A stretch of 64,000 nucleotides of DNA, taken from contig JAXHVD010000005.1 in the NCBI GenBank assembly GCA_034189385.1, positions 1-64,000 on the forward strand. The letters run 5' to 3'. Each line of letters starts with the position of its first letter. Position 1 is the stretch's first letter. The notes under the pieces were generated by a model. The model was not told the origin of the DNA. It ran no database searches and saw only the letters and a program-made list of their open reading frames with translations. Below are positions 1-64,000 of the stretch, in pieces. The DNA is from Thermodesulfobacteriota bacterium. GTDB taxonomy: Bacteria > Desulfobacterota > Desulfobacteria > Desulfobacterales > C00003060. A program made the position numbers and the translations under genes.

Positions 1-159
1 CGCTACCGTCTCGAGCTCCCCAGCGAAGAGCAACTGCGCCGGGAATTGGAAAGGGAACGTCGGTTGTTCGAAGAACAGGAGATCGGTCTTGGGGTGAAGG
101 AAGAGCGGCCGGGTTATGGTACGGCAGGGGGGCGAAGAGAAGACAGGCAGGACCTATGA
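1..159 (+). CDS. 3' end of DUF1016/YhcG (PDDEXK nuclease) family protein, partial at window edge
   Basis: Frame 1 reads RYRLELPSEEQLRRELERERR...DL*, matching the typical YhcG C-terminal Y.L.LPSEE.L..ELE motif; TGA at 157-159. Confidence 0.7.
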   Translation, partial: RYRLELPSEEQLRRELERERRLFEEQEIGLGVKEERPGYGTAGGRREDRQDL

Positions 160-300
160 CCCAGTGAAACCGGGATGTGGATATCTGAATGATGAGACAA
201 GTGATGGTTCGGATTCAACCTATGATCAGATAACGGGGCAGATCGTTAACATGATCGGCAAACCGAATAATTAATATTTAAGATCTGACCCTGGGCTTTT

Positions 301-698
301 GCCTCTTATGTAAATCGCATCCCCCAGATTCGCCACCCCTTAGGTGGCGAATTATTGTTGAATGAGAAAGGCCACCCGATAGGTGACGAATTCGCAGAAG
401 GCTTCCATCCCGACCTGAGTTGGTCTCATTACCGAGCCTTAATGCGCGTCGAGAACGAACAGGCGCGATCCTTTTACGAGGTTGAAGCCGCCCAAAACCG
501 TTGGAACAAAAACCAGCTCGAGCGCCAGGTCAACAGCCTACTTTTTGAGCGTTTATCAAAGAGTCGTGACAAGGAAGGCGTCCTGCAACTGGCCAACGAG
601 GGTCAGGCCGTCCATAAGCCGGTGGATGCCATCAAAGACCCCTATGTTCTTGAATTCCTAGACCTGCCGGAAACCCACCGATTGGTAGAAAGCGATCT
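301..698 (+). pseudogene. Internal fragment of a second DUF1016/YhcG gene, truncated at both ends
   Basis: LSWSHYRALMRV..ARSFYE.EA....W...QLERQVNSLLFERL...IKDPYVLEFLDL motifs; similarity stops at LVESDL where IS30 sequence begins. Confidence 0.8.
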
Positions 699-880
699 CT
701 CTCAGGGGATAACCGGCAACGCTTAAATGACTGATGACATATCTCTCATTTTCTGTAAGATGGGTGTAGGGCATGGCAGGCTCCTTCTGAGTGTAAGGTT
801 GGTCGTGCTTCCTACACTACCAGAAACCCTGTCATGTCCTCTAGTTATCTTAAATGGTGCACTTTGAAGTAGAATTCACT
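692..880 (-). mobile_element. IS30-family remnant (one end plus first ~28 codons of transposase)
   Basis: Minus-strand ATG at 774 after AGAAGGAG gives MPYTHLTENERYVISHLSVAGYPLREIA, the IS30 N-terminal HTH start; IR-like TGAATTCTACTTCAAAGTGCACCA at ~855-878. Confidence 0.7.
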
Positions 881-1094
881 CCTCTTGAAGTGGAACCCTT
901 AATCATCAGGCGTATTTTATCGTTTCTTCTTTCTGACCGTAGGTGGCTTATCACTGCCATCATTGCTTTAGGTATCCTTATTGTCGGTTTCGTCCGTCTT
1001 ATGAAATAATAGGCATATTGAAATGGTTGGCCCTATGTACCAAAGAACATCATACCAATCGAAATTGCCCATGATTCATCTCCTTGGTAATTTA

Positions 1095-1150
1095 TTACAA
1101 CTCACTCCACCGGACCCCGAAAGCGGGTCCGGTGACTTCGGGCGTTCAAA
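1095..1150 (+). repeat. attC-like site (degenerate)
   Basis: Hairpin CACCGGACCC-loop-GGGTCCGGTG ending in GTTCAAA just upstream of a gene. Confidence 0.55.
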
Positions 1151-1181
1151 TGATAGCGTCGATTCACCATAGGGAGTCAGG

Positions 1182-2426
1182 GTGAAAACGAAAAATGGAA
1201 GGAAAGAGGAGTATAAAGCAATAGGCTTTGCGGAGGATGTAGTGATGCACGCTGCTTCTACCGACAGAAAAACGTTGAGATTCTTGACTTTGAATACTTG
1301 CCAGTACTCCTTCCTTCACTTCATTCTTAAACGCTTTATAAAACCAGTAAGGAATAAAGCCTTTTCACGTTTTGCTGTCCCTTTTAGTATTGTCTCTGTT
1401 TTAATTGGAGTCCTGCCTGTTCTCTGGTGTTTTGTCTTCTCTCCCGCTCGATTCTGGCCGCCATCGACCGGGAATCGCCTCTATTTGCTCCGTGATTTTA
1501 ACGTCACTTTTGGATACATTGTACTCCTACCGCTGCTAATTGCCTTTCTGGTCTGGGAGTGTTCGCTGATACCACAACGTCTCACAATGCTCGTTGAAGA
1601 CGGCATTCTCGAAACTAACAGCGACGCTGAATCCTATCTTTGTGATAAATGGTCCTCTTACTATCTGTTTGGAAACCTTTTAGGCCAGCTGGTTGGCCTC
1701 GCTGTCGGGGTTTTTGTCTCTTTAGCCATGTTCCACGGTATCCTCAACGGTGATGACTCGTGGCAAGCTGTTGATGGCCAGTGGATACTCCCGGGATTGT
1801 TTTTTCCTTTCATCCAAGTACCACTGATGTGCGTCGCTGTAACCCTTTACATCGTTCGGAGCATTGTGACGATTTCATTTCTGTTTGATGTAGTAAAAAA
1901 CTCCATGGTACATATACACCCATTTAGTGCCGACAATGCTGGTGGATTGAGTCCTATTGCAGTTTTTGGGTTACGTAACCAGTATGTTTTGGCAGCCGTC
2001 GGTATCAATTTAGCTCTCTTGCTTGACATAGCAAATCGGCTCACGGGCGGCCAGAGGCTCATTCCTTTGGCAATTGCTCTCTCATCTCTGTTTCTTCTGA
2101 GTGGTCCGGTTGTCTTTGCATTGCCTTTGGTTCCTTTTAGACGGGCGATGGCTGATAAAAAGAAGGAGTTGATGGAAGACATTGGACAGGCTATGCATAT
2201 TGTTTTTAAGAAGATTACTGATCTTGGACCCGATCAATGTTCCTTGCAGGACGAAATAGAAAAGCTTAAGAGGCTTACTGATGTCCAAAAAATGGCACGA
2301 GCAATTCCTGTTTGGCCTTTTGATACGGTTACGATAAGGTGTTTCGCAGTTTCGTACGTTGCCCCGGTCATAGCGTTTGTTGCCAATCCGGCCTTGCCAT
2401 ATCTCATAAATCTCATGCTAAAGTGA
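1182..2426 (+). CDS. Hypothetical polytopic membrane protein (gene cassette)
   Basis: 414-aa ORF with many hydrophobic segments, DNAGGL.P and PVWPFD motifs; AT-richer than the core genes; between attC-like sites; start uncertain. Confidence 0.7.
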   Translation: MKTKNGRKEEYKAIGFAEDVVMHAASTDRKTLRFLTLNTCQYSFLHFILKRFIKPVRNKAFSRFAVPFSIVSVLIGVLPVLWCFVFSPARFWPPSTGNRLYLLRDFNVTFGYIVLLPLLIAFLVWECSLIPQRLTMLVEDGILETNSDAESYLCDKWSSYYLFGNLLGQLVGLAVGVFVSLAMFHGILNGDDSWQAVDGQWILPGLFFPFIQVPLMCVAVTLYIVRSIVTISFLFDVVKNSMVHIHPFSADNAGGLSPIAVFGLRNQYVLAAVGINLALLLDIANRLTGGQRLIPLAIALSSLFLLSGPVVFALPLVPFRRAMADKKKELMEDIGQAMHIVFKKITDLGPDQCSLQDEIEKLKRLTDVQKMARAIPVWPFDTVTIRCFAVSYVAPVIAFVANPALPYLINLMLK

Positions 2427-2450
2427 TAGGGCATGGATACCACAAAGATG

Positions 2451-2513
2451 GGCCAACAAGGCTTTTGCAGCGGAGCGCAAAAAGCGCTCGCCCGCTGAAG
2501 AGCAGCGTTGGCC
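2451..2513 (+). repeat. attC site
   Basis: Perfectly complementary cores GGCCAAC ... GTTGGCC with inner TGCAGCGG/CCGCTGAA pairing; 63 bp. Confidence 0.85.
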
Positions 2514-2525
2514 GAGATACGAACG

Positions 2526-3062
2526 ATGATACGCAGGTGTAACAAGTCAGATACCGCCCGTGTGTGCGCCATCATCAACGATGCCGCAGAGGCATACAGA
2601 GGGGTTATTCCCGACGACAGATGGCATGAACCCTATATGCCCCTTGAGGAACTGGAAGAACAGATTGCCGATGGTATCGAGTTCTGGGGATTCGAGGAGG
2701 ACGGCGACCTCGTAGGTGTCATGGGGATTCAAGACAAGGGCGAGGTGACGCTTATACGCCATGCGTACGTGATAACCTCCAGACGTCACGCAGGCATCGG
2801 CACGCGGCTTCTGCAACATCTTGAAGCACTGACGGACAACCCCATCCTGATCGGGACCTGGGCCGCTGCGAGCTGGGCCATCCGGTTTTATGAGAAGAAC
2901 GGATATGTGCTCCTATCGCGGGAAGAAACCAATCGCCTTCTGCATCAGTTCTGGTCCATCCCTGAGAAACAAGTCGTCACCTCGGTTGTATTGGCGAATC
3001 GTAAATGGCCACGGCCAACCAAAGGCTCCACGAAATCGGCGCGTAGCTGCGGCGAATCGTGA
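2526..3062 (+). CDS. GNAT family N-acetyltransferase (gene cassette)
   Basis: RRHAGIGTRLL acetyl-CoA motif A and AIRFYEKNGY motif B; ATG 12 nt after attC. Confidence 0.9.
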   Translation: MIRRCNKSDTARVCAIINDAAEAYRGVIPDDRWHEPYMPLEELEEQIADGIEFWGFEEDGDLVGVMGIQDKGEVTLIRHAYVITSRRHAGIGTRLLQHLEALTDNPILIGTWAAASWAIRFYEKNGYVLLSREETNRLLHQFWSIPEKQVVTSVVLANRKWPRPTKGSTKSARSCGES

Positions 3063-3076
3063 GCGCAGCGTCACAC
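3013..3076 (+). repeat. attC site (right core degenerate), overlapping the GNAT 3' end
   Basis: GGCCAAC left core complements upstream GTTGGCC; CTCCACGA/TCGTGAG inner pairing; right core GTCACAC. Confidence 0.6.
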
Positions 3077-3149
3077 CATATGCTATCGTCCCAACCCCAG
3101 AACAACCAGGTGGAACAAGAACCAGAGCCCCCGAACCAATGAACCAATT

Positions 3150-3185
3150 GCAAAAAGCCGCGCCCGCTGAAAGGTGTCGTTATGA
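3150..3185 (+). repeat. Right half of an attC site
   Basis: GCAAAAAGCCGCGCCCGCTGAA...GTTATGA closely resembles the right arm of attC 2451-2513. Confidence 0.55.
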
Positions 3186-3214
3186 TTCAACAATGAATTG
3201 AAAAAGGTGGGATA

Positions 3215-3481
3215 TTAGAGGAGTCTTTTATAAATGTCCTTTCGGTGTCGAACTTTTACGACAAGGATAACAAGCCGATCTTCGAAAATTTGATAAACAA
3301 TACGGTAACTTGCAGTGCGAACTCTATGAAAAGGATTGTTGCCTTTCATTTTTGTAGTAGCCGGGTCAGGCAAATTTTCAGCAAGACCATCTATTTTCTT
3401 TTTAATCCTCCGCAGGTCTTTCTTTGGAAGCCGCTTCATGCTTTCCAAAACGGCAGGCCTGAACTCAACAGAATATTTCAC
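3215..3481 (-). CDS. relE: RelE/ParE family type II toxin
   Basis: 88 aa, basic; KMKG...HRVRTASYRIVYQI....LVILVVKVRHRKDIY. Confidence 0.9.
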   Translation of the reverse strand: MKYSVEFRPAVLESMKRLPKKDLRRIKKKIDGLAENLPDPATTKMKGNNPFHRVRTASYRIVYQIFEDRLVILVVKVRHRKDIYKRLL

Positions 3482-3484
3482 GGA

Positions 3485-3736
3485 TTAAAGCCCCAACTCC
3501 TTCCAGAGCTTTTCCGCCGGAATGTTTTTGCCCGGCTCTTCAAGAGCTTTCTTCGCATCTTCAATATCAATATAATCCTCAATAAGTTGAAGCAATTCAA
3601 GCTCTTCCATGGAAATAAGGGCAGCAATCTCTTGGCCCCGGCGGGTCAATACAACCGGCTCTTTTCCATACGCAACCTTGTTTACGATTTCTGCAAGTCT
3701 TTTTCTGGCTTCTGCCGTAGAAACTGTATGAAGCAT
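3485..3736 (-). CDS. Phd/YefM family antitoxin
   Basis: TVSTAEARKRLAEIVNKV...EPVVLTRRG..IAALIS motif; directly upstream of toxin; ATG after AAGGGG. Confidence 0.9.
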   Translation of the reverse strand: MLHTVSTAEARKRLAEIVNKVAYGKEPVVLTRRGQEIAALISMEELELLQLIEDYIDIEDAKKALEEPGKNIPAEKLWKELGL

Positions 3737-3750
3737 GGCAGCCCCCTTCT

Positions 3751-3795
3751 TGTACAATATGTACATAGCGTACACGACCTACGGCACGTTGTCAA
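3751..3795 (-). promoter_or_regulatory. TA promoter/operator
   Basis: TTGACA -35 on the minus strand (~3790-3795) and TGTACA palindromes at 3751 and 3760 plus CGTACA at 3769, resembling YefM-type operators. Confidence 0.55.
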
Positions 3796-3799
3796 GGAA

Positions 3800-3857
3800 T
3801 TATAACAAATCCCTGGTACCGACGGCTGATCGCCGCCGCACAGCTCAAGCGTTGGGC
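3800..3857 (+). repeat. attC site
   Basis: TTATAAC ... GTTGGGC cores, 58 bp, closing the inverted TA cassette. Confidence 0.7.
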
Positions 3858-4286
3858 AGAAAATCCGAGATAAGGATATCTTAGCTTTTCACAGAGGCGA
3901 TAAAATGGGTGAGACAATAAACCCGTTAGTCGATATCCTCCCGATACCAATTATTGTAGTTCTTTTGTTTTTGCATCCGCTTGGCTCATTAAGGTATTCT
4001 ACGGCTGGGACAATTATAGTCTTTCTTTCTTTGGGGTCGACCATGACAACGGGTTGAGATGCCACGATATGTTGCGGAAAATGGGCCATAAAACAGCCTT
4101 AGAACGCAATTTTTGATAGTGGAATTGGACTTCTAAGAATCAGGATACGTGTAGCATTATGCCAAGAGCAAATCGTCATTACGTGCCTGGAGAAGCTTGT
4201 GGTTAGGGTATTACAGAACAAGGGCTGAAGGCGACGCCGTGGCCCGCGGAATGGCCCTTAAGTCGACTGCCTTGACGCGCCTGCGG

Positions 4287-4416
4287 CGCAAACAAGTCAT
4301 TCGACGAGACAACCCCTCCTTCGTCGGGCCTGTCGCCTTGCCGTCGCTATTGGGCAAAGGCTTCGCGTTTTTCCCCTCCGCCACGTCGGCGGTTGCAGGT
4401 CAATTCGGCGTTATCT
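4287..4416 (+). repeat. Long attC-like site
   Basis: CGCAAAC-AAGTCATTCGAC ... GGTCAATTCGGC-GTTATCT, ~130 bp, 20 nt before the next ATG. Confidence 0.6.
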
Positions 4417-4436
4417 GACAACAGGAAGGAATAGAG

Positions 4437-5345
4437 ATGTTGACAGGTATTCACATTCTCCTGACATACAAGTGCAACCTTGAGTGTGATCATTGCTTCC
4501 TATACTCAAGCCCCCACGCTGAAGGTACCATGACGTTGCCGCAGGTTCGTAACGTGCTCGATGAATCACTGAAAATCGGCACCGTGAAATGGATATATTT
4601 CGAGGGGGGCGAACCACTTCTTTTTTATCAATCAATGCTTGAGGGGATCAGACTTGCTCGAGATATGGGATTCAAAGTCGGGATAGTGACTAACGCGTAC
4701 GGGGCGATTTCTGAAGATGATGCTGAGGTTTGGCTTCATCCTCTTGCGGAACTAGGGTTGTCTTGCCTCAGCATCAGCGACGATTCGTTTCACTACGGGG
4801 AGGCAGAAGACAGCCCCGCCAAGCGAGCGTTGGCGGCAGCCCGCAAGCTGGGCATCCCGACTTCCCCGATTTGCATCCAGAAGCCCTTTGTAGAAGCCAT
4901 ACCCGGCCTAGGACAGGATAGGGGAAGCCCTGTAATCGGGGGCGGCGCAATGTTCAAAGGAAGAGCTGTCGAGAAGTTGACGGCGGGATTACCACGAAGA
5001 CCCTGGCGCGAACTGACGCAATGCCCACACGAAGACCTGCAATCCCCTTCGAGAGTCCACGTAGACCGATATGGTCATGTCCAAGTATGCCAGGGTCTAA
5101 CCATGGGCAACATGTGGAAACGTCCGCTGTCAGCCCTTGTAGTCGACTACGAAGCTGACTCTCATCCCGTCTGCGGTCCTCTGGCCATAGGAGGTCCTGC
5201 TCTCTTGGCGAGACAATACGATGTGGACCACGAGGCAGAGTACGTTGACGAATGCCACTTCTGCTATCTTGTTCGCCGCGCCCTTGTCGATAAATTTCCG
5301 GAGTATCTTGCTCCAAGGCAGGTCTACGGACTTGAAGAGATATGA
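4437..5345 (+). CDS. Radical SAM protein (gene cassette)
   Basis: CNLECDHC motif, EGGEPLL, VTNAY; C-terminal ECHFC cysteines; AGGAAGGA RBS. Confidence 0.9.
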   Translation: MLTGIHILLTYKCNLECDHCFLYSSPHAEGTMTLPQVRNVLDESLKIGTVKWIYFEGGEPLLFYQSMLEGIRLARDMGFKVGIVTNAYGAISEDDAEVWLHPLAELGLSCLSISDDSFHYGEAEDSPAKRALAAARKLGIPTSPICIQKPFVEAIPGLGQDRGSPVIGGGAMFKGRAVEKLTAGLPRRPWRELTQCPHEDLQSPSRVHVDRYGHVQVCQGLTMGNMWKRPLSALVVDYEADSHPVCGPLAIGGPALLARQYDVDHEAEYVDECHFCYLVRRALVDKFPEYLAPRQVYGLEEI

Positions 5346-5352
5346 GGAACTC

Positions 5353-5428
5353 ACATAACAACAGAGTCAACCAGCCTTTCAATTCCGCTACGCTTCATTG
5401 AAAGCGGGTTACTCTCCGACGGTTACTG
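5353..5428 (+). repeat. attC site
   Basis: ACATAAC 7 nt after the stop (6/7 complement of upstream GTTATCT); long stem CTTTCAAT/ATTGAAAG; ends GTTACTG. Confidence 0.7.
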
Positions 5429-5464
5429 CCAAGGAAAAACCTGAAGGACCCATCGACCGGAACC

Positions 5465-5779
5465 GTGGTGCGTTACAACTGGATTGAGACAGGAAAGAGA
5501 ACCTTGGATCTGGTGGAGAGCGATCACAGCGCATTGCGGAACGATCCATCATACAGGGAAACGGTTGTGTATGGCAATGTGCTCATCGAGCACGACGTGG
5601 TGGAAAACAGCCAGGTCCTCCACTATGGTGGGGACAGTGGCGATGAACCGGGATTTCAAGACATGGCCGGCCAGGATTATAGCTTCCTGGATGTGAGCCG
5701 CTGTGTGGATGAAGGGGTTGACCTGCCCCCGAACTCTTGCCCACCCATGAAATCCGTTAGTAACGTTCAAAAGCGTTGA
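5465..5779 (+). pseudogene. Fragment of a right-handed beta-helix (pectate-lyase-like) protein
   Basis: VRYNWIETGKRTLDLVE..VYGNVLIE..VLHYGGDSG then jumps to a C-terminal-type PGF.D.AGQDY.....S.CVD.G segment; no N-terminus. Confidence 0.45.
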
Positions 5780-6237
5780 CTTAATGGATTTCTCGACAAC
5801 CAACCTCGAGATAGGGATAATCGCTTCTCTTCGGTATCCAATGCCGTTAGGTCGCCTATGCCATTTGTGTAGATGGCAATGGCTGTATGCCTGCGTTCGG
5901 CGATCATCCCTATCTCTCTAACTGCCTGCTAAGGCCTTTGCCTCAACTTTTGAACGTTACCAATCCGTTGTCAGTGCACAAAACATCAACGCTATAAAGA
6001 AAGGGCCGTTGACAACCATCTTGACCTCGGCGCCTTTGAAGGGTGATGCAGGCCGTTAAAAAAGCCCCGGGAGATGGGACAAGTTCTCGGGAAGGGGAAG
6101 GACAATGAGACCACAGGTTGCCCCAAGGATTGACAGGAAAAGCAATGATCGAATAATAAGGCGTCAGGTTATTATCGATTTTTTGAAGGTAAAAACATGA
6201 GAAAGCATAGCCACCACCTGCTAAGGAGGTCCTGGAC

Positions 6238-6648
6238 ATGGCCCAAATGACAGAACGAATGAAGGAGTTGTTTAACACTGTTTCTACCGTGGTCCTTTCC
6301 ACGTCAACGGCAGACGGCATACCCAACGCCGTTCCCGTTGGCGCAAAGAAGATCTTGGATAGTGAGACCATACTCATCTCTGATCAGTTCTTCAACAAGA
6401 CGCTAGCCAACATGAAAGCAAATCCTCGTGTCTCAGTGACCTATTGGGAGGGGCATGAAGGGTATCAGCTAAAAGGCACGGTCACGATTGAGACGAGCGG
6501 CCAACGTTATGAAGAAACGGCGCAGTGGATCAAGGAATTGAGCGTGAAGGTGGGATTTCCCCTTAAGTCCAAAGGCGCTGTTATCATAAGAATTGAAGAG
6601 ATTTATGGCGTCTCACCTGGGCCAGGCGCTGGGAAACAACTCGCATGA
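6238..6648 (+). CDS. Pyridoxamine 5'-phosphate oxidase-like FMN-binding protein
   Basis: LSTSTADGIPNAVP, FFNKTLANMKANPRVSV, GYQLKG; AAGGAGG RBS. Confidence 0.9.
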   Translation: MAQMTERMKELFNTVSTVVLSTSTADGIPNAVPVGAKKILDSETILISDQFFNKTLANMKANPRVSVTYWEGHEGYQLKGTVTIETSGQRYEETAQWIKELSVKVGFPLKSKGAVIIRIEEIYGVSPGPGAGKQLA

Positions 6649-7046
6649 AAACCGATCCCATGGCCGATGCCATAGGCTCCTTGTGATCATCGCCCGGGGG
6701 GATGGATCGGTGTAAGGTTGTCTGTAAAGCAAGGAGAGGCTTATGGATGAAAAAAGACCGACGTGCGTTGGCCCCTAGCCCTAGGTCCAGGGCCGTGAGC
6801 CCCGTGGACCATTGTTTCCTTGACACGGGGAGATATCTACCGTACTCTTTTATGAAATCGGTCCCCCATAGCCTTTTCTTGGGTTTGTTACCAATAGGAA
6901 GGGGTGGGATCGGGTACGCAAATTAGGAGCCTTATTTTGGGACGCGTTTGGAATCGATCCTTTGCCTTAGCGATGCGATTTTGCCGTTCAGTCCAAAGTA
7001 ACACCTGAGAAGCTGTACGAAAGAAGACGAAAGGAGGGCATTCGCT

Positions 7047-7247
7047 ATGGAAGAAGGAACTGTAAAGTGGTTTAGTGACCAAAAAGGCTTCGGTTTCATT
7101 GAGCGGGATGGGGACACAGACGTGTTTGTCCATCACTCAGCCATTAACGGATCTGGATTTAAGACACTGGCTGAGGGCGACTCGGTGTCTTTTGACGTAG
7201 AACAGGGTGCTAAGGGCCCTGCGGCAACGAATGTTACCAAGCTCTAG
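7047..7247 (+). CDS. cspA: Cold-shock protein
   Basis: GTVKWFS..KGFGFI (RNP1), DVFVHHSAI (RNP2), KGPAATNV. Confidence 0.97.
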
Positions 7248-7269
7248 CCGGGAGTTGTTCGACTAACAT

Positions 7270-7305
7270 GGGCATCTCGTCAGGACAAGACGAGATGCCT
7301 TTTTT
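7270..7305 (+). terminator. Rho-independent terminator of cspA
   Basis: GGCATCTCGTC/GACGAGATGCC stem followed by T-run. Confidence 0.85.
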
Positions 7306-7396
7306 CTGTGGTGAGATCAGGTTGTGAGGGTCATGGCTGTGAAAGGTGTGGAGTCTAATACATGAAAAACCAGAGCCGCAGGGCATGGAGGTAGGG

Positions 7397-7678
7397 ATGC
7401 GAGGTAAGAAGCTTTTTGTGGGAAACCTTAGTCATTGTGTGGCTGTTCCAGAAGAAACCGAGCAGTTGCGGAAGCTTTTTTCCGACTACGGAGAAGTGGA
7501 GGGGGTCAACATAGTCAAGGGAAAGCGTTATGGGTTTGTGGAAATGTCCAGCCCATCGGAGGCCGAAAAAGCCAAGAGAGAATTGAATGACTTCGAGTTC
7601 AACGGTTCCGCCCTGACAGTAAACGAAGTCCGACCCTCAAAACGACGACCAGGGGGGCGGGGTTACCGAAGATACTAG
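7397..7678 (+). CDS. RRM-domain RNA-binding protein
   Basis: KKLFVGNL (RNP2), KRYGFVEM (RNP1), LTVNEVRP and RG-rich tail; GGAGGT RBS. Confidence 0.92.
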   Translation: MRGKKLFVGNLSHCVAVPEETEQLRKLFSDYGEVEGVNIVKGKRYGFVEMSSPSEAEKAKRELNDFEFNGSALTVNEVRPSKRRPGGRGYRRY

Positions 7679-7834
7679 CCGGTGCCTATGAGTGACGTTT
7701 ACGGAGAGGTCGCAGCGTACTCCATTTCCGCCTTAAAGGGGAACCCCACGGAGTGCCTATGGATCCATAAGCCCTTTATGAATGGCGACCGTTTTATTGC
7801 AGCACCACGGCCGCGGGGACCAGAAAACAGCTTT

Positions 7835-8722
7835 TTACGGGTTCCCTTGCGGTGCAGAGGCCTTGTACAGAGGCATTAAGGCATCAAATAGGCCGGAAAT
7901 ATCTCCGGCTATCTTGCCGCCTCGGGCGATGGTATCGTCTTTACCTGTGGTCTTTGCGATCTGAAGATCAACGGAAGCAGTCGGGGGCAGGTCTTTTAGA
8001 AAGGCCCCCAAGGACGCCACGTTTTTGGCATCTCCGCCACTTTTCAGGCACCAGCATCCATCAGCCACCGTGATCTTTCCGTCAAAGGGCCTTTCATCTT
8101 CTTTTGTATCCTGGATACACAGATCGTACTTGCCTGCGATTTCTTTCAGCCACGATTCATTCTCCTCATCACTGAGCCATTCAACGAAGCCGTGCCAGTC
8201 ATCCTCGGCCTGGGATTCCTCGTCCGAGCGCTCTACGTGGAATCCGTAGTAGAGATTCTCCTTGTCCAGTCTAACAAAAAGTTTCGCATCAAGCCCCTGT
8301 GGGTCTCTGGGACCCTCAACGCCCGTCCAATGGACTTCAGGCGTTCCAAACACGGCCCTTGAGCTGACCTGGGGATCATCCGAGGTCAGCAGCGTGATAA
8401 CGGTGCCGCCGAGGGCCTTTTGCGTTCGCCACTTCGTGTCGGCCACGCTTCCGGTGAAATCATTCTCATGAAATCCCTCAAAGGGGGTGATGGTGAAAGA
8501 AGGTGCCTTCCGTCCCCTTGGCTTCTTGGCAGCCGTGGCCGCCTCAAACTCAAACCGTCTTCGTTCAAGGATACCCCTTTGAAGGGCCATAGTGGTTGTC
8601 ACTTCCTCGCCGCTTTCCCACTTGATGGCCATGGCGTCACTGCGCTCATCCAAGGAAAGGACCTCATAGATGCCCTTCTCATTTTCATATGTGCTGCCGA
8701 CTTGAAATTGAACTCTGTTCAT
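7835..8722 (-). CDS. Hypothetical protein
   Basis: 295-aa ORF with strong GAGGAGGAGA RBS; no family recognised. Confidence 0.75.
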   Translation of the reverse strand: MNRVQFQVGSTYENEKGIYEVLSLDERSDAMAIKWESGEEVTTTMALQRGILERRRFEFEAATAAKKPRGRKAPSFTITPFEGFHENDFTGSVADTKWRTQKALGGTVITLLTSDDPQVSSRAVFGTPEVHWTGVEGPRDPQGLDAKLFVRLDKENLYYGFHVERSDEESQAEDDWHGFVEWLSDEENESWLKEIAGKYDLCIQDTKEDERPFDGKITVADGCWCLKSGGDAKNVASLGAFLKDLPPTASVDLQIAKTTGKDDTIARGGKIAGDISGLFDALMPLYKASAPQGNP

Positions 8723-9081
8723 TGATCTCCTCCTCCTCAGCTATTTGAAAAGCGGTCAAGTCCTGGCTTGACCCGTGGGATCTTGGACCTCGGCTGCTCT
8801 GCCCATGCCGTGTCCACGAACCACCCCCTGGGGATAGGCTCGATCCGCCATTTCCTGAAGCCCACTTGTTATTGTAACTGCAAGAAAAAGCCGCAAAGGC
8901 CCTTTCCCGGCTCGTCTGCCCTCACGATGGGGGGGAAGGGCCAATCCAGACAAGGAAAGGGATGGCGGACCCCCTCCTGTTTGACCTCTCTTGATGTATG
9001 GGCTGGCCGGAGTCGTGTCAAAACACAAAGGGCACCCCACCTGCATGGATGAAATGCCCCGTTTCGGCTTCAAAACACGAC

Positions 9082-9282
9082 CTAAGCGACAGTTAAATTT
9101 ACAGAGGCAGGCCCTTTTACACCTCGCTCCACATCAAAGGTCACACTGTCGTCTTCATTGAGAGATTTGAAACCCGTTGCGTTGATCCCTGAATAGTGAA
9201 CCAACACATCGGGGCCATCTTTCTATTCAATGAAGCAGCAGCCCTGGGGGCCATTAAACCACTTCACCGTTCCGTTGGCTAT
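9082..9282 (-). pseudogene. Cold-shock protein pseudogene
   Basis: [65 protein letters not shown]; start mutated to ATA, TAG at codon 20, RNP1 degraded. Confidence 0.9.
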
Positions 9283-10046
9283 AGTGGCGCGGCCCTTTTC
9301 AAGAAAACTCTCTAAGCTTCAAACCCCATGCTGCCACTCTTGACAAATGGATCTTCCCTCAGAACGAAACCGGGGCCGCCAACAAAGACGGCCCCCTTGA
9401 CTATCTTGATGATAGCCTTCGTGGCTGGGGGAAGTCAAGCTATTTATCCGCGGCTTTTCCATCACGATGCTTCAGAAGGAGATCCTGCAGTGTGTTCAAG
9501 AAGAGATCATGTGTCAAGGGCAGGGCTGTGAGCCGAGGATTGCGGCGGGCCGCTAAGTATGCCCCATTCGATACTATTTTGTGCCTGACGGCCTTGAAAG
9601 GGGGAGAGGGTGATGGAGAATGCAAAGATGCAAGGCGTCCAAGTCCCTGGTTTTTTGATTGACACCAAACAACTGAGAAGATATTTTGCTGTTGTCGGTC
9701 CGACGATTGCTTTGCCCTGTATCCCTTGTCATATGAACGGCCCGGATCGCGTGCGGAAATCGCCATTGCTGTTCTGGAGCCGCTTCCATCCCATCTCTTG
9801 CCCAGCGATGCGCTTCCGCACCTTTCCCCAGTGAGCCCGTGAGCCGTTTGCGACACAAGACACAAGGGGGACAGTGGCCGCATCACAAGGCATGGTGCCA
9901 GGGTCCACTCCGGGATTGTTTGATCACTGCAGCACGGAACCAACGTGAGGACATGTGCTTTAAGGGGTGTTCTTGCTTTTTCTCGTCAATGTCCTACCCA
10001 TGCACAGAGACCGCAAATGTAAGGCTATTATTAAGGGAGGTTACAG

Positions 10047-10262
10047 ATGGCAAAGAGTTCAGGATCCACGCCTGGAAAGCGGTACAAGGAGATCAAGCGC
10101 ATGGACAAGCGGAAAGCCAAAGAAGCCAAGCGGCTGGAGGCCAAAGAGCGCAAGAATAAGGCAAAGCCGAAGACCGGCGATGAAGATCCAGATATTGCGG
10201 GGATAAAACCCGGCCCGCAGCCGCTGCCAGAGCAGTGGAACGATGTTGTCGAAGAGGAATAG
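10047..10262 (+). CDS. Small Lys/Arg-rich conserved hypothetical protein
   Basis: Basic coiled-coil then EDPDIAGIKPGPQP motif; GGGAGG RBS. Confidence 0.75.
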   Translation: MAKSSGSTPGKRYKEIKRMDKRKAKEAKRLEAKERKNKAKPKTGDEDPDIAGIKPGPQPLPEQWNDVVEEE

Positions 10263-10575
10263 GGCAAATAGGGACATTCAGCGGACGCTGGTGAAAGGCT
10301 GAAAGGTGGGCTGAACGCCGCGCATCCTGTTCACCGCAGGGCCCATGCAGCCTCGGGTTGCTGATTTACGCATGGCTGGTGGGGCTTCTAGCGCTTTTAA
10401 ATCGGTTTGCGTTCAATGTCCCATAGGCCAGACATGTCAAGGTTTCACGAGGGTCCCTTCAAGTCCCATCATCAAGTTCCTCAGAGAGACTTCAGTTGAG
10501 AATGAAGGCCCCCAAAGAGAAGGCTAGAAACAACGGATAAAGCGCACCTCAAGTTGACGTTAGCAGGTTGAAATC

Positions 10576-10941
10576 ATGAAGTACGAGCTATCATTATCAG
10601 AGGATAGAACGTATGTAAGGGTTCGGGTGCTCAAACCGATCACTGAAGCACTGGAAAGAGAATTCGCGCAAACCGCCATCAAAGATGCCAGGCGGCTCGA
10701 CATAACCAAGTTTTTGGTTGATGTGCGCGGCATCCCGAACGTTGCCAGTTCCTTTGAGCAATGTCTTTTCGGGTATAACGCCATGAATCAGTTCGGACTC
10801 GGCAGGAACGCGAGGATTGCAGTTGTCGTAGACGCGGACGACAAGTCCCATGACTTCATAGAAACGACCTTAGTGAATGCGGGATATCGCTGTCGTTTGT
10901 TTCCAGACGCGGACTCTGCATTGGAATGGCTTGGAAAATAG
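10576..10941 (+). CDS. Hypothetical protein (STAS/SEC14-like)
   Basis: KFLVDVRG, RIAVVV, DFIETTLVNAG..CRLF.D.DSALEWL pattern. Confidence 0.7.
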   Translation: MKYELSLSEDRTYVRVRVLKPITEALEREFAQTAIKDARRLDITKFLVDVRGIPNVASSFEQCLFGYNAMNQFGLGRNARIAVVVDADDKSHDFIETTLVNAGYRCRLFPDADSALEWLGK

Positions 10942-11049
10942 GACCCTGCTAGCCCAATGATCCAGCCGAGGCAGTGAATCAGACCGCCCTATTCCTTTGA
11001 CGCTGGCCTACAATAGAAAAGAGCTCCTCTGCATTTGGACCAGTATGAC

Positions 11050-11442
11050 ATGAAAATCTTGCTGATTTATGCTGCAAATTGGGTGGGCATGGCCATTGTT
11101 GCGATCCTAAATGGAGCCATACGTGAGAAAGTGTATGGACCGTTCATGGGGGAGTTGTCCGCTCATCAATTATCGACCCTTATGGGGCTCATCCTCCTTG
11201 GAGCGTACACATGGATCCTCACTGGAGCTTGCCAGATTCAATCATCAACACAGGCTTTCGGGATAGGTGGCATGTGGCTTATCATGACTATCGTATTCGA
11301 ATTTATTTTTGGTCACTACGTCATACGCCATCCTTGGGACAGACTATTTCGTGACTACAATCTGCTCAAAGGTCGAATTTGGTCGTTAGTGCTGATCTGG
11401 ACGGCTGTGGCGCCATACACGTTTTATCGGATTCGCTCCTAA
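11050..11442 (+). CDS. Conserved hypothetical membrane protein
   Basis: AILNGAIRE, AHQLST, FEFIFGHY, DYNLLKGRIW motifs with ~4 TM segments. Confidence 0.75.
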   Translation: MKILLIYAANWVGMAIVAILNGAIREKVYGPFMGELSAHQLSTLMGLILLGAYTWILTGACQIQSSTQAFGIGGMWLIMTIVFEFIFGHYVIRHPWDRLFRDYNLLKGRIWSLVLIWTAVAPYTFYRIRS

Positions 11443-11488
11443 GGAAGTCGCTGGCGCGTAGTCCGAATTGATGGCCCCCGGTTTTTTT

Positions 11489-12148
11489 CTAGACGATGAC
11501 CGTGCGCTTGATGATCTTTGCCACTTCGTCTGGGTCATCCACTAGGGTTACCAACTCCATATCCTCAGCCGAGATGAGTCCCCTATCCAAAGGATTGTTT
11601 TTCACCCATTCCCACAAGGGGCCCCAATAGTCAGAGCCCACTAGGACGACGGGAAAGGGCTTGATGCGCCTTGTCTGTATGAGGGTGATGGCTTCAAATA
11701 TCTCATCGAGGGTTCCGAAGCCTCCGGGCATGCCAACATAGGCCTGGGCATATTTGACAAGCATCACCTTTCTGACAAAGAAGTACTTAAACTCCACCTT
11801 GATGTCGGCGAAAGGATTGCATTCCTGTTCCAGGGGCAAGTGGATGTTGACGCCCACAGATTTTGCCCCTCCTTTCTTTGCCCCCCTGTTGGCGGCTTCC
11901 ATGATGCCAGGGCCGCCGCCGGTCATGATGTTGAAGCCATTTTCGGCCAGTTTCTGGGCAACGGCTACCGTCTTGTCATAGGTTTTTTCGCCAGGACGGA
12001 CCCGAGCAGAGCCGAAGACGGACACGCAGGGATAGATGTCAGACAGGGTTTCAAAACCTTCGACAAACTCTGCCAATATCTTAAAGAGCCGCCACGATTC
12101 CTGCATAGTGATGGTATCGAGTAGATACTGTCCTTCAGGCGTGTTCAT
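11489..12148 (-). CDS. LOG family protein (TIGR00730)
   Basis: VFGSAR, TGGGPGIMEAANRGA, YFFVRKVML, PGGFGTLDEIFE. Confidence 0.95.
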   Translation of the reverse strand: MNTPEGQYLLDTITMQESWRLFKILAEFVEGFETLSDIYPCVSVFGSARVRPGEKTYDKTVAVAQKLAENGFNIMTGGGPGIMEAANRGAKKGGAKSVGVNIHLPLEQECNPFADIKVEFKYFFVRKVMLVKYAQAYVGMPGGFGTLDEIFEAITLIQTRRIKPFPVVLVGSDYWGPLWEWVKNNPLDRGLISAEDMELVTLVDDPDEVAKIIKRTVIV

Positions 12149-12273
12149 TTACTACCTCCCTATATTGTACCAAATCCAGAGAAGGCTTGTAGTAGTAAAA
12201 AAATCGATTTACTGACGTTGATGGGTCATCGGCCCAGTGGAAGCCCTGGCTGAGATCCGTCTCCATGTGCTGC

Positions 12274-13968
12274 TCACAATGAGACCAGGAAATGCCGCAC
12301 GTATCTCGGGTCCAGGTCTTGTATGGATACAGAGCCGTACTCGTTCTCAAGCTCTTTGAGCAAGCTGTCAATGGTCGTGCCGACCTGGTCCTGCAAGTCA
12401 TCAGGGGCAAGCCCTGTGCGCCCCACGACCCAGTCCATAAAGGACTGCCGCATGTTTGGGTCTAGGGAACATGGCATTTTTTCTTTTTTCCAAAGATCTC
12501 CAAAAAAGGCCCTTAGTTGGGCCGTCTCAAGGGGCGCCACGTCTTCTGAAAGACCGAGGTGGTCTCTCGCCCAGGAGGTCAGGAGAAGATTCATCCAACG
12601 AAGGGGCTGGTAGCCCATGGGGCCGGCAATGGGGCAACGGGCCAGTACCAGAGACAGGAGGTGATCAATGGCTTCCATCTCATCGAGGGCCTTGTGGCAG
12701 GTCTCTATGTCTGACAGGTCCTTGAACTCTCGGTAGAGCTCCCCATCTGAAAGGCTTGTGTAGAATAGGGGCCGTTTCCGCAGAAGACCTTCCAAGAGTC
12801 CTTCCCATTGATCTCCCCAGAATGCCGGACCAAAGGCTTGGGTGATGAACCAGCTATTCTTCACCCATTTTTCGGCTTTCCATTTTAGTTCAAGCCCCGC
12901 TCCATATCCCACGCGGAAGATCTGGTCCAGAGGATACTTTTCTATCACGCGAGCCGCCTTGGACGGGACACTGCCGTCCAATTGTTGAAGCCCGATGTCC
13001 AGATACCCGCAAGCCTTTCTGACCACAGATGCCAAACCCTCTCTATCTCGGATTTCAAAGCCGTCTGCAGAGATGATCTGATTGCACATGCCTGCAAATT
13101 CTATCTGCAGTCTTTCCAGGGTAAGGCTTCCCTCAACGTGTCTCAAGGACCGGTGAAAGAGGTCCTGCTCTTGAATGAGTAGTGCTGTGGAAAGAGGAAT
13201 GGGTGCAGCAGGATCCAGGGCTATCCCTGTCTTCTGGATCTCAGAACTCTCATCCAGCAGGGACCTGGGGCTCACGTGCTGATAAATTCCAATAGCCTCT
13301 TCAAAGGGAAGGAACCCCTTTTCCGCCAACCGGATATTTCTGCGTCTGTACATGCCTTCTTCTGCCTCGGCTGGCAGGACAGAGGCCGATTCCAGCAACA
13401 CCTGATGAAATCTCTTAGTATCATGGGTTGCAAGGCTTTCCAGGAGCTCTCTAAGGCTCTGTTCGTGCTTGTCGTCGCGGATGCGGATATAAAAGACGCC
13501 ATCAAGGGTAAAATAGCTGTCATCAATGTCTGATGGAGATTCATCTTCTTCCTTTATTCGGATGTCAATATTCCTGTAAAGATGCCACTCCAGAAAATCC
13601 AGGTGCTCCCGCAGCAGCCACATGAGGAATCTTTGTGGATCTGCTTTCAAGAGGAGGGTCAACCACCGGTTCACCGAAGGGGTGTCCAAGCGGTCTTTCT
13701 TCCAGAGCTCCAGGTCCAGGAGATAGTGCCATTGATCATTGGAGGCAACGGCAAGAATGGGGAGGGCATCTTCGGGCCCCACATCCTGGACAAGCCAAAA
13801 GAGGTCTTCCTCGGCCAGCGATTGTACCAGATGAGCAGGTGTGGGCGATTCAAGGATGCGGTCAAGTGCCTCTTTGCCAGGGAGTTTCAAAAGCCCTGCA
13901 GGGTCTGGGCCTGAAATGGAAACGGGCACCCTGGAGCTTCTAGGGGTGGACTCTTCCATTGTCATCAC
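12274..13968 (-). CDS. DUF6178-like protein
   Basis: 564 aa; YLLDLELWKKD, EEGMYRRRNIRLAEKGFLPFEEA, IFRVGY; next to rsfS as in deltaproteobacteria. Confidence 0.7.
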   Translation of the reverse strand: MMTMEESTPRSSRVPVSISGPDPAGLLKLPGKEALDRILESPTPAHLVQSLAEEDLFWLVQDVGPEDALPILAVASNDQWHYLLDLELWKKDRLDTPSVNRWLTLLLKADPQRFLMWLLREHLDFLEWHLYRNIDIRIKEEDESPSDIDDSYFTLDGVFYIRIRDDKHEQSLRELLESLATHDTKRFHQVLLESASVLPAEAEEGMYRRRNIRLAEKGFLPFEEAIGIYQHVSPRSLLDESSEIQKTGIALDPAAPIPLSTALLIQEQDLFHRSLRHVEGSLTLERLQIEFAGMCNQIISADGFEIRDREGLASVVRKACGYLDIGLQQLDGSVPSKAARVIEKYPLDQIFRVGYGAGLELKWKAEKWVKNSWFITQAFGPAFWGDQWEGLLEGLLRKRPLFYTSLSDGELYREFKDLSDIETCHKALDEMEAIDHLLSLVLARCPIAGPMGYQPLRWMNLLLTSWARDHLGLSEDVAPLETAQLRAFFGDLWKKEKMPCSLDPNMRQSFMDWVVGRTGLAPDDLQDQVGTTIDSLLKELENEYGSVSIQDLDPRYVRHFLVSL

Positions 13969-14299
13969 CTATCTCAATGCGCTTGGCGTCTGACCAGAGG
14001 CCTTCAAGGTCGTAGAACATCCGCACAGGTTCGTAAAAGATGTGAATAAGGACATCGCCGTAGTCCATGAGAACCCAATGCCCTTCTTGGAGCCCCTCGA
14101 TGCCTATAGGCTTGATCCCCTTTGCCTTGAGGGTTTGTTCAACATGGTCTGCGATGGCTGAGACCTGTCGGTGCGAGCGGCCGCTGCAGATGATAAAGTG
14201 GTCTGCAAAAGAGGCCAAGCCTTGCACATCGAGTACGACCACATCCAAGGCCTTCATGCCCCAAATGGCATCAACGTAGTGGTCAATAGTTGGCGTCAT
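13940..14299 (-). CDS. rsfS: Ribosome silencing factor
   Basis: KALDVVVLDV, DHFIICSGRSHRQV, WVLMDYGDVLIHIF..R.FYDLEGLW. Confidence 0.95.
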   Translation of the reverse strand: MTPTIDHYVDAIWGMKALDVVVLDVQGLASFADHFIICSGRSHRQVSAIADHVEQTLKAKGIKPIGIEGLQEGHWVLMDYGDVLIHIFYEPVRMFYDLEGLWSDAKRIEIGDDNGRVHP

Positions 14300-14940
14300 C
14301 GATAAAGGCCCTTCCTCTGTATGAATTCGTGTACCAAAGGGGGGACAAGGAAACGGATGGAACGCCCCTTTCTGATGAACGTTCGAATTTGCGTGGCTGA
14401 TATGTCCAGCAGCGTCACCTTTAGGCAGAAGATAGCGCACCATAGAGGGTGTGTGTATCGGTTGCCTGGCCTGTCGTATTGGTATTCTGCCGATATGTGG
14501 GTGTGGATAAAATCCTCTAAGCCCCTTAGTTTTGATCCAGGCCGGGCCATGACAATAAAAGGAGCTGTGGCAAAGAGCTTGTGGTACGATTTCCAGGTGG
14601 TGATTTCCGAGAAGGCATCTTGGCCCACAATAAAATGAATGGCACTACCTTTACCAAAGTGGCCCTGAAAATGTCTCAAGGTGTCAATCGTATACGAAGG
14701 CCCGGCCCGGCCCAGCTCTACATCAGAGGCTTCAAACCAAGGCATGTCGTTGATGGCCAGTTGGACCATTTCAAGGCGCTCTTCGGCACTGGCCATATTG
14801 TCATCACTCTTGTGAGGTGGATTGGCCGAGGGGATGAGCAGAAGTCTGTCCAGGCGGAAAGCCTCACCGACTTCTACGGCGGCCCTCAGATGGCCGATGT
14901 GGATGGGATTGAAAGTACCGCCAAAAAGGCCTAAGCGCAC
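14296..14940 (-). CDS. nadD: Nicotinate-nucleotide adenylyltransferase
   Basis: GGTFNPIHIGH, SYTIDTL, DISATQIR. Confidence 0.97.
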   Translation of the reverse strand: MRLGLFGGTFNPIHIGHLRAAVEVGEAFRLDRLLLIPSANPPHKSDDNMASAEERLEMVQLAINDMPWFEASDVELGRAGPSYTIDTLRHFQGHFGKGSAIHFIVGQDAFSEITTWKSYHKLFATAPFIVMARPGSKLRGLEDFIHTHISAEYQYDRPGNRYTHPLWCAIFCLKVTLLDISATQIRTFIRKGRSIRFLVPPLVHEFIQRKGLYR

Positions 14941-14949
14941 AAAGACCCC

Positions 14950-16206
14950 TTATGTTCTGATCTGCCCGTCTCCAAAGACAATAAACTTGGTTGTCGTCAG
15001 TTCCTCAAGTGCCATGGGGCCGTAAGCATGGAGCTTGGAGGTGCTAATGCCGATCTCAGCACCTAAGCCCAGTTCTCCGCCGTCATTAAACCTGGTGGAG
15101 GCATTGACCAACACCACAGAGGCATCTACCTCCTTTAAGAATCGTCGAGCCTGGTTGTAGTCTGATGTGACAATGGCTTCAGTATGGGCGGAACCATAGT
15201 TGGCGATATGCTCTACGGCTTCTCCCATCGAGGAGACCACCTTTACTGCAAGGATCAGGTCAAGGTACTCTTCTGGCCAGTCCGCCTCCGTGGCTTGTTT
15301 GGCCTCCGGCACGAGCTCACAGGTCCTAGGGCAGCCCCGAAGCTCCACCCCAGCCGCCTTGAATCTGCTGGCCATTTTAGGCAAGAACGCCTCTGCCGAG
15401 GCCTCGTGGACCAGTAACGTCTCCATAGCATTACAGACCCCTGGTCTTTGAACCTTGGCGTTGTAAGAGATTTCCTCAGCCATCTGGAGGTCTGTCGCTT
15501 GGTCCACATAGACGTGGCACACCCCTTTGTAATGTTTCAGCACCGGGATCTTGGAGTTTTCAACGACAAATCGGATCAAGCCCTCTCCTCCCCTGGGGAT
15601 AATGAGATCCATACAGTCTTCTTGAAGCAGCAAGGCCTTTACGGCGGCTCTGTCTGTAACTGGAACGACCTGGGCAGCCCCTTCTGGTATGCCAGTCTCT
15701 CCAAGTGCCTGCTGAATGATACGAGCCAGGATGGCATTCGAATGAAGGGCCTCGGAGCCGCCGCGCAGGATGACTGCGTTTCCGGCCTTCAGGCAGAGCC
15801 CTGCAGCATCAATGGTGGCGTTGGGCCTGGCCTCATAGATCATGCCGATGACACCCAGGGGAATGCGGACACGCCCCACCTGCAGCCCATTGGGTCGCAG
15901 CCACATGCCGGTAACGCCCCCTACTGGGTCTGGGAGGGCAATGACATCACGCAGACTATTTGCCATGGACGCGATGACCCCGTCAGTCACCGTGAGCCGA
16001 TCCACCATGGCATCTGAAAGCCCCGTTTCTCTCGCATGTGCTAAGTCCCTTTCATTTTCCTCTTTGATCGTGTCTGTTTCCTCAAGGAGTTTCTGGGCAA
16101 CACGCTCTAAGGCCTGGTTCTTTTTGTCTGTGCTCAACACAGATACAACCTTGGCGGCTTGTTTCGCAGCCAGGGCCATATCGCGTATGGTCTCATCTAC
16201 TGACAT
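14950..16206 (-). CDS. proA: Gamma-glutamyl phosphate reductase
   Basis: [45 protein letters not shown]. Confidence 0.97.
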
Positions 16207-17372
16207 TTGCACTCCTCCGCTTCATCTAAGGTCATGACCAGGTTATTTCTATGAATCACCTCGTCGTAGTGCTTGTGTCCGAGTCTCTTTGCAATCTGGC
16301 TTGTCTTAAGGCCCATGAGTTTTCTGATGTCAGCAGCGCTGTAATTTGCAAGGCCCCTTGCAAAAGCGACGCCATCTGGGTCGAGACAGCAGACCATCTC
16401 TCCCACGCCGAATTCTCCCTCTACATCTGTAATGCCGATGGGAAGCAAACTTTTTCCCTGTTTGCAGATGGCCTTTGCCGCTCCACGGTCTACCCTAATA
16501 GCACCCTTTGCCTTGAGGGTAAAGGCAATCCAGCATTTTCTGCTTGTCATTTTGTGTTTCTTAGGCAGAAAAAGGGTCCCAATATCCTTGCCTTGGAAGA
16601 GTCCTTTCAGGATGTTGGGCTTCAGGCCACTGGCAATCACCATGGGGATGCCGCTCGTCGTGACCTTTTTGGCCGTTTGTACCTTACTCGACATCCCTCC
16701 CATGCCCAAAGCCCCTGGAATGTCACCAGCCGCTTGTTCCATGGCCCGGTCTATTTTGGAGACCAGAGGGATGAGCGAGGCGTCCTTATGGGCCTGAGGG
16801 TCCTTGTCGTACAAGCCGTCTGTGTCGGTGAGGCTGATGAGGACCTGGGCATCCATCAGGTGCGTGATCATGGCCGATAAGTTGTCGTTGTCTCCAAATT
16901 TTAGCTCATCCACAACGACGGTGTCATTTTCATTGATGATCGGCAGGACCTGCCAGTCCAAAAGGACATTTAAGGTGTTGCGAGCATTCAGATGGCGCCT
17001 CCGGTTGCAGAGGTCATCCCGCGTGAGCAGGACCTGGGCCACCTTTTTTTCATACCGTGCAAAGGCCTTTTCGTAGGCCAACATGAGCGTCGCTTGACCG
17101 ACAGCCGCGGCCGCCTGTTTTTGGGGAATGTCCGTCGGTCTTTGGGCGATACCCATTTTCTTCACCCCCGAGCCGATGGCCCCTGAACTCACAAGGATCA
17201 CCTCATGCCCCTGGTCTGCCAACCAGGATATCTCCCGCACCAGTCGCCTGATGACCTTTACATTGAGATCGTGATCCAGGGTAAGGACCCCAGTGCCTAC
17301 CTTGATCACCGTCCGCTTGACGCCACCAAATAGGTCCTTTCGGATTTCTATGCGCTCCTTTTTTGAAATCAT
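16197..17372 (-). CDS. proB: Glutamate 5-kinase
   Basis: [25 protein letters not shown]-terminal PUA domain. Confidence 0.97.
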
Positions 17373-17442
17373 CTCTTTACCTGCCTGAGGGCCTTATGCC
17401 ACCAGCAATCTTGTCTAAAGGGCAAGGGCGTTGCAAGGGGCA

Positions 17443-18708
<1,266 letters not shown>

Positions 18709-18723
18709 TCAGGGCAGAGCACT

Positions 18724-18984
18724 TTACGCAGAGGCGGGATAGACACTCGCCTTTTTCCGGGCGCGTCCCATTTTCTCAAACTTCACAATGCCGTCTATTT
18801 TGGAAAACAGGGTGTAATCCTTTCCCATACCCACGTTCACTCCGGGGTGCACCTTGGTTCCCAACTGGCGCACGATGATGCTGCCGGCTGAGACCTGCTC
18901 CCCTCCATAACACTTGACGCCCCGCCTCTGGCCATTGCTGTCCCGACCATTTCGTGAACTGCCGCCTGCCTTCTTATGTGCCAT
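18724..18984 (-). CDS. rpmA: 50S ribosomal protein L27
   Basis: [16 protein letters not shown]. Confidence 0.99.
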
Positions 18985-19013
18985 TTCTCTGTTGCTCCTT
19001 TAGGGTATTTCTC

Positions 19014-19328
19014 TTAAGGACCATTGATGCCGTCGATCCTGAGGGCCGTAAAATACTGCCGATGGCCCTGTTTCTTACGATAACCCTTACGCCGTTTCCT
19101 TTTGAAAACAATGATTTTTTTTGCCCTACCCTGTTGGACAATTTGCCCCGTCACACTCATGCCGGCCAGTGTTGGCTGGCCCACTTTAACCGCGTCACCA
19201 TCAGAGAAGAGCAACACCTGATCAAATGAGACCGGTGTGCCGACCTCACCGGGAAGCTTCTCCACCCTGATGGTTTGTCCTTCAGACACCCTGTATTGTT
19301 TCCCACCCGTAGATATGACAGCATACAT
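19014..19328 (-). CDS. rplU: 50S ribosomal protein L21
   Basis: MYAVISTGGKQYRV...GHRQYFT. Confidence 0.99.
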   Translation of the reverse strand: MYAVISTGGKQYRVSEGQTIRVEKLPGEVGTPVSFDQVLLFSDGDAVKVGQPTLAGMSVTGQIVQQGRAKKIIVFKRKRRKGYRKKQGHRQYFTALRIDGINGP

Positions 19329-19420
19329 GGTCCAAACCCCTTAAGATGTATTGCATCACAGCCCATTGGGCTGCCGATGAAAAACATTAATATTAGACTT
19401 TCAAATAAAACATTGTCAAT

Positions 19421-20959
19421 CTATTTTTTGTGCATTTCATACATCTCGAACTGTTCAAGATGCAACTGCGGATCAGGGCGAATAATGATTTCTTTCCTCA
19501 GCCAGCCTTCCAGATGGGCTACCATCCCCTGCTCCTCGCCCAGGAGCAGGTCGGCAATCTCTGGATGGACCTTTAACGTGATATACTGACCCATGATTTC
19601 ACAGGACTCTCGTCTCATATCCCGATAGATATTGTAACAAATGGTCCGCTTTGACTGGAGGTATCCCTCTCCTTCGCAGTAGAAACAGGGTTCACAAAGC
19701 ATGCGATTGAGGGTCTCCCGTGTCCTCTTCCTGGTCATTTCGATAAGGCCCAGTTCTGACATAGGGACCACATTGGTCTTGCTCCGGTCCTTTTTAAGTG
19801 CGTCTTTCAGCGCGTTAAAAACCCTTTCACGGTTCGACTTTTTTTCCATGTCTATGAAGTCGATGATGATTAGGCCGCCAATATCCCGCAACCTGATCTG
19901 GTATGCAATCTCCTTGACCGCCTCCAGATTCGTTTTGAGGATCGTCTCCTCCAGATTGTGCTTACCCACGAAACGTCCGGTGTTCACGTCAATGGCCACG
20001 AGGGCCTCGGTGTGCTCGATGACAATGTAACCCCCGGATTTGAGCCAGACCTTTTTCTTCAGGGCCCTGGATATTTCTGATTCCAGATTATAAGCATCAA
20101 AAATGGGCTCTCCGTCTTCGTACAGCTCCACGGAGTCCTTGAGTCCAGGCATGAAGGTATCCAAAAACCGCAAGATTTCTTCATATCCAGACTTATGATC
20201 AATAACGAGCTTGTCGACCTCCCGCGTAAAGAGATCCCGCACGGCCCGCAGTGTTACATTCAGCTCTTTGTGCAGCAGGCTGGGGGTGGGGGCATTCGTG
20301 TTTTTTTTCTGGATCTCTTCCCACAAAGACACAAGGAAGTTCATCTCGTCGGCGAGTTTTTCCGTGCCAATGGCTTCACTAACGGTCCTGGCAATAAGGC
20401 CATAGTTGTCCTGCCTGATGGCTGCCAAGGCTTCCTTTAATCGTCTTCGCTCGCTTTCATCTTCAATGCGACGTGAGATCCCAATATGGTTTGTCGTGGG
20501 CATGAGGACCAAGAAACGGCCTGGCAATGATATTCGGGACGTAATCCTCGCCCCCTTATTTCCAATAGGCGCCTTGGACACCTGGACCATAATCTCCTGG
20601 CCTTCGTGAAGAAGTTCTTCAATCATGAAGTTCTGATCTAGGGAAGGGGGTCGTTCATGGATCTCACGCTCGGCCAAATCGTCTCCATCGTCTTCACTGG
20701 ACGACTGCATGAGCTGCTCGAATTCCTGGTAGTTATTCAGGACGTCGGCGACATAAATGAAAGCGGCCTGATTTAATCCTATATCTACAAAGGCGGCCTG
20801 CATCCCGGGAAGGACGCGAAGGACCCGCCCCTTGTAAATGTTACTTGCAATGTCGCCTTCTGCGGGTCTTTCGATAAAGAGCTCTTGGAGGATGCCATTT
20901 TCCACAAAGGCGACCCGGGTTTCATGGTCTGTGGCGTTTATGATTAGTTCTTTAGACAT
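19421..20959 (-). CDS. rng: Ribonuclease G (Rne/Rng family)
   Basis: S1 domain NIYKGRVLRVLPGMQAAFVDIG; AIDVNTG; GGLIIIDFIDM; 512 aa with no RNase E scaffold. Confidence 0.93.
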   Translation of the reverse strand: MSKELIINATDHETRVAFVENGILQELFIERPAEGDIASNIYKGRVLRVLPGMQAAFVDIGLNQAAFIYVADVLNNYQEFEQLMQSSSEDDGDDLAEREIHERPPSLDQNFMIEELLHEGQEIMVQVSKAPIGNKGARITSRISLPGRFLVLMPTTNHIGISRRIEDESERRRLKEALAAIRQDNYGLIARTVSEAIGTEKLADEMNFLVSLWEEIQKKNTNAPTPSLLHKELNVTLRAVRDLFTREVDKLVIDHKSGYEEILRFLDTFMPGLKDSVELYEDGEPIFDAYNLESEISRALKKKVWLKSGGYIVIEHTEALVAIDVNTGRFVGKHNLEETILKTNLEAVKEIAYQIRLRDIGGLIIIDFIDMEKKSNRERVFNALKDALKKDRSKTNVVPMSELGLIEMTRKRTRETLNRMLCEPCFYCEGEGYLQSKRTICYNIYRDMRRESCEIMGQYITLKVHPEIADLLLGEEQGMVAHLEGWLRKEIIIRPDPQLHLEQFEMYEMHKK

Positions 20960-21072
20960 GTGGTGATGCTAACACAGCACGACGACAATTTCAAATTTCT
21001 CTTGACGTGTTGAACCGGTTCAGATGGTATCGGCGTGAGCCACCTGTCCGTCGAACCCATTTGCGGAGAGAA

Positions 21073-21480
21073 ATGAGCAGAGGGAAAAAGGGTTTTCAAT
21101 CCGTGAGGCTCCTTGCCGGCGTGGGGCTGACTTCCTTGGCCACACTCATGCTCCAGGTCTCCTTGACCCGCCTGTTCTCTGTGTCCCTTTGGCATCACTT
21201 TGCCTTTATGGTGGTGAGTCTTTCCTTCCTGGGATTGGGCGCAAGCGGTACCTTCTTGATGATGACACACAGGGTCAGAGTTCTTTCGCTGAATCGGGCC
21301 TCAGCGGTGTTGACCTTTACTCTATCACTTGTTGTTTTAGTATGTTACTGGTGTTCAAACAGACTCCCCTTTGATCCTGCCCGCATCATGTGGGACCCTT
21401 ATCAGGGTCTCTATCTCGTGGCCTTTTATCTTGTGCTGGCCGTTCCATTCTTTTTTGCTGGCTTGACCCTGGGGTATTAG
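21073..21480 (+). pseudogene. N-terminal fragment of a membrane spermidine-synthase-like protein
   Basis: LMLQVSLTRLFSV..WHHFAFMVVSL..LGLGASG and LAVPFFFAGL motifs; ends abruptly, overlapping the pcm stop. Confidence 0.6.
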
Positions 21481-22217
21481 TCCTCCAGAACCTTTCCTAC
21501 CATGGGCACAAAGACCACGCCTAGTAGGTGCTCCACGTCGTTGCCTTTGGGGATCTTGGTGATCTTGGTAAGCCTTTGATAGTACGTACTGCTTCCCAGG
21601 GGAATGAGAAGACGACCACCCATCTTGAGTTGTTCTATGAGAGGCGGAGGCACATGATTGGCCGCTGCTGTCACCATGATGGCATCAAAGGGGGCCTTGT
21701 CGGGCCATCCCAAATATCCGTCTCCATGCTTTACCTTCACGTCGCTATATCCTAAAGCGTTGAGTCGCTCAGAGGCACTCTTAGCCAAAGGCTTGCTAAT
21801 CTCCATGCTCCAGACCTTATCGGTGAAATGGCTCAGCACGGCTGCCTGATAGCCGGAACCGGTGCCGATTTCCAGGACCTTTTCCCCTGGTTTCACGTCC
21901 AGGATCTGCGTCATGAGGGCCACGATGTAGGGCTGTGAGATGGTCTGCCCCTCTTCAATAGGAAGGGGATGGTCGGCATAGGCCTGAGAAGCGTACTCCG
22001 GCATGACAAAGAGATGGCGCTTTACCGTACCCATGACCTCTAAGACCTTGGGATCCGTAATATCCCGGGCCTTGAGCTGGCTTTCCACCATACGTTGGCG
22101 GGCTTGGACATAGGGGTCAGGAGAGGCGGCACGGGTGATGCGTGGAAGGCATGCACATGCTGCTACAAGAAAGATGACTGTGACAATTGCCGGAAGGGCT
22201 GGCCGAAGCCTGGTCAT
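21477..22217 (-). CDS. pcm: Protein-L-isoaspartate O-methyltransferase
   Basis: [38 protein letters not shown]-terminal signal-like segment. Confidence 0.95.
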
Positions 22218-22709
22218 TTGGTTTCTCAGAGGCCTATCGCCGGTAAAGGGCGAGGTTATTCAAGAAGCCAACGCAGAGTCCTAATCACAGCCAGTAGATA
22301 ACATGATGAGGCGGGCATAGACAAAAGAAAAATAGCATAGAATCTTCATCAGGGGTGATCGAAATAAGGGCCATCTGTGTAGGACGGCTACATGGTGTGA
22401 AAAAGGCCTTCATGGGAGAGACATAGAGGTCCTGACGAGGTACACATGATCCCGATATGGGCTATCATTCTCGGCTTGGCTGTATTCCCTTGACACAGGC
22501 CTCTGCGTTTCCTATGTTCCTCACACCAAAGAGGAGAGACCTTAGCACAACCCCATCCCACTTGGTTCTATGGGCTTTTTGATCCGCCAGGTCCGACCAC
22601 TCATCCCGACGGAGTCGGGAATGGGTATCCTAAGAAGGTCACAAGGAACGTTCGAAAGAGTGATAAAAGGGTCTCAGAGCTCCTTAATCCGTTACAATAG
22701 GGTAATGTC

Positions 22710-23216
22710 ATGGCCATTGAACAAACGCTAGTGTTAATCAAACCTGATGGTTTGAAGAAGTCTCTTACGGGCAACATCCTCACCCGCCTTTCCGAGACCC
22801 GTCTGGAGATTGCCGGGGCAAGAGTGGTTCGAGTCACAAAGGAATTGGCTGAAGAGCATTATAGGAGTTTGAAAGGCCAGCCGTTTTTTCAGGAACTGAT
22901 AGACTATATTACAGGTGAGTACCACGAGAGAAGAAAAGTCCTTGCCCTGGTTTACCACGGAGAGGATGCTATCCAGAAGGTCAGGACCATCTGTGGCGCC
23001 ACAAATCCTGAGGAGGCTGAACCTTCGTCCATCCGTGGTGCCTACGGAAGGATTACGACCTCGGGGATCTACGAAAACGCCATTCATGCCTCAGCCAATG
23101 TGGAAGATGCCGAAAGAGAGATTAAGCTCTGGTTTGGCCCAGATGAATTGGTCTATCATATCTATCCCGTGAAAGAGACTGAGATGGAACGGGTACAAAA
23201 GACTGTGTGGACCTGA
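22710..23216 (+). CDS. ndk: Nucleoside diphosphate kinase (divergent, longer paralog)
   Basis: TLVLIKPDG, GATNPEEA..SIRG, ENAIHASA. Confidence 0.9.
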   Translation: MAIEQTLVLIKPDGLKKSLTGNILTRLSETRLEIAGARVVRVTKELAEEHYRSLKGQPFFQELIDYITGEYHERRKVLALVYHGEDAIQKVRTICGATNPEEAEPSSIRGAYGRITTSGIYENAIHASANVEDAEREIKLWFGPDELVYHIYPVKETEMERVQKTVWT

Positions 23217-23456
23217 TTCTGTTTCCCCGCCCAATCATTTCTGCCTCCTTGATTTCTCCTTGTGTTTCTGTTAGGGAGCCTGCTGTATTTCCAATAAGAA
23301 CATAGAAGGGAGACCTTTGCGCAACCTCTTCTCGTTTGTTCCCATAGGCTTTTTGATCCGCCAAGGCGGACCGTTCACTTCGTCGGGATGGGTGCCCCAA
23401 AAAGCTTATGGTGGTCGCTCGAAGTAGTTCTGCAAAGTTCTTGAAAGGGTGTGTCC

Positions 23457-23879
23457 ATGAAGGAAAGGACTTTGTCCATTGTCAAGCCCGATGGTGTTCA
23501 AAGGGGTCTTGTTGGAGAGGTGACCAGAAGGTTTGAGGAGGCCGGGTTCAGGCTTGTTGCGGTGAAGATGGTTCACCTGTCCAAGAAAGAGGCCGAGGGT
23601 TTTTACCACGAGCATATAGGGCGCTCTTATTTCGAAGGCTTCATCGACTTTATGATCTCAGGCCCTTCAGTGGTTATGGTGCTTGAAGGGGAGAACGTGA
23701 TTGCCAGAATCCGTGAACTCATGGGCGCCACGGATCCCAAGAACGCGGCTGAAGGGACCATACGCAAAGATTTTGCCACAGACGGCAGAAGAAATGTGGT
23801 TCACGGGTCCGACGCCCCTGATACGGCGGTATTTGAGATTGGCTACTTCTTCAATGCCCTTGAGCTGATGAGCACGTAA
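23457..23879 (+). CDS. ndk: Nucleoside diphosphate kinase (canonical)
   Basis: ERTLSIVKPDGVQRGLVGE, RNVVHGSD. Confidence 0.96.
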   Translation: MKERTLSIVKPDGVQRGLVGEVTRRFEEAGFRLVAVKMVHLSKKEAEGFYHEHIGRSYFEGFIDFMISGPSVVMVLEGENVIARIRELMGATDPKNAAEGTIRKDFATDGRRNVVHGSDAPDTAVFEIGYFFNALELMST

Positions 23880-23911
23880 CCGTGCCGTTGATGAGGTAGA
23901 AACCGATATTG

Positions 23912-24202
23912 ACCGCAGATGCTGAGAGCGCAGAGTCTGTTTTTCTTCATGTTTTTCCGGTGAGACGCCGGGAAACATGAGTAAGAAGCCATTGCCTATG
24001 ACGAACGGAACCATGCAGAGGGCCTGGAATCTTATGCTATTTTCAACTTGTTAGACTAGAAAACCGTAGATGCTTGTTCATTCTGCCCGAGGGGCAAGTT
24101 GCCTTTTGCTTTTCAGCGTCTCAGCGAAAAGTAAAAAAATGGGTTTCTTTGCGTCCTTTGCGCCTCAAGGGAGTCCCGATGGAATCGGGACGAACGGGCG
24201 GT
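23912..24202. repeat. Imperfect-inverted-repeat intergenic element (MITE-like)
   Basis: Left ACCGC..GCGCAGAG..TTTTT..TGAGACG pairs with right CGTCTCA..AAAAA..CTTTGCGT..GCGGT. Confidence 0.5.
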
Positions 24203-24264
24203 GAGTCTCTTGTATACTTATCAATGACCTGATGACCCGGTGTAGTTGCAGGACCGATGACACG

Positions 24265-25011
24265 ATGACCACGGCTGAAGGCGTAAATCTGGAAAACATT
24301 GCCATTGTCCTTCACCGGCCCAGGTATCCTGAAAACATCGGGGCCTCTGCCCGTGTGGCACGGAACATGGGTGTCAGCCGACTCATTGTGGTAGACCCGC
24401 GGGATTGCGATCTGACACGTGTCCTTAAGATGGCCACGCACTTTGCCGCAGACCTTGTGGAGGCCATGGAGGTATTCGAAGACCTGGAAACCGCCCTGGG
24501 CCCCTTCCAATACGTGGTAGGCACAACAGCCCGTGCAGGGGGCAAGAGGGCCACTACCGCACAGCCCAGAAAACTTGCCCAAGAACTGATTCCCATCTCT
24601 CAAAAAAACCGTGTTGCCCTGGTCTTTGGGCCTGAAAACACCGGCCTTACCAATGCCGAACTGCGCCTCTGTCACGTAGTAGTGACCATACCCACGGCAG
24701 AATTTGCATCCTTGAACCTGGCCCAGGCAGTGATGGTCCTTTGTTACGAGGTGTTTCTGGCAAGCCGGCAAAGGGGAGAGGGCTTCATCCCCAGATTGGC
24801 CACCAGCCAAGAGCTTGAGGCCATGTACGAACAACTGAAGGAGACCTTGGTCAATATCGACTTTATTAACCGCGAAAATCCCGACTATTGGATGCAGTAT
24901 GTCCGAAGGTTCTTTGCCCGATCCGGCATGCGGGCACGGGAAGTCAAGATGATCAGGGGGATGTGCCGCCAGATCGAGTGGTACGGCTCTAGGAGATCGA
25001 AAGACTCTTAG
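24265..25011 (+). CDS. TrmJ/LasT-type SPOUT RNA methyltransferase
   Basis: PENIGASARVARNMG, VFGPENTGLTNAEL, SLNLAQAV. Confidence 0.92.
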   Translation: MTTAEGVNLENIAIVLHRPRYPENIGASARVARNMGVSRLIVVDPRDCDLTRVLKMATHFAADLVEAMEVFEDLETALGPFQYVVGTTARAGGKRATTAQPRKLAQELIPISQKNRVALVFGPENTGLTNAELRLCHVVVTIPTAEFASLNLAQAVMVLCYEVFLASRQRGEGFIPRLATSQELEAMYEQLKETLVNIDFINRENPDYWMQYVRRFFARSGMRAREVKMIRGMCRQIEWYGSRRSKDS

Positions 25012-25021
25012 GCCGAGAACG

Positions 25022-25837
25022 TCAACTGCGGAGAAAAATGCCTGCGCCGAACCTTCCTGTCCTTGCCTTTTCGTGTCGATAAGAAAAGAACAGCTTCGGA
25101 TGATCGCAGGTGCATATTTGTGCCTTTTCTATGTTTTTTTCAGGAATCCCGGCTCGGATAAGCTGTGTCAGGTTGGCCGTCCACAAGTCAAAGCACTTCT
25201 TGCCGGATGAAGTATCCGTTCTGACATAGTCCTTTCCGCTTCCAAATACACGCTCCACCTGAGAGACGATCTCTAGGCCCACTTCATAGCAACAGGGGCC
25301 AATGGATGGCCCAATGGCGGCCACCATATCTTGGGGAGAAGAGTTGAAGTCTTTTTGGAAAACGTACACGATTTTTTGGGCGATGGACTGAAGGGTTCCC
25401 CTCCATCCTGCATGGGCCACTCCAACCACCCCCTTGACAGGATCATACAGAAGAATGGGCACACAATCGGCCAGGAAAATCATGAGACAGATCCCTGGAA
25501 CGCGGGTCACCATGGCATCTGTGGCATCGATGGCCCCTTTGTAGTCGGTAGCTCCGCTGCCTCGGAGTGATTCAGAGACCATCCTCACCTGAGAGTCGTG
25601 AATCTGTTTTGCAGTAGTCAGGTGAGAAAGGGGGATCTCGAGGGCCTCGGCAAGTCGTTGGCGGTTTTTCAGAACCTTCTGAGGGTCATCGCCCACGTTA
25701 AACGATAGGTTCAAGGAGGCATAGGGCGGACGGCTGCAGCCGCCCATGCGAGAGGACACAAAGTGGCCGATCTCGTCATATCTAGAGAGGTTTTCAAAGG
25801 ACCACAAGGAGAGTCCGTTTTTTTGTTCTTCGATCAT
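25022..25837 (-). CDS. pgeF: Peptidoglycan editing factor / purine nucleoside phosphorylase YfiH
   Basis: SLNL, QIH, ADCVPILL, HAGWRG, GPSIGPCCYEVG, FFSYR. Confidence 0.93.
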   Translation of the reverse strand: MIEEQKNGLSLWSFENLSRYDEIGHFVSSRMGGCSRPPYASLNLSFNVGDDPQKVLKNRQRLAEALEIPLSHLTTAKQIHDSQVRMVSESLRGSGATDYKGAIDATDAMVTRVPGICLMIFLADCVPILLYDPVKGVVGVAHAGWRGTLQSIAQKIVYVFQKDFNSSPQDMVAAIGPSIGPCCYEVGLEIVSQVERVFGSGKDYVRTDTSSGKKCFDLWTANLTQLIRAGIPEKNIEKAQICTCDHPKLFFSYRHEKARTGRFGAGIFLRS

Positions 25838-26233
25838 GACCGACCTGCCACGGAAAAGGGGGGCAGTCTAGAGAGGGTTCAACTTTCTGGTCTGGACGGA
25901 TCTAACGCGTTCTTGCGCGGCACGCAACCGGTTATTGTGCAAGGGTGTGTGAGAAGTATGTTAGCACGCGCAGGCAACTGGACCTGCCATGCTGGATAAC
26001 CTATTGATTTTAAATAAACCATGTGGCTCAGTCACGTTCCTTTATCGCGTTTTTCCGCAAAAATAGTCCTTGACAACATTATGATTAGTACATATATGCA
26101 CCTACCTTCAACACAGTGGCTGCCTGTGAAGCTAGTTCCCCCTTCTGTTGTGAAATGAGGGGGTTTTTTTATTTGAAGCAGACCCCAAGTGGTTTGCACA
26201 AGACTTTCTAATAGACCATTAGGGAAGAGCACC

Positions 26234-28324
26234 ATGAAAAACGGTACTGCAATTGAAAAGGTGAGAAACATCGGCATTAGTGCCCATATTGATGCCGGAA
26301 AGACGACGCTTACGGAGCGTATCCTCTTCTATACGAGAAGGATACATGCCATCCACGACGTAAAAGGAAAAGACGGTGTTGGCGCCACCATGGACTTCAT
26401 GGAGCTTGAAAAAGAGCGCGGCATCACCATCACCTCAGCTGCCACGTACTGTGAATGGCAGGGTCATGAGATCAACATCATAGATACCCCTGGCCATGTG
26501 GATTTTACCATAGAGGTGGAACGGTCCCTCAGGGTACTCGATGGCGGGGTGTTGGTCCTGTGTTCTGTTGGAGGTGTTCAGTCCCAGACCATTACCGTTG
26601 ACCAACAGATGGCCAGATACAAGGTCCCGTGTATTGCCTTCATCAACAAGCTGGATCGAAGCGGGGCCAACCCCTTCCGTATCATTGATCAGCTTCAAGA
26701 AAAACTCGGGCACAATGCCTGGGCCATGCAGATTCCCATTGGCCTTGAGGCAGATTTCAGTGGTGTGGTGGATCTGGTTGCCATGAAGGCCATCTATTTT
26801 GACGGGGAGAGCGGAGAAGTTGTGCGCACCGAAGAGATACCCGAGGATTTCCTTGCAGAGGCCGAAAGCAGGCGGGAGGAACTCATTGATGCCGCCTCCA
26901 TGTTCTCAGATGAACTCACAGAGGCCGCCCTTGAAGGCGAGGTGACAGAGGATCTGCTTATTCAGGCTATCCGCAAGGGGACTTTGACCCGTGAAATGAC
27001 CCCGGTTCTGATGGGATCGGCTTACAAGAACAAAGGGGTTCAGTCCCTCCTTGATGCCGTCACAGCATATCTGCCCTGCCCGACCGATATGGCGAGTGAG
27101 GCGCTAGATACTTCAAATGATGAGGCACCGGTCCTCCTTTCTTCTGATCCAAAGGAACCCCTAGTGGCACTGGCATTCAAGTTGGAGGACGGACCCTATG
27201 GCCAGCTTACATACATACGTGCCTATCAGGGAACCTTGGCAAAGGGCGACACCGTTGTCAACGTTCGTACCGGCAAGAAGGTCAAAGTGGGAAGGGTGAT
27301 CAGGATGCACGCGGACCAGATGGAAGACATCGACGTCATGCCTGCAGGATATATTGGTGCCCTTTTTGGTGTGGAGTGTGCCTCCGGTGATACCTTTGTA
27401 TCTCCTGGCATCACCTTGACGATGACGTCCATGCACGTGCCGGACCCTGTCATCTCTCTTGCCATTGTCCCAAAGGATAACAAGGCAGAGATTAACATGT
27501 CCAAGGCCCTCGGCCGTTTTACAAAAGAGGACCCCACCTTTAGAACCTATGTGAGCAACGAAACAGGGGACACGATCATTTCCGGCATGGGAGAGTTGCA
27601 CCTCGAGGTCTATCTGGAGCGGATGCGTCGAGAATACAACGCTGAGGTGACCACGGGCATGCCTCGTGTGGCCTATAGGGAAACCATCACTGCCAAGGCC
27701 GAGTTCAACTATACCCATAAGAAACAGACTGGTGGCGCAGGACAGTTTGGCAGGGTGGCGGGTTACATGGAACCATTGACGGATGAGCATTTCGTATTTG
27801 AAAACAAGGTCGTTGGAGGCGCCATCCCAACCCAATTCATCTCTGCCGTTGAGAAGGGTTTCAAGCAATGCCTCGACAAGGGGCCTAAGATGGAATTCCC
27901 GGTTACGGGCATCCAGGTGGTTGTCAACGACGGGGCCTCCCATTCTGTTGACTCTTCTGATATGGCCTTCCAGGCCGCCGCTCGGGGTGCCTTCCTGGAG
28001 GGGTATGCCAAGGCCAAAGCGGTCATTCAAGAACCGATCATGAAAGTGGTCGTGGAAACGCCCACTGAGTTTCAGGGCGCTGTCATGGGGTCTTTGAATC
28101 AACGCCGCGGAATGATTGTAGGTACACAGGATGAAGGCCCCATGTGTACTATTGAAGGCCAGGTTCCCCTTGCAGAGATGTTTGGCTATTCCACGGTTCT
28201 CAGGTCGGCTACCCAAGGCAAGGCCCAGTTTACCATGGAGTTTTTCACTTACAGGCAGGTGCCAAAGGGGATTACGGATGAGCTGGTCAAAAAGGCCGCA
28301 GCAGGTAAAGAGAACGTGGCGTAA
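26234..28324 (+). CDS. fusA: Elongation factor G (stand-alone, spdEFG1/mtEFG1-like)
   Basis: [39 protein letters not shown] insert; not in the str operon. Confidence 0.97.
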
Positions 28325-28548
28325 TGATAAGTTGCGAGTTAGGCGTTCCGAGTTAGGAGTTGGGGGGATACAGTGGTATGATGAAAGGGACTGAGGGACT
28401 GGACGGTATGAGGAAGCGCATGTCTCGCAACAGCGTCGGGCCCTCGAAAGATGTATTCTCTGCAAGTCGCCAGCTTGAACGCGCAACTCGTGGCCTACAA
28501 TCCGGAAGGGGCAAAAAAGTCATTTACCTCAAAGACAGGGATTACTAC

Positions 28549-29250
28549 ATGCTAGAAAAAGACCTTATACTACGCAATCCATTGAGACTCATGGGACAGG
28601 AGACTGAAGACATCCTTCCTGAAGGAGGCTTTGGCGCTGTGCTGGCCCGGGCCGGTGTGGGCAAAACAGCCTTTTTGGTCCAGCTTGCCTTGAACAGCAT
28701 GTTAAAGAGCAAGAATGTGGTCCATATTAGCCTGGACGACCCTGTAAAGAAGGTTTGTCTTTGGTATGAAGAGGTTGTCCGAAATATTGCAGATCAATAC
28801 CATGTCAAGCAGATGGACCAGCTATGGGAGGCCATACTCCAACACAGGTTCGTCATGACCTTCAAGGTCGAGAGCTTTAGCGTCCCGAAGCTGGAGGAGA
28901 GGCTGACCGATCTCACAGAGCAGGGCATATTCTACCCTCAGATGATCCTCATTGATGGCCTTCCCGTTGATGAAGAAGCAGGAAAGACCCTTTCCGATCT
29001 CAAGGCCCTTGCCAAGAGAGATTCAATCCCAGTCTGGTTTGCTATACGGACCCACCGACATGAAGATCCGGGGGCAGATGGCATGCCGCCGCAGCTTTCG
29101 GGATTCGCAGATCTCTTTGAAGTCGTCATACAACTTCAGCCTGTGGAGAAGGAGATCCATGTGAGGGCTTTGAAGGGGGCGATCCCACCTTCTGGTCAAC
29201 CCCCATTGCTCTTGGACCCCTCCACCATGTTGGTGAAAGACAAGAAGTAG
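28549..29250 (+). CDS. RecA/KaiC-like P-loop protein
   Basis: ARAGVGKT Walker A, ILIDG Walker B; downstream of fusA. Confidence 0.8.
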   Translation: MLEKDLILRNPLRLMGQETEDILPEGGFGAVLARAGVGKTAFLVQLALNSMLKSKNVVHISLDDPVKKVCLWYEEVVRNIADQYHVKQMDQLWEAILQHRFVMTFKVESFSVPKLEERLTDLTEQGIFYPQMILIDGLPVDEEAGKTLSDLKALAKRDSIPVWFAIRTHRHEDPGADGMPPQLSGFADLFEVVIQLQPVEKEIHVRALKGAIPPSGQPPLLLDPSTMLVKDKK

Positions 29251-29612
29251 GCCCTGAACGAAAGAGGCGCCCGAGAGGAATGCTGTCTACCTAAGGCAAC
29301 CTCTTCGGGCGGACATCAAGCCTATCCTCACGTACGCTGACACACCCATCGCCTTTCATTCCAAGACCCCCCGGTTATCCACCAAGGGGTGCACCGATAG
29401 CAGCCCTTGCCGCCAGACCGCACAAAAGAAGATTCACATTTCACAAAGTCTGGGGTAGCATCCTGAGAGCTTTGCATCACTGCTTTGAGGGGCCATGACA
29501 GGCTTTTGGGGGAACCCATTCCGGCGAAGTTCACCCCGTGAGGGTTCCCTTCGGTAAATTTGACGGGGCACGGGGCCCACGTCAGTGGGTCAATCCTATA
29601 CTGTGTGAGGCC

Positions 29613-30956
29613 ATGACGAAAGAGAAGAAGGCCATCTGGGGGTGGGCCATGTATGACTGGGCAAATTCTGCTTTTGCTACCACCGTCATGGCCGGATTCT
29701 TTCCCCTTTTCTTTAAACAGTACTGGAGCCATGGCGGTGACGTGAATATGACTACTGCGAAACTGGGGCTCGGTAACTCTGCGGCCAGCCTGTTTGTGGC
29801 ATTGATGGCGCCTGTCCTAGGCGCCATGGCAGACAGGGGATCGGCAAGGAAAAGGTTCATGGTTGGTTTTGCCTACCTGGGCGTTCTCACAACAGCGGCT
29901 CTCTTTGTCATAGAAAGGGGCCAATGGCCATGGGCCATATTTTTTTACGTCATGGGGATTATCGGATTTTCAGGGGCAAATATATTCTACGACGCCTTGC
30001 TCCCAGTCGTAGCAGATCAAGAAAACATTGACTATGTGTCAGGTCTTGGGTTTTCCATGGGGTATCTTGGTGGGGGACTTTTGTTTTTGCTAAATGTGTT
30101 GATGACACTCATGCCAGAGAGATTCGGCTTGCCGGACGGAGAAATGGCTGTGCGTTGGGCCTTTATCTCTGTGGCCATATGGTGGGGGGCGTTCACTGTC
30201 TTTGCCATTTGCTGGGTTCCGGAAGAAGGGGTCAAAGAATCTTCCCTTTCGAACGGAAATCTCATGGTGGAAGGGCTCCGACAATTGATCCGAACCTTTA
30301 AGAAGATTCGCCATCTCAAGACTGTTTTTCTCTTCCTCTTAGCCTACTGGTTCTACATCGACGGTGTTGATACCATCGTCCGAATGGCTCTGGATTACGG
30401 CCTGTCTCTGGGGTTTGACTCAAAGGATTTGGTCGTCGCCCTTTTGATTACCCAGTTCGTTGGGTTCCCTGCTGCTTTGGGGTTCGGAAAACTGGGGCAG
30501 AAGTGGGGGGTCCGCAAGTCTATTTACCTTGCCATCGGCGTGTACATGGTTATCACCGCCTGGGGGACCATGATGACCAACAAAGGGGAGTTTTACATTC
30601 TGGCCATGGTCATCGGTTTGGTTCAGGGAGGGATACAGGCACTGAGTCGTTCCTACTATTCACGCCTGATTCCCAAAAACCAAGCGGCTGAATACTATGG
30701 TTTCTACAACATGCTAGGTAAATTTGCCGCTATCCTTGGACCCGTATTAGTGGGCGTGGTGGGGCTGGCCACAAGAAGGATCCTGATGCCGCCTGCGCCT
30801 ACTGCGGAGCAGATGGTCCAGGTGGGTGAACTGGCTGCTCGATGGGGCATCGGGTCTATTTTGGTGCTTTTTCTCATTGGAGGCATCCTTTTATTTTTTG
30901 TGGATGAAGACAAGGCAAAGGCTCAACTGGCCTACCTTTCAGACAGTCATGACTGA
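29613..30956 (+). CDS. MFS transporter (UMF1/ATG22 family)
   Basis: WAMYDWANSAF, GGIQALSRS..SRLIP, ~12 TM segments. Confidence 0.9.
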   Translation: MTKEKKAIWGWAMYDWANSAFATTVMAGFFPLFFKQYWSHGGDVNMTTAKLGLGNSAASLFVALMAPVLGAMADRGSARKRFMVGFAYLGVLTTAALFVIERGQWPWAIFFYVMGIIGFSGANIFYDALLPVVADQENIDYVSGLGFSMGYLGGGLLFLLNVLMTLMPERFGLPDGEMAVRWAFISVAIWWGAFTVFAICWVPEEGVKESSLSNGNLMVEGLRQLIRTFKKIRHLKTVFLFLLAYWFYIDGVDTIVRMALDYGLSLGFDSKDLVVALLITQFVGFPAALGFGKLGQKWGVRKSIYLAIGVYMVITAWGTMMTNKGEFYILAMVIGLVQGGIQALSRSYYSRLIPKNQAAEYYGFYNMLGKFAAILGPVLVGVVGLATRRILMPPAPTAEQMVQVGELAARWGIGSILVLFLIGGILLFFVDEDKAKAQLAYLSDSHD

Positions 30957-31012
30957 AAATTATGGCTCATCATGCACCGGAGACGTGAGCCAGACCTTTC
31001 ATAGGATTTTCA

Positions 31013-31474
31013 GTGAAAGAACAAGAGCACAAGGCGGCGATGATAGATAGGGCTAGAGATTGTGATAACTGTCTGTGCTGGCTGCCGTATTGCGAGGCTG
31101 AATGCTGCAAGGGTTTCCAATGCCCTGTGGGGCCCAATGCCAACATCACCATGAGGGGTGGCATTTTCAGGCTTTCAGTTCCCATGAACCCTGACAAGAA
31201 ATGGTACTTTGAGTTACACGGTGTCCAAGTTGAGGGGAACGTTCTCATCATTCCCCAAAAGCATTGTGTGTTTTCCCCGCGTCTTGTAACTGTCAACCTG
31301 CGATGCAGGCTCTTGACAGAAGACAACCTTTGTGCTGGCCATCCCGACAACAAGCCTGAAATATGCAGGGGGTTGACATGGGAAACAACAAGAAATGCAC
31401 TGCCCATGGGCTCTGAGGCGCCTGAAGGGGGCTATCGCCTTACTCCCAACTGTCTGTTCAACTACAAGAGATGA
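31013..31474 (+). CDS. YkgJ-like cysteine-cluster protein
   Basis: CEAECC, CRLL...LC..H..KPEICR pattern. Confidence 0.7.
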   Translation: MKEQEHKAAMIDRARDCDNCLCWLPYCEAECCKGFQCPVGPNANITMRGGIFRLSVPMNPDKKWYFELHGVQVEGNVLIIPQKHCVFSPRLVTVNLRCRLLTEDNLCAGHPDNKPEICRGLTWETTRNALPMGSEAPEGGYRLTPNCLFNYKR

Positions 31475-32009
31475 GCGCCAACCTGTTAGAAGTCCTGCCG
31501 GAAAATTCCCCTGCTTGTGAATCCGCTTCTTGGGAAGGACCAACGAGCAGTTGATAGAATCATTTGTTTCTCTTCTTCTGACTTCCACCTGAGCAGGATG
31601 CGATCCCGATAGTTTGACGATTGCTTTCATTTCAGGTACATTTCAACAATTAGGCCAATATCCATGGGGGGGCAGGGATGGCCTTCATTCCGTTGCAGGC
31701 AGGGCAGTTCCTTTTTGACAGGCAGTTGCCGACATCAGGATTCCTTTGCCCGGTTCATTGGGCGTTCTTATCCAGCCATCTTTTCAAATCCTGCTGAAGA
31801 GCGGGACTGGGACAACCAGTTGATTTATATAGAAATAGTTCATAACAGGCGCTCCATTTACCTGCGACTAGGTTTACATAAAGAGGAGTATCCCAAGAAG
31901 AGAGCATATTTGAGTGAGGGCGCCTTATGGGACTGACAAAGGCCCCATTGATCGCAAGGAGGCTTTGCTGTCGGGGCCTTATGTACTCTCAGGCCAAGGG
32001 GGTGATCTG

Positions 32010-33161
32010 ATGGCTGAGAGACGAGCAACATATGGGGAGTTGGAACAAAGGGTCAAAGCACTCGAGCAGGAAGCGGCCAAGGGCAAGCGTGTGGAGGCGG
32101 AGCTTCGGGAGAGCGAGGAGAAATACCGCCTTCTCATCGACAACTATGGTGATCCGATCACGGTCTTTGACGACAATGGTGTTCTTACCCTTATAAACAT
32201 TGTAGGGGCCAGGAACTTGGGTGGAACCCCTGAGGAGTTTGTTGGAAAGTCCATGCACCACCTTTTTCCTGAGAATGCCCATGTCCTTATGGAGAGAAAT
32301 CGTCAGGTCATCGAATCTGGAACAGGGCGTGATTTCGAAGACGAATTCCAACTGCCCACGGGGAATCGATGGTTTCTGTCAAACATTCAGCCTGTTAAAG
32401 CCCGTGATGGAAAGACCTTTGGTGTTCAGATTATCTCTCATGACATCACTGAGCGCAAGCTCATGGAAGAGGAGCTGAGAAAGAGCTCTGAGAAGATAAA
32501 AATCTTTGCCTACTCGGTTTCACATGACCTCAAGAGCCCGGCCGTGGGCCTCTATGGCGTCACACGGCTTCTTCACAAACACTACCGACATGTCCTTGAC
32601 GAAAGGGCAAGGAATTATTGTGATCAGATTATGACGGCCGCAGAACAGATTGCAGATCTTGTTTGGAAAATCAATGTCTACATATCGACTAAAGAGTTAC
32701 CGCTGAACGTGACGAGTGTTAAGCTGAAAGAGATACTGCAGATGGTGAAAGACGAATTCTCAGCCCAACTCAATCTCCGCGGAATTCAGTGGATGGAGCC
32801 TGAAAGCATGCCTGAGATCAGGGTTGACAGATTGTCTATCTTGAGGGTGTTAAGGAACCTTGTGGAGAATGCACTGAAGCACGGAGGCGATGGGTTGAGT
32901 GAAATCTGGGCAGGATATGAGAGGTCTGATCAGTTTCATGTCCTTTTAGTAGGCAATAACGGTGTGGGAATAAAGAGCGAAGTCATGGAGAAGATCTTTG
33001 GGCCTTTCCAGCGCCATGAAACACGTGGGGCTGGGGAGGGGGCCGGTCTGGGCCTGGCCATCGTTAAAGAGGTGGCAGAACAGCATGGCGGCAAAGTATG
33101 GGTGAAATCCCGCCCGGGAGAGGGGCCGACTTTTTACATATCCATTTCTAGGGCCTTGTAA
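32010..33161 (+). CDS. Cytoplasmic PAS-domain sensor histidine kinase (orphan)
   Basis: PAS ending HDITERK; H-box SHDLKSP; NLVENALKH; GAGLGLAIV. Confidence 0.92.
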   Translation: MAERRATYGELEQRVKALEQEAAKGKRVEAELRESEEKYRLLIDNYGDPITVFDDNGVLTLINIVGARNLGGTPEEFVGKSMHHLFPENAHVLMERNRQVIESGTGRDFEDEFQLPTGNRWFLSNIQPVKARDGKTFGVQIISHDITERKLMEEELRKSSEKIKIFAYSVSHDLKSPAVGLYGVTRLLHKHYRHVLDERARNYCDQIMTAAEQIADLVWKINVYISTKELPLNVTSVKLKEILQMVKDEFSAQLNLRGIQWMEPESMPEIRVDRLSILRVLRNLVENALKHGGDGLSEIWAGYERSDQFHVLLVGNNGVGIKSEVMEKIFGPFQRHETRGAGEGAGLGLAIVKEVAEQHGGKVWVKSRPGEGPTFYISISRAL

Positions 33162-33431
33162 CTGGCCTAGTCGCCAGTGTGAATAAGTACCAGGCCATGG
33201 GCCAGTGCTTTCTTCCCTCCCCCCCTTTTTGTGGAAAGAATCGATCTGATCGGGCAGAAAGTCTTTTGTGAGGGACATTGAGTCCGCCCTGGCGGGAAAA
33301 TTTCTGTGCAAAGCGAGACAAGGGGCAATCGGTGCAAGATCTATGTAACTGACACGGGACATGGGATCGCAAGTGGAGACACAACAGGGGCAGCAAGGTG
33401 TGTTTCCTCATGGCCCTGTTGGACAGAGGAC

Positions 33432-33569
33432 TTAGGTATACATGAGGGAATAGAGCCTGGTTCTTTCCCAGAGAGATGTAATGTCCCAAGCTTGTCTTTT
33501 AGGAAGTATCCTGACCAGGCGGCAGTAGACATGCAGGGCATTGAGGTTATGGTGTAAGAAGTTTTTCAT
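33432..33569 (-). CDS. 45-aa small protein with its own sigma54 promoter
   Basis: MKNFLHHNLNALHVYCRLVRILPKRQAWDITSLWERTRLYSLMYT; AAGGGGG RBS; -24/-12 box upstream. Confidence 0.65.
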   Translation of the reverse strand: MKNFLHHNLNALHVYCRLVRILPKRQAWDITSLWERTRLYSLMYT

Positions 33570-33604
33570 CGTATTTTCCCCCTTTCTTTTGGTTATCCTC
33601 TTTT

Positions 33605-33620
33605 TGCACTGGCCATGCCA
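33605..33620 (-). promoter_or_regulatory. sigma54 promoter A (small ORF)
   Basis: TGGCATGGCCAGTGCA, GG-N10-GC. Confidence 0.75.
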
Positions 33621-33728
33621 ACTCACGGCAACCTCGGCCGCGCTTCAATATAACCAATTGTAATGAGACAGATTCTTGGATTTCCAGCCTTTGTGAAGGG
33701 ATTTTGGGTCCGTGGGCAACTGATGAGT

Positions 33729-33780
33729 TGTTGTGTGCAATGCAACTTATTGCAGTGGCAGTGTCTCCTCAAGGCCAACA
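33729..33780. promoter_or_regulatory. Tandem putative activator sites for promoter A
   Basis: TGTTGTGTGCAATGCAACT (33729) and TGTCTCCTCAAGGCCAACA (33762), 33 bp apart. Confidence 0.6.
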
Positions 33781-33858
33781 TCACGATCGGAGAGAGGGAG
33801 AAAAGGGCAGACTCGAAAAAAGTCAGAAACGGGCGTTGTGACTTCTTGCGACACCATC

Positions 33859-33892
33859 AAAAAAGGGAGGCGGCCAAAACGGCCCCCTCCCT
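33859..33892 (-). terminator. Rho-independent terminator after precursor 1
   Basis: GGGAGG.GGCC/GGCC.CCTCCC stem followed by T6 on the minus strand. Confidence 0.8.
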
Positions 33893-33917
33893 CTAGGAGT
33901 TGCCCGAGGAGGTAGCT

Positions 33918-34172
33918 TTACTCAGCGCCACCGCCCATTGCCGGCATTGCCCCGCCGGGAATGCCGTACGGGACCACAGGGTAGCAGGGATAGGGGAAAC
34001 AGGGGAAGTAAGGATAGCCCATGTAGAAGGGAAAACCGGGGTAGCAGGGATAGCCGGGGATGTACCCAGGGACATAACCCGGGCCGGGGTAACAACCACC
34101 TGCCACCTCACTCATAGCCTTGCCGTTTAGTTCCTTGTCCATTTCCAAATCCTTGATTTTGACCTTTTTCAT
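33918..34172 (-). CDS. Double-glycine leader precursor peptide 1 (Tyr/Pro/Gly/Cys-rich core)
   Basis: MKKVKIKDLEMDKELNGKAMSEVAGG then CYPGPGYVPGYIPGYPCYPG...; AGGAGAAGG RBS; sigma54 promoter and terminator. Confidence 0.88.
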   Translation of the reverse strand: MKKVKIKDLEMDKELNGKAMSEVAGGCYPGPGYVPGYIPGYPCYPGFPFYMGYPYFPCFPYPCYPVVPYGIPGGAMPAMGGGAE

Positions 34173-34224
34173 TTTCCTTCTCCTTTCTTTTTGTTTTTTG
34201 CTGGCGTTTGGTTTACTGTTGGTC

Positions 34225-34240
34225 TGCATCCCCCGTGCCA
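34225..34240 (-). promoter_or_regulatory. sigma54 promoter B (precursor 1)
   Basis: TGGCACGGGGGATGCA, GG-N10-GC. Confidence 0.8.
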
Positions 34241-34348
34241 ACACCGTCGCCAATATTGGATGAACAGTGATAAGTATTTATCATTCAACATCAATTTTGA
34301 ATAAGGGCCTTTTGGGGGAAGCTCCGTATTTTCCAGGTCTCTAAATCT

Positions 34349-34400
34349 TGTTGCTTTTTTTGCAACACATCTGGCATGATCTGTTTGTTCACTGCCAACG
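34349..34400. promoter_or_regulatory. Tandem putative activator sites for promoter B
   Basis: TGTTGCTTTTTTTGCAACA with perfectly palindromic arms (34349) and TGTTTGTTCACTGCCAACG (34382), 33 bp apart. Confidence 0.7.
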
Positions 34401-34653
34401 CTTCTGTTGAGTCGAAGCATTCTGTTGTCCCTTTGCTTGTGACAAGAAGAGTCAAAACCCCTTGATTTGGAGGGATGAAATGGCCATTTTGGGATTGTCT
34501 TTTCATTGAATCTCTGGTATTTGAGATTTTGGCAGTTTGACACTTTCAGAGCACCAGCAACCGTTTTTCCCATAAACAAACAAGTTGTGAAGATCTTGCC
34601 GCTTGGCCTGACAGAACATTCTTTGTGCTGTTCCGTGCCTAAGCGTTAAGGTG

Positions 34654-34772
34654 TTGAACCGAATAAGCGAGCGCATTCCCCGCTGCTTGCGGCGGGGTTA
34701 GCGAGTGTATAGTTAAGATGACAACATCCTTGCGGTGAAGATTCCCCGTGGCTTGCCGCGGGGAGGGTTCAA
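34654..34772. mobile_element. Non-autonomous double-hairpin element (IS200/IS605- or REP-like)
   Basis: Two copies of CCCCG..GCTTGC.GCGGGG hairpins bounded by TTGAA...TTCAA. Confidence 0.6.
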
Positions 34773-34865
34773 TTCATCATTATTCGTGCTCGTGGCTGTA
34801 TGCCGTTGCATCGGGCGCCTCGTCAGTTCCCTGTGTCTTTCAATTGCATTGATCTGTGAGGTACA

Positions 34866-35549
34866 TTGAGAAGGCCCCTTTCCGTTGGATACTTGGCGCT
34901 CCTGCCGTCTATCATTGCCATCCTTGCCTCTGCAGCTATTGCCGAAGATCGATCTGAAAAAGAGATTTGGCAGCTATCCCCCGACTATGAGCTCATGAAG
35001 CCCAAAGTGATTGCGGTGGTTCCCATGGACAACTTCTCTTTGGAGCCCAACGTTGAGAAGGCCTTGTACCAGGAGGTCTATGAACGATTGAAGGTGAAGG
35101 GATACATGAGGATTGCGGCCGAAAAAGTAGATGAGGTCATGAAAGAGCTCGGTATTCAAACGCCTGGTCAACTGGCGGGGATTTCACTCGCCAGGCTTGG
35201 GAAAAAACTTAAGTGTGAGGCTGTGTTGATGGGGCAGATCGAGCAGTCTGGCACGATCCATAAAGGGATTTATGACGCTGTAGCAGTCTCTTGTTCTCTT
35301 AGGCTGGTGGACTGCGCCACGGGGAGAATGCTCTGGCAAACGGAGCAGTGGAGAGCCGCCCACAGACAGTGGCAGGTGGATCCGATTAATCTATTTATCA
35401 ATGTTGCCGCCCATGAAAAGGCCTCACGTGAAAAGAGAGTGGCCTGCCTCGTCCATGAGATGCTGAAGACATTGCCCCAGGGCCACGTCGATGTGCAAGT
35501 TGGCGACCTTTTAAATCAAGCCCAGGAGATCCCAGCAAACCAACCGTAG
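34866..35549 (+). CDS. GNA1162/DUF799-like exported protein (CsgG/TolB-N-like fold)
   Basis: Signal peptide; PKVIAVVPMDNFS, L..KGY, EAVLMGQI, RLVDCATGRMLWQ. Confidence 0.7.
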   Translation: MRRPLSVGYLALLPSIIAILASAAIAEDRSEKEIWQLSPDYELMKPKVIAVVPMDNFSLEPNVEKALYQEVYERLKVKGYMRIAAEKVDEVMKELGIQTPGQLAGISLARLGKKLKCEAVLMGQIEQSGTIHKGIYDAVAVSCSLRLVDCATGRMLWQTEQWRAAHRQWQVDPINLFINVAAHEKASREKRVACLVHEMLKTLPQGHVDVQVGDLLNQAQEIPANQP

Positions 35550-35602
35550 AATAGTATGTTGGTACACCCCGCTTTTCGGACCGGTATGATCGGAGGAAAA
35601 AG

Positions 35603-37018
35603 ATGAAGGCTTCACTGGCAATCAGGTTCTCTCTATTGATGGTGACGGTCCTAAGTGCATGCTCTGTGGGGCCCCAATATGAACGCCCGAAGCTTGAGGA
35701 AAAGAAGGCTTGGGGTGAAACAGAAGCTGCCGAATTAGGGCCCTGCCGAGTCATACAGATGGATTGGTGGACGGGTTTTGGCGATCCTTATCTTAACAAA
35801 TTGGTCCAAGAGGCTATCTCAGGCAGTTTTGACTTGAAGATTCTGCTCGGACGTATCCAGGAAGCAGGTGCTACGATTAAAGGGGCTCGGGCGCAACTGA
35901 TGCCTTCTCTAGACTTGTCCACAAAGGCAGAGTTTAGTCGGGCGGAAGTGCCTGACTTCGGTGGCGGTCACACGGTGGCTGACTCTCAACAGGCCACCGG
36001 ACAGACGAGTTTGAGTTGGGAAATAGACATGTGGGGCAAGAAGAGGAGAGAGTATGCAGCAACCAAAGCTGAATATGAAGCCAGTCAAGCTGACTATCGG
36101 GCAGGATATCTAAAGCTGGTTTCGGAGCTGGCAATGGCCTATTTTCAGATCCGCCAGATTGATGAGCAGTCCCGTATGACGGACAGGTCCCATGGACAAT
36201 ACAATCAAATACTGACCATCTACCAAAACCAATACGCTGAAGGCCTTGTTCCTCAGTGGAAAGTGCTGCGGCAAGAGGCAGAAGTGAAAAGGCTGAATCA
36301 GGATTTGTTGGAACTTGAAAGGGTGCGAAAGAGGCTTGAAAACAGAATAGCCACTTTGTTGGGCCGGCCTGCAGGGGATTTGAAAATTCCCCGTGCCAAC
36401 CTGAGACAAAACCTGCGGCCCGTGAAGGTGCCTGTGGGCCTTCCCTCTGACCTTCTGTCCCGACGTCCGGACATTGTGGCAGCCGAATACCGCCTCATTA
36501 AGGCAACCCATAACGTAGGTGCGGCCGAAGCCGCCAGGCTCCCATCTTTTGGTCTGACCGGCTCTGGCAGCTTAGTGAGTGAAAGCCTCAAGGGGCTGCT
36601 CACGGGCACCTGGGCGCTGTCCATCGCACCAGCCGTGTCCATGCCGCTTTTTGATGGTGGCAGTCGCAAGGCTGACGTTGCTGCAAAACAAGCACGAGCA
36701 CAAGTAACCCAAGAGGTGTATCGCAAGACAGTAATGACAGCCTTTGAAGAGGTGGAGAACGCTTTGGTAAATCTGGAGAGTCGACAAAAGCAGCAGGCTG
36801 TCCTGAAGGAGAAGCTCGACGGGCTGAAACAGGTTCGATCTCAAACCACCGCCAAATTTGAACTTGGCTTGATATCCCAATTACAGGTTCTAGACATCGA
36901 GCGGGAGCTTTATGCAGCTGAGAAGTCGCTTCTGCAGATGCATCGTTACCTCTTGGATGATACCGTCTCTCTCTTTAAGGCCCTGGGCGGCGGCTGGGGC
37001 AAGGTCACAGTGAAGTAG
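35603..37018 (+). CDS. Outer membrane efflux factor lipoprotein (NodT/OprM family)
   Basis: Lipobox LSAC-SVGP.YERP; WW..F.DP.L..LV; PSDLLSRRPDI.AAE; LFKALGGGW. Confidence 0.95.
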   Translation: MKASLAIRFSLLMVTVLSACSVGPQYERPKLEEKKAWGETEAAELGPCRVIQMDWWTGFGDPYLNKLVQEAISGSFDLKILLGRIQEAGATIKGARAQLMPSLDLSTKAEFSRAEVPDFGGGHTVADSQQATGQTSLSWEIDMWGKKRREYAATKAEYEASQADYRAGYLKLVSELAMAYFQIRQIDEQSRMTDRSHGQYNQILTIYQNQYAEGLVPQWKVLRQEAEVKRLNQDLLELERVRKRLENRIATLLGRPAGDLKIPRANLRQNLRPVKVPVGLPSDLLSRRPDIVAAEYRLIKATHNVGAAEAARLPSFGLTGSGSLVSESLKGLLTGTWALSIAPAVSMPLFDGGSRKADVAAKQARAQVTQEVYRKTVMTAFEEVENALVNLESRQKQQAVLKEKLDGLKQVRSQTTAKFELGLISQLQVLDIERELYAAEKSLLQMHRYLLDDTVSLFKALGGGWGKVTVK

Positions 37019-37056
37019 CGTGAGAAAGTAGAATTTTGACCGGAGACATTTTTCCT

Positions 37057-39108
37057 ATGAAAGTCATCCTGCAGGCCGAGCCAAATACGGGTATCCAAGA
37101 TATCGTCATCGAGGGCTTGCCTTTTGTGATCGGCCGCGGCGAAGGCAAGTTTTCGCAGTACGAAGAGCAATTCCCGGATCAGCTAAAGAAGCTTTCCAGG
37201 CGGCATGCCCGGATCTTCGTCGAGGGGGGCAGACTGTACATAGAGGACCTGGGCAGCACCAACGGCACTTTTTTGGGCGGACAACGGCTTCATGATCAGC
37301 CCATGCCTCTTGGAAATGGGGACGCTATAGCCTTTGGCGCTTTCTTTAAATACGTGATTTACATAGATCAACCTGAGACGAAATCGGCGGAAAGCCGGCC
37401 CGGCGGGGAAAGCACCATATACGTGTCGGACGCTTCCTCCTTCTTGGGCATGCTAGCCTCGGAGAAGAAAGCAGATCAGGGCCCTTCTTCAGGCGGCCGC
37501 CAAGAAACCTCCTCCCAATCCTCTATTCCGTGTGCGGGCACCCATTCGAAACTTAAGGACAAGAAAAGACTTTTTGCCGCCTTTATCGCTGAGTTCTGGG
37601 ACAAGCCCGGAGACGGCCGGAAACGAAAATGGTACTTGCTGGGTTTGGTCGGGGTCCTCTTGGCTGCAGGGGTTGTTTCAGTGGTCGCCCTCAGTTCGCC
37701 CGAACGGAAGTTGAAGAGACTAATGAAGCAACAGCGTTACACTGAGTGTGCTCAGGTGGCTGATGCAATACTGCGGGAGGATCCTCACGATGAACGCGTG
37801 TGTGATATCGCAACAGAGGCTCTCATAAAGGGCATTTTGCCTGACTGGATGGACAAATTGAAAAGGGCACGCTTCGCTGAGGCCCGGGAATTCCTAGCCT
37901 CAGCGGCATCACGAAACGAACACAATCGTGACGGCTTAAAAGCTATAGAGTTGTTGGTTTGGGTCACAGACCTTGAAGCGTTCTTTGCCGGAAGGAAGGG
38001 CGAAACACCTGTAACCATATACCGGGACGAGGAAAAGGTAGAGTCCTTGCTCAGTCGATGGACCAAGGACAAGAACTGCAACTGCTCTCTTCTGGACCAA
38101 ATGGCAAACCACCATCCTCCATTTGCCATTTACCAGAGACAGATACACAGCGATCTAAATGCACTGAAGACCTTGGAGACGATGCGTGTTGAGCCCACCG
38201 AAGAGCTCAAGGCGGCAATAGAAAGTCAATTGGATGCGGACCGGCCTGAGGCTTTGGTTGCAACTGTAGAAAACTTCAGACGAAAGTACCCAGAGATCGG
38301 CGGAATAGAGGCATTGCAGAAAGATGTGGCTGCCTATATTGCCCTCTGGAGAGCGGTGGAGTCAAAGGAATTGTTCAGGGTGTCCTCCTTGCTTGAAGAA
38401 GACCCTTATCAGACCAAGCCATTTGTGGACAAGGTCGCCCACATTCGTGAAAAGATCCTGCCCTCGCCCGCCGTCGTTGAGGCATACAGAAGGGCCAGAG
38501 AGGCCTGGTTGGGGGGGGCTCCCAAAAAAGCCATCGCGATCCTTCAACCCCTCGTCAACGAGAAATGGGGCGAACTGGCAGAGAGGAAACTGAAACACTA
38601 TCGTCAGGTTCTAAAGGACTTCGCTGCGGTGGAAGGGTCAAGAGACAGATTAGACTACGGTGTCCTCCTGCTCTCTTTTCATAATATCCTTATTCCAAGT
38701 GAGGACGAGGTTTTCTTGAAGTTGATAGAAAAGGATTACGAGAAGATTAGAACCGAAGAGTTGAAGAAGAGTCAGGCTTCATTCATGGAGGCGCAAGCAA
38801 AATGGGATGACTACCTAAAAGGTGGTGGGATTTCGGGGCTTCTTCGCCTTGACACAAAGGTGTCTGAGGAGTTTCGAAGAAAGGCAGGACTTCTGAGAAC
38901 GGCCTTTGAGGCTTTTTCGTCAGGTGCCAGCATATATGGTCTTCTAAACAGGGAGTTGCCCGATACGTGGAAGACCCTTGAGAAGACCATTCTTGATGAA
39001 GTCCAAATCCAACGACTACGTCTTGATGATCTCAGAAACGTATTGGACCCTGCTGTATCGTCAGAGAAGGTCAAATTGCTACCGAATCCATCAGAGAGGA
39101 AAGACTGA
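37057..39108 (+). CDS. FHA-domain membrane protein with large helical C-terminal region
   Basis: IGRG..SRRHARI..EDLGSTNGTF FHA motifs; one TM (WYLLGLVGVLLAAGVVSVVAL); stop overlaps HlyD start. Confidence 0.9.
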   Translation: MKVILQAEPNTGIQDIVIEGLPFVIGRGEGKFSQYEEQFPDQLKKLSRRHARIFVEGGRLYIEDLGSTNGTFLGGQRLHDQPMPLGNGDAIAFGAFFKYVIYIDQPETKSAESRPGGESTIYVSDASSFLGMLASEKKADQGPSSGGRQETSSQSSIPCAGTHSKLKDKKRLFAAFIAEFWDKPGDGRKRKWYLLGLVGVLLAAGVVSVVALSSPERKLKRLMKQQRYTECAQVADAILREDPHDERVCDIATEALIKGILPDWMDKLKRARFAEAREFLASAASRNEHNRDGLKAIELLVWVTDLEAFFAGRKGETPVTIYRDEEKVESLLSRWTKDKNCNCSLLDQMANHHPPFAIYQRQIHSDLNALKTLETMRVEPTEELKAAIESQLDADRPEALVATVENFRRKYPEIGGIEALQKDVAAYIALWRAVESKELFRVSSLLEEDPYQTKPFVDKVAHIREKILPSPAVVEAYRRAREAWLGGAPKKAIAILQPLVNEKWGELAERKLKHYRQVLKDFAAVEGSRDRLDYGVLLLSFHNILIPSEDEVFLKLIEKDYEKIRTEELKKSQASFMEAQAKWDDYLKGGGISGLLRLDTKVSEEFRRKAGLLRTAFEAFSSGASIYGLLNRELPDTWKTLEKTILDEVQIQRLRLDDLRNVLDPAVSSEKVKLLPNPSERKD

Positions 39109-40475
39109 TGTCCCAAGAAAAACACCCAGAGGTTTTCGTGGACGCCGTGGAAGAGCACAGTGCGGAAGCCCTTGAAGTGCTCATGGAAAGGTCCTCTTTG
39201 TTAGCCCGGGGGATTATCTATCTGCTGATAGCCCTCTTAGCGTCGCTGTTTATCTGGTCTTTTTACGGCAAGGCAGATGTGATCATTAAGGCTAAAGGGC
39301 AATTGGAGCCGGCGTCTGAGGAAAGACGGGTCTATTCACCCACAAACGGTGAATTGATCGACATCTATGTGGCAGAGGGCATGCCCATATCCAAGAATGA
39401 CCTCCTGGCTCGCATCAAGGCGCCAGAAGCCATCAAGGCTGCGGCAGGAGCAGTGGAGGCAAAGATGAAACTTCAGGAAGCTGAGCGGCAAAAAGAGGTC
39501 TTTCCAGAGAAGAAGAAGATAATGGAAGAAGAGCTTGCCACCATAGCCAAACACATTGAGCAGAAAGAGAAGGAGTACAGTCAACTTAAGACAGAAGGAT
39601 TGCGGAACCTTTCGGAGAGCCAAAGACATAAACTAGAGGCAACGAGAACCAAGCTGGAAGAAGCAAGAAGCGAAAGAGATCTTGCGAAACGGACGGCGGG
39701 TACATACAAGCGCCTCTATGAGACGCCAGGCCATGGCGGCGTCTCCAGACAAGAAACGGAAAAGGCAGAAAGCACATACCTTAAGGCAAATGCCACGTAT
39801 GAGCGTTTGTTGACGGAGCTACAGAACCTGGAACTTGAGTTCAGCAAACAACATGCGGAAACGGGCAACAAGATTGACAAGACATACATTGAGCTACTGG
39901 GTATGCGTGTCAAACATGCAAACAAGAGGCAGGAAATCGCAAACGCGGAAAGCCGGATTGACGTCCAGTATCGCACGGCGCGGGCGAAGTGGGAGGCCGC
40001 TTCCCTGGTGAGTTTTGAGGACCTTGATCAAGAAACGCTAGTGATCCGTTCCCCTGTATCCGGGAAGATAACCCGGGTCTCCTTCAAGCAACAAGGAGAA
40101 AAGGTGGAAGCAACAAAAGCCCTCGTTTCCATCGCCCCGGCAGATGCCAGGGATATTCTGCGTGTTTCTATCTTGGACAAGGACCGTGGCTTCCTCAAGG
40201 TAGGCCAACCGGCAAAACTGAAGTTTGCTGCCTTTCCTTTTCAGCGCTATGGCTTCATACGGGGCAAACTGGAGTATATATCTCCCTCTGCAGAGCTCTC
40301 AAAGGACGGACAGCCGCTATACAATGGCCGGGTCAGTTTGGAACGTGACTATTTCATAGTCAACGGTGAGGAGATAAAACTGAGGTATGGCATGACTGCA
40401 GATGCGGAGATCATAGTTCAAAAGCGCAGGTTGATAGATCTGGCCTTGGATCCGGTGAGAAGACTCAAAGGCTAG
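39108..40475 (+). CDS. HlyD-family T1SS membrane fusion protein
   Basis: N-terminal TM, coiled coil, IRSPVSG, KFAAFPFQRYG, LRYGMTADAEI. Confidence 0.95.
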   Translation: MSQEKHPEVFVDAVEEHSAEALEVLMERSSLLARGIIYLLIALLASLFIWSFYGKADVIIKAKGQLEPASEERRVYSPTNGELIDIYVAEGMPISKNDLLARIKAPEAIKAAAGAVEAKMKLQEAERQKEVFPEKKKIMEEELATIAKHIEQKEKEYSQLKTEGLRNLSESQRHKLEATRTKLEEARSERDLAKRTAGTYKRLYETPGHGGVSRQETEKAESTYLKANATYERLLTELQNLELEFSKQHAETGNKIDKTYIELLGMRVKHANKRQEIANAESRIDVQYRTARAKWEAASLVSFEDLDQETLVIRSPVSGKITRVSFKQQGEKVEATKALVSIAPADARDILRVSILDKDRGFLKVGQPAKLKFAAFPFQRYGFIRGKLEYISPSAELSKDGQPLYNGRVSLERDYFIVNGEEIKLRYGMTADAEIIVQKRRLIDLALDPVRRLKG

Positions 40476-40664
40476 GGGCGGCGTGGACTGAAGGGTCGGG
40501 ATCTTACACAGTCAGCCCGACATGAATTGATCTGTGCCAGTGACCGCACTTTCACGGTCGTGGGATTCCATGTTAAGAAAGGAGGTGACCGTATTCCCGG
40601 GGGGAGGAATTTGACAGGAAAGGTAGCGCGCCTGAGTATTTATGGGTTCTTGAAGGAGGTAAAG

Positions 40665-41417
40665 ATGAGCACAGCGATCAAGATTAACGACGAGGTGGTT
40701 TCTGCAGAGCAATTTATCAATATCCTGAAAATGTCAAACGAGTTTCCTTTGCTGGCCGAGAAAGTTATCCGCGACAAGATAACGGTACAGGAGGCCAAAA
40801 AGAAAGGCATCAGTGTGTCCACCGAGGAGGTCCAGCAGGAAGCGGACGATTTCAGACGCGTTGCGGCCCTTCATCGGGCAAAGGATACGCAGGAATGGAT
40901 GGATCAGAGAGGGCTGACGCTGGATGAGTTTGAGATTTTTGTAACGGAGAGAATCTACAAGAAGAAGATGGTTGAAACCATCACGAGCGAGCAGTCCATT
41001 GAAGAGTATTTCAAGCTGAACTCGCCCAAGTTCGACAGTGCCGATATCAGGCACATCGTGGTGGACAGTGAGGCCAAGGCAAAAGAACTGATGTCTCTGC
41101 TGAGTGAAGACCCAGAGGGTTTTGGCGAGTTGGCCAAGGAGCACTCGCTTGACAATGAGACCAGAAAGACGGGAGGACAGATCGGAGGCTTGCGTCGGGG
41201 GGTGCTGCCCGATGAGGTGAGTGCCAAGGTCTTCAATGCATCTGCAGGAGATGTCGTCGGGCCCTTGGAGTTGGGCGATGGGTATTTCTACGAGATTATC
41301 CAGGTTACAGCCGTCAATCCTGCCAGCCTGGACGATTCCACCAAGGAAGAGATAGGTGAGTTACTTTACAACGACTGGCTGGAGGCACGTCTGCAAGAGC
41401 ACAGTGTTACGGTATAG
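40665..41417 (+). CDS. Parvulin/PpiC-type peptidyl-prolyl isomerase without signal peptide
   Basis: SurA-N-like helices then IRHIVV..FGELAKEHSLD..GG.IG..VFNAS.GDVVGP; AAGGAGG RBS. Confidence 0.9.
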   Translation: MSTAIKINDEVVSAEQFINILKMSNEFPLLAEKVIRDKITVQEAKKKGISVSTEEVQQEADDFRRVAALHRAKDTQEWMDQRGLTLDEFEIFVTERIYKKKMVETITSEQSIEEYFKLNSPKFDSADIRHIVVDSEAKAKELMSLLSEDPEGFGELAKEHSLDNETRKTGGQIGGLRRGVLPDEVSAKVFNASAGDVVGPLELGDGYFYEIIQVTAVNPASLDDSTKEEIGELLYNDWLEARLQEHSVTV

Positions 41418-41775
41418 TTCGTTTCTGTCCCTATAAATCGCTCTTATTCCAATGAGCGGCTTTATGCGTGGGTATTGCGCCTGGGGCTTGAAAGGAACGG
41501 CTGTGATCCGCCTATGGTGGACTGACTTCGAGACTGAGGTCAGTGCTGATTCATAAGCTGTTTATACATGGGCAGTAGCTGGGTTTCGTGAGAAGAGGAA
41601 GGTGGCTGAAACCGTGGTCCTTGCAGGCAAGGGGGAGTTGCCGCTTTTTTTTATTCCGGGGCGCCCCCCTTTTACTTCATAAAGGTTGTGGTCCCCTTAC
41701 AATAGGTTTCTTTGAGTCCATGGCTTTGACTTGCCGGAGTACATTGGCCGGCCAGATTAAACAGGAGGCCTTTCA

Positions 41776-44700
41776 TTGACAGAGTCATCCATAGTAGACT
41801 TCCTTGCTAGCGTTGAGTTCTTCTCTCCTTTTATATATCGAGAACTGGAGCAATTGGCCGGATATGCCGAGTCGTTGCACTTCGAGTTTGGGGACACCAT
41901 ATGCACCTCTGGCGACACGGCCCAAGGCCTCTTCGTCATCAAGGCGGGGCGGGTGAGACTCTTTACCGAAGACAGGGGCAAAGAGAGGAGCATAGGGGTT
42001 CGCGAACCTGGGGACACCTTTGGCGAGGTCTCGGTTTTGGAAGAGCCAACGCTCGACTATTCGGCCCGCGCCTCTAGCAAGGTGGAGATCCTTTTCTTGC
42101 CTCGCCAGCCGGTCATGGATTTGTTGGCGAAAAACGAGGCAGCAAAGGGTTTTATCGCACGATATGTGGCCTTGAAGGTGAGCGGTGCTGTGGTGACCCA
42201 GCTTTTCAACCTTCGCTCCAAGGTGGACCGCGGAGAGATCGAAGAGATTATCAAGGGCATTGGCATTAAGCGCGTGAAGGCAGGAGAGAAGATCCTTGTC
42301 CAAGAGGGCGCTGAAGATCGACGGCTGTACATCGTGCGAGAGGGCAAAGTAAGTATTGTAAAGGAGGAAGAGGGTTCGGAGTATTCTTTAATGAGTCTGG
42401 GACCAGGGGAAGTGTTCGGAGAAAAGGCCTGCCTCCTTTATTCGACGCAGCCGGCTACGGCCGTTGCAGACACGGACAGTGTCCTGATGGCCGTGCCACA
42501 AGAGACCATCCACTTCATTCTGGAGCGTAATCCTGGCCTGCGGGAGGTGTTGGAGGAACGCATCCATTTCGCCGAGAAGGAATTGGAGCGGAGAAGAAAA
42601 GTTGCCGAGCGCAGGAAAAAACGTCTTCTCTTTGACATCAAGTCCAAGCCCAAAATGGGGGAGCGCATTATCAAGCGGTTTCCCCTAGTAGAGCAGGCCG
42701 AGGAAATGGATTGCGGTGCGGCCTGTCTTGCCATGATCTGCAAGTACTATGACATCCCTGTGACCCTGGGAAAACTGAGGGAGATGGCCAATGTGACCAT
42801 TGAAGGTGCTACCATGGAAAGCCTGGCACGTGTGGGTGAATCCTTGGGCTTTGCGACAAAGGGCGTCCGATGCACCTACAAATCCATGCTCAGTTTTGAG
42901 CTTCCCTTTGTAGCACACTGGGAAGGATATCACTACATTGTGGTGTACGGCATTTCCAAGTCCCATGTTTGGGCTGCTGACCCGGGGGTGGGGTTTAGGA
43001 AGATGTCCGTGTCGGAGTTTGAACAGGGGTGGACGGGCAATAACCTGTTGTTTTCCCCCACCGGGGCCCTCGCTCAGATCGCCGTTGAGCAGTCCCCCTG
43101 GCTTCGTTTTGTCGGCTATCTCAGTCCCTTTAAGAAGATCCTTCGGGACCTCATTTTTGCGTCCCTTATTGTCCAGTTGCTGGGCCTGGCCCCTCCTGTG
43201 ATCATACAGAACATCCTGGACAGGGTCGTGGTTCACCAGAACTATCACCTCCTCCATGTCATGATCGTGGGTCTGGCAATCACGATGATATTTAGCCAGG
43301 TCACGGGGTATCTCAGCGCTTACCTGTCAAATTTCATGATCCGCAAGATGGATTTCAACATGATGTCCCACTTCTATAAACATGTGCTTTCTCTGCCGAC
43401 GAGCTTTTTTGCCAAGCGGAAGGTGGGCGACATCATGGCCCGGTTTCAAGAAAATGACACCATCAGGCGGTTCATGACAGAGACCAGTATCAGGACCCTT
43501 ATAAGCACGCTGATGGTGTTTACCTATTTCATTGTCATGTTCATGTACAATGTAAAACTGACCCTTTTGCTACTCGCCTTTTTGCCGCCCATCATCCTCC
43601 TTACCCTCTTGGCCACACCCAAATACAAGGACTACGCCCGGCGCAGTTTCTATGCCGAAGCTGATGCCCAATCCCTTCTCGTAGAAACATTGGGCGGGGC
43701 AGAGACAGTGAAAGGGACAGGCATCGAGCGACCAATGCGCCTAAAATGGGAGAAAAAGTATGTCAAGACCCTGGACCTGCGTTATCGTTGCGAAATGTTC
43801 ACCAGCCTGGTGGGGACTCTGGGCCAAACGTTAAAAGCGGCCACGACGCTTACGCTATTGTGGGTGGGGTCCAGGATGGTTCTGGCCCAGGAGCTTACCA
43901 TTGGCCAATTGATGGCTTTTAATGCCCTTATCGGCAGCGTGATGACACCCCTCATGGGCCTCGTGGGGGTTTGGGATGAGCTTCAAGAAACGCTCATTTC
44001 CATGGAGCGGCTGGGCGACGTGCTGGAGCTAGAGTCTGAGCAGAAGCCAGAAGAGGTCCCCGCCAAAGTGGTGCTTCCTGACCTGAAGGGAGACATACGC
44101 TTCGAGAATGTCTATTTTCGGTATGGTGGCAAGGAAACCCCTTATGTGCTGGAAAACATCAACATGGACATTCAGGCCGATACGACAGTGGCCATTGTTG
44201 GGCACAGCGGTTCAGGTAAAACCACACTGGCCAAAATGCTGGTGGGTTTCTATCGGCCCAGTGAAGGGAAAATATTCGTTGATGGTTATGATATTGGCAT
44301 GCTCGATGTAGAGTACTACCGTGCTCAAATTGGCTACGTCATGCAGAGTAATCTCCTCTTTTCGGGAACGGTCTCTGAAAACATTGCCGTGGGTGAGCAG
44401 AATCCGGACCCGAGACGCATTGCCGAGGCGGCCAGACTGGCTGATGCCCATGGGTTTATTGGCAACTTGCCTTTGGGTTACGAACAGGTCGTTGGTGAAA
44501 GGGGAATAGGCTTGTCCGGTGGGCAGATTCAGCGCATTTGTATTGCCCGTGCCCTTTACCGTGATTCAAGATTGTTGATTTTTGATGAAGCCACATCTGC
44601 CTTGGACAGCGAATCTGAAAGTCATATCCAGATGAATATGCGAAAGATCCTCAAGGGCAGGACTGCCATTATCATCGCCCACAGACTGAGCACCGTCATG

Positions 44701-44835
44701 CATGCTGACAGGATACTGGTCCTCTATGATGGGGCTATTGTGGAGGAAGGAAACCATCAAGAGCTGTTAGAGAGAAAGGGCATGTACTTTCATCTTGTCC
44801 AGAAACAGATATCTTCGGGAGAGATTAAGTCATGA
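41776..44835 (+). CDS. Peptidase-containing ABC transporter (2x cNMP-binding, C39, TMD, NBD)
   Basis: Two CRP-type domains (GDTFGE, GEVFGE); QAEEMDCGAACL, HYIVVY, ADP catalytic triad intact; GHSGSGKT, LSGGQ, IFDEATS; TTG start after AGGAGG. Confidence 0.95.
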   Translation: MTESSIVDFLASVEFFSPFIYRELEQLAGYAESLHFEFGDTICTSGDTAQGLFVIKAGRVRLFTEDRGKERSIGVREPGDTFGEVSVLEEPTLDYSARASSKVEILFLPRQPVMDLLAKNEAAKGFIARYVALKVSGAVVTQLFNLRSKVDRGEIEEIIKGIGIKRVKAGEKILVQEGAEDRRLYIVREGKVSIVKEEEGSEYSLMSLGPGEVFGEKACLLYSTQPATAVADTDSVLMAVPQETIHFILERNPGLREVLEERIHFAEKELERRRKVAERRKKRLLFDIKSKPKMGERIIKRFPLVEQAEEMDCGAACLAMICKYYDIPVTLGKLREMANVTIEGATMESLARVGESLGFATKGVRCTYKSMLSFELPFVAHWEGYHYIVVYGISKSHVWAADPGVGFRKMSVSEFEQGWTGNNLLFSPTGALAQIAVEQSPWLRFVGYLSPFKKILRDLIFASLIVQLLGLAPPVIIQNILDRVVVHQNYHLLHVMIVGLAITMIFSQVTGYLSAYLSNFMIRKMDFNMMSHFYKHVLSLPTSFFAKRKVGDIMARFQENDTIRRFMTETSIRTLISTLMVFTYFIVMFMYNVKLTLLLLAFLPPIILLTLLATPKYKDYARRSFYAEADAQSLLVETLGGAETVKGTGIERPMRLKWEKKYVKTLDLRYRCEMFTSLVGTLGQTLKAATTLTLLWVGSRMVLAQELTIGQLMAFNALIGSVMTPLMGLVGVWDELQETLISMERLGDVLELESEQKPEEVPAKVVLPDLKGDIRFENVYFRYGGKETPYVLENINMDIQADTTVAIVGHSGSGKTTLAKMLVGFYRPSEGKIFVDGYDIGMLDVEYYRAQIGYVMQSNLLFSGTVSENIAVGEQNPDPRRIAEAARLADAHGFIGNLPLGYEQVVGERGIGLSGGQIQRICIARALYRDSRLLIFDEATSALDSESESHIQMNMRKILKGRTAIIIAHRLSTVMHADRILVLYDGAIVEEGNHQELLERKGMYFHLVQKQISSGEIKS

Positions 44836-46100
44836 AAACGGGCTCTGTGGTATCCTTTGCTCGGCTCTTAGAGCGTATTGAGATTCTCCGTTCGGGCCTC
44901 CGCTGGGCCCCCCAGCTTGACCGTACGGGGGTCCAGAGGATCTTAAGGCAGGTGAACAAGTTACGCGAGGACGTCCTACTGCTTTCTGGGGTGGAAAGAT
45001 ACAAAAAGCGTATGCGTGAGAAGGCCCCGCCGAAGCCCAAGGCTGCTAAGAAGAGACTTCAGGCGCTCATGGACCGCAACTTTGTCTTTGAAGGGGTTTT
45101 TGGCGAAAACCCAAAGCTGCTGGAAGCCTTGGAAACAGTGGAAAGAGCTGCACGGACAGAGTTGCCCATCTTGATCGAAGGCGAGAGCGGCACAGGCAAA
45201 GAATTACTTGCCAAGCTCATCCACGCTGGAAGTGACCGGTCGGAGAAGACCTTTGTCTCCGTTAACTGTGGTGCCATCACCCCCAGTTTGCTGGAATCTG
45301 ATCTGTTCGGCCACGTCAAAGGGGCTTTCACGGGCTCTGTAAAGGACCGCAAAGGCAAGTTTGAGACCGCCAAAGACGGCATCATTTTTCTGGATGAGAT
45401 TGGTGAGCTTTCGGCGGAAAGCCAGGTCAAGCTCTTACGGGTGCTGGAAAGTGGCGAGATCCAGAGAGTCGGCTCAGATGAGGTCATTCGGGTAAACACC
45501 CGCGTCCTTGCAGCCACAAACCGCAACTTGTACCAGATGACGGCAGACGGGCAGTTCCGAGAGGACTTGTACTACCGTTTGAGCGTCATTTCCGTCACGT
45601 TACCCCCTCTTCGCGAGCGTACCGATGAGATCCCCCTGCTTATAGACTACTTCTGTGCCGAGGCATCGGAGAAGTTGAATCGTCCTGCTGTGAGGCTCTC
45701 TCCGCGACTCAGAAGATTTCTGCAAAAACACCCTTTTCCAGGAAACATCCGGGAGCTGCGAAACATCATCTACCGTGTAGCCTGTCTGGCCGATGAAGTG
45801 GCGGACCTAAGAGATCTGCCGGAGACCATACGCCCTTCGTCAGTGGGGCCCCAAGACGCAGTTGAAGGGCGGGCCCCAAGCCGATTTACTACCCTGGCCG
45901 AGGCCAGGAAGGCGGCTACCGACGCAGCGGAAAAAGAGTTTCTGGAAGAACACCTGACACAGACCCATGGAAACGTGACGCAGTTGGCCAAACACCTGGA
46001 GATGAATCGTTCCTACCTTCAGACGCTACTAAAGAGCCATGGGCTGCGGGCGAAAGATTTCAAAGGCAAGGCAACGTCTACAAAGAACTCTGAAAGATGA
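44832..46100 (+). CDS. sigma54-dependent activator (bEBP) lacking a recognisable sensory domain
   Basis: GESGTGKE, GAFTGS loop, FLDEIGE, FREDLYYRL, PGNIREL, Fis-type HTH; ATGA overlap with the transporter. Confidence 0.95.
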   Translation: MKTGSVVSFARLLERIEILRSGLRWAPQLDRTGVQRILRQVNKLREDVLLLSGVERYKKRMREKAPPKPKAAKKRLQALMDRNFVFEGVFGENPKLLEALETVERAARTELPILIEGESGTGKELLAKLIHAGSDRSEKTFVSVNCGAITPSLLESDLFGHVKGAFTGSVKDRKGKFETAKDGIIFLDEIGELSAESQVKLLRVLESGEIQRVGSDEVIRVNTRVLAATNRNLYQMTADGQFREDLYYRLSVISVTLPPLRERTDEIPLLIDYFCAEASEKLNRPAVRLSPRLRRFLQKHPFPGNIRELRNIIYRVACLADEVADLRDLPETIRPSSVGPQDAVEGRAPSRFTTLAEARKAATDAAEKEFLEEHLTQTHGNVTQLAKHLEMNRSYLQTLLKSHGLRAKDFKGKATSTKNSER

Positions 46101-46122
46101 AGGGGCCCACAGGCCCCTTTTT
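46100..46122. terminator. Terminator hairpin between the convergent bEBP and precursor 2 genes
   Basis: AAGGGGCC/GGCCCCTT stem followed by T-run on the plus strand. Confidence 0.7.
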
Positions 46123-46136
46123 GCTCTTTGTGACAG

Positions 46137-46364
46137 CTAAGCGCCCCAGCCGCCCCATGGCATGCCCCAGCCGCCCCATGGGTTTCCCCACCAGCCGGTA
46201 CCCCAGGAGGTGGAGCTGCTGCTTCTGCCGCCGCCGCCCCAGGGGGTCCACCACCAGCTCGAGCTGGAGCGCTGACTCCACCACCAACCGCCTGTCAAGC
46301 TCTTCAACGCCTCTTTGTCGAGCTCCATGTTCTTTTCCAGGTCCTTAACTTCAATGTTTGCCAT
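46137..46364 (-). CDS. Double-glycine leader precursor peptide 2 (Trp/Gly/Ser-rich core)
   Basis: MANIEVKDLEKNMELDKEALKSLTGG then WWWSQRSSSSWWWTPWGGGG...PWGGWGMPWGGWGA; AAGGAGA RBS; sigma54 promoter. Confidence 0.9.
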   Translation of the reverse strand: MANIEVKDLEKNMELDKEALKSLTGGWWWSQRSSSSWWWTPWGGGGRSSSSTSWGTGWWGNPWGGWGMPWGGWGA

Positions 46365-46430
46365 GTTCTATCTCCTTTCTTCTGATGTTTGTTCAACTCG
46401 CTCTTTCTTGAGGATCCGTCTCTAGACGTA

Positions 46431-46446
46431 TGCACTGCTCATGCCA
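46431..46446 (-). promoter_or_regulatory. sigma54 promoter C (precursor 2)
   Basis: TGGCATGAGCAGTGCA, GG-N10-GC. Confidence 0.8.
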
Positions 46447-46557
46447 GGTCGGGGTCTATCAGGCCATCCATCATGATAACGCTTTATAATTAATAGCTAA
46501 ATTGATGATGGAATCTGTCTTGCCTTGCAACCTATTGCAGCTAGTCCTTTGTTTTTT

Positions 46558-46620
46558 TGGTGTCTTTTACCCAACATAATCAACGGGGACTTGGAGGCAA
46601 GTGTTGGCTCCATCCTAACA
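46558..46620. promoter_or_regulatory. Tandem putative activator sites for promoter C
   Basis: TGGTGTCTTTTACCCAACA (46558) and TGTTGGCTCCATCCTAACA (46602), 44 bp apart. Confidence 0.6.
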
Positions 46621-46712
46621 ACGTGTTGCCAGGCCCCTTCCCACTGCTTGGCATCATTGCGACCTCCCGAAAAAGAGCGGATTTTCTGCCTGGCCCACGT
46701 CCATTCTTTGAT

Positions 46713-46764
46713 TGTTTGCAAAAAAGTAACATTTTGGTTTTCATTTGTTCTTCTAAACACAACA
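46713..46764. promoter_or_regulatory. Tandem putative activator sites for promoter D
   Basis: TGTTTGCAAAAAAGTAACA (46713) and TGTTCTTCTAAACACAACA (46746), 33 bp apart. Confidence 0.65.
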
Positions 46765-46874
46765 CAAACCAGACGTGAAGATTGGTCAAGTCGATCTGAA
46801 ACGACTTGCCGGGTTCGACATTTAATAGACATGATAACTGCTTATGGAAGAGCATGGGGGGACAGCCCGTAGGT

Positions 46875-46890
46875 TGGCACGGTAGATGCG
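46875..46890 (+). promoter_or_regulatory. sigma54 promoter D (towards the kinase operon)
   Basis: TGGCACGGTAGATGCG, GG-N10-GC. Confidence 0.75.
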
Positions 46891-47218
46891 ATGTAAATGA
46901 AACGAAGGAACCCTGAGGGGGCGAGGCGGATCTTCTCTGACTAAAGGTCGCTGCCGGTCTGCATGGCAGAGGCACCTACAGTGGTAGGTGAAAAAAGAGG
47001 GCACTGGCGGCATCGGGGGCAGAGCGGAGAGGGGTCCGAATGTTCTTGGCTCCATGAGGGTGTGGCCATTTTTTTGAGGCCAGCCGGCTATTGTTTTTTT
47101 GGAATCTTTGGTATATGAGATGACATAGTGAGGGGAAATAGTGGCTCTAGCCAATGAAATCTGCACGTACTACTCTGTGCAGTTTACTCCTCAGATACCG
47201 CAGATAGACTGGCCTCTT

Positions 47219-48952
47219 ATGTCCGAAGATGAAACCAAAATTAAGTCAGCTCTTGGTAAGAAGTATGAGATCAAGAGCCTGATCAACAGCGGAGGGATGG
47301 GTGCCGTCTACTTGGGCATCCATCGGGCCCTCGATAGGCCCGTGGCTATAAAGATCATCCATCAGGAGTTGAGCAAGGATGAGCAGCTCAGGAGGAGGTT
47401 CTGCCAAGAGGCCAAGTTGGCCGCAAGTCTCGATCATCCTGTCATCATTGACGTATACGATTTTGGCAGCAAAGATGATTTTGACTATATCATTATGCCC
47501 TATGTTGAGGGTAAAACGCTCCAAGACCGGCTCAAGGAAGCGGGCAAATTCGGAGTGCAGGAATGCTTAAGATTGATGATCAAACTAACAGATGCCCTTT
47601 GTTATGCACACAAGAAGAACGTGGTGCATCGGGACATCAAGCCATCAAATGTCATGATAGATAACCATGGACATCTTGTTCTCACTGATTTCGGCATCTC
47701 CAAGGACATGGGGGATCTTGGGCTTACTGTTCCCGGGAAAGTGCTCGGATCGCCGAAATACATGAGCCCTGAGCAGATTAGAGGGGAGGATGTGGACGGC
47801 AGAAGCGATCTGTACTCCTTGGGCTTGGTTTTCTACGAAATGATTACGGGTAAACATCCTTTTGAGGGCAAGGATGCCACCTCCATTTACTACGCCCAGG
47901 CCCACGAGATTCCCCCCAGGCCGGAAGAGTCTGTACTCGAAATCCCCGGTCAAGTGGGGGATATCATCATGAAGCTCCTTGAGAAGTCCCCGGAACAAAG
48001 GTACCAAGACAGTGGTCAATTGCTGAGGGATTTGGAGGGCCTTGGCCCTGGTCCTCCCAAGGAGCTAAGGATAGATGTCGATGCAACGTTGGTAGACCCC
48101 GAAACAGGACCTGATGGGAGGGGCAAGCCTTCTGCCCAGGACGCGAAGAAAGAAATCTCTCCATTAGGAAGGCCCAATGAAATGGCCGACGGTCTTGCCG
48201 AACAAGCACAGCCTTCGGCGAAAGACAGGAAGACTCCCAGATGGATGGTCCCTGCACTGGGAGCGACTCTAGTAGTTGTGGTCGGCATTGTGTGGGTCAT
48301 GCTCATGCCATCGACAAAAGACCCTGGGCCAAGCCCGACAGACAATCAGTCTCCACAAAGCCTTGAGAAAGAAAATGGGTCAAGCCTCTCTTCAATGGGT
48401 GTGGAAGTCCTCAAATCGGAAACGGAGAAGGAGTTGAGCTCTGAGCTGACTCAGGGTCTGGGGGCCAAACCCTCATTCGATTCAGTAGTAGAACGCTTGC
48501 TGGTCCTTGCTCAAGACAGAGAGGCCGTCTTTCTTCGGCTGTCAGTAGACAAGCCGAATTTTAAAATCGGCGAATCCATTTCCTACCATTTTCGATCAGA
48601 CAAGGCCTGCTATTTGGCATTGCTCAGTCTTACCACCGGCGGGGAACTCATTCAGGTTTTTCCCAACAAGTTCAACCCGGACCAATATATAGAGGCGAAA
48701 AGGGATTATGCCATTCCTGGAGAGAAGATGGATTTTGAATTGCATATTACAGGGCCGCCAGGGGAAGAAGAGCTTCTGGCCTTCGCAGCCGATGCGCCCT
48801 TTGACCTTTTCTCTGCCAGCTTTGAAGCTCAGCCCTTCTTCCAGGTGGACAAGGGTGACCAAAGGATACTGGATAGAATCATTAACAGAATACAAGAAAT
48901 GGAGAGAATCAACGTCGCACAGAGGCGTGTAAGCTATACAATAAGTGACTAA
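47219..48952 (+). CDS. Hanks-type Ser/Thr kinase with TM and C-terminal DUF4384-like domain
   Basis: GGMGAVY, VAIK, HRDIKPSN, DFG, GSPKYMSPEQ; TM; FKIGESI...IQVFPN...GPPGEE. Confidence 0.93.
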   Translation: MSEDETKIKSALGKKYEIKSLINSGGMGAVYLGIHRALDRPVAIKIIHQELSKDEQLRRRFCQEAKLAASLDHPVIIDVYDFGSKDDFDYIIMPYVEGKTLQDRLKEAGKFGVQECLRLMIKLTDALCYAHKKNVVHRDIKPSNVMIDNHGHLVLTDFGISKDMGDLGLTVPGKVLGSPKYMSPEQIRGEDVDGRSDLYSLGLVFYEMITGKHPFEGKDATSIYYAQAHEIPPRPEESVLEIPGQVGDIIMKLLEKSPEQRYQDSGQLLRDLEGLGPGPPKELRIDVDATLVDPETGPDGRGKPSAQDAKKEISPLGRPNEMADGLAEQAQPSAKDRKTPRWMVPALGATLVVVVGIVWVMLMPSTKDPGPSPTDNQSPQSLEKENGSSLSSMGVEVLKSETEKELSSELTQGLGAKPSFDSVVERLLVLAQDREAVFLRLSVDKPNFKIGESISYHFRSDKACYLALLSLTTGGELIQVFPNKFNPDQYIEAKRDYAIPGEKMDFELHITGPPGEEELLAFAADAPFDLFSASFEAQPFFQVDKGDQRILDRIINRIQEMERINVAQRRVSYTISD

Positions 48953-49038
48953 AAGGAGCTCAGCTACTGATTCTTTTTGATCCCTCTGCCAGGCAGGCTC
49001 CTCCGGACCATGAGTCACAATGAGAAAGGAGTACACAC

Positions 49039-51123
49039 ATGAGACTAAAACATATACTCAGCCTGTTTTTTGTCGGCTTGTGTTTCCTCTTGTGCTTTCC
49101 GGTGGCTGTCCAATGTGGAGAAACCTCTAGGATTCTTATCCTTGTAAGAGGCGACCAGCCGCAGGTGCAATCTGTGAAAACAGAAGGCGGGCCAGAGGTA
49201 AAAATCGTTTACGGTGATGAGGAAGGGGGCGCAAAAGCTTCGGAGATGCTCATTGCGAAGCGTTTGCTGGGGGCCAACTATGATGTATTGACATCTGACG
49301 ACTTAGCTCCCTCTTTATGGCTATCAAGTGAGGATATTCTCGCGGCCAAGAAAGGGAATGTGCCAAAGGGACGAAAGGCCGCTGCCTTTTCTGACGCGAA
49401 CGTACTTTTCAGTGGTTTTATCAAGGTGGGCACGAGCGCGGAGGAAGTGCTGGATATGGAAATGAATAAAGCGGTGACCACCTTGTCTTACAAACTTGTA
49501 AGTACTGCTTCAGGAAAGGTCCTTGATCTAGATAGCAAGCAGTACCGCAGTAGCAGTAGATCTGCGAAAGAGGCTGTGCAGGCCACCTTGGAAACCATGG
49601 CCAATGAGGTCGCCCAGATGTTGGCAGAAAAGGTTCCTCTGGAGGTTTCCAAGAAAGATTCAGGATTGTTGGCAAAGTACAAGAAGAAGTTTGAAAAGAC
49701 CAAAGTGGCAAGGAAACCATCTGTCCCTCCAGAGCCGACGGCCTCAAAGGAAAAAGCGGCACCATCTCCTCAGATCATTATTATTAGCCCCCCGGTGGGA
49801 CGGGGATTTGAGGTGGTTGAGAAGAAGACCAAAATTACCATAGAGGGGCTTGCCAAAGATCCTGCCGGCATCAAACTGGTGAAGGTGAATGCTGATCCTG
49901 CCGACCTGGACACGGAGGGCTTCTTTTCTTACGAATCTACCCTGTCACCAGGAGATAACCGTTTTCTGGTGTTGGCCATGAACAAGGTTGGAAGTACGGC
50001 CACCAAGGAACTAGTCGTTAAACACAGGAAGGATGAATCTCCGCCTGAAATTGTCCTCATGAGGCCCCAGGTGACGAGGGGCTTTACAGTGGCGATGAAA
50101 CAGCCGCTGTCAAAGACCTTTGTCGAAGGCATGGTCAAAGACGACACCGGCATTCTTTATGTGAGAGTGAACGGAGGAGACGCCGCCGTTGACAAAGAAG
50201 GGTTTTTTTCTAAGGAGATTCCCGTAAAGGAGACCGATGAGAAGATCGTCATTGAGGCAGCTGACAAGGCGGGGAACCAGACGCGCAAAGAGTTTCAAAT
50301 TACCAGAACGTACGAAGGCACGAGGACCATGGCCCCTCTAGGGAGCGGGACCGTCAAACCGGTCCTCTGGGGCCTGGCCATAGGCGTTTCTCGATACGAC
50401 GGCACTACCGCGGATCTCAGATACGCCGATGACGACGCAAAGAGCCTGGCGGAGTCTCTAAAAAAACAGGAGGGTAGGCTCTTCTCTGAAGTTCATTTTG
50501 AGACTCTGGTGAATGAGGACGTGACGCGGGACAGTATTATCCAGAGCATGTCAAGGCACTTGGGCAAGGCCGCTCCGGACGATGTTGTTTTCATATTTAT
50601 TGCAGGTCACGGGGTGAAGCATCGCCAGTCCGGCTCATACTACTTTGTTCCGTACGACGCTGATTTTGATTCCATCCTTACAAAGGGACTCAGAATGTCC
50701 GATTTTGATGAAGCCGTTAGCATCCTGTCGAGGAACGTGAACAAGGTCATCCTGGCCATGGATACTTGTCATTCGGGGGCGATGAGACTGGGTGTGAGGG
50801 CTGAAGGGAGCGGGGAAAATCTGGCTGAAGCCCTGAGAGAGGCCAGCGGACGCTATGTTCTCGCGGCTTCAAAAGGCGGAGAGGAATCCCTTGAAAACGA
50901 GAAGTTCAAGATAGACAAACAAGACTCAGGACACGGGGCATTTACCTACGCGCTACTGGAAGGTATGTCCGGTAAGGCGAACTACGATGGGGACAACTAC
51001 ATTTCTCTGAACGAGCTTTTTCAATATGTGGCCAAGCGGGTCCCTCGGTTAACGGATGGAAAACAGCATCCGTACTTCACCGCAGCAGGAACGGATATGC
51101 CTTTGATTGTTTTGAAGGAGTAA
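49039..51123 (+). CDS. Exported caspase-family (peptidase C14) protein with Ig-like repeats
   Basis: Signal peptide; two Ig-like repeats (V.VNG...GFF); LAIGVSRY, FIAGHG and MDTCHSG dyad; HGAFTYALLEG. Confidence 0.9.
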   Translation: MRLKHILSLFFVGLCFLLCFPVAVQCGETSRILILVRGDQPQVQSVKTEGGPEVKIVYGDEEGGAKASEMLIAKRLLGANYDVLTSDDLAPSLWLSSEDILAAKKGNVPKGRKAAAFSDANVLFSGFIKVGTSAEEVLDMEMNKAVTTLSYKLVSTASGKVLDLDSKQYRSSSRSAKEAVQATLETMANEVAQMLAEKVPLEVSKKDSGLLAKYKKKFEKTKVARKPSVPPEPTASKEKAAPSPQIIIISPPVGRGFEVVEKKTKITIEGLAKDPAGIKLVKVNADPADLDTEGFFSYESTLSPGDNRFLVLAMNKVGSTATKELVVKHRKDESPPEIVLMRPQVTRGFTVAMKQPLSKTFVEGMVKDDTGILYVRVNGGDAAVDKEGFFSKEIPVKETDEKIVIEAADKAGNQTRKEFQITRTYEGTRTMAPLGSGTVKPVLWGLAIGVSRYDGTTADLRYADDDAKSLAESLKKQEGRLFSEVHFETLVNEDVTRDSIIQSMSRHLGKAAPDDVVFIFIAGHGVKHRQSGSYYFVPYDADFDSILTKGLRMSDFDEAVSILSRNVNKVILAMDTCHSGAMRLGVRAEGSGENLAEALREASGRYVLAASKGGEESLENEKFKIDKQDSGHGAFTYALLEGMSGKANYDGDNYISLNELFQYVAKRVPRLTDGKQHPYFTAAGTDMPLIVLKE

Positions 51124-51153
51124 GACCGCCCAAGGGCAGGGGCGCTAAACGAG

Positions 51154-51882
51154 ATGTCAGAAAACAGGAGGTCCACGTTGAAAGGAAATTACACTTCAGT
51201 AAAAGTCCTGCAGTTAACGGCGCTTTCAATAGTCCTTGCGCTCTTGGGGTGTGCGGGAGCTCCGCCTGCCGCTGATCTGCCGCCAACACCGGAAGAAAAG
51301 ATGGACTGGTCCACACTGCCCAGTCCGCCACAGAAGAAGCAGCTTGTTGCTGTCGCGGGTTTTGAGAACAAGAGCACCTATTCTGCTGACAAACTCTGGG
51401 ATACATCCTCCCGCATCCTGGCAAGTTACCTGTTGCGGGCCGGATACTTCCGGGTAGTGGAATGGGAGAAGATGAAGCAGCTCTTTGACTGGGACACCTT
51501 GAGTACGGCCAGCCTGGTGAAAACGCCGGAAAATATGAAAAAAGCACAGCGTATATTGTTATGTGAGCAGTTTCTTTCCGGGTCGATCACGTATTTCGAC
51601 GTGCGACAACATGCAAGTGTGAGCGCTACTTCCAAGAAAAAGGTCATAGACACAACCATCCGGGTCGATCTACTCCTCCAAGATGCTCAGTCTGGGGAGT
51701 ATGTCTCTGCTGGCATGGGCGAACATACGGTGAGCCAGGTCTATTCAGGGGGGCTCTCAGGTGGCCAGACGGGAAGCTGGGATCCGCGCGCCGCAGATAA
51801 AGCGCTGGATATGGCCATTGGCAAGGCATTACTTGAATTGATTTCAAATTTTGACCGGCTTGTGGGACATGGGGCTTCGTAG
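51154..51882 (+). CDS. CsgG/HfaB-family lipoprotein
   Basis: Lipobox LLGC; VAVAGFENKS, L..AGYFRVVE, SGSITYFD, RVDLLLQD..SGE. Confidence 0.8.
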   Translation: MSENRRSTLKGNYTSVKVLQLTALSIVLALLGCAGAPPAADLPPTPEEKMDWSTLPSPPQKKQLVAVAGFENKSTYSADKLWDTSSRILASYLLRAGYFRVVEWEKMKQLFDWDTLSTASLVKTPENMKKAQRILLCEQFLSGSITYFDVRQHASVSATSKKKVIDTTIRVDLLLQDAQSGEYVSAGMGEHTVSQVYSGGLSGGQTGSWDPRAADKALDMAIGKALLELISNFDRLVGHGAS

Positions 51883-52314
51883 CGCCTCTTATCTGGGGCC
51901 GCAGTGTTGAATTTCCATCAAAGGAACACTGATAACCCTGCGAGCCTTCGTGGGGTGGGACATATCGATGGTCGAACAAGGAGTTTTGACGCACGGGGTT
52001 TTCGAACGCTTCCTTTCTAAAATCCTTCAACAGTTGTCAATCCTTGCTCATTATTCGATGTTCAGTCAGTCCTGGAGTGGCGTTCAGCTTCAAGTTTGCT
52101 TCCGTGTGTGAAGGGGCACGGGGGTCGTGTCTCGTCATCACGGGATACCTCTTTTTAAATCAACCGTAGTCGAAAATCAGGGGGGAGCAATGAGAAGTAA
52201 AATGGAAGGGAAGCGGGAGCCTCCAAGGCCCATTGGCACGGAGCAAGGGGTGGTAGCGTTTAGTAAAATAAAGAGTGGGCTATTTCGTTTGCCAAAGGTG
52301 AAAGGAGAGTCAGA

Positions 52315-53982
52315 ATGAGAAGATTCAGGTCAAACACTCTGGCACAGATTCTATGCTTCATTGCTGTTGCCTTTTTCGTTGTACCGAGTCATGTGGCATC
52401 CGTCCTTGCCGAGGAGGTCATAAAGGCCACTACAAAGGTCGAACACAAACCCATCAAGTACTTTGTCCCCGAAAAAAGGATCAAGCTTCAGGCAGAGGTC
52501 ACGGACAAGGAAGGGGTGAATCTCGTCCGGTGCTATTTTCGGGCCGTTGAGCAGGCCGACTATGTGTTTGTGGCCATGAAGCCGGGCAGCAGCCTGTATT
52601 CAGGCGTCATTCCTGCGCCGAGCAAAGAGACAGAAATGCTTGAGTATCTGTTTCTGGTTGTGAATGGTGAAAACAAAGTAGTCAAAACACAGACATTTAA
52701 GGTCGAGAAAAAGGACGACGACGACACACCGGCATGGCAGGAGGTGAGCTCAAAGGGCGATATCCATGTGAGTACTGAGTTGGCCCAGGCCCCCACAGCG
52801 CCGCCGGGTTTTGCAGACTCCATTGCAATAGACGTTGCTGAATCATCTGCCCGTTTTGGTTTTGTGGTGGGGGGTATCTACACAGCGCTTCAGGCTTCAG
52901 ACTCTGGAGGCACTTCCGGCACTGCCGCAGCAGCAGATAGCGCAGGCACCATTTCCGCCAAAACAGGTGGTCTGTCCACGTTGGCCTATGTTGGCATTGG
53001 TGCTGCCCTTGTGGCTGGAGGCGCTGCTGCCGCTGGAGGCGGTGGAGGCGGTGGCGGCGGTGGCGGCGGTAATGGAGGACTCTCAGGCGTTACCGTAGAT
53101 AGCACCGCTGTCAGTATAGCTTTCTGGGACTGTGGGTCGGCAGATACTGATCCGCCGTGCAACAATGATGGGGACGTCATCGACGCCAGCCTCAATGGGG
53201 CACCTATTGCACAGAGCCTTAGGTTGTCTCCAAGTGAAGACGTTCGCCAAGTCAGCTTAAGAGAGGGACAAAACACCCTTAGGATCATGGCACGGCAAGA
53301 TGGAGAGTGTCCCGGCAACGCGGCATGCCTTCGTATCTCAAACGTAACCTCAGGCGATCCAACTCAGGATTGGCAGCTTTCCGCCGTAGGACATGAGGGT
53401 TGGCCCCAAAGTGCTACGATGCCGATAAACGCTCCAACGGACGACACAACCACCACAACGACAAGCACTACGACTACGTCGACCACAACCACAGGGACAA
53501 CCACAGCGCCTCCGACGACAATACCGACGACGACAATATCAACAACGACAATACCAATGCCTACGTCAACAACAACAGTGGCCGATCCCTGTGCAGGCAA
53601 CCATCCTCCTCAAGTGGGGGGTGTGAATGTGTACGGGGCTCAGAATACAAGTGCCCTTTGTGTGGGCGACCGTATTGCCTTCACAGCAAGCGGTTATGAT
53701 GCAGATACCAACTTGGACGTACAAAGTATCTATGTGACGGTGGTAAATAAGACTTACGGCACCCAAGGGGCCCAGACCTTCTATCCCCAACCTTCAGGAG
53801 TTGGCAATTCTTTTACGGTGTCGAGAGTAACCAGGTTCAGTGTTGGATATGAGGACGCCCAGTATTGCGTTTACGTCCAGCTACAGGACAAATGCGGAAA
53901 CCGGAGCAATACCGGAGCCGGCTGTGCTTACAGCAGCGACTGTAGCGGACATCACGATGACGACTATTATGACGATTATTAG
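52315..53982 (+). CDS. Exported low-complexity protein (poly-Gly, Thr-rich linker, Cys-containing domains)
   Basis: Signal peptide; hydrophobic VGIGAALVAGGAAAA plus a poly-Gly run; ~50-aa Thr/Pro tract; acidic/Tyr tail HHDDDYYDDY. Confidence 0.85.
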   Translation: MRRFRSNTLAQILCFIAVAFFVVPSHVASVLAEEVIKATTKVEHKPIKYFVPEKRIKLQAEVTDKEGVNLVRCYFRAVEQADYVFVAMKPGSSLYSGVIPAPSKETEMLEYLFLVVNGENKVVKTQTFKVEKKDDDDTPAWQEVSSKGDIHVSTELAQAPTAPPGFADSIAIDVAESSARFGFVVGGIYTALQASDSGGTSGTAAAADSAGTISAKTGGLSTLAYVGIGAALVAGGAAAAGGGGGGGGGGGGNGGLSGVTVDSTAVSIAFWDCGSADTDPPCNNDGDVIDASLNGAPIAQSLRLSPSEDVRQVSLREGQNTLRIMARQDGECPGNAACLRISNVTSGDPTQDWQLSAVGHEGWPQSATMPINAPTDDTTTTTTSTTTTSTTTTGTTTAPPTTIPTTTISTTTIPMPTSTTTVADPCAGNHPPQVGGVNVYGAQNTSALCVGDRIAFTASGYDADTNLDVQSIYVTVVNKTYGTQGAQTFYPQPSGVGNSFTVSRVTRFSVGYEDAQYCVYVQLQDKCGNRSNTGAGCAYSSDCSGHHDDDYYDDY

Positions 53983-54247
53983 AAATTATTAGACAGGCAA
54001 AGGATATTCTTTCGTCTTCTCCCCTTGGGGGCATTGATGATTCACCCAAGAGGTTTTTCCCCGTACGGCTGCGATTCATCTGTGCATGGACCGTACATGA
54101 TAATAGCTTGCTGGTAAGGCCTTTTGGCTTGACAGCTTTTTAGGAGAGGGCCTCCGATCAGTTCCGGCGCATTTTCTTGCGCCTCTTGTGCCAAGAAGGC
54201 AATTATTTTTGCCATGGCAGGGGAGCCGTATCATCATTCTAGCATAA

Positions 54248-55732
54248 GTGAAATGTATGCTGTCCATAGTACTTCATTACTTCCATGGTAGAGGTTTCGT
54301 TCTCTCTCGCCTGTGTTGGTGCGGGCTGATCCTATCCATAGTCTGCTATTGGGAAGGTGTCGGCGCTGAAGAGAACGCCACCGGACGAGGAGAGGATGAG
54401 AGCGTTATGTCCCTCACTCTGGAAGAGGCCATCAACCTGGCCCTTGAGGCGAACAGGAATCTTCTTATTTCAACCTCCAATTTGGAAAGCCAGACACTAT
54501 TCTTGACTTCAGCCCAATCGGAATTCGAACTGAAGTTTGCGCCGTCCGTGACCGGAGACGCCAGCGATGATTACAAAAGCATAGGATCAGAGATCTCCCT
54601 GGACAAGAAACTTAAGATGGGACCAAGGGCTACATTGACGCCGGGGATTGCAATTTCAGATGTAGGGGACAAGTATTCAGGGAGGACAGCTCTCTCGCTT
54701 GAGATGCCACTTCTGAGAGATTTCGGCAGAGAGGTCACCCTGGACAGTGTGCGGTCTTCGGAGTTCTCAGTCAGGACTGCGGAAAGGTCTCTGTATTTCA
54801 CAAGGGTGAATACGGTTTTGGACACCGTTTTCGGTGTCTACGACATCATCAAACAAAGGGAACTCGTCGAGCTCTATGATTCTCAGGTCAAACGCTTGAA
54901 CGGACACGCTGAAACGGCAAAGATAAAGGAGAAGGTCGGCCTGGCAACGCCTATAGACATTTATCGTGCAGAGATTCGCCTTAAGGACGCTGAGGACAGC
55001 CTAACACAGGCCCGCGAAGCCCTTAGTTCTTCTGAGGATGCGCTGAAGCTGATTCTTGCAATGCCGCTGGACACATCAATCGCGGTGACTGCCCCCGTCG
55101 AGTATGATCCAATCAATGTGAATATAGATGATGCGGTTGAAATAGCGCATAATAATAGAGTAGAACTGGAGGGCCAGAGAGATCAAATTCGAGAAGTCGA
55201 GAGGAGGTCTCGTGTTTACAAGCATAGACTGCTGCCACAGTTAAACGTCGTCATGAATTACGAAAAGTATGGCACTTCTGATGACTTCAGCGAGAGCACG
55301 AGATTGGACGAGGATCGTTGGAGCATTAATCTGGTTAGCACAACCGATTGGGCTCGAACCGCGGAAAAAGCAGCATTCAGGCAAAGCCTCCTTGACATTA
55401 AAACAGCCCGGCTGGATCTTGAAGCGAGGCGAGATGAGATAACCCGAGAGGTGCGGCGACAACTGGAAGCACTAAGAAAGTCCAGGGAACGTATTGAAAT
55501 TAGGAGCGAAAAGATAAAACAGGCTAAGGGAAAACTGGCCCTGGCAAAAATCAAGTTTAATTACGGAATGGCCAACAATTTTGACGTCATTGAGGCAGAG
55601 ACAGAGCTCCAGCAGGCGCAGGTGGATTTACTTTCCACAGAGGTAGAATACATTGTGGGAACCTACAACCTGAGAGCTGTTTTAGGCACGCTCATTGAAA
55701 GAGGGGGAGATCCAGTTTTTAATGCGTCTTAA
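54248..55732 (+). CDS. TolC family outer membrane protein
   Basis: LTLEEAINLALEAN, two helical OEP repeats, G.A.NFDVIEAE; start uncertain. Confidence 0.9.
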   Translation: MKCMLSIVLHYFHGRGFVLSRLCWCGLILSIVCYWEGVGAEENATGRGEDESVMSLTLEEAINLALEANRNLLISTSNLESQTLFLTSAQSEFELKFAPSVTGDASDDYKSIGSEISLDKKLKMGPRATLTPGIAISDVGDKYSGRTALSLEMPLLRDFGREVTLDSVRSSEFSVRTAERSLYFTRVNTVLDTVFGVYDIIKQRELVELYDSQVKRLNGHAETAKIKEKVGLATPIDIYRAEIRLKDAEDSLTQAREALSSSEDALKLILAMPLDTSIAVTAPVEYDPINVNIDDAVEIAHNNRVELEGQRDQIREVERRSRVYKHRLLPQLNVVMNYEKYGTSDDFSESTRLDEDRWSINLVSTTDWARTAEKAAFRQSLLDIKTARLDLEARRDEITREVRRQLEALRKSRERIEIRSEKIKQAKGKLALAKIKFNYGMANNFDVIEAETELQQAQVDLLSTEVEYIVGTYNLRAVLGTLIERGGDPVFNAS

Positions 55733-57173
55733 ACCCATACACAAGTATTCCATGCTGGCTATGGGCCTGGTCACGGTTGGACTTCTGTTGGTCCGTTTCG
55801 TGACGCCCGGCTCCAGTAATCACGATGTTCAATTGGCAACGGTGTCCGCCAGTAGTTTTGACATACGGGTGAACGCCGTGGGGGTGTTGGATACGGAAAG
55901 GTCCCACACGATTTCCTCTGCTATTGGAGGAAACAAGGGGAAAATTGTCTACTTGATAGAAGACGGAACGTGGGTCAAGGAAGGTGATGTGTTGGTGGGG
56001 CTCGACGCCACGCCCTTTGAGGAGGCCGTTCGTACCTTGAAGGGATCGGTTGAGGCCCTGGAGGCTGAAGTAAAAGGAGAGGAACAGAAAGTAGAGTGGG
56101 AAAAAAACCAGGTTGAACGAGAAATCAAAGCAGCCGAATACGGGCTGAAAGTTACCAAACTGGATTTGAAGAAGGTTGTTGAAGGAGACGGGCCCCTTCA
56201 GTTGGCTCAATTCAAGGAGGAGATGGAGAAGGCTAAGGAAGACCATTCCCGCCACCAGTCATATATACGGGACCTGGAAGAGTTGAGCCAAAAAGGGTTC
56301 AATAATCCTACAGAAATGGCTTTAGCAAGAGAAAGAATAGCAGAGTTGAAAGAAAGACATGATGCGGCCAGTAAGAAGTATGCCAGTTATAATGAACACG
56401 TTCTTCCGTCGCTCGTAGAAGCTGCCAAGGCCAAGGTAGGAAAAGCCGACATGGAACTCGAGCAGATCAAGAAGGGCGCCGTCTTCAAGGTAGCCAGGGC
56501 AGTAGCTTCCATGGAAGAGGCTAAGGGCAGACTGAAAGCGACCAGGGCCTCACTCACGCAGGCAAAGAGCGACTTGGGAAAGACAACTATCGGTGCTCCT
56601 TTTTCAGGGATAGCTATCTTATTTGAGACATTTCGAGATGGAGAAAAGAGAAAACCAAGAGTGGGGGACCAGGCCTGGCAGAATCAACCTTTGCTGTACC
56701 TACCAGACATGTCTTCCATGATAGTCAAAACTCAGATTCGGGAAATTGACCTTCACAAGATTAGACTGGGACAAAAGTGCATGGTGAAGGTTGACGCCTA
56801 TCCTGACGCTGAGTTCGAAGGCGAAGTGATCTTTATCGGTGTACTGGCCTCTAAGCGCTTTGAGGGAGGGATAGGGGAGAAGTATTTCCAACTCACCCTT
56901 TCTCTTAAGAGTGAAGACTCAAGGCTCAGACCGGGCATGACGGCAAGGGTCTCCATATTGACAGACAGCGTTAAAGACGCCCTCTGTGTTCCGTCCCAAG
57001 CCGTCTTTGACGAAGGAGGTAAGAAATACTGTTATCAGTATACGGGCCAAAGCTTTCTAAGAGCAGAAGTCTCTTTGGGCAAACAGAATGAGGATTTGGC
57101 TGAGATCTTATCAGGGCTGAGAAAGGGGGACAAGGTCAGCTTGGTCAAACCGCCTCGGCAAGAAACAAGATAG
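55722..57173 (+). CDS. MacA-like periplasmic adaptor
   Basis: TM, EDGTWVKEGDVLV, IGAPFSG, LRPGMTARV. Confidence 0.9.
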   Translation: MRLKPIHKYSMLAMGLVTVGLLLVRFVTPGSSNHDVQLATVSASSFDIRVNAVGVLDTERSHTISSAIGGNKGKIVYLIEDGTWVKEGDVLVGLDATPFEEAVRTLKGSVEALEAEVKGEEQKVEWEKNQVEREIKAAEYGLKVTKLDLKKVVEGDGPLQLAQFKEEMEKAKEDHSRHQSYIRDLEELSQKGFNNPTEMALARERIAELKERHDAASKKYASYNEHVLPSLVEAAKAKVGKADMELEQIKKGAVFKVARAVASMEEAKGRLKATRASLTQAKSDLGKTTIGAPFSGIAILFETFRDGEKRKPRVGDQAWQNQPLLYLPDMSSMIVKTQIREIDLHKIRLGQKCMVKVDAYPDAEFEGEVIFIGVLASKRFEGGIGEKYFQLTLSLKSEDSRLRPGMTARVSILTDSVKDALCVPSQAVFDEGGKKYCYQYTGQSFLRAEVSLGKQNEDLAEILSGLRKGDKVSLVKPPRQETR

Positions 57174-57236
57174 GGGGTCGCGGCTGTCCATACCCGCCGG
57201 TGAAGGAAAGACGGAAAAGGGTGAAAGACTACGGAC

Positions 57237-57926
57237 ATGTCATATCTGATAGAGGCATCGGGAATCACCAAGGAATTTAGCATTGGCGGATCTTTGATTC
57301 AAGCTTTAGATAACATTGACCTCCAGGTTGACAAGGGTGAGTTTGTAGCCATCATGGGACCTTCCGGGTCAGGGAAGTCCACTTTGTTGCACGTCCTGGG
57401 ATGTTTAGAAAGGCCCACCTCGGGGACTTACTTGCTAAATGGCACAGACGTCTTTCAATCTTCGGACAGAGAGCTTTCTCACTTTCGCGCCAACCACATA
57501 GGCTTCGTGTTTCAAACTTTCAACCTTCTATCCCAATTGACTGTTTTTGAGAACGTAGAGCTTCCGTTTTTCTATTCCTCCAGTACGAATGGGGAGACAA
57601 GTGCCCGAGTGACGAGGGCCATTGAAGAGGTGGGGCTCATTGACAGGCTTGACCACCGGCCGTCAGAGCTTTCCGGAGGTGAGATGCAGCGCGTGGCCAT
57701 TGCCAGGGCCCTGGCCATTGCACCCACACTCATTCTGGCAGATGAGCCCACGGGCAACCTGGATTCCAGGACCAGCCAGGAGATCCTTGAGCTGTTTGAT
57801 AGGCTCCACAATGACGGTGCAACCATGCTGATGGTAACCCATGATCGTGAAGTGGCGTCCCGGTCTCAGCGGGTCATGACTTTAAGGGACGGCAAATTCA
57901 TTGACGGCATTGAGGTTGGAAGGTGA
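57237..57926 (+). CDS. MacB/LolD-type ABC ATP-binding protein
   Basis: GPSGSGKST, LSGGEMQRVAIARAL, ADEPTGNLD. Confidence 0.95.
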   Translation: MSYLIEASGITKEFSIGGSLIQALDNIDLQVDKGEFVAIMGPSGSGKSTLLHVLGCLERPTSGTYLLNGTDVFQSSDRELSHFRANHIGFVFQTFNLLSQLTVFENVELPFFYSSSTNGETSARVTRAIEEVGLIDRLDHRPSELSGGEMQRVAIARALAIAPTLILADEPTGNLDSRTSQEILELFDRLHNDGATMLMVTHDREVASRSQRVMTLRDGKFIDGIEVGR

Positions 57927-59173
57927 ATAGGGCTTCAAAGATTATTGCATTGGCCATTCGGTCTTTGCTGCAACACAAATTGAGGGCGGCCTTGAGCATT
58001 CTAGGAGTCATATGCGGGGTCACGGCAGTCCTTGCCATGCTGTCCATAGGGGAGGGCGCCAAGCGAGAAGTCCTGAGCCAGATAGAGCAACTGGGCACAA
58101 AGAACATCTATCTTAAGGCAGTGGCTTTGACGGAGAATCAAGAAATAAAGGCAAGAGAGAAACTGTCCCGGGGCTTAAGCACGTACGATAGGGATCGCAT
58201 TGTTCGGGGTTGTGCAGCAGTGAGAGATGTAGCCTGCTTGATGGAACTGCCTGCGTCGGTCATTGGTATGGCAAGGGAAGTGTCTCCTCAGATTGTAGCC
58301 TGTTCCTCCAACTATGGTGAGGTGCACAGAATCCCTCTTTCCTACGGACGGTTTGTTGGCGATCAGGATGTGGAGCGCAAGTATAGAGTCTGCGTGCTGG
58401 GTTGGGATGTGTCTGAAAGTCTGGGCTCAGAGGGCCGGCTGGGAAGCCACATAAGAATGGAAGACCACCTATACCAAATCGTGGGTGTTTTGAAGAGACA
58501 GGACTTCAAGACCGCCAAATCATCAGTCGTATCTGTCCGAAACCATAATCAGATGATTTTCGTTCCCCTGGGGACGGAAGGGAATCTTGTGCAAGGCCCG
58601 CAAAGAAAGGGTAATCGATCGACCGGCGGTTTGACGGAACTGGTCGTTCAGGTGCAAGAGACGGATCAGGTGATTGGAGCGGCAAGGGTCATTAGAAGAA
58701 TTATGGAAAGATCCCACGGTGGTGCACAGGATTATCAGATGGTTGTCCCTCAAGAGTTATTGAGACAGGCACAAAAGACCCAGAGAACCTTCAATATTGT
58801 TTTGGGCAGCATTGCCTGTATCTCTCTGCTAGTGGGCGGCATAGGGATCATGAACATTATGCTTGCCACCGTGTCGGAACGAACAAGAGAGATCGGGATC
58901 AGAAGAGCGGTGGGGGCTGCACGTGAACACATCATGATTCAATTTCTTGCTGAATCCGTACTATTGACTTTTTCCGGTGGCATTGTCGGGGTTGCAGGCG
59001 GCATAGTGGGCGTGTGGCTTATTACAGCCATGGCTGGATGGAAGACGGCCATAACGATCTGGTCGATTATTCTTTCTTTACTGATGTCCACCGTCGTGGG
59101 GATCTTTTTCGGCCTCTACCCTGCCTACCATGCCGCTAAAATGGACCCGATCGCAGCCCTTCGCCACGAGTGA
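57923..59173 (+). CDS. MacB-type ABC permease
   Basis: ISLLVGGIGIMNIMLATVSERTREIGIRRAVGA; DPIAALRHE. Confidence 0.95.
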   Translation: MNRASKIIALAIRSLLQHKLRAALSILGVICGVTAVLAMLSIGEGAKREVLSQIEQLGTKNIYLKAVALTENQEIKAREKLSRGLSTYDRDRIVRGCAAVRDVACLMELPASVIGMAREVSPQIVACSSNYGEVHRIPLSYGRFVGDQDVERKYRVCVLGWDVSESLGSEGRLGSHIRMEDHLYQIVGVLKRQDFKTAKSSVVSVRNHNQMIFVPLGTEGNLVQGPQRKGNRSTGGLTELVVQVQETDQVIGAARVIRRIMERSHGGAQDYQMVVPQELLRQAQKTQRTFNIVLGSIACISLLVGGIGIMNIMLATVSERTREIGIRRAVGAAREHIMIQFLAESVLLTFSGGIVGVAGGIVGVWLITAMAGWKTAITIWSIILSLLMSTVVGIFFGLYPAYHAAKMDPIAALRHE

Positions 59174-59407
59174 GCGGGGGGCTGAAAAGGTGCCATGACA
59201 GTGAAATATGAATGACAGACTCTGAGAAAAAGCATCTATTTCTGGTGTGGTGACACGGCTTAAGGCGCATGGCGTGCGGCGCAAGACATCTGGCCTTGCG
59301 TCCTAAGTCTCATGCCTTGCGCCTCGATTTTGTCCCCAAAAGGTTCTTCTACTCAACAGCCACGCAATCGGTTGGCATCATGTCTGTCATCAAGGAGGCT
59401 ATTAGCG

Positions 59408-60103
59408 TTGTCTACTGTGTTTTCCGGCCATAACATTTCCGTGGTGATCCCCACTTTGAACGAGGAGGTGACCATCGCGCGGGTCATAGACGGGTGCAGA
59501 CCCTACGCAGATGAGATCATCGTGGTAGACGGTCATTCCCGCGACAGGACAAGGCAGATTGCCGAGAAACTGGGGGTCAAGGTTGTTCAAGATAACAAGA
59601 TGGGCAAGGGTGAGGCCCTGCGGCACTCCATCAACTGCGTTACAGGGGACATCATCGTTTTTATCGACGCCGACGGCTCTCACAATCCTGACGACATACC
59701 GAAACTGATTCGGCCCATAATGGGAGGCAGGGCCGATCACGTATCGGGATCCAGGCTGATTGGCGGGTCGAGCGAGTTGCACGGAGGTTTTGACGAATGT
59801 TTCCGGCTTATGGGAAGCTCCTTTGTCACTGCCTGCATCAATTGGAAGTTCAAGGTGCGCTTGAGTGAGAGTCAGAATGGATTTCGAGCCATAAGGACAG
59901 ATGTTGTCAAACAGCTGGGCCTAAGAGAAAATATTACCACTATTGAACAGGAGATGATCATCAAGACCTTGAAGAATGGATTTCGAATGACTGAGGTGCC
60001 CACGCACGAGAACGAACGCACGGCCGGGTACTCCAAGATTGACCTGAAGAAGGTGTGGTTTAGGTATGTGTACTCCCTGGTGAAATACCTCTTCTGGGGT
60101 TAG
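59408..60103 (+). CDS. Glycosyltransferase family 2 (DPM-synthase-like)
   Basis: SVVIPTLNEE, VVDGHSRDRT, FIDADGSH, GSR, SQNGFRA; TTG start after AGGAGG. Confidence 0.92.
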   Translation: MSTVFSGHNISVVIPTLNEEVTIARVIDGCRPYADEIIVVDGHSRDRTRQIAEKLGVKVVQDNKMGKGEALRHSINCVTGDIIVFIDADGSHNPDDIPKLIRPIMGGRADHVSGSRLIGGSSELHGGFDECFRLMGSSFVTACINWKFKVRLSESQNGFRAIRTDVVKQLGLRENITTIEQEMIIKTLKNGFRMTEVPTHENERTAGYSKIDLKKVWFRYVYSLVKYLFWG

Positions 60104-60167
60104 GCAATATAGTGTTTTGGCGGAAGTCTTTTTGTGGTTTCAATAAATGCGTGCAGTGTGGGATGAC

Positions 60168-61589
60168 ATGAACATTTTATTACTCAACCCTCCAACGTTT
60201 GACAACAAGGCCTACATCCGAGAGGGCCGCTGCAACCAAGAGCAAGGGGCGTGGACGACCCTGTGGCCCCCCGTCAGCTTGGCCACAGCCGCATCTATGC
60301 TCGAGCAAAAGGGGCATAACGTAAAGGTTTTGGATTGTGCGGCCCGGGAGATCCATCTAAGAGCTCTGCTGAAGAAAGTCCGCACAGGGCGTTTTCCGCT
60401 CATTATTTGGAGCACCGCAACCCCTTCCATAAAAAGCGACCTGGCCCTGGCCGACCAAATCAAGAAGATGGAGTCAAGAGTAACAACAGCGGTCTTTGGA
60501 ACACATGTGACAACGCTGGCAAGGGAGTGTTTGGAGGCGACGGAAGGTCTGGATGTGGTCATTCGTCATGAGCCGGAGGCATCTATAGTGGACTTGGCAG
60601 ACTGCCTTGAAGACAAAGGTCCGCTGGAGGAGGTGGCAGGCATCAGTTACAAGAGCTCTGATGGTGAGATTATTCACAACCCAGAGCGTCCCTTTATCCA
60701 GGACCTGGACAGCCTTCCTGCTCCTGCGTGGCACCTCCTGGACTTGGAAAGATACAGGCTTCCCCTTAAAGGAGACAAATTCCTTATCCTTTCTCCTGTT
60801 CGGGGATGTCCCTATGCCTGCACCTTCTGCACGGCTCAGACCTACTATGGGAAGAGGCTGCGCAGAAAGTCAGTGTCAAAGGTGATGGAGGAGATAAGAT
60901 ACATTATTGATCGATTCAACATAAGCGAATTCTTCGTCTGGGCCGACACCTTCACTGCAGACAGAGACTACGTGACTGAATTCTGCCAGGCTATTAGCGA
61001 CAAAGAATGGGCCATTGGCTGGACCTGTAACAGTCGCGTCGATACAGTGGATAGGGCCCTGTTGGCGGCCATGGCAAAGGCAGGATGCTGGATGATTAGC
61101 TATGGGATTGAATCAGGCACACAGGAGATCCTGGATACGGCCAGAAAGAGGATAACTCTGGGCCAGTGCCGTGAGGCAGTGCGAATGGCCAAGGCGGCAG
61201 GCATTAAAGTGGCCGGGCATTTCGTCTTGGGCCTTCCGGGCGAAACTGAAGCCACCCTCAAAGAAACGCTGGCCTTTGCATTGACCCTGGACCTTGATAT
61301 GGCGCAGTTTTATTGTGCCGTGCCATTCCCAGGTTCGTCTTTGTTCGAATGGGCTCGAGCTCAGGGCTGGATAGAGGGGAAAGGGTTCGATGAATTTCGC
61401 CAAGACAATGCCGTTATGAATCTACCCGGGCTTTCTCCCTCCATTGTCAATGATTATAGAAAAAAAGCTTTTAGCCGCTTTTACCTAAGACCCAGTCGTT
61501 TCCTTCAAATGTGGAACATGGCGAAAATGCGGTCCATAGGAGAGACTATTAGGGGTGGGCTTCGGTTCATGAAATGGATGGGCTCATGA
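60168..61589 (+). CDS. B12-binding radical SAM protein (BchE/HpnJ-like class B)
   Basis: ILLLNPP..WPPVSL B12 domain; RGCPYACTFC; YGIESG; PFPGS. Confidence 0.93.
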   Translation: MNILLLNPPTFDNKAYIREGRCNQEQGAWTTLWPPVSLATAASMLEQKGHNVKVLDCAAREIHLRALLKKVRTGRFPLIIWSTATPSIKSDLALADQIKKMESRVTTAVFGTHVTTLARECLEATEGLDVVIRHEPEASIVDLADCLEDKGPLEEVAGISYKSSDGEIIHNPERPFIQDLDSLPAPAWHLLDLERYRLPLKGDKFLILSPVRGCPYACTFCTAQTYYGKRLRRKSVSKVMEEIRYIIDRFNISEFFVWADTFTADRDYVTEFCQAISDKEWAIGWTCNSRVDTVDRALLAAMAKAGCWMISYGIESGTQEILDTARKRITLGQCREAVRMAKAAGIKVAGHFVLGLPGETEATLKETLAFALTLDLDMAQFYCAVPFPGSSLFEWARAQGWIEGKGFDEFRQDNAVMNLPGLSPSIVNDYRKKAFSRFYLRPSRFLQMWNMAKMRSIGETIRGGLRFMKWMGS

Positions 61590-63277
61590 GATCAATCTTG
61601 GGGATATGGGATGGCCATGATTCTGGCGCAGCCCTCATTGCAGACAACAAGGTCCTCTTTGCCATTAACGAAGAGCGTCTTAGCCGAAGAAAACTTGAGA
61701 TTGCCTTTCCCGACAGGTCCATAGCGGCCTGCCTTGCATATGCCAGGAGGTCACCAGAGGAGATCTGGGACGTGGCCATTTCCACCTCAGACGTGGCAAA
61801 GACGGTGGCCCGAATTATCCCCTCCCTCCGGGAAGAGTATTATCTGATCCGGAGGAGAAAGAAAGAGCCGGGCAAGATTACTTCTTTGAAGAAACAGTTC
61901 AAGTACAAACTCACTGAATACCCCCCCCTAGCTCCGACCAGGTGGCTGAGCCGGTATAATGTGCGGCAAAATATGAAAAGGCTCGGTTTTCGGGACTTCC
62001 ATCTACACCTGGTGGACCACCATCACAGTCACGCCGCCACAGCTGCCTTTTGCAGCGGCTTTGAACGGGGCCTGGTCATCACCTTGGACGGGTTGGGCGA
62101 TGGGCTTTCAGGCTCTATCTATGCGTTCAGGGACGGCACCTTGGAAAACCTGTCCTCCCTTCCCGCCCGCCATTCTCTGGGGATCTTCTTTGAGCACGTC
62201 ACCAATCTCATGAATATGCGGGAACTGGAGGATGAAGGAAAGGTGATGGCACTTGCAAACTATGCCTATCCCGTTGGTGATGCCGAGAATCCCATGATGG
62301 AGTTGATTCAGGTGAATGGACTTGCCATCGAATGCCGTCACACGTCTCTTGGAATGTTTGAGGAACTACGAAAGATTCTCTGGCATTATCCCTCTGAGCA
62401 ATTCGCCTATATGGCCCAGAGAAGTCTAGAAGTGAAGATATTAGAATTGGCCCAAAACGCCATAGATGCAACAGGCCTTGATCATCTGAGCCTGGCCGGA
62501 GGCGTCTTTTCCAATGTCAAGGTAAACCGCCTCCTGAGGATACTTCCCGGTGTGAAGGAATGCTTTGTCTTCCCGCACATGGGAGATGGCGGTTTGGCAC
62601 TCGGAGCAGCCCTGGTGGCAAATCACAGGCTGAATGGCACACACCATATGGCGCTGGATAATCTGTTTCTTGGTCCCCAATACTCGGATCAGGAGATAGA
62701 AGAAGTTTTGCAGGAAACCAACGTTTCCTATCAAAAGAGCACGGATATTGTCAAAGAGGTGGCAGAGATCATAGGCAGCGGGGAGACAGTGCCTTGGTTC
62801 CAGGGACGTATGGAATTAGGGCCTAGGGCCCTTGGGGCCCGTTCTATTCTGTCTCGACCTGATTCAGAGACGATCAAGGACGAGCTCAATCTCAAGCTCA
62901 AGAAACGGGTTTGGTACCAGCCCTTTTGTCCCACCATGTTGGAAGAAGATGCTGAAGAGCTGCTAGAAGACTATGACGGTCGGCCCAACACATTTATGAC
63001 CATGGCTTACATGGTGCGGGAGAGGAAGAGGGATCTCGTTCGCGGCGTGATCAACGTAGACGGCTCCTGCCGTCCTCAGATCCTCCCTCTAGACGACTCT
63101 CCTTTTGTACGGCTCCTTAAAGAGATTAAGAAGAAGACGGGCCACGGCATTCTGCTCAACACAAGTTTCAATCTGCATGGAGAACCGCTGGTCTGTTCGC
63201 CTGAAGATGCTCTGTCTACATTTGTGAGGACGAGGAGCAAGTACATGGCTATGGGCAGCTTCCTGATAATGAAATGA
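61586..63277 (+). CDS. Carbamoyltransferase (NodU/CmcH family)
   Basis: GHDSGAAL, EERLSRRK, DHHHSHAA, EGKVMALA, GPRALGARSIL, LNTSFNLHGEP. Confidence 0.95.
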   Translation: MRSILGIWDGHDSGAALIADNKVLFAINEERLSRRKLEIAFPDRSIAACLAYARRSPEEIWDVAISTSDVAKTVARIIPSLREEYYLIRRRKKEPGKITSLKKQFKYKLTEYPPLAPTRWLSRYNVRQNMKRLGFRDFHLHLVDHHHSHAATAAFCSGFERGLVITLDGLGDGLSGSIYAFRDGTLENLSSLPARHSLGIFFEHVTNLMNMRELEDEGKVMALANYAYPVGDAENPMMELIQVNGLAIECRHTSLGMFEELRKILWHYPSEQFAYMAQRSLEVKILELAQNAIDATGLDHLSLAGGVFSNVKVNRLLRILPGVKECFVFPHMGDGGLALGAALVANHRLNGTHHMALDNLFLGPQYSDQEIEEVLQETNVSYQKSTDIVKEVAEIIGSGETVPWFQGRMELGPRALGARSILSRPDSETIKDELNLKLKKRVWYQPFCPTMLEEDAEELLEDYDGRPNTFMTMAYMVRERKRDLVRGVINVDGSCRPQILPLDDSPFVRLLKEIKKKTGHGILLNTSFNLHGEPLVCSPEDALSTFVRTRSKYMAMGSFLIMK

Positions 63278-64000
63278 CAAGAGAAGACGGCGGCAAAAAG
63301 AGTCTGGCGGAAGGAGAGAAACGAACTGTAGGCTGGATGCTTGTCATTCTCGTCTATGTCAGTATCGTGGCAGCCCTCCTTATGTGGTGCATCTCATTTG
63401 ATTCTAAGCAGTTGCGGGATCAACTCATCTCAATCATTCCGTGGTTTCTTGAAGTCAACTTGTTGTTGATCATTATTGCCATTGGTCTGAGCTTTGCTGT
63501 TGTCAGAAATCAGCTAAAAGACATTTCTTCAAGGCAGTGGTGTCTTGTGTCAGCCATCGTTGTCCTGGGAGTGGTGATGACTGCATTTGTGGCCCCAAGG
63601 ACCCATAGGCTTTTCTACGACGAGAATATCTACCTGAATATTGGTCAGACCATAGCAGCCGAAAAAAAGGCAGCCATGTGTGCTGAAGGATACAACCGGT
63701 ACGGCGAGTATCATTGCGCGCAATTGGAGCACAACAAACAGCCCTATGCCTTTCCTCATCTTATCAGTATCGTGTACCGAGTATTTGGCCCAAGTGAGAC
63801 AGTGGGCTTTGTGTTTAATAATGTCGTTTTTGGCCTTGCCATTCTCCTATCATTCCTCCTTGGCTTCCTTTTGTTTGGCCATTTTGCGGCCGGCATCTAC
63901 TCTGCTCTTATTTATTGTCTGATTCCAGAGAATGTGATTTGGGCCAATACAACAGCAGTGGAACCCAGCGCGGCCCTTTTTTCAGGCCTGGTGATGGCGG
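63274..64000 (+). CDS. GT-C fold (GT39/PMT-like) membrane glycosyltransferase, runs off window end
   Basis: ATGA overlap with previous gene; open to the end; TM helices then FYDENIY loop motif, followed by more TMs. Confidence 0.75.
   Translation, partial: MTREDGGKKSLAEGEKRTVGWMLVILVYVSIVAALLMWCISFDSKQLRDQLISIIPWFLEVNLLLIIIAIGLSFAVVRNQLKDISSRQWCLVSAIVVLGVVMTAFVAPRTHRLFYDENIYLNIGQTIAAEKKAAMCAEGYNRYGEYHCAQLEHNKQPYAFPHLISIVYRVFGPSETVGFVFNNVVFGLAILLSFLLGFLLFGHFAAGIYSALIYCLIPENVIWANTTAVEPSAALFSGLVMA

Follow-up and report, generated by a model that had tools for sequence, protein, structure and literature searches.

A putative regulon of dispersed double-glycine precursors, marked by paired sites upstream of sigma54 promoters and linked to an exporter-adjacent, sensor-less activator

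The window, a 64,000-nucleotide stretch of a Thermodesulfobacteriota genome, contains four sigma54-type promoter boxes with two similar palindromic sites upstream of each, which raises the question of what protein binds these sites and which genes they control. The first-pass annotation had proposed GG-N10-GC boxes preceded by tandem TGTT-N11-AACA sites, and all four boxes and all eight sites were found at the positions and distances that it gave:

33605-33620, minus strand: P1 sigma54 -24/-12 box, TGGCATGGCCAGTGCA
33729-33747: P1 proximal enhancer site (putative), 109 bp from the box
33762-33780: P1 distal enhancer site (putative), 33 bp further
34225-34240, minus strand: P2 sigma54 box
34349-34367: P2 proximal site, 109 bp from the box, perfect palindrome TGTTGC-N7-GCAACA
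34382-34400: P2 distal site, 33 bp further
46431-46446, minus strand: P3 sigma54 box
46558-46576: P3 proximal site, 112 bp from the box
46602-46620: P3 distal site, 44 bp further
46713-46731: P4 distal site, 33 bp beyond the proximal site
46746-46764: P4 proximal site, 111 bp from the box
46875-46890, plus strand: P4 sigma54 box, 328 nt upstream of the kinase ATG

The TGTT-N11-AACA core is exact in four of the eight sites and carries one mismatch in the other four. All four boxes match the TGGCAC-N5-TTGC consensus but have a base other than T at the first T of TTGC, and sigma54 itself is encoded in the genome (rpoN; PF04552 at C21, E = 1.7e-61). The spacer between sites and box has an AT fraction of 0.60-0.78, and its best matches to an IHF consensus contain 1-3 mismatches. 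Across 30 promoters, the gap between the tandem sites is 31-33 in 28 and 43 in 2; helical phasing of the site distances is suggestive at most, with a best period of ~11.3 bp at an R of only 0.63 overall among related loci.

The background rate of sites carrying no more than one mismatch is 3.4e-4 per base, and the composite rule, applied to the 166 strict boxes in the genome, was expected to give 0.0013 matches and gave 6, of which 2 were new. An out-of-sample scan used a matrix of 18 sites, all from other genomes, with the distance left free over 25-165 bp; it returned seven promoters at 19.5-32.5 bits, all with a distance of 109-112 bp, with the next real match at 11.9 bits. Because 6 matches were found where 0.0013 were expected, and the matrix scores lie far above background, the paired element is not a chance arrangement, and the concern that such pairs might be frequent in shuffled DNA was dispelled (best score in four block-shuffled genomes, 10.4 bits). 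The expectation that a genome-wide scan would reveal further precursors was borne out by three new promoters (C1, C20 and C7), each ahead of an unlinked double-glycine precursor.

The element is also conserved in L122, a metagenome contig whose activator is 92% identical to the window protein. In the P3/P4 region, the site cores are identical at 31 of 32 positions and the boxes at 32 of 32, against 495 of 727 in the remaining intergenic DNA; L122 has a 42-bp insertion between the P3 and P4 pairs, with the distance of each pair to its own box unchanged. We find it scarcely credible that the shared geometry arose only by duplication of one promoter cassette, without selection for binding. Similar precursor leaders, paralogous C1/C20 cores and the possibility that P1 is a copied cassette would fit such an origin, but it is largely refuted by spacer DNA that is unrelated among the promoters while cores and distances are kept, across phyla too, and by core conservation in L122 that exceeds the background.

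Around the promoters lie small genes, an export operon and a single activator gene:

33432-33569, minus strand: 45-aa ORF of the HxLNxLHVYCRL family, without a GG leader, probable P1 target
33918-34172, minus strand: GG-leader precursor 1, 84 aa, Pro/Gly/Tyr-rich core
34866-35549, plus strand: GNA1162-like protein, first gene of the export operon
35603-37018, plus strand: TolC/NodT-type outer-membrane channel
37036-39108, plus strand: FHA-domain membrane protein, the genome's only FHA match to this query
39108-40475, plus strand: HlyD adaptor
40665-41417, plus strand: SurA/PpiC-like protein, TIGR04500 below cut-off, invariant core gene
41776-44835, plus strand: PCAT with two cNMP domains, C39 peptidase and ABC exporter
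44832-46100, plus strand: sensor-less sigma54 activator (bEBP), candidate binder, directly behind the exporter gene
46137-46364, minus strand: GG-leader precursor 2, 75 aa, Trp/Gly/Ser-rich core

Positions L9, L15, A19, G25 and G26 of the GG leader are invariant across 12 precursors. Box and site pair are present at five of the genome's eight precursors; the C18 precursor has a box and a single perfect site at 109, at the C2 precursor, which lacks the full promoter, the box is broken and a single site lies at 108 bp, and no site or box of this promoter was found at the C4 precursor. A tRNA called by eye ahead of the latter was not confirmed on check. Five other Desulfobacterales-type genomes yielded seven precursors, all with the pair; six of the seven were training sites. 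The 5′ leaders of the precursors are alike, and the C1 and C20 cores are paralogous. No Pfam family was found for 12 small proteins, and the atlas neighbours of the precursors are clusters without names. The fold prediction for a Massilia precursor, at a pLDDT of 38, was uninformative, and a composition of 39% N/Q/S/T/G is the sole basis for the idea of a fibre or amyloid. The 45-aa ORF has three close paralogues in the genome (E<1e-13) and eight weaker ones, belongs to no Pfam or NCBIfam family and gave no usable match in an atlas search. As a proposed target it stands on a full P1 promoter, although other members of its paralogue family in the genome lack one; we think it likely that the same cassette fronts the 45-aa gene in this lineage.

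The PCAT/double-glycine export set is complete, comprising the C39 domain with its Cys and His motifs (the genome's only C39 match), ABC, HlyD, TolC and GG-leader substrates. A search found no sigma54 promoter ahead of the window's export operon, unlike two Massilia loci in which such a promoter lies upstream of the PPIase-PCAT-activator genes. In a survey of 20 betaproteobacterial loci, no GNA1162-like gene was seen next to the activator, and no modifying enzyme was seen in the conserved core with window and Caballeronia/Massilia queries.

The activator consists of an N-terminal helical hairpin, an AAA+ domain with GAFTG and a Fis HTH with an MNRSYLQ helix; Walker A, Walker B, the GAFTG loop and the HTH are all intact, and a Pfam search found no REC, GAF or PAS domain. 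Group IV sensor-less bEBPs such as PspF and HrpR/S have the same composition (AAA+ with GAFTG and Fis HTH, no REC/GAF/PAS) and act from tandem palindromic UAS ~100-150 bp upstream. The window activator resembles them in domains and tandem UAS but adds a conserved helical N-terminus of ~80 aa, modelled as two helices, and its putative targets are exported peptides; no PspA- or HrpV-like partner was identified for it. It is not PspF (TIGR02974, 261 against a cut-off of 444 bits; 80-aa extension ahead of AAA+), and an NtrC-type two-component activator was ruled out by the absence of an N-terminal receiver domain. PrsR was likewise rejected as the binder: neither its TTTACA-type motif ~63 nt upstream nor its PEP-CTERM targets fit, and TIGR02915 scored 283 against a cut-off of 503.

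The activator clade occurs in 48 of 351 Massilia-family genomes, 10 of 400 Desulfobacterales-type genomes and one gammaproteobacterial methanotroph, and N392-R393-S394 of its recognition helix are invariant in 45 homologues. Ser21 of the activator is near-invariant. At the level of the order Desulfobacterales, the promoter pattern was present in 6/10 activator-positive genomes (3/7 when three genomes seen in design are left out) versus 4/390 negative ones, with 0/401 in the reversed control. In the Massilia family, with a pattern loosened after four Massilia loci had been seen, it was present in 43/48 positive versus 13/303 negative genomes (reversed control, 2/48 and 27/303); all these genomes are kin rather than independent, and Fisher-type significance is overstated for such counts. 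The pattern is missing from 5/48 positive genomes in the Massilia family and from 4/10 in the order; in the latter, G362 shows it at a distance of 88 bp, the box of G303 reads CGGCAT, and the assemblies of G056 and G078 contain no precursor. A Methylococcaceae genome has degenerate sites only, at 142 and, as a half-site, at 109. Neither activator nor precursors were found in 36 same-genus genomes, and a very loose pattern in 7/36 of these activator-less genomes was set aside as chance (reversed control, 6/36). Among 30 listed loci, the gene downstream of the element encodes a GG leader in 21/24 rows from positive and 0/7 from negative genomes. Across 20 neighbourhoods, 28/30 promoters precede GG-leader genes, and PPIase, PCAT and activator occur together in 20/20, the activator being the sole DNA-binding protein among these.

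The distribution of the element thus follows that of a single bEBP clade, whose recognition helix is invariant, and this makes the activator at 44832 the likely binder. The earlier suggestion that it lies behind the motif and activates the precursors is supported, on a wider scale than proposed, with binding deduced from co-occurrence. An improbable alternative is that another of the ~30 bEBPs, or a non-bEBP factor, binds the sites while the adjacent activator does something else. The genome does encode 30 full-length bEBPs, among which cross-talk at these sites may occur; TGT-Nx-ACA half-sites are common in Desulfovibrio bEBP motifs, and one of two co-localised Desulfovibrio candidates did not bind (PMC4641369). 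This alternative is opposed by the co-occurrence of element and activator clade in two phyla, and by G445, a genome counted as negative with three matches, which holds a truncated activator orthologue 3.6 kb from one of them. The motifs differ as well: the TGT-ACA spacer is 13 here and 9, 11 or 12 in the published groups (PMC4641369), and the PrsR box is TTTACA-type at ~63 nt (PMC1569441). We consider it very probable, judging from sequence, that the paired sites are the enhancer of the exporter-adjacent, sensor-less activator and define a regulon with dispersed double-glycine precursors as its core targets; almost without exception, the targets would be hypervariable peptides with a GG leader, destined for the adjacent cNMP-C39 exporter.

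Dimers bound at tandem sites, assembly of an AAA+ ring and DNA looping are the textbook mechanism of bEBPs. Here, a pair of activator dimers would occupy one face of the DNA at a distance of three or four turns from each other, form the AAA+ ring and loop to the sigma54 polymerase ~110 bp downstream. Cleavage behind the GG would then free the hypervariable cores from their leaders, and one cNMP-C39 ABC/HlyD/TolC machine would export them all, the PpiC-like protein probably acting as a chaperone. The input to the activator would most likely come in trans, either from the exporter module or from kinase/FHA/phosphatase signalling, and be received by the conserved N-terminal hairpin; PP2C_2 was not found in this genome, which is 90% complete.

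Does the regulon extend to the operon downstream of P4?

47219-48952, plus strand: Hanks-type Ser/Thr kinase with DUF4384, probable P4 target
49039-51123, plus strand: secreted-type caspase-domain (C14) protein
51154-51882, plus strand: CsgG-family lipoprotein

The first-pass annotation had placed this operon under P4 and joined the two clusters into one system. P4 is real, its box and both sites being conserved in L122, and we lean towards the view that the P4 cassette fronts the kinase-caspase-CsgG operon in this lineage. The box, however, lies 328 nt from the kinase start, compared with 35-66 nt at P1-P3, and in other Desulfobacterales-type genomes neither kinase nor caspase loci showed a P4-like promoter, nor did nine DUF4384 regions in five of them show a composite promoter. 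It is quite possible, if short of probable, that within a real regulon transcription from P4 yields just a short RNA or else a long, conditional leader, that the kinase operon uses its own sigma70-type promoter and that the clusters are mere neighbours. By eye, no reading frame in the P4 leader is kept in L122, a T-rich TTGTTT...TATAT at ~47090-47118 is common to L122 (a consensus scan called no promoter there), and a conserved sigma70-like element stands at Massilia kinases. Against a separate RNA, the P4 leader has no terminator, Rfam family or unusual fold (z -1.23; one sub-threshold chance match only in an Rfam scan of 33100-47400). A composite promoter points into none of 12 Caballeronia-type betaproteobacterial kinases (window versus Caballeronia kinase, 33% identity) but does point into two betaproteobacterial kinases, both of another type, which argues against an exclusively separate promoter. 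A single system is plausible in this lineage and in view of the betaproteobacterial gene neighbourhood, yet the kinase operon stands outside the core of the regulon; like the 45-aa ORF, it is a local add-on to the regulon.

Our literature search found no description of this paired element/activator regulon, only the relatives cited here and unrelated work. The PEP-CTERM/PrsR regulon likewise places one bEBP enhancer and a sigma54 box at many dispersed single-gene export targets and was also found by phylogenetic profile, but PrsR is a response regulator paired with PrsK and its targets are exosortase substrates (Haft 2006, PMC1569441). Cyanobacterial bacteriocin clusters I, II and VI encode a long-type C39 ABC transporter with an N-terminal cNMP (CAP_ED) domain (Wang 2011, PMC3140520), and these clusters and HetC (PMC10986499) share with the window the cNMP-C39 ABC, HlyD, SurA/rotamase and GG-leader substrates; the window differs in its two cNMP domains, dedicated bEBP, FHA protein and kinase, and the main text of Wang 2011 mentions neither 'sigma' nor 'kinase'. 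The bEBP regulons of Desulfovibrio vulgaris also have TGT...ACA half-sites, a co-localised activator and few members, with the spacer difference given above, and one of the 16 ungrouped motifs could resemble the window element (Kazakov 2015, PMC4641369). The rosaritide cluster MirA-D similarly has a TIGR04500-like PpiC protein beside PCAT and precursor, but the conserved core here is without a graspetide synthetase or other modifying enzyme (PMC13097080).

The composite element offers a way to find genes for small exported peptides without a Pfam or NCBIfam model, including orphan precursors a megabase from the exporter, and an unnamed activator family gains a candidate binding motif and a target list. 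Massilia offers a harmless, cultured host for studying how a sensor-less activator is switched and what the peptides do. More speculatively, and with a good deal of doubt, the system may be a cross-phylum secretion programme in which the activator, under the control of either its own exporter or a kinase/FHA/PP2C relay, drives arrays of small, hypervariable exported proteins, and these in turn serve as subunits of a matrix or fibre or as kin-specific signals feeding back via the periplasmic DUF4384 kinase; if true, this would be a Gram-negative, sigma54 counterpart of peptide-pheromone circuits.

The first-pass annotation had described four sigma54 promoters (P1 before a 45-aa ORF, P2 and P3 before two small double-glycine (GG) leader genes, the precursors, and P4 before a kinase–caspase–CsgG operon), each with two TGTT-N11-AACA sites, and all four boxes and eight sites were found exactly where reported, the proximal site 109, 109, 112 and 111 bp from the box and the distal site 33, 33, 44 and 33 bp beyond it (P1–P4). 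The genome holding the window (contig C45; 4.13 Mb, 90% complete) contains rpoN and 30 full-length bEBPs. Searching it with a fixed rule (strict box and two sites with ≤1 mismatch each, 105–116 bp, offsets 32–34 or 43–45) revealed six matches against 0.0013 expected by chance: the four known promoters and two new ones, on contigs C1 and C20, approximately 55 nt upstream of small, unlinked genes that share the double-glycine leader of the window's two precursors. A matrix scan trained on 18 sites, all from other genomes, with distance free over 25–165 bp, gave ten matches, the best seven all at 109–112 bp and the remaining three scoring ≤11.9. The shuffled-DNA check proposed earlier separated the seven promoters (19.5–32.5) from chance, the maximum in four shuffled genomes being 10.4. 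The seventh match is the promoter of a third orphan precursor, on C7; the genome-wide scan thus uncovered further precursors (C1, C20, C7), as had been anticipated. Five of the genome's eight precursors carry box and site pair; the C18 precursor has a box and a single perfect site at 109, that on C2 a site at 108 and a broken box, and promoter inspection found neither before the C4 precursor.

The predicted binder of these sites is the activator at 44832, whose gene start overlaps the stop of the PCAT exporter gene. Its ATPase motifs and GAFTG are intact, the N-terminus is predicted to form two helices, and a domain search of the protein found no sensor domain. The clade is tight (57–93% full-length identity, 45 aligned), with recognition helix N392-R393-S394 invariant across the alignment. 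The activator's nearest relatives are Desulfobacterales-type; in 36 same-genus genomes, both activator and precursors are absent. A distant alphaproteobacterial member (L010, 41%) differs in the recognition helix and has the PPIase–HlyD order reversed; searches of its genome yielded neither the composite pattern (box plus pair) nor a precursor.

Among 400 genomes of the order, activator orthologue and pattern each occurred in 10 and together in six, three of them already known when the pattern was designed; with design genomes removed, the pattern was present in 3/7 activator-positive versus 4/390 negative genomes. Each of the four independent matches in positive genomes lies before a precursor, at a distance of ~1 Mb from the activator in two cases; the four in negative genomes precede unrelated genes. 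In the Massilia family (351 genomes; orthologue in 48, pattern in 56), the pattern, relaxed after inspection of four Massilia loci, was found in 43/48 positive versus 13/303 negative genomes (reversed-pattern control, 2/48 and 27/303); because of this post hoc loosening and the non-independence of related genomes, co-occurrence p-values overstate. Among the matches listed (30 of the 56 pattern genomes), a leader-bearing gene lay downstream in 21/24 rows from positive and 0/7 from negative genomes. One 'negative' genome with three good composite promoters, G445, carries a truncated orthologue (G445:C1:2488214-2488870). A Methylococcaceae genome yielded 13 precursor matches; its sites, at 142 and 109 bp, are degenerate and escaped the strict pattern. 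At L215 (G603:C27), a composite promoter is followed by the gene of a membrane-type protein of 63 aa that has no GG leader and may be a target other than a precursor.

We surveyed 20 of the 48 betaproteobacterial activator loci, picked for long contigs. PPIase, PCAT and activator genes were each present in 20/20, followed by PP2C (17/20), Ser/Thr kinase (14/20), FGE-domain protein (12/20), TolC (9/20), FHA (8/20), HlyD (7/20) and caspase domain (3/20); CsgG, the 45-aa ORF and GNA1162 were found in none of the 20. Composite promoters there preceded precursors in 28 of 30 cases and a kinase in two. Precursor cores are hypervariable: Trp/Gly/Ser or Pro/Gly/Tyr in the window's genome, where a single C39 exporter would serve all eight precursors, Cys/Tyr in other Desulfobacterales, and N/Q/S/G-rich and beta-prone-looking in Massilia, with arrays of 8–9 genes. 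At L005, L006, L007 and L009 (12000-17200), the 8–9 GG-leader genes form two repeated blocks, and in some promoters the pair lies just 41–52 bp from the box. A box with a pair only 30–32 bp upstream also precedes the PPIase–PCAT–activator genes at two Massilia loci (L005:5731, L007:5700), which suggests positive autoregulation; no such arrangement was found before these genes in the window.

The earlier proposal that the activator co-activates precursors, 45-aa ORF and kinase operon was supported for the precursors (5/8 with box and pair); for the other two it is probable only locally. The 45-aa ORF belongs to a family of small proteins, about a dozen in the genome, with no Pfam or NCBIfam match:

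Members of the HxLNxLH[VL]YCRL family
Window 33432-33569: the 45-aa ORF
Contigs C62, C23, C3, C20, C12, C2, C4 and C6 of the window's genome (G000): further members

The 45-aa ORF itself is free of a GG leader, and the box–pair element is missing from its paralogues, which makes it likely that the ORF was captured as a local target. L122, a metagenome contig of a close relative with a 92% identical activator, retains P3 as well as P4; there each of the four sites fits the consensus without a mismatch, and identity to the window is 31/32 in site cores, 32/32 in boxes and 495/727 in other intergenic DNA. Judged by this comparison, P4 is under selection. Between the two site pairs L122 carries a 42-bp insertion, by eye similar to two GC-rich inverted repeats that resemble each other (TTCCCCGC...GCGGCGGGG type), possibly REP-like, upstream of the export operon (window 34676-34762). 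The P4 box lies 328 nt from the kinase ATG, and nine DUF4384 regions, drawn from five other Desulfobacterales-type genomes, show no such element. That the kinase operon is co-regulated is therefore probable for the window's lineage alone. A Caballeronia kinase shares the kinase–DUF4384 architecture and caspase neighbour, but is only 33% identical.

Elsewhere in the window are a Cys-rich 153-aa ORF without Pfam or NCBIfam match (31013-31474) and a secreted-type protein of 555 aa that contains Cys-rich modules as well as runs of Gly and of Thr (52315-53982; 78% identical in L122; no Pfam match). The latter is followed by a second, TolC/MFP/MacAB-type exporter, then by glycosyltransferase, B12 radical SAM, carbamoyltransferase and membrane glycosyltransferase-like genes (59312-64000).

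By analogy with established sigma54 biology, activator dimers would bind the two phased sites, assemble into a ring and contact the box by DNA looping, possibly aided by IHF; the intervening spacer is AT-rich. As in other PCAT systems, the leader would be cut after GG and the peptide then exported. PspF and HrpR/S count among the known relatives. Others are the PEP-CTERM/PrsR regulon (PMC1569441), Desulfovibrio vulgaris bEBP regulons (PMC4641369), cyanobacterial bacteriocin clusters (PMC3140520), HetC (PMC10986499) and the rosaritide cluster (PMC13097080). Within the open-access literature, we found no account of activator, motif or regulon. The regulon is apparently undescribed so far; it is real, well supported and made of known parts.

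Follow-up and report, generated by a model that had tools for sequence, protein, structure and literature searches.

Class II microcin leaders comprise 15-18 aa. In Synechococcus elongatus, the PteB/EbfG system uses a C39 PCAT together with HlyD to export several small proteins carrying a double-glycine (GG) motif, according to its published descriptions (PMC4997328, PMC9981879, PMC12267927), and EbfG1-3 are amyloid, with a matrix role demonstrated in that organism (PMC9981879). The first-pass annotation of the present locus had invoked this system, and the precedent is real (PMC4997328, PMC9981879). MccAB1 of Acinetobacter baumannii is reported to be a microcin and to form biofilm amyloid fibres at once, its immunity gene being a small unannotated ORF (PMC13188072), making the earlier opposition of matrix to bacteriocin a false choice. 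HetC of Nostoc PCC 7120 is a PCAT with an N-terminal cNMP-binding domain and an active C39 (PMC10986499). FapD is described as a periplasmic, Sec-exported stand-alone C39 (PMC5557850), which makes the comparison with Fap weak, although Fap too needs a C39 peptidase. The PEP-CTERM/PrsR system combines an enhancer containing TTTACA at ~63 nt spacing with a receiver-type activator and a C-terminal sorting signal (PMC1569441).

The window, the whole stretch of 64,000 nucleotides analysed here, carries a PCAT-HlyD-OMF operon between two GG-leader genes. Judged from its sequence, this transporter very probably exports GG-leader peptides, and the preferred reading is a dedicated type I export regulon whose cargo in this genome would be material at the surface or outside the cell that carries no modification and associates with itself (probability about 0.5). 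No description of the system was found in the literature, and cinful and microcin language-model lists may already include some of its precursors; the very small size of the cargo genes, and their lack of any family, hide it from annotation pipelines.

Precursors, export operon and flanking genes

The two GG precursors lie at opposite ends of the locus (Table 1), bracketing it as first described; both are minus-strand transcription units of their own, outside the plus-strand operon to which they had been assigned. Their leaders are 10/26 (38%) identical, and the hydrophobic positions -4/-7/-12 read V/M/L for A and L/L/L for B. The cores, beginning with CYPG in A and WWWS in B, are nearly uncharged (net charge -1 and +2) and aromatic (26-29%), with G+S+P reaching 47-53% of composition, in agreement with the earlier reading. 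P0023 is a relative of precursor A, and precursor B is related to P0016-P0019, with paralogues on contigs C4 and C7. The precursors belong to no Pfam or NCBIfam family, curated bacteriocin families of both collections gave 0 matches over cut-off for the window precursors and 30 relatives, and no Pfam match to CsgA/FapC repeats or a FapF/CsgG channel was obtained on the precursors. No phage match was found for precursor B.

Table 1. Features of the locus in window coordinates.
Feature	Position	Strand	Description
45-aa ORF	33432-33569	-	Multi-copy 'HxLNxLHVYCRL' small-protein family
Sigma54 -24/-12 box of 45-aa ORF	33606-33620	-	Enhancers at -127 (1 mismatch) and -160 (perfect)
Precursor A	33918-34172	-	84 aa, ATG at 34172; divergent from operon; 58-aa Tyr/Pro/Gly/Cys core
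Leader of precursor A	34095-34172	-	26-aa GG leader
Sigma54 box of precursor A	34226-34240	-	53 nt before ATG
Three enhancer-like sites	34349-34444		34349 perfect at -127; 34382 one mismatch; 34426 perfect
Miniature hairpin element	34654-34773		High-copy, upstream of operon; depth spike
GNA1162/LpoB-like exported protein	34866-35549	+	Pfam
Outer membrane factor	35603-37018	+	NodT type, OEP; TIGR01845 over cut-off
FHA protein	37060-39108	+	FHA domain and a single membrane helix, followed by a ~460-aa all-helical domain outside known families
HlyD-type membrane fusion protein	39108-40475	+	Pfam
SurA-N/PpiC protein	40665-41417	+	Cytoplasmic; Rotamase; TIGR04500-like, under cut-off
PCAT	41776-44835	+	Two cNMP-binding-like domains, C39, ABC membrane, ATPase
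bEBP	44832-46100	+	Sigma54_activat and HTH_8; no receiver; start overlaps PCAT stop
Probable terminator hairpin	46099-46120		Between convergent bEBP and precursor B genes; consensus scan only
Precursor B	46137-46364	-	75 aa; convergent with operon; 49-aa Trp/Gly/Ser core
Leader of precursor B	46287-46364	-	26-aa GG leader
Sigma54 box of precursor B	46432-46446	-	67 nt before ATG
Enhancer-like sites of precursor B	46558, 46602		One mismatch; perfect
Kinase promoter	46713-46889	+	Two perfect enhancer sites at -162 and -129; box 46875-46889
Ser/Thr kinase with DUF4384	47141-48952	+	Same architecture as Paraburkholderia cassette kinase
Caspase-domain exported protein	49039-51123	+	Pfam

The gene content first reported (OEP, FHA, HlyD, Rotamase, cNMP-PCAT and bEBP) is borne out by Pfam; the GNA1162/LpoB-like gene, the sigma54 promoters with their enhancer, the 45-aa ORF and the kinase-caspase unit are additions to it. 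The PCAT unites C39, ABC membrane and ATPase parts in a single chain, accompanied by a cognate MFP and OMF and by co-occurring GG-leader substrates, and it is the only C39 peptidase found in the genome, one C39 for eight precursors. Its Cys/His/Asp set is intact, as the first-pass annotation had it, and likewise in 27/27 homologous loci examined; both cNMP-like domains lack the phosphate-binding Arg. PCATs on cyanobacterial plasmids reach just 37-42% identity across 70% of the length. The FHA-membrane-helical protein is the system's most specific marker; its all-helical domain is modelled with a pLDDT of 91.6, and a fold search with this domain returned 0 PDB matches at E<=0.001. In the PpiC protein the second parvulin His is replaced by Glu in the window and in 24/25 loci, with Gln in one, so that it lacks one of the two active-site histidines of an active parvulin PPIase and is probably a chaperone. 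The bEBP exhibits a family-specific N-terminal region of ~90 aa, GAFTGS and a Fis-type helix-turn-helix conserved across phyla. The GNA1162/LpoB-like protein is probably accessory, since it had 0 matches in 11 homologous loci tested.

Downstream, a co-regulated kinase-caspase unit starts at 47141. The Ser/Thr kinase, likened to the Paraburkholderia kinase by architecture, is the probable partner of the FHA protein, and the caspase-domain protein is a probable member of the system, homologous cassettes carrying a different caspase-domain protein (C14 + FGE). Box and enhancer precede 0/10 Burkholderiaceae kinases. In relatives from the genome's own order the membrane protein is devoid of FHA, and the locus stretches compared contain no kinase; joint loss of the two is unproven, as DUF4384 occurs elsewhere in 5/5 of these relatives. 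A CsgG-fold match at 51154 has no counterpart in 11 homologous loci, PP2C and DUF4399 were not found in the genome by tblastn, and a DUF4399 gene seen in a dataset on Burkholderia thailandensis has no relation to this locus. The miniature hairpin element, absent from a related strain (joint 34656-34771), is not part of the system.

Leader family, sigma54 promoters and distribution

The leader scan of the genome that the first-pass annotation called for yielded six further precursors, giving eight genes with the 26-residue GG leader, not two. The leader pattern matched 8 of 81,194 six-frame segments, a number not due to chance, as each of five shuffles gave 0-1. Cores are 39-58 aa long, and all eight own ones have net charges of -2 to +2, charged residues <=11% and no membrane-like stretch.

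A sigma54 box lies 53-67 nt upstream of 6/8 precursors, compared with 17/3,670 long ORFs, and is joined at 6/8 by a common enhancer, TGTY-N11-RACA, ~127 and/or ~160 nt upstream; 2/8 precursors lack a box. The genome contains 166 strict boxes, and a perfect enhancer stands 115-180 nt upstream of 10 of them (background 0.35%): those of six precursors, of the 45-aa ORF, of the kinase and of one other ORF, and one intragenic site. With <=1 mismatch at 120-180 nt, the enhancer occurs in 23/27 Burkholderiaceae promoters (shuffles 4.5%), a count that is, like that of the own genome, partly circular because six own promoters supplied the pattern, which was then adjusted in the light of the Burkholderiaceae ones. 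The 8 own-order promoters are independent of its making, and 7/8 carry it (shuffles 8.1%). No sigma54 box was found upstream of the export operon itself, and sigma70 and terminator scans remained at chance level. The -24/-12 boxes, the upstream enhancer, the activator loop and HTH of the bEBP and an RpoN encoded in the genome together make up the features of a sigma54 regulon. Promoter and common enhancer at 6/8 precursors indicate that the locus bEBP probably drives a dispersed precursor regulon; the promoter and its enhancer, like the C39 triad, are found again in other phyla.

The similar neighbourhoods that the first-pass annotation placed in Betaproteobacteria do exist. The leader occurs in 51/199 and the exporter in 50/198 Burkholderiaceae genomes, all 50 exporter genomes carrying the leader; in the own order (300 genomes) the leader occurs in 8 and the exporter in 7, 6 of them shared; and in the family of a Methylococcaceae MAG both occur in the same 4/8 genomes, related genomes not being independent samples. 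Neither was found in 150 other genomes of the phylum. A related-loci scan with the FHA protein alone as query returned nothing, and a second scan was dominated by unrelated FHA domains, with true homologues at 8/80 loci.

Nature of the cargo

The first-pass view of an exporter of unmodified self-assembling peptides stands as regards the PCAT-HlyD-OMF route for GG peptides; self-assembly is its conjectural part, and the family cores include cationic, Cys-rich and bacteriocin-like types, some of them antimicrobial in appearance. The 146 family cores divide into 42 low-charge low-complexity, 37 cationic, 7 hydrophobic and 60 other, with up to 13 precursors per genome. Ten Burkholderiaceae genomes share a fixed subunit set, with class A present in 19 copies in all 10 and classes B and C in 9 each. 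These classes contain 20-23% N+Q and 23-24% V/I/T at 40-58% identity and are mutually related above shuffles, a composition that suggests a fibre. AlphaFold gave no confident fold for the class A monomer (pLDDT 54.7), and the Atlas matches of class A are unnamed clusters only. Against the N/Q-rich class models the window cores obtain negative scores, showing no homology, so the fibre-like signal is not transferable to them by homology; pN/pS on cores was unusable, synonymous sites being compressed by GC bias.

Best surviving among the alternatives, though unlikely, is a class II microcin or bacteriocin arsenal, exported and regulated in the same way, in which the cores would kill competitors, core diversity would reflect an arms race and immunity genes would be small and unrecognised. 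Hypervariable cores on one leader and the cationic share of the family fit this, as do Cys/Arg/Tyr hairpin-like cores adjoining a redoxin gene in genome G131 and P0119, a class IIb bacteriocin by its source's naming and the single family core with a weak Bacteriocin_IIc match; MccAB1 supplies a reported precedent for hidden immunity (PMC13188072). The co-regulated 45-aa ORF behind precursor A, without Pfam or Atlas match, is the only candidate immunity gene, yet its family has about a dozen copies, most of them elsewhere, and 0 matches in the other loci compared. Further points against an arsenal are that the own cores are uncharged and free of Ala/Leu-rich membrane segments, that no convincing small membrane ORF was found directly behind the eight precursors, and that the Burkholderiaceae subunit set is fixed and conserved.

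RiPP-like or lipopeptide products, modified either in trans or on the newly formed N-terminus through Cys acylation, kinase phosphorylation or disulfides, are a still less probable alternative. An LRAT-family thiol enzyme gene, with intact His/His/Cys motifs, is present in 10/10 Burkholderiaceae cassettes examined and follows a sigma54 box with enhancer in six, and its product is a candidate tailoring enzyme; the absence of a modifying enzyme noted earlier thus holds for the window locus and not in general. The own genome, which is 90% complete, gave no LRAT match, and neither did own-order or Methylococcaceae loci. Cys is the first residue of 5/8 own cores, the PpiC protein resembles the TIGR04500 'peptide maturation system protein', an AsnB-like gene points towards the C4 precursor, and the genome encodes 3 YcaO and 3 SPASM genes, unlinked; yet the YcaO genes lie >=45 kb from any precursor, none with box and perfect enhancer. 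LanM, YcaO, SPASM and RRE are missing from the window locus, which has no class enzyme of a lanthipeptide, YcaO, SPASM or lasso pathway; the control of a LanC search was silent. In 12 homologous loci, the 111 ORFs left unassigned gave 0 matches to YcaO, LanM, SPASM or RRE, and no PqqD/RRE was found.

Peptides for signalling or differentiation, a role that has been proposed for HetC (PMC10986499), with feedback through the cNMP-like domains, bEBP and kinase, are the least probable: the heavy regulatory load (bEBP, FHA, kinase, phosphatase and two cNMP-like domains) and the PAS histidine kinases adjoining 3/8 precursor loci are offset by the commonness of histidine kinases in this genome, by the lack of a conserved receptor found in the cassette, and by core length and tandem near-identical precursor copies (5 in G330, 3 in G689; 13 leader hits in G331), which suggest a bulk product.

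Proposed mechanism and comparison with known systems

Under the export-regulon reading, the bEBP would bind paired TGTY-N11-RACA sites and open the sigma54 promoters of most precursors. Strong ribosome-binding sites would then give abundant precursors, their aggregation-prone cores presumably kept unfolded by the PpiC-like protein. C39 would bind the leader and cut after GG, with PCAT-HlyD-OMF exporting the core in one step, an activity assumed from PCAT1, ComA and PteB; these three steps together are considered highly likely. By analogy, the membrane-anchored helical protein may support the conduit, gated by the Ser/Thr kinase if FHA is present. Outside, the uncharged aromatic Gly/Ser/Pro-rich cores would associate into fibres or a coat, a step given slightly better than even odds.

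A broader proposal, tentative and rather doubtful, sees a one-step counterpart of curli/Fap, in which GG subunits are chaperoned, exported by the PCAT and assembled at the helical scaffold under a sigma54 enhancer regulon and a phosphorylation switch, with N/Q-rich subunits in Burkholderiaceae and other cores in sulfate reducers on a plug-in platform. If true, N/Q-rich major and minor subunits would be in use in roughly one in four of the Burkholderiaceae genomes sampled, whereas in sediment sulfate reducers the leader would have been fitted anew with cores that are aromatic and of low complexity, rich in Cys, or cationic, and would serve as a natural plug-in secretion platform. The leader, exporter, activator, enhancer and cargo list define a complete testable system, and its frequency in Burkholderiaceae (50/198 sampled genomes) makes a new biofilm fibre or peptide class testable in culturable environmental strains. 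A leader carrying uncharged, cationic, Cys-rich and N/Q-rich cores would also be a useful Gram-negative secretion tag.

Among described systems, PteB/EbfG resembles this one, by published description, in its C39 PCAT and HlyD for several small GG proteins, whereas the present locus has a sigma54/bEBP regulon with enhancer, dispersed precursors, a dedicated OMF, a helical membrane protein and PpiC, and no EbfE-like gene was seen. The likeness to Fap lies in N/Q-rich major and minor subunits, for the Burkholderiaceae cargo only (PMC5557850), while Sec, the periplasmic FapD and the FapF barrel belong to Fap and none occurs here. HetC shares the PCAT with N-terminal cNMP-type domain and C39, but here there are two cNMP-like domains, both without the canonical Arg, and substrates are evident. 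Class II microcins share the GG leader, PCAT-MFP-OMF export and small un- or lightly modified cargo, in contrast to the 26-aa leader found here, cores that are not Gly/Ala hydrophobic, and no adjacent immunity gene recognised. The PEP-CTERM/PrsR system, as described, likewise serves many dispersed single-gene cargo units through sigma54, a common enhancer and one export machine, whereas this regulon relies on another enhancer, a bEBP without receiver and an N-terminal GG leader.

Layout and distribution of the export operon

The export operon is a plus-strand run bounded by two minus-strand precursor genes, A and B (Table). The first-pass annotation described this locus accurately, and its operon parts, its two end precursors and the 10/26 identity of their leaders are all confirmed. 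Directly beyond the limits it drew lie a kinase gene of Pkinase-DUF4384 layout and a caspase protein gene. The caspase gene is followed by genes for a CsgG-fold lipoprotein and for a secreted, Thr/Gly-rich protein of 555 aa, and then by a second exporter of OMF-MFP-MacAB type; none of them has a match in the 11 homologous loci tested. The window also holds paired GC-rich hairpins forming a miniature element, very high in copy in sediment metagenomes and missing from a related strain, which we liken to IS200/IS605 ends.

Table. Coordinates of the features discussed. The window spans G000:C45:1-64000, G000 being the host genome; other G-numbers are comparison genomes, C-numbers are contigs, and L-numbers are DNA stretches with their own coordinates.
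Feature	Location	Strand	Remark
45-aa ORF	window 33432-33569	-	sigma54 box, perfect enhancer
Precursor A	window 33918-34172	-	divergent from operon
Hairpin element	window 34654-34773		
GNA1162-like gene	window 34866	+	first in operon run
OMF	window 35603	+	operon run
FHA protein	window 37060	+	operon run
HlyD	window 39108	+	operon run
PpiC	window 40665	+	operon run
PCAT	window 41776	+	operon run
bEBP	window 44832	+	last in operon run
Precursor B	window 46137-46364	-	convergent with operon
Kinase	window 47141		
CsgG-fold and Thr/Gly-rich genes	window 51154-53982		
MacAB-type exporter	window 54248-59173		
95-aa ORF, no leader	G000:C45:188404-188688 (L189:5405-5689)	-	sigma54 box, perfect enhancer
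YcaO genes (3, one bearing TPR repeats)	L098:6952-15097 (G000:C45 91-99 kb) and L099:5853-7580		
AsnB-like amidotransferase	L003:1156-3069 (G000:C4)		
LRAT-family enzyme	L175:11404-11952, L184:9290-9883, L188:6444-7028		and 7 more genomes
Two precursors, then redoxin gene	L155:397-1479 (G131:C710)		
Precursor triplet	L202:4546-6877 (G689)		
Second FHA-PCAT-bEBP unit	L208:8015-13167 (G331), L210:775-5800 (G540)		
PCAT with PpiC-like start	L161:1148-4357 (G303:C278)		

True homologous loci occur in Burkholderia, Paraburkholderia, Caballeronia, a Methylococcaceae MAG and other Pseudomonadota. Their genes are arranged as OMF-FHA-HlyD-PpiC-PCAT-bEBP, and PCAT identities are 59-64%. In the Paraburkholderia kirstenboschensis family the leader is found in 51/199 genomes and the exporter in 50/198 (2-3 genomes left unscored), and all 50 carry both. 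Among 300 genomes of the host's order, eight have the leader, seven the exporter and six both, the exceptions being G071 (a distant PCAT), G045 (no exporter found among its 1,200 contigs) and G056 (where the leader was not found). The family of G331 has each in 4/8 genomes; 290 genomes of its class have the leader in three, the exporter in three and both in two, and closer inspection shows weaker leaders in G689 and, in G713, a short contig with kinase, PP2C and a precursor. Neither leader nor exporter is found in 150 other genomes of the host's phylum. The full-length FHA protein is found in 0/36 same-genus genomes, so the system is patchy. Close homologues of the window proteins carry Thermodesulfobacteriota MAG labels. 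The window PCAT clusters with PCATs of its own order (support 99/97), which argues against contamination.

The C39 Cys/His/Asp set is intact in 27/27 loci, both cNMP-like domains of PCAT lack the canonical Arg, and the second His of PpiC, which presumably resembles SurA-type chaperones, is Glu in 24/25 loci. The helical domain of the FHA protein is confidently modelled as an all-alpha, solenoid-like rod with no PDB match; in own-order relatives the membrane protein is shorter and without FHA. For FHA protein and kinase we assume a likeness to T6SS Fha/Ppk switching. In G331 and G540, of the Methylococcaceae MAG's family, the main cassette has another FHA-PCAT-bEBP unit close by, which is divergent from the first, and in G303 the PCAT N-terminus resembles the start of the PpiC protein, possibly through fusion or an assembly join.

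Dispersed precursors and their sigma54 promoters

The leader pattern matches eight of 81,194 six-frame segments of the 4.13 Mb host genome (shuffles, 0-1), and an HMM built from these eight hits scores them at 48-59 bits, with nothing else in the genome above 10. Six lie on other contigs beside unrelated genes. A PF03412 search of the host genome returns one C39 only, that of the window's PCAT, so this transporter is the most likely exporter of all eight precursors. Precursors B, C4 and C7 (named by contig) share a Trp/Gly/Ser hairpin-like core, C1, C2 and C20 share a CP start, and the remaining two are singletons; all eight cores have almost no charge and none has a membrane-like stretch. Neither Pfam nor NCBIfam assigns the window precursors or 30 relatives to a family above cut-off. 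An AsnB-like amidotransferase gene, below the lasso cyclase cut-off, is convergent with the C4 precursor.

The sigma54 box TGGCAY-N6-TGC lies 53-67 nt upstream of the ATG in six of the eight precursors (background 17/3,670 ORFs); C2 and C4 lack it. All six boxed precursors carry the enhancer TGTY-N11-RACA at 127 or 161-174 nt. Genome-wide, a perfect enhancer lies 115-180 nt upstream of 10/166 strict boxes (expected 0.6), the four non-precursor sites being the kinase gene, the 45-aa ORF, the 95-aa ORF and one intragenic site. The 45-aa ORF family, with motif HxLN(P/A/S)LH(V/L)YCRL and no Pfam or Atlas family, has about a dozen copies in the host genome, several behind sigma54 boxes, those outside the window lying on C62 (3), C23 (2), C2, C3, C4, C6, C12 and C20; the 95-aa ORF lies at the distal end of C45 and has no Pfam match. 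Upstream of the export operon, no box of the precursor type was found.

The enhancer motif was derived from host precursor promoters and widened after viewing those of Burkholderiaceae, and own-order promoters provide the independent check. Allowing one mismatch, it occurs in 7/8 own-order promoters (shuffled 8.1%), mainly at ~115-125 and 146-158, and in 23/27 Burkholderiaceae promoters (shuffled 4.5%; one with too short an upstream left out), with peaks at 126-130 and 160-163; spacing is the same in G686, G689 and G815. RpoN is encoded in the host genome, and the bEBP loop is GAFTG[AS] in 23/24 loci and GSFTGA in the remaining one. The bEBP recognition helix is conserved among the loci compared, which fits the conserved site, and we infer from these sequences that the locus bEBP binds it.

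Accessory genes and nature of the cargo

All ten surveyed Burkholderiaceae genomes, author-selected from 50 positives, carry kinase, caspase-FGE, DUF4399 and PP2C with the core six genes, together with an LRAT-family (permuted NlpC/P60) thiol enzyme whose gene adjoins the class B precursor, often with its own sigma54 promoter. No LRAT, PP2C or DUF4399 was found in the 90% complete host genome, and the window caspase protein differs from caspase-FGE. The window kinase is 30-33% identical to the cassette kinase and two other host kinases score equally, so its link to the system rests on position, layout and enhancer.

A profile search for precursors yields 155 clusters at 50% identity, a few entries appearing frameshifted; among the matches listed, 146/149 short clusters have the leader, with highly diverse cores. 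These 146 cores comprise 42 low-charge low-complexity, 37 cationic, 7 hydrophobic and 60 other, the first class, found in 5/1,000 background 50-mers, being favoured because the query included host cores. In G689 a precursor with an Arg/His/Cys/Tyr-rich core is repeated three times in tandem, each copy with its own promoter and enhancer. Two G131 precursors with short Cys/Arg/Tyr-rich cores precede a redoxin gene; these cores are candidate disulfide beta-hairpin antimicrobial peptides, and hairpin-type cores may be tachyplesin-like.

We place the probability that the cargo is self-associating matrix material at roughly one half. The fixed Burkholderiaceae subunit set argues for this structural role: class A has 19 copies in the ten genomes, all boxed, and classes B, C and basic D occur in nine, nine and ten. 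Classes A, B and C are almost uncharged, with 20-23% N+Q, and interrelated (cross-scores 4-10 bits; shuffles 0-1); tandem near-identical copies in several genomes and the aromatic low-complexity host cores point the same way. Against it, host cores do not match classes A, B or C, AlphaFold gives class A no fold, many family cores are cationic and some Cys-rich beside redoxin, and a candidate tailoring enzyme occurs in one lineage. That the cargo is antibacterial is unlikely, and modified peptides are less probable still. A Pfam scan (E<=1e-9) of 111 of 137 unassigned ORFs of >=170 aa, 26 overlapping precursor genes being excluded, from seven Burkholderiaceae and five own-order loci finds no YcaO, LanM, SPASM or RRE; in G056 a single radical SAM gene flanks the locus. 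The host's three YcaO and three SPASM genes are unlinked to the system, two YcaO genes lying close to genes of dsrAB-like appearance, and PqqD has no match in the host genome. Signalling peptides are the least probable cargo. These readings are not exclusive, since MccAB1 is toxin and fibre at once (PMC13188072).

Relation to known systems

A literature search, with most subscription papers and the microcin-mining supplements outside its coverage, returned no description of the locus or leader. What appears undescribed is the joining of a new leader family with an enhancer regulon that spans phyla and with accessory proteins dedicated to the system. By all features testable here, the system belongs to the PCAT type I exporters, and it is outside Fap (PMC5557850), curli and known RiPP classes. 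It shares its regulon logic with PEP-CTERM (PMC1569441) and works most like PteB/EbfG (PMC4997328, PMC9981879, PMC12267927).
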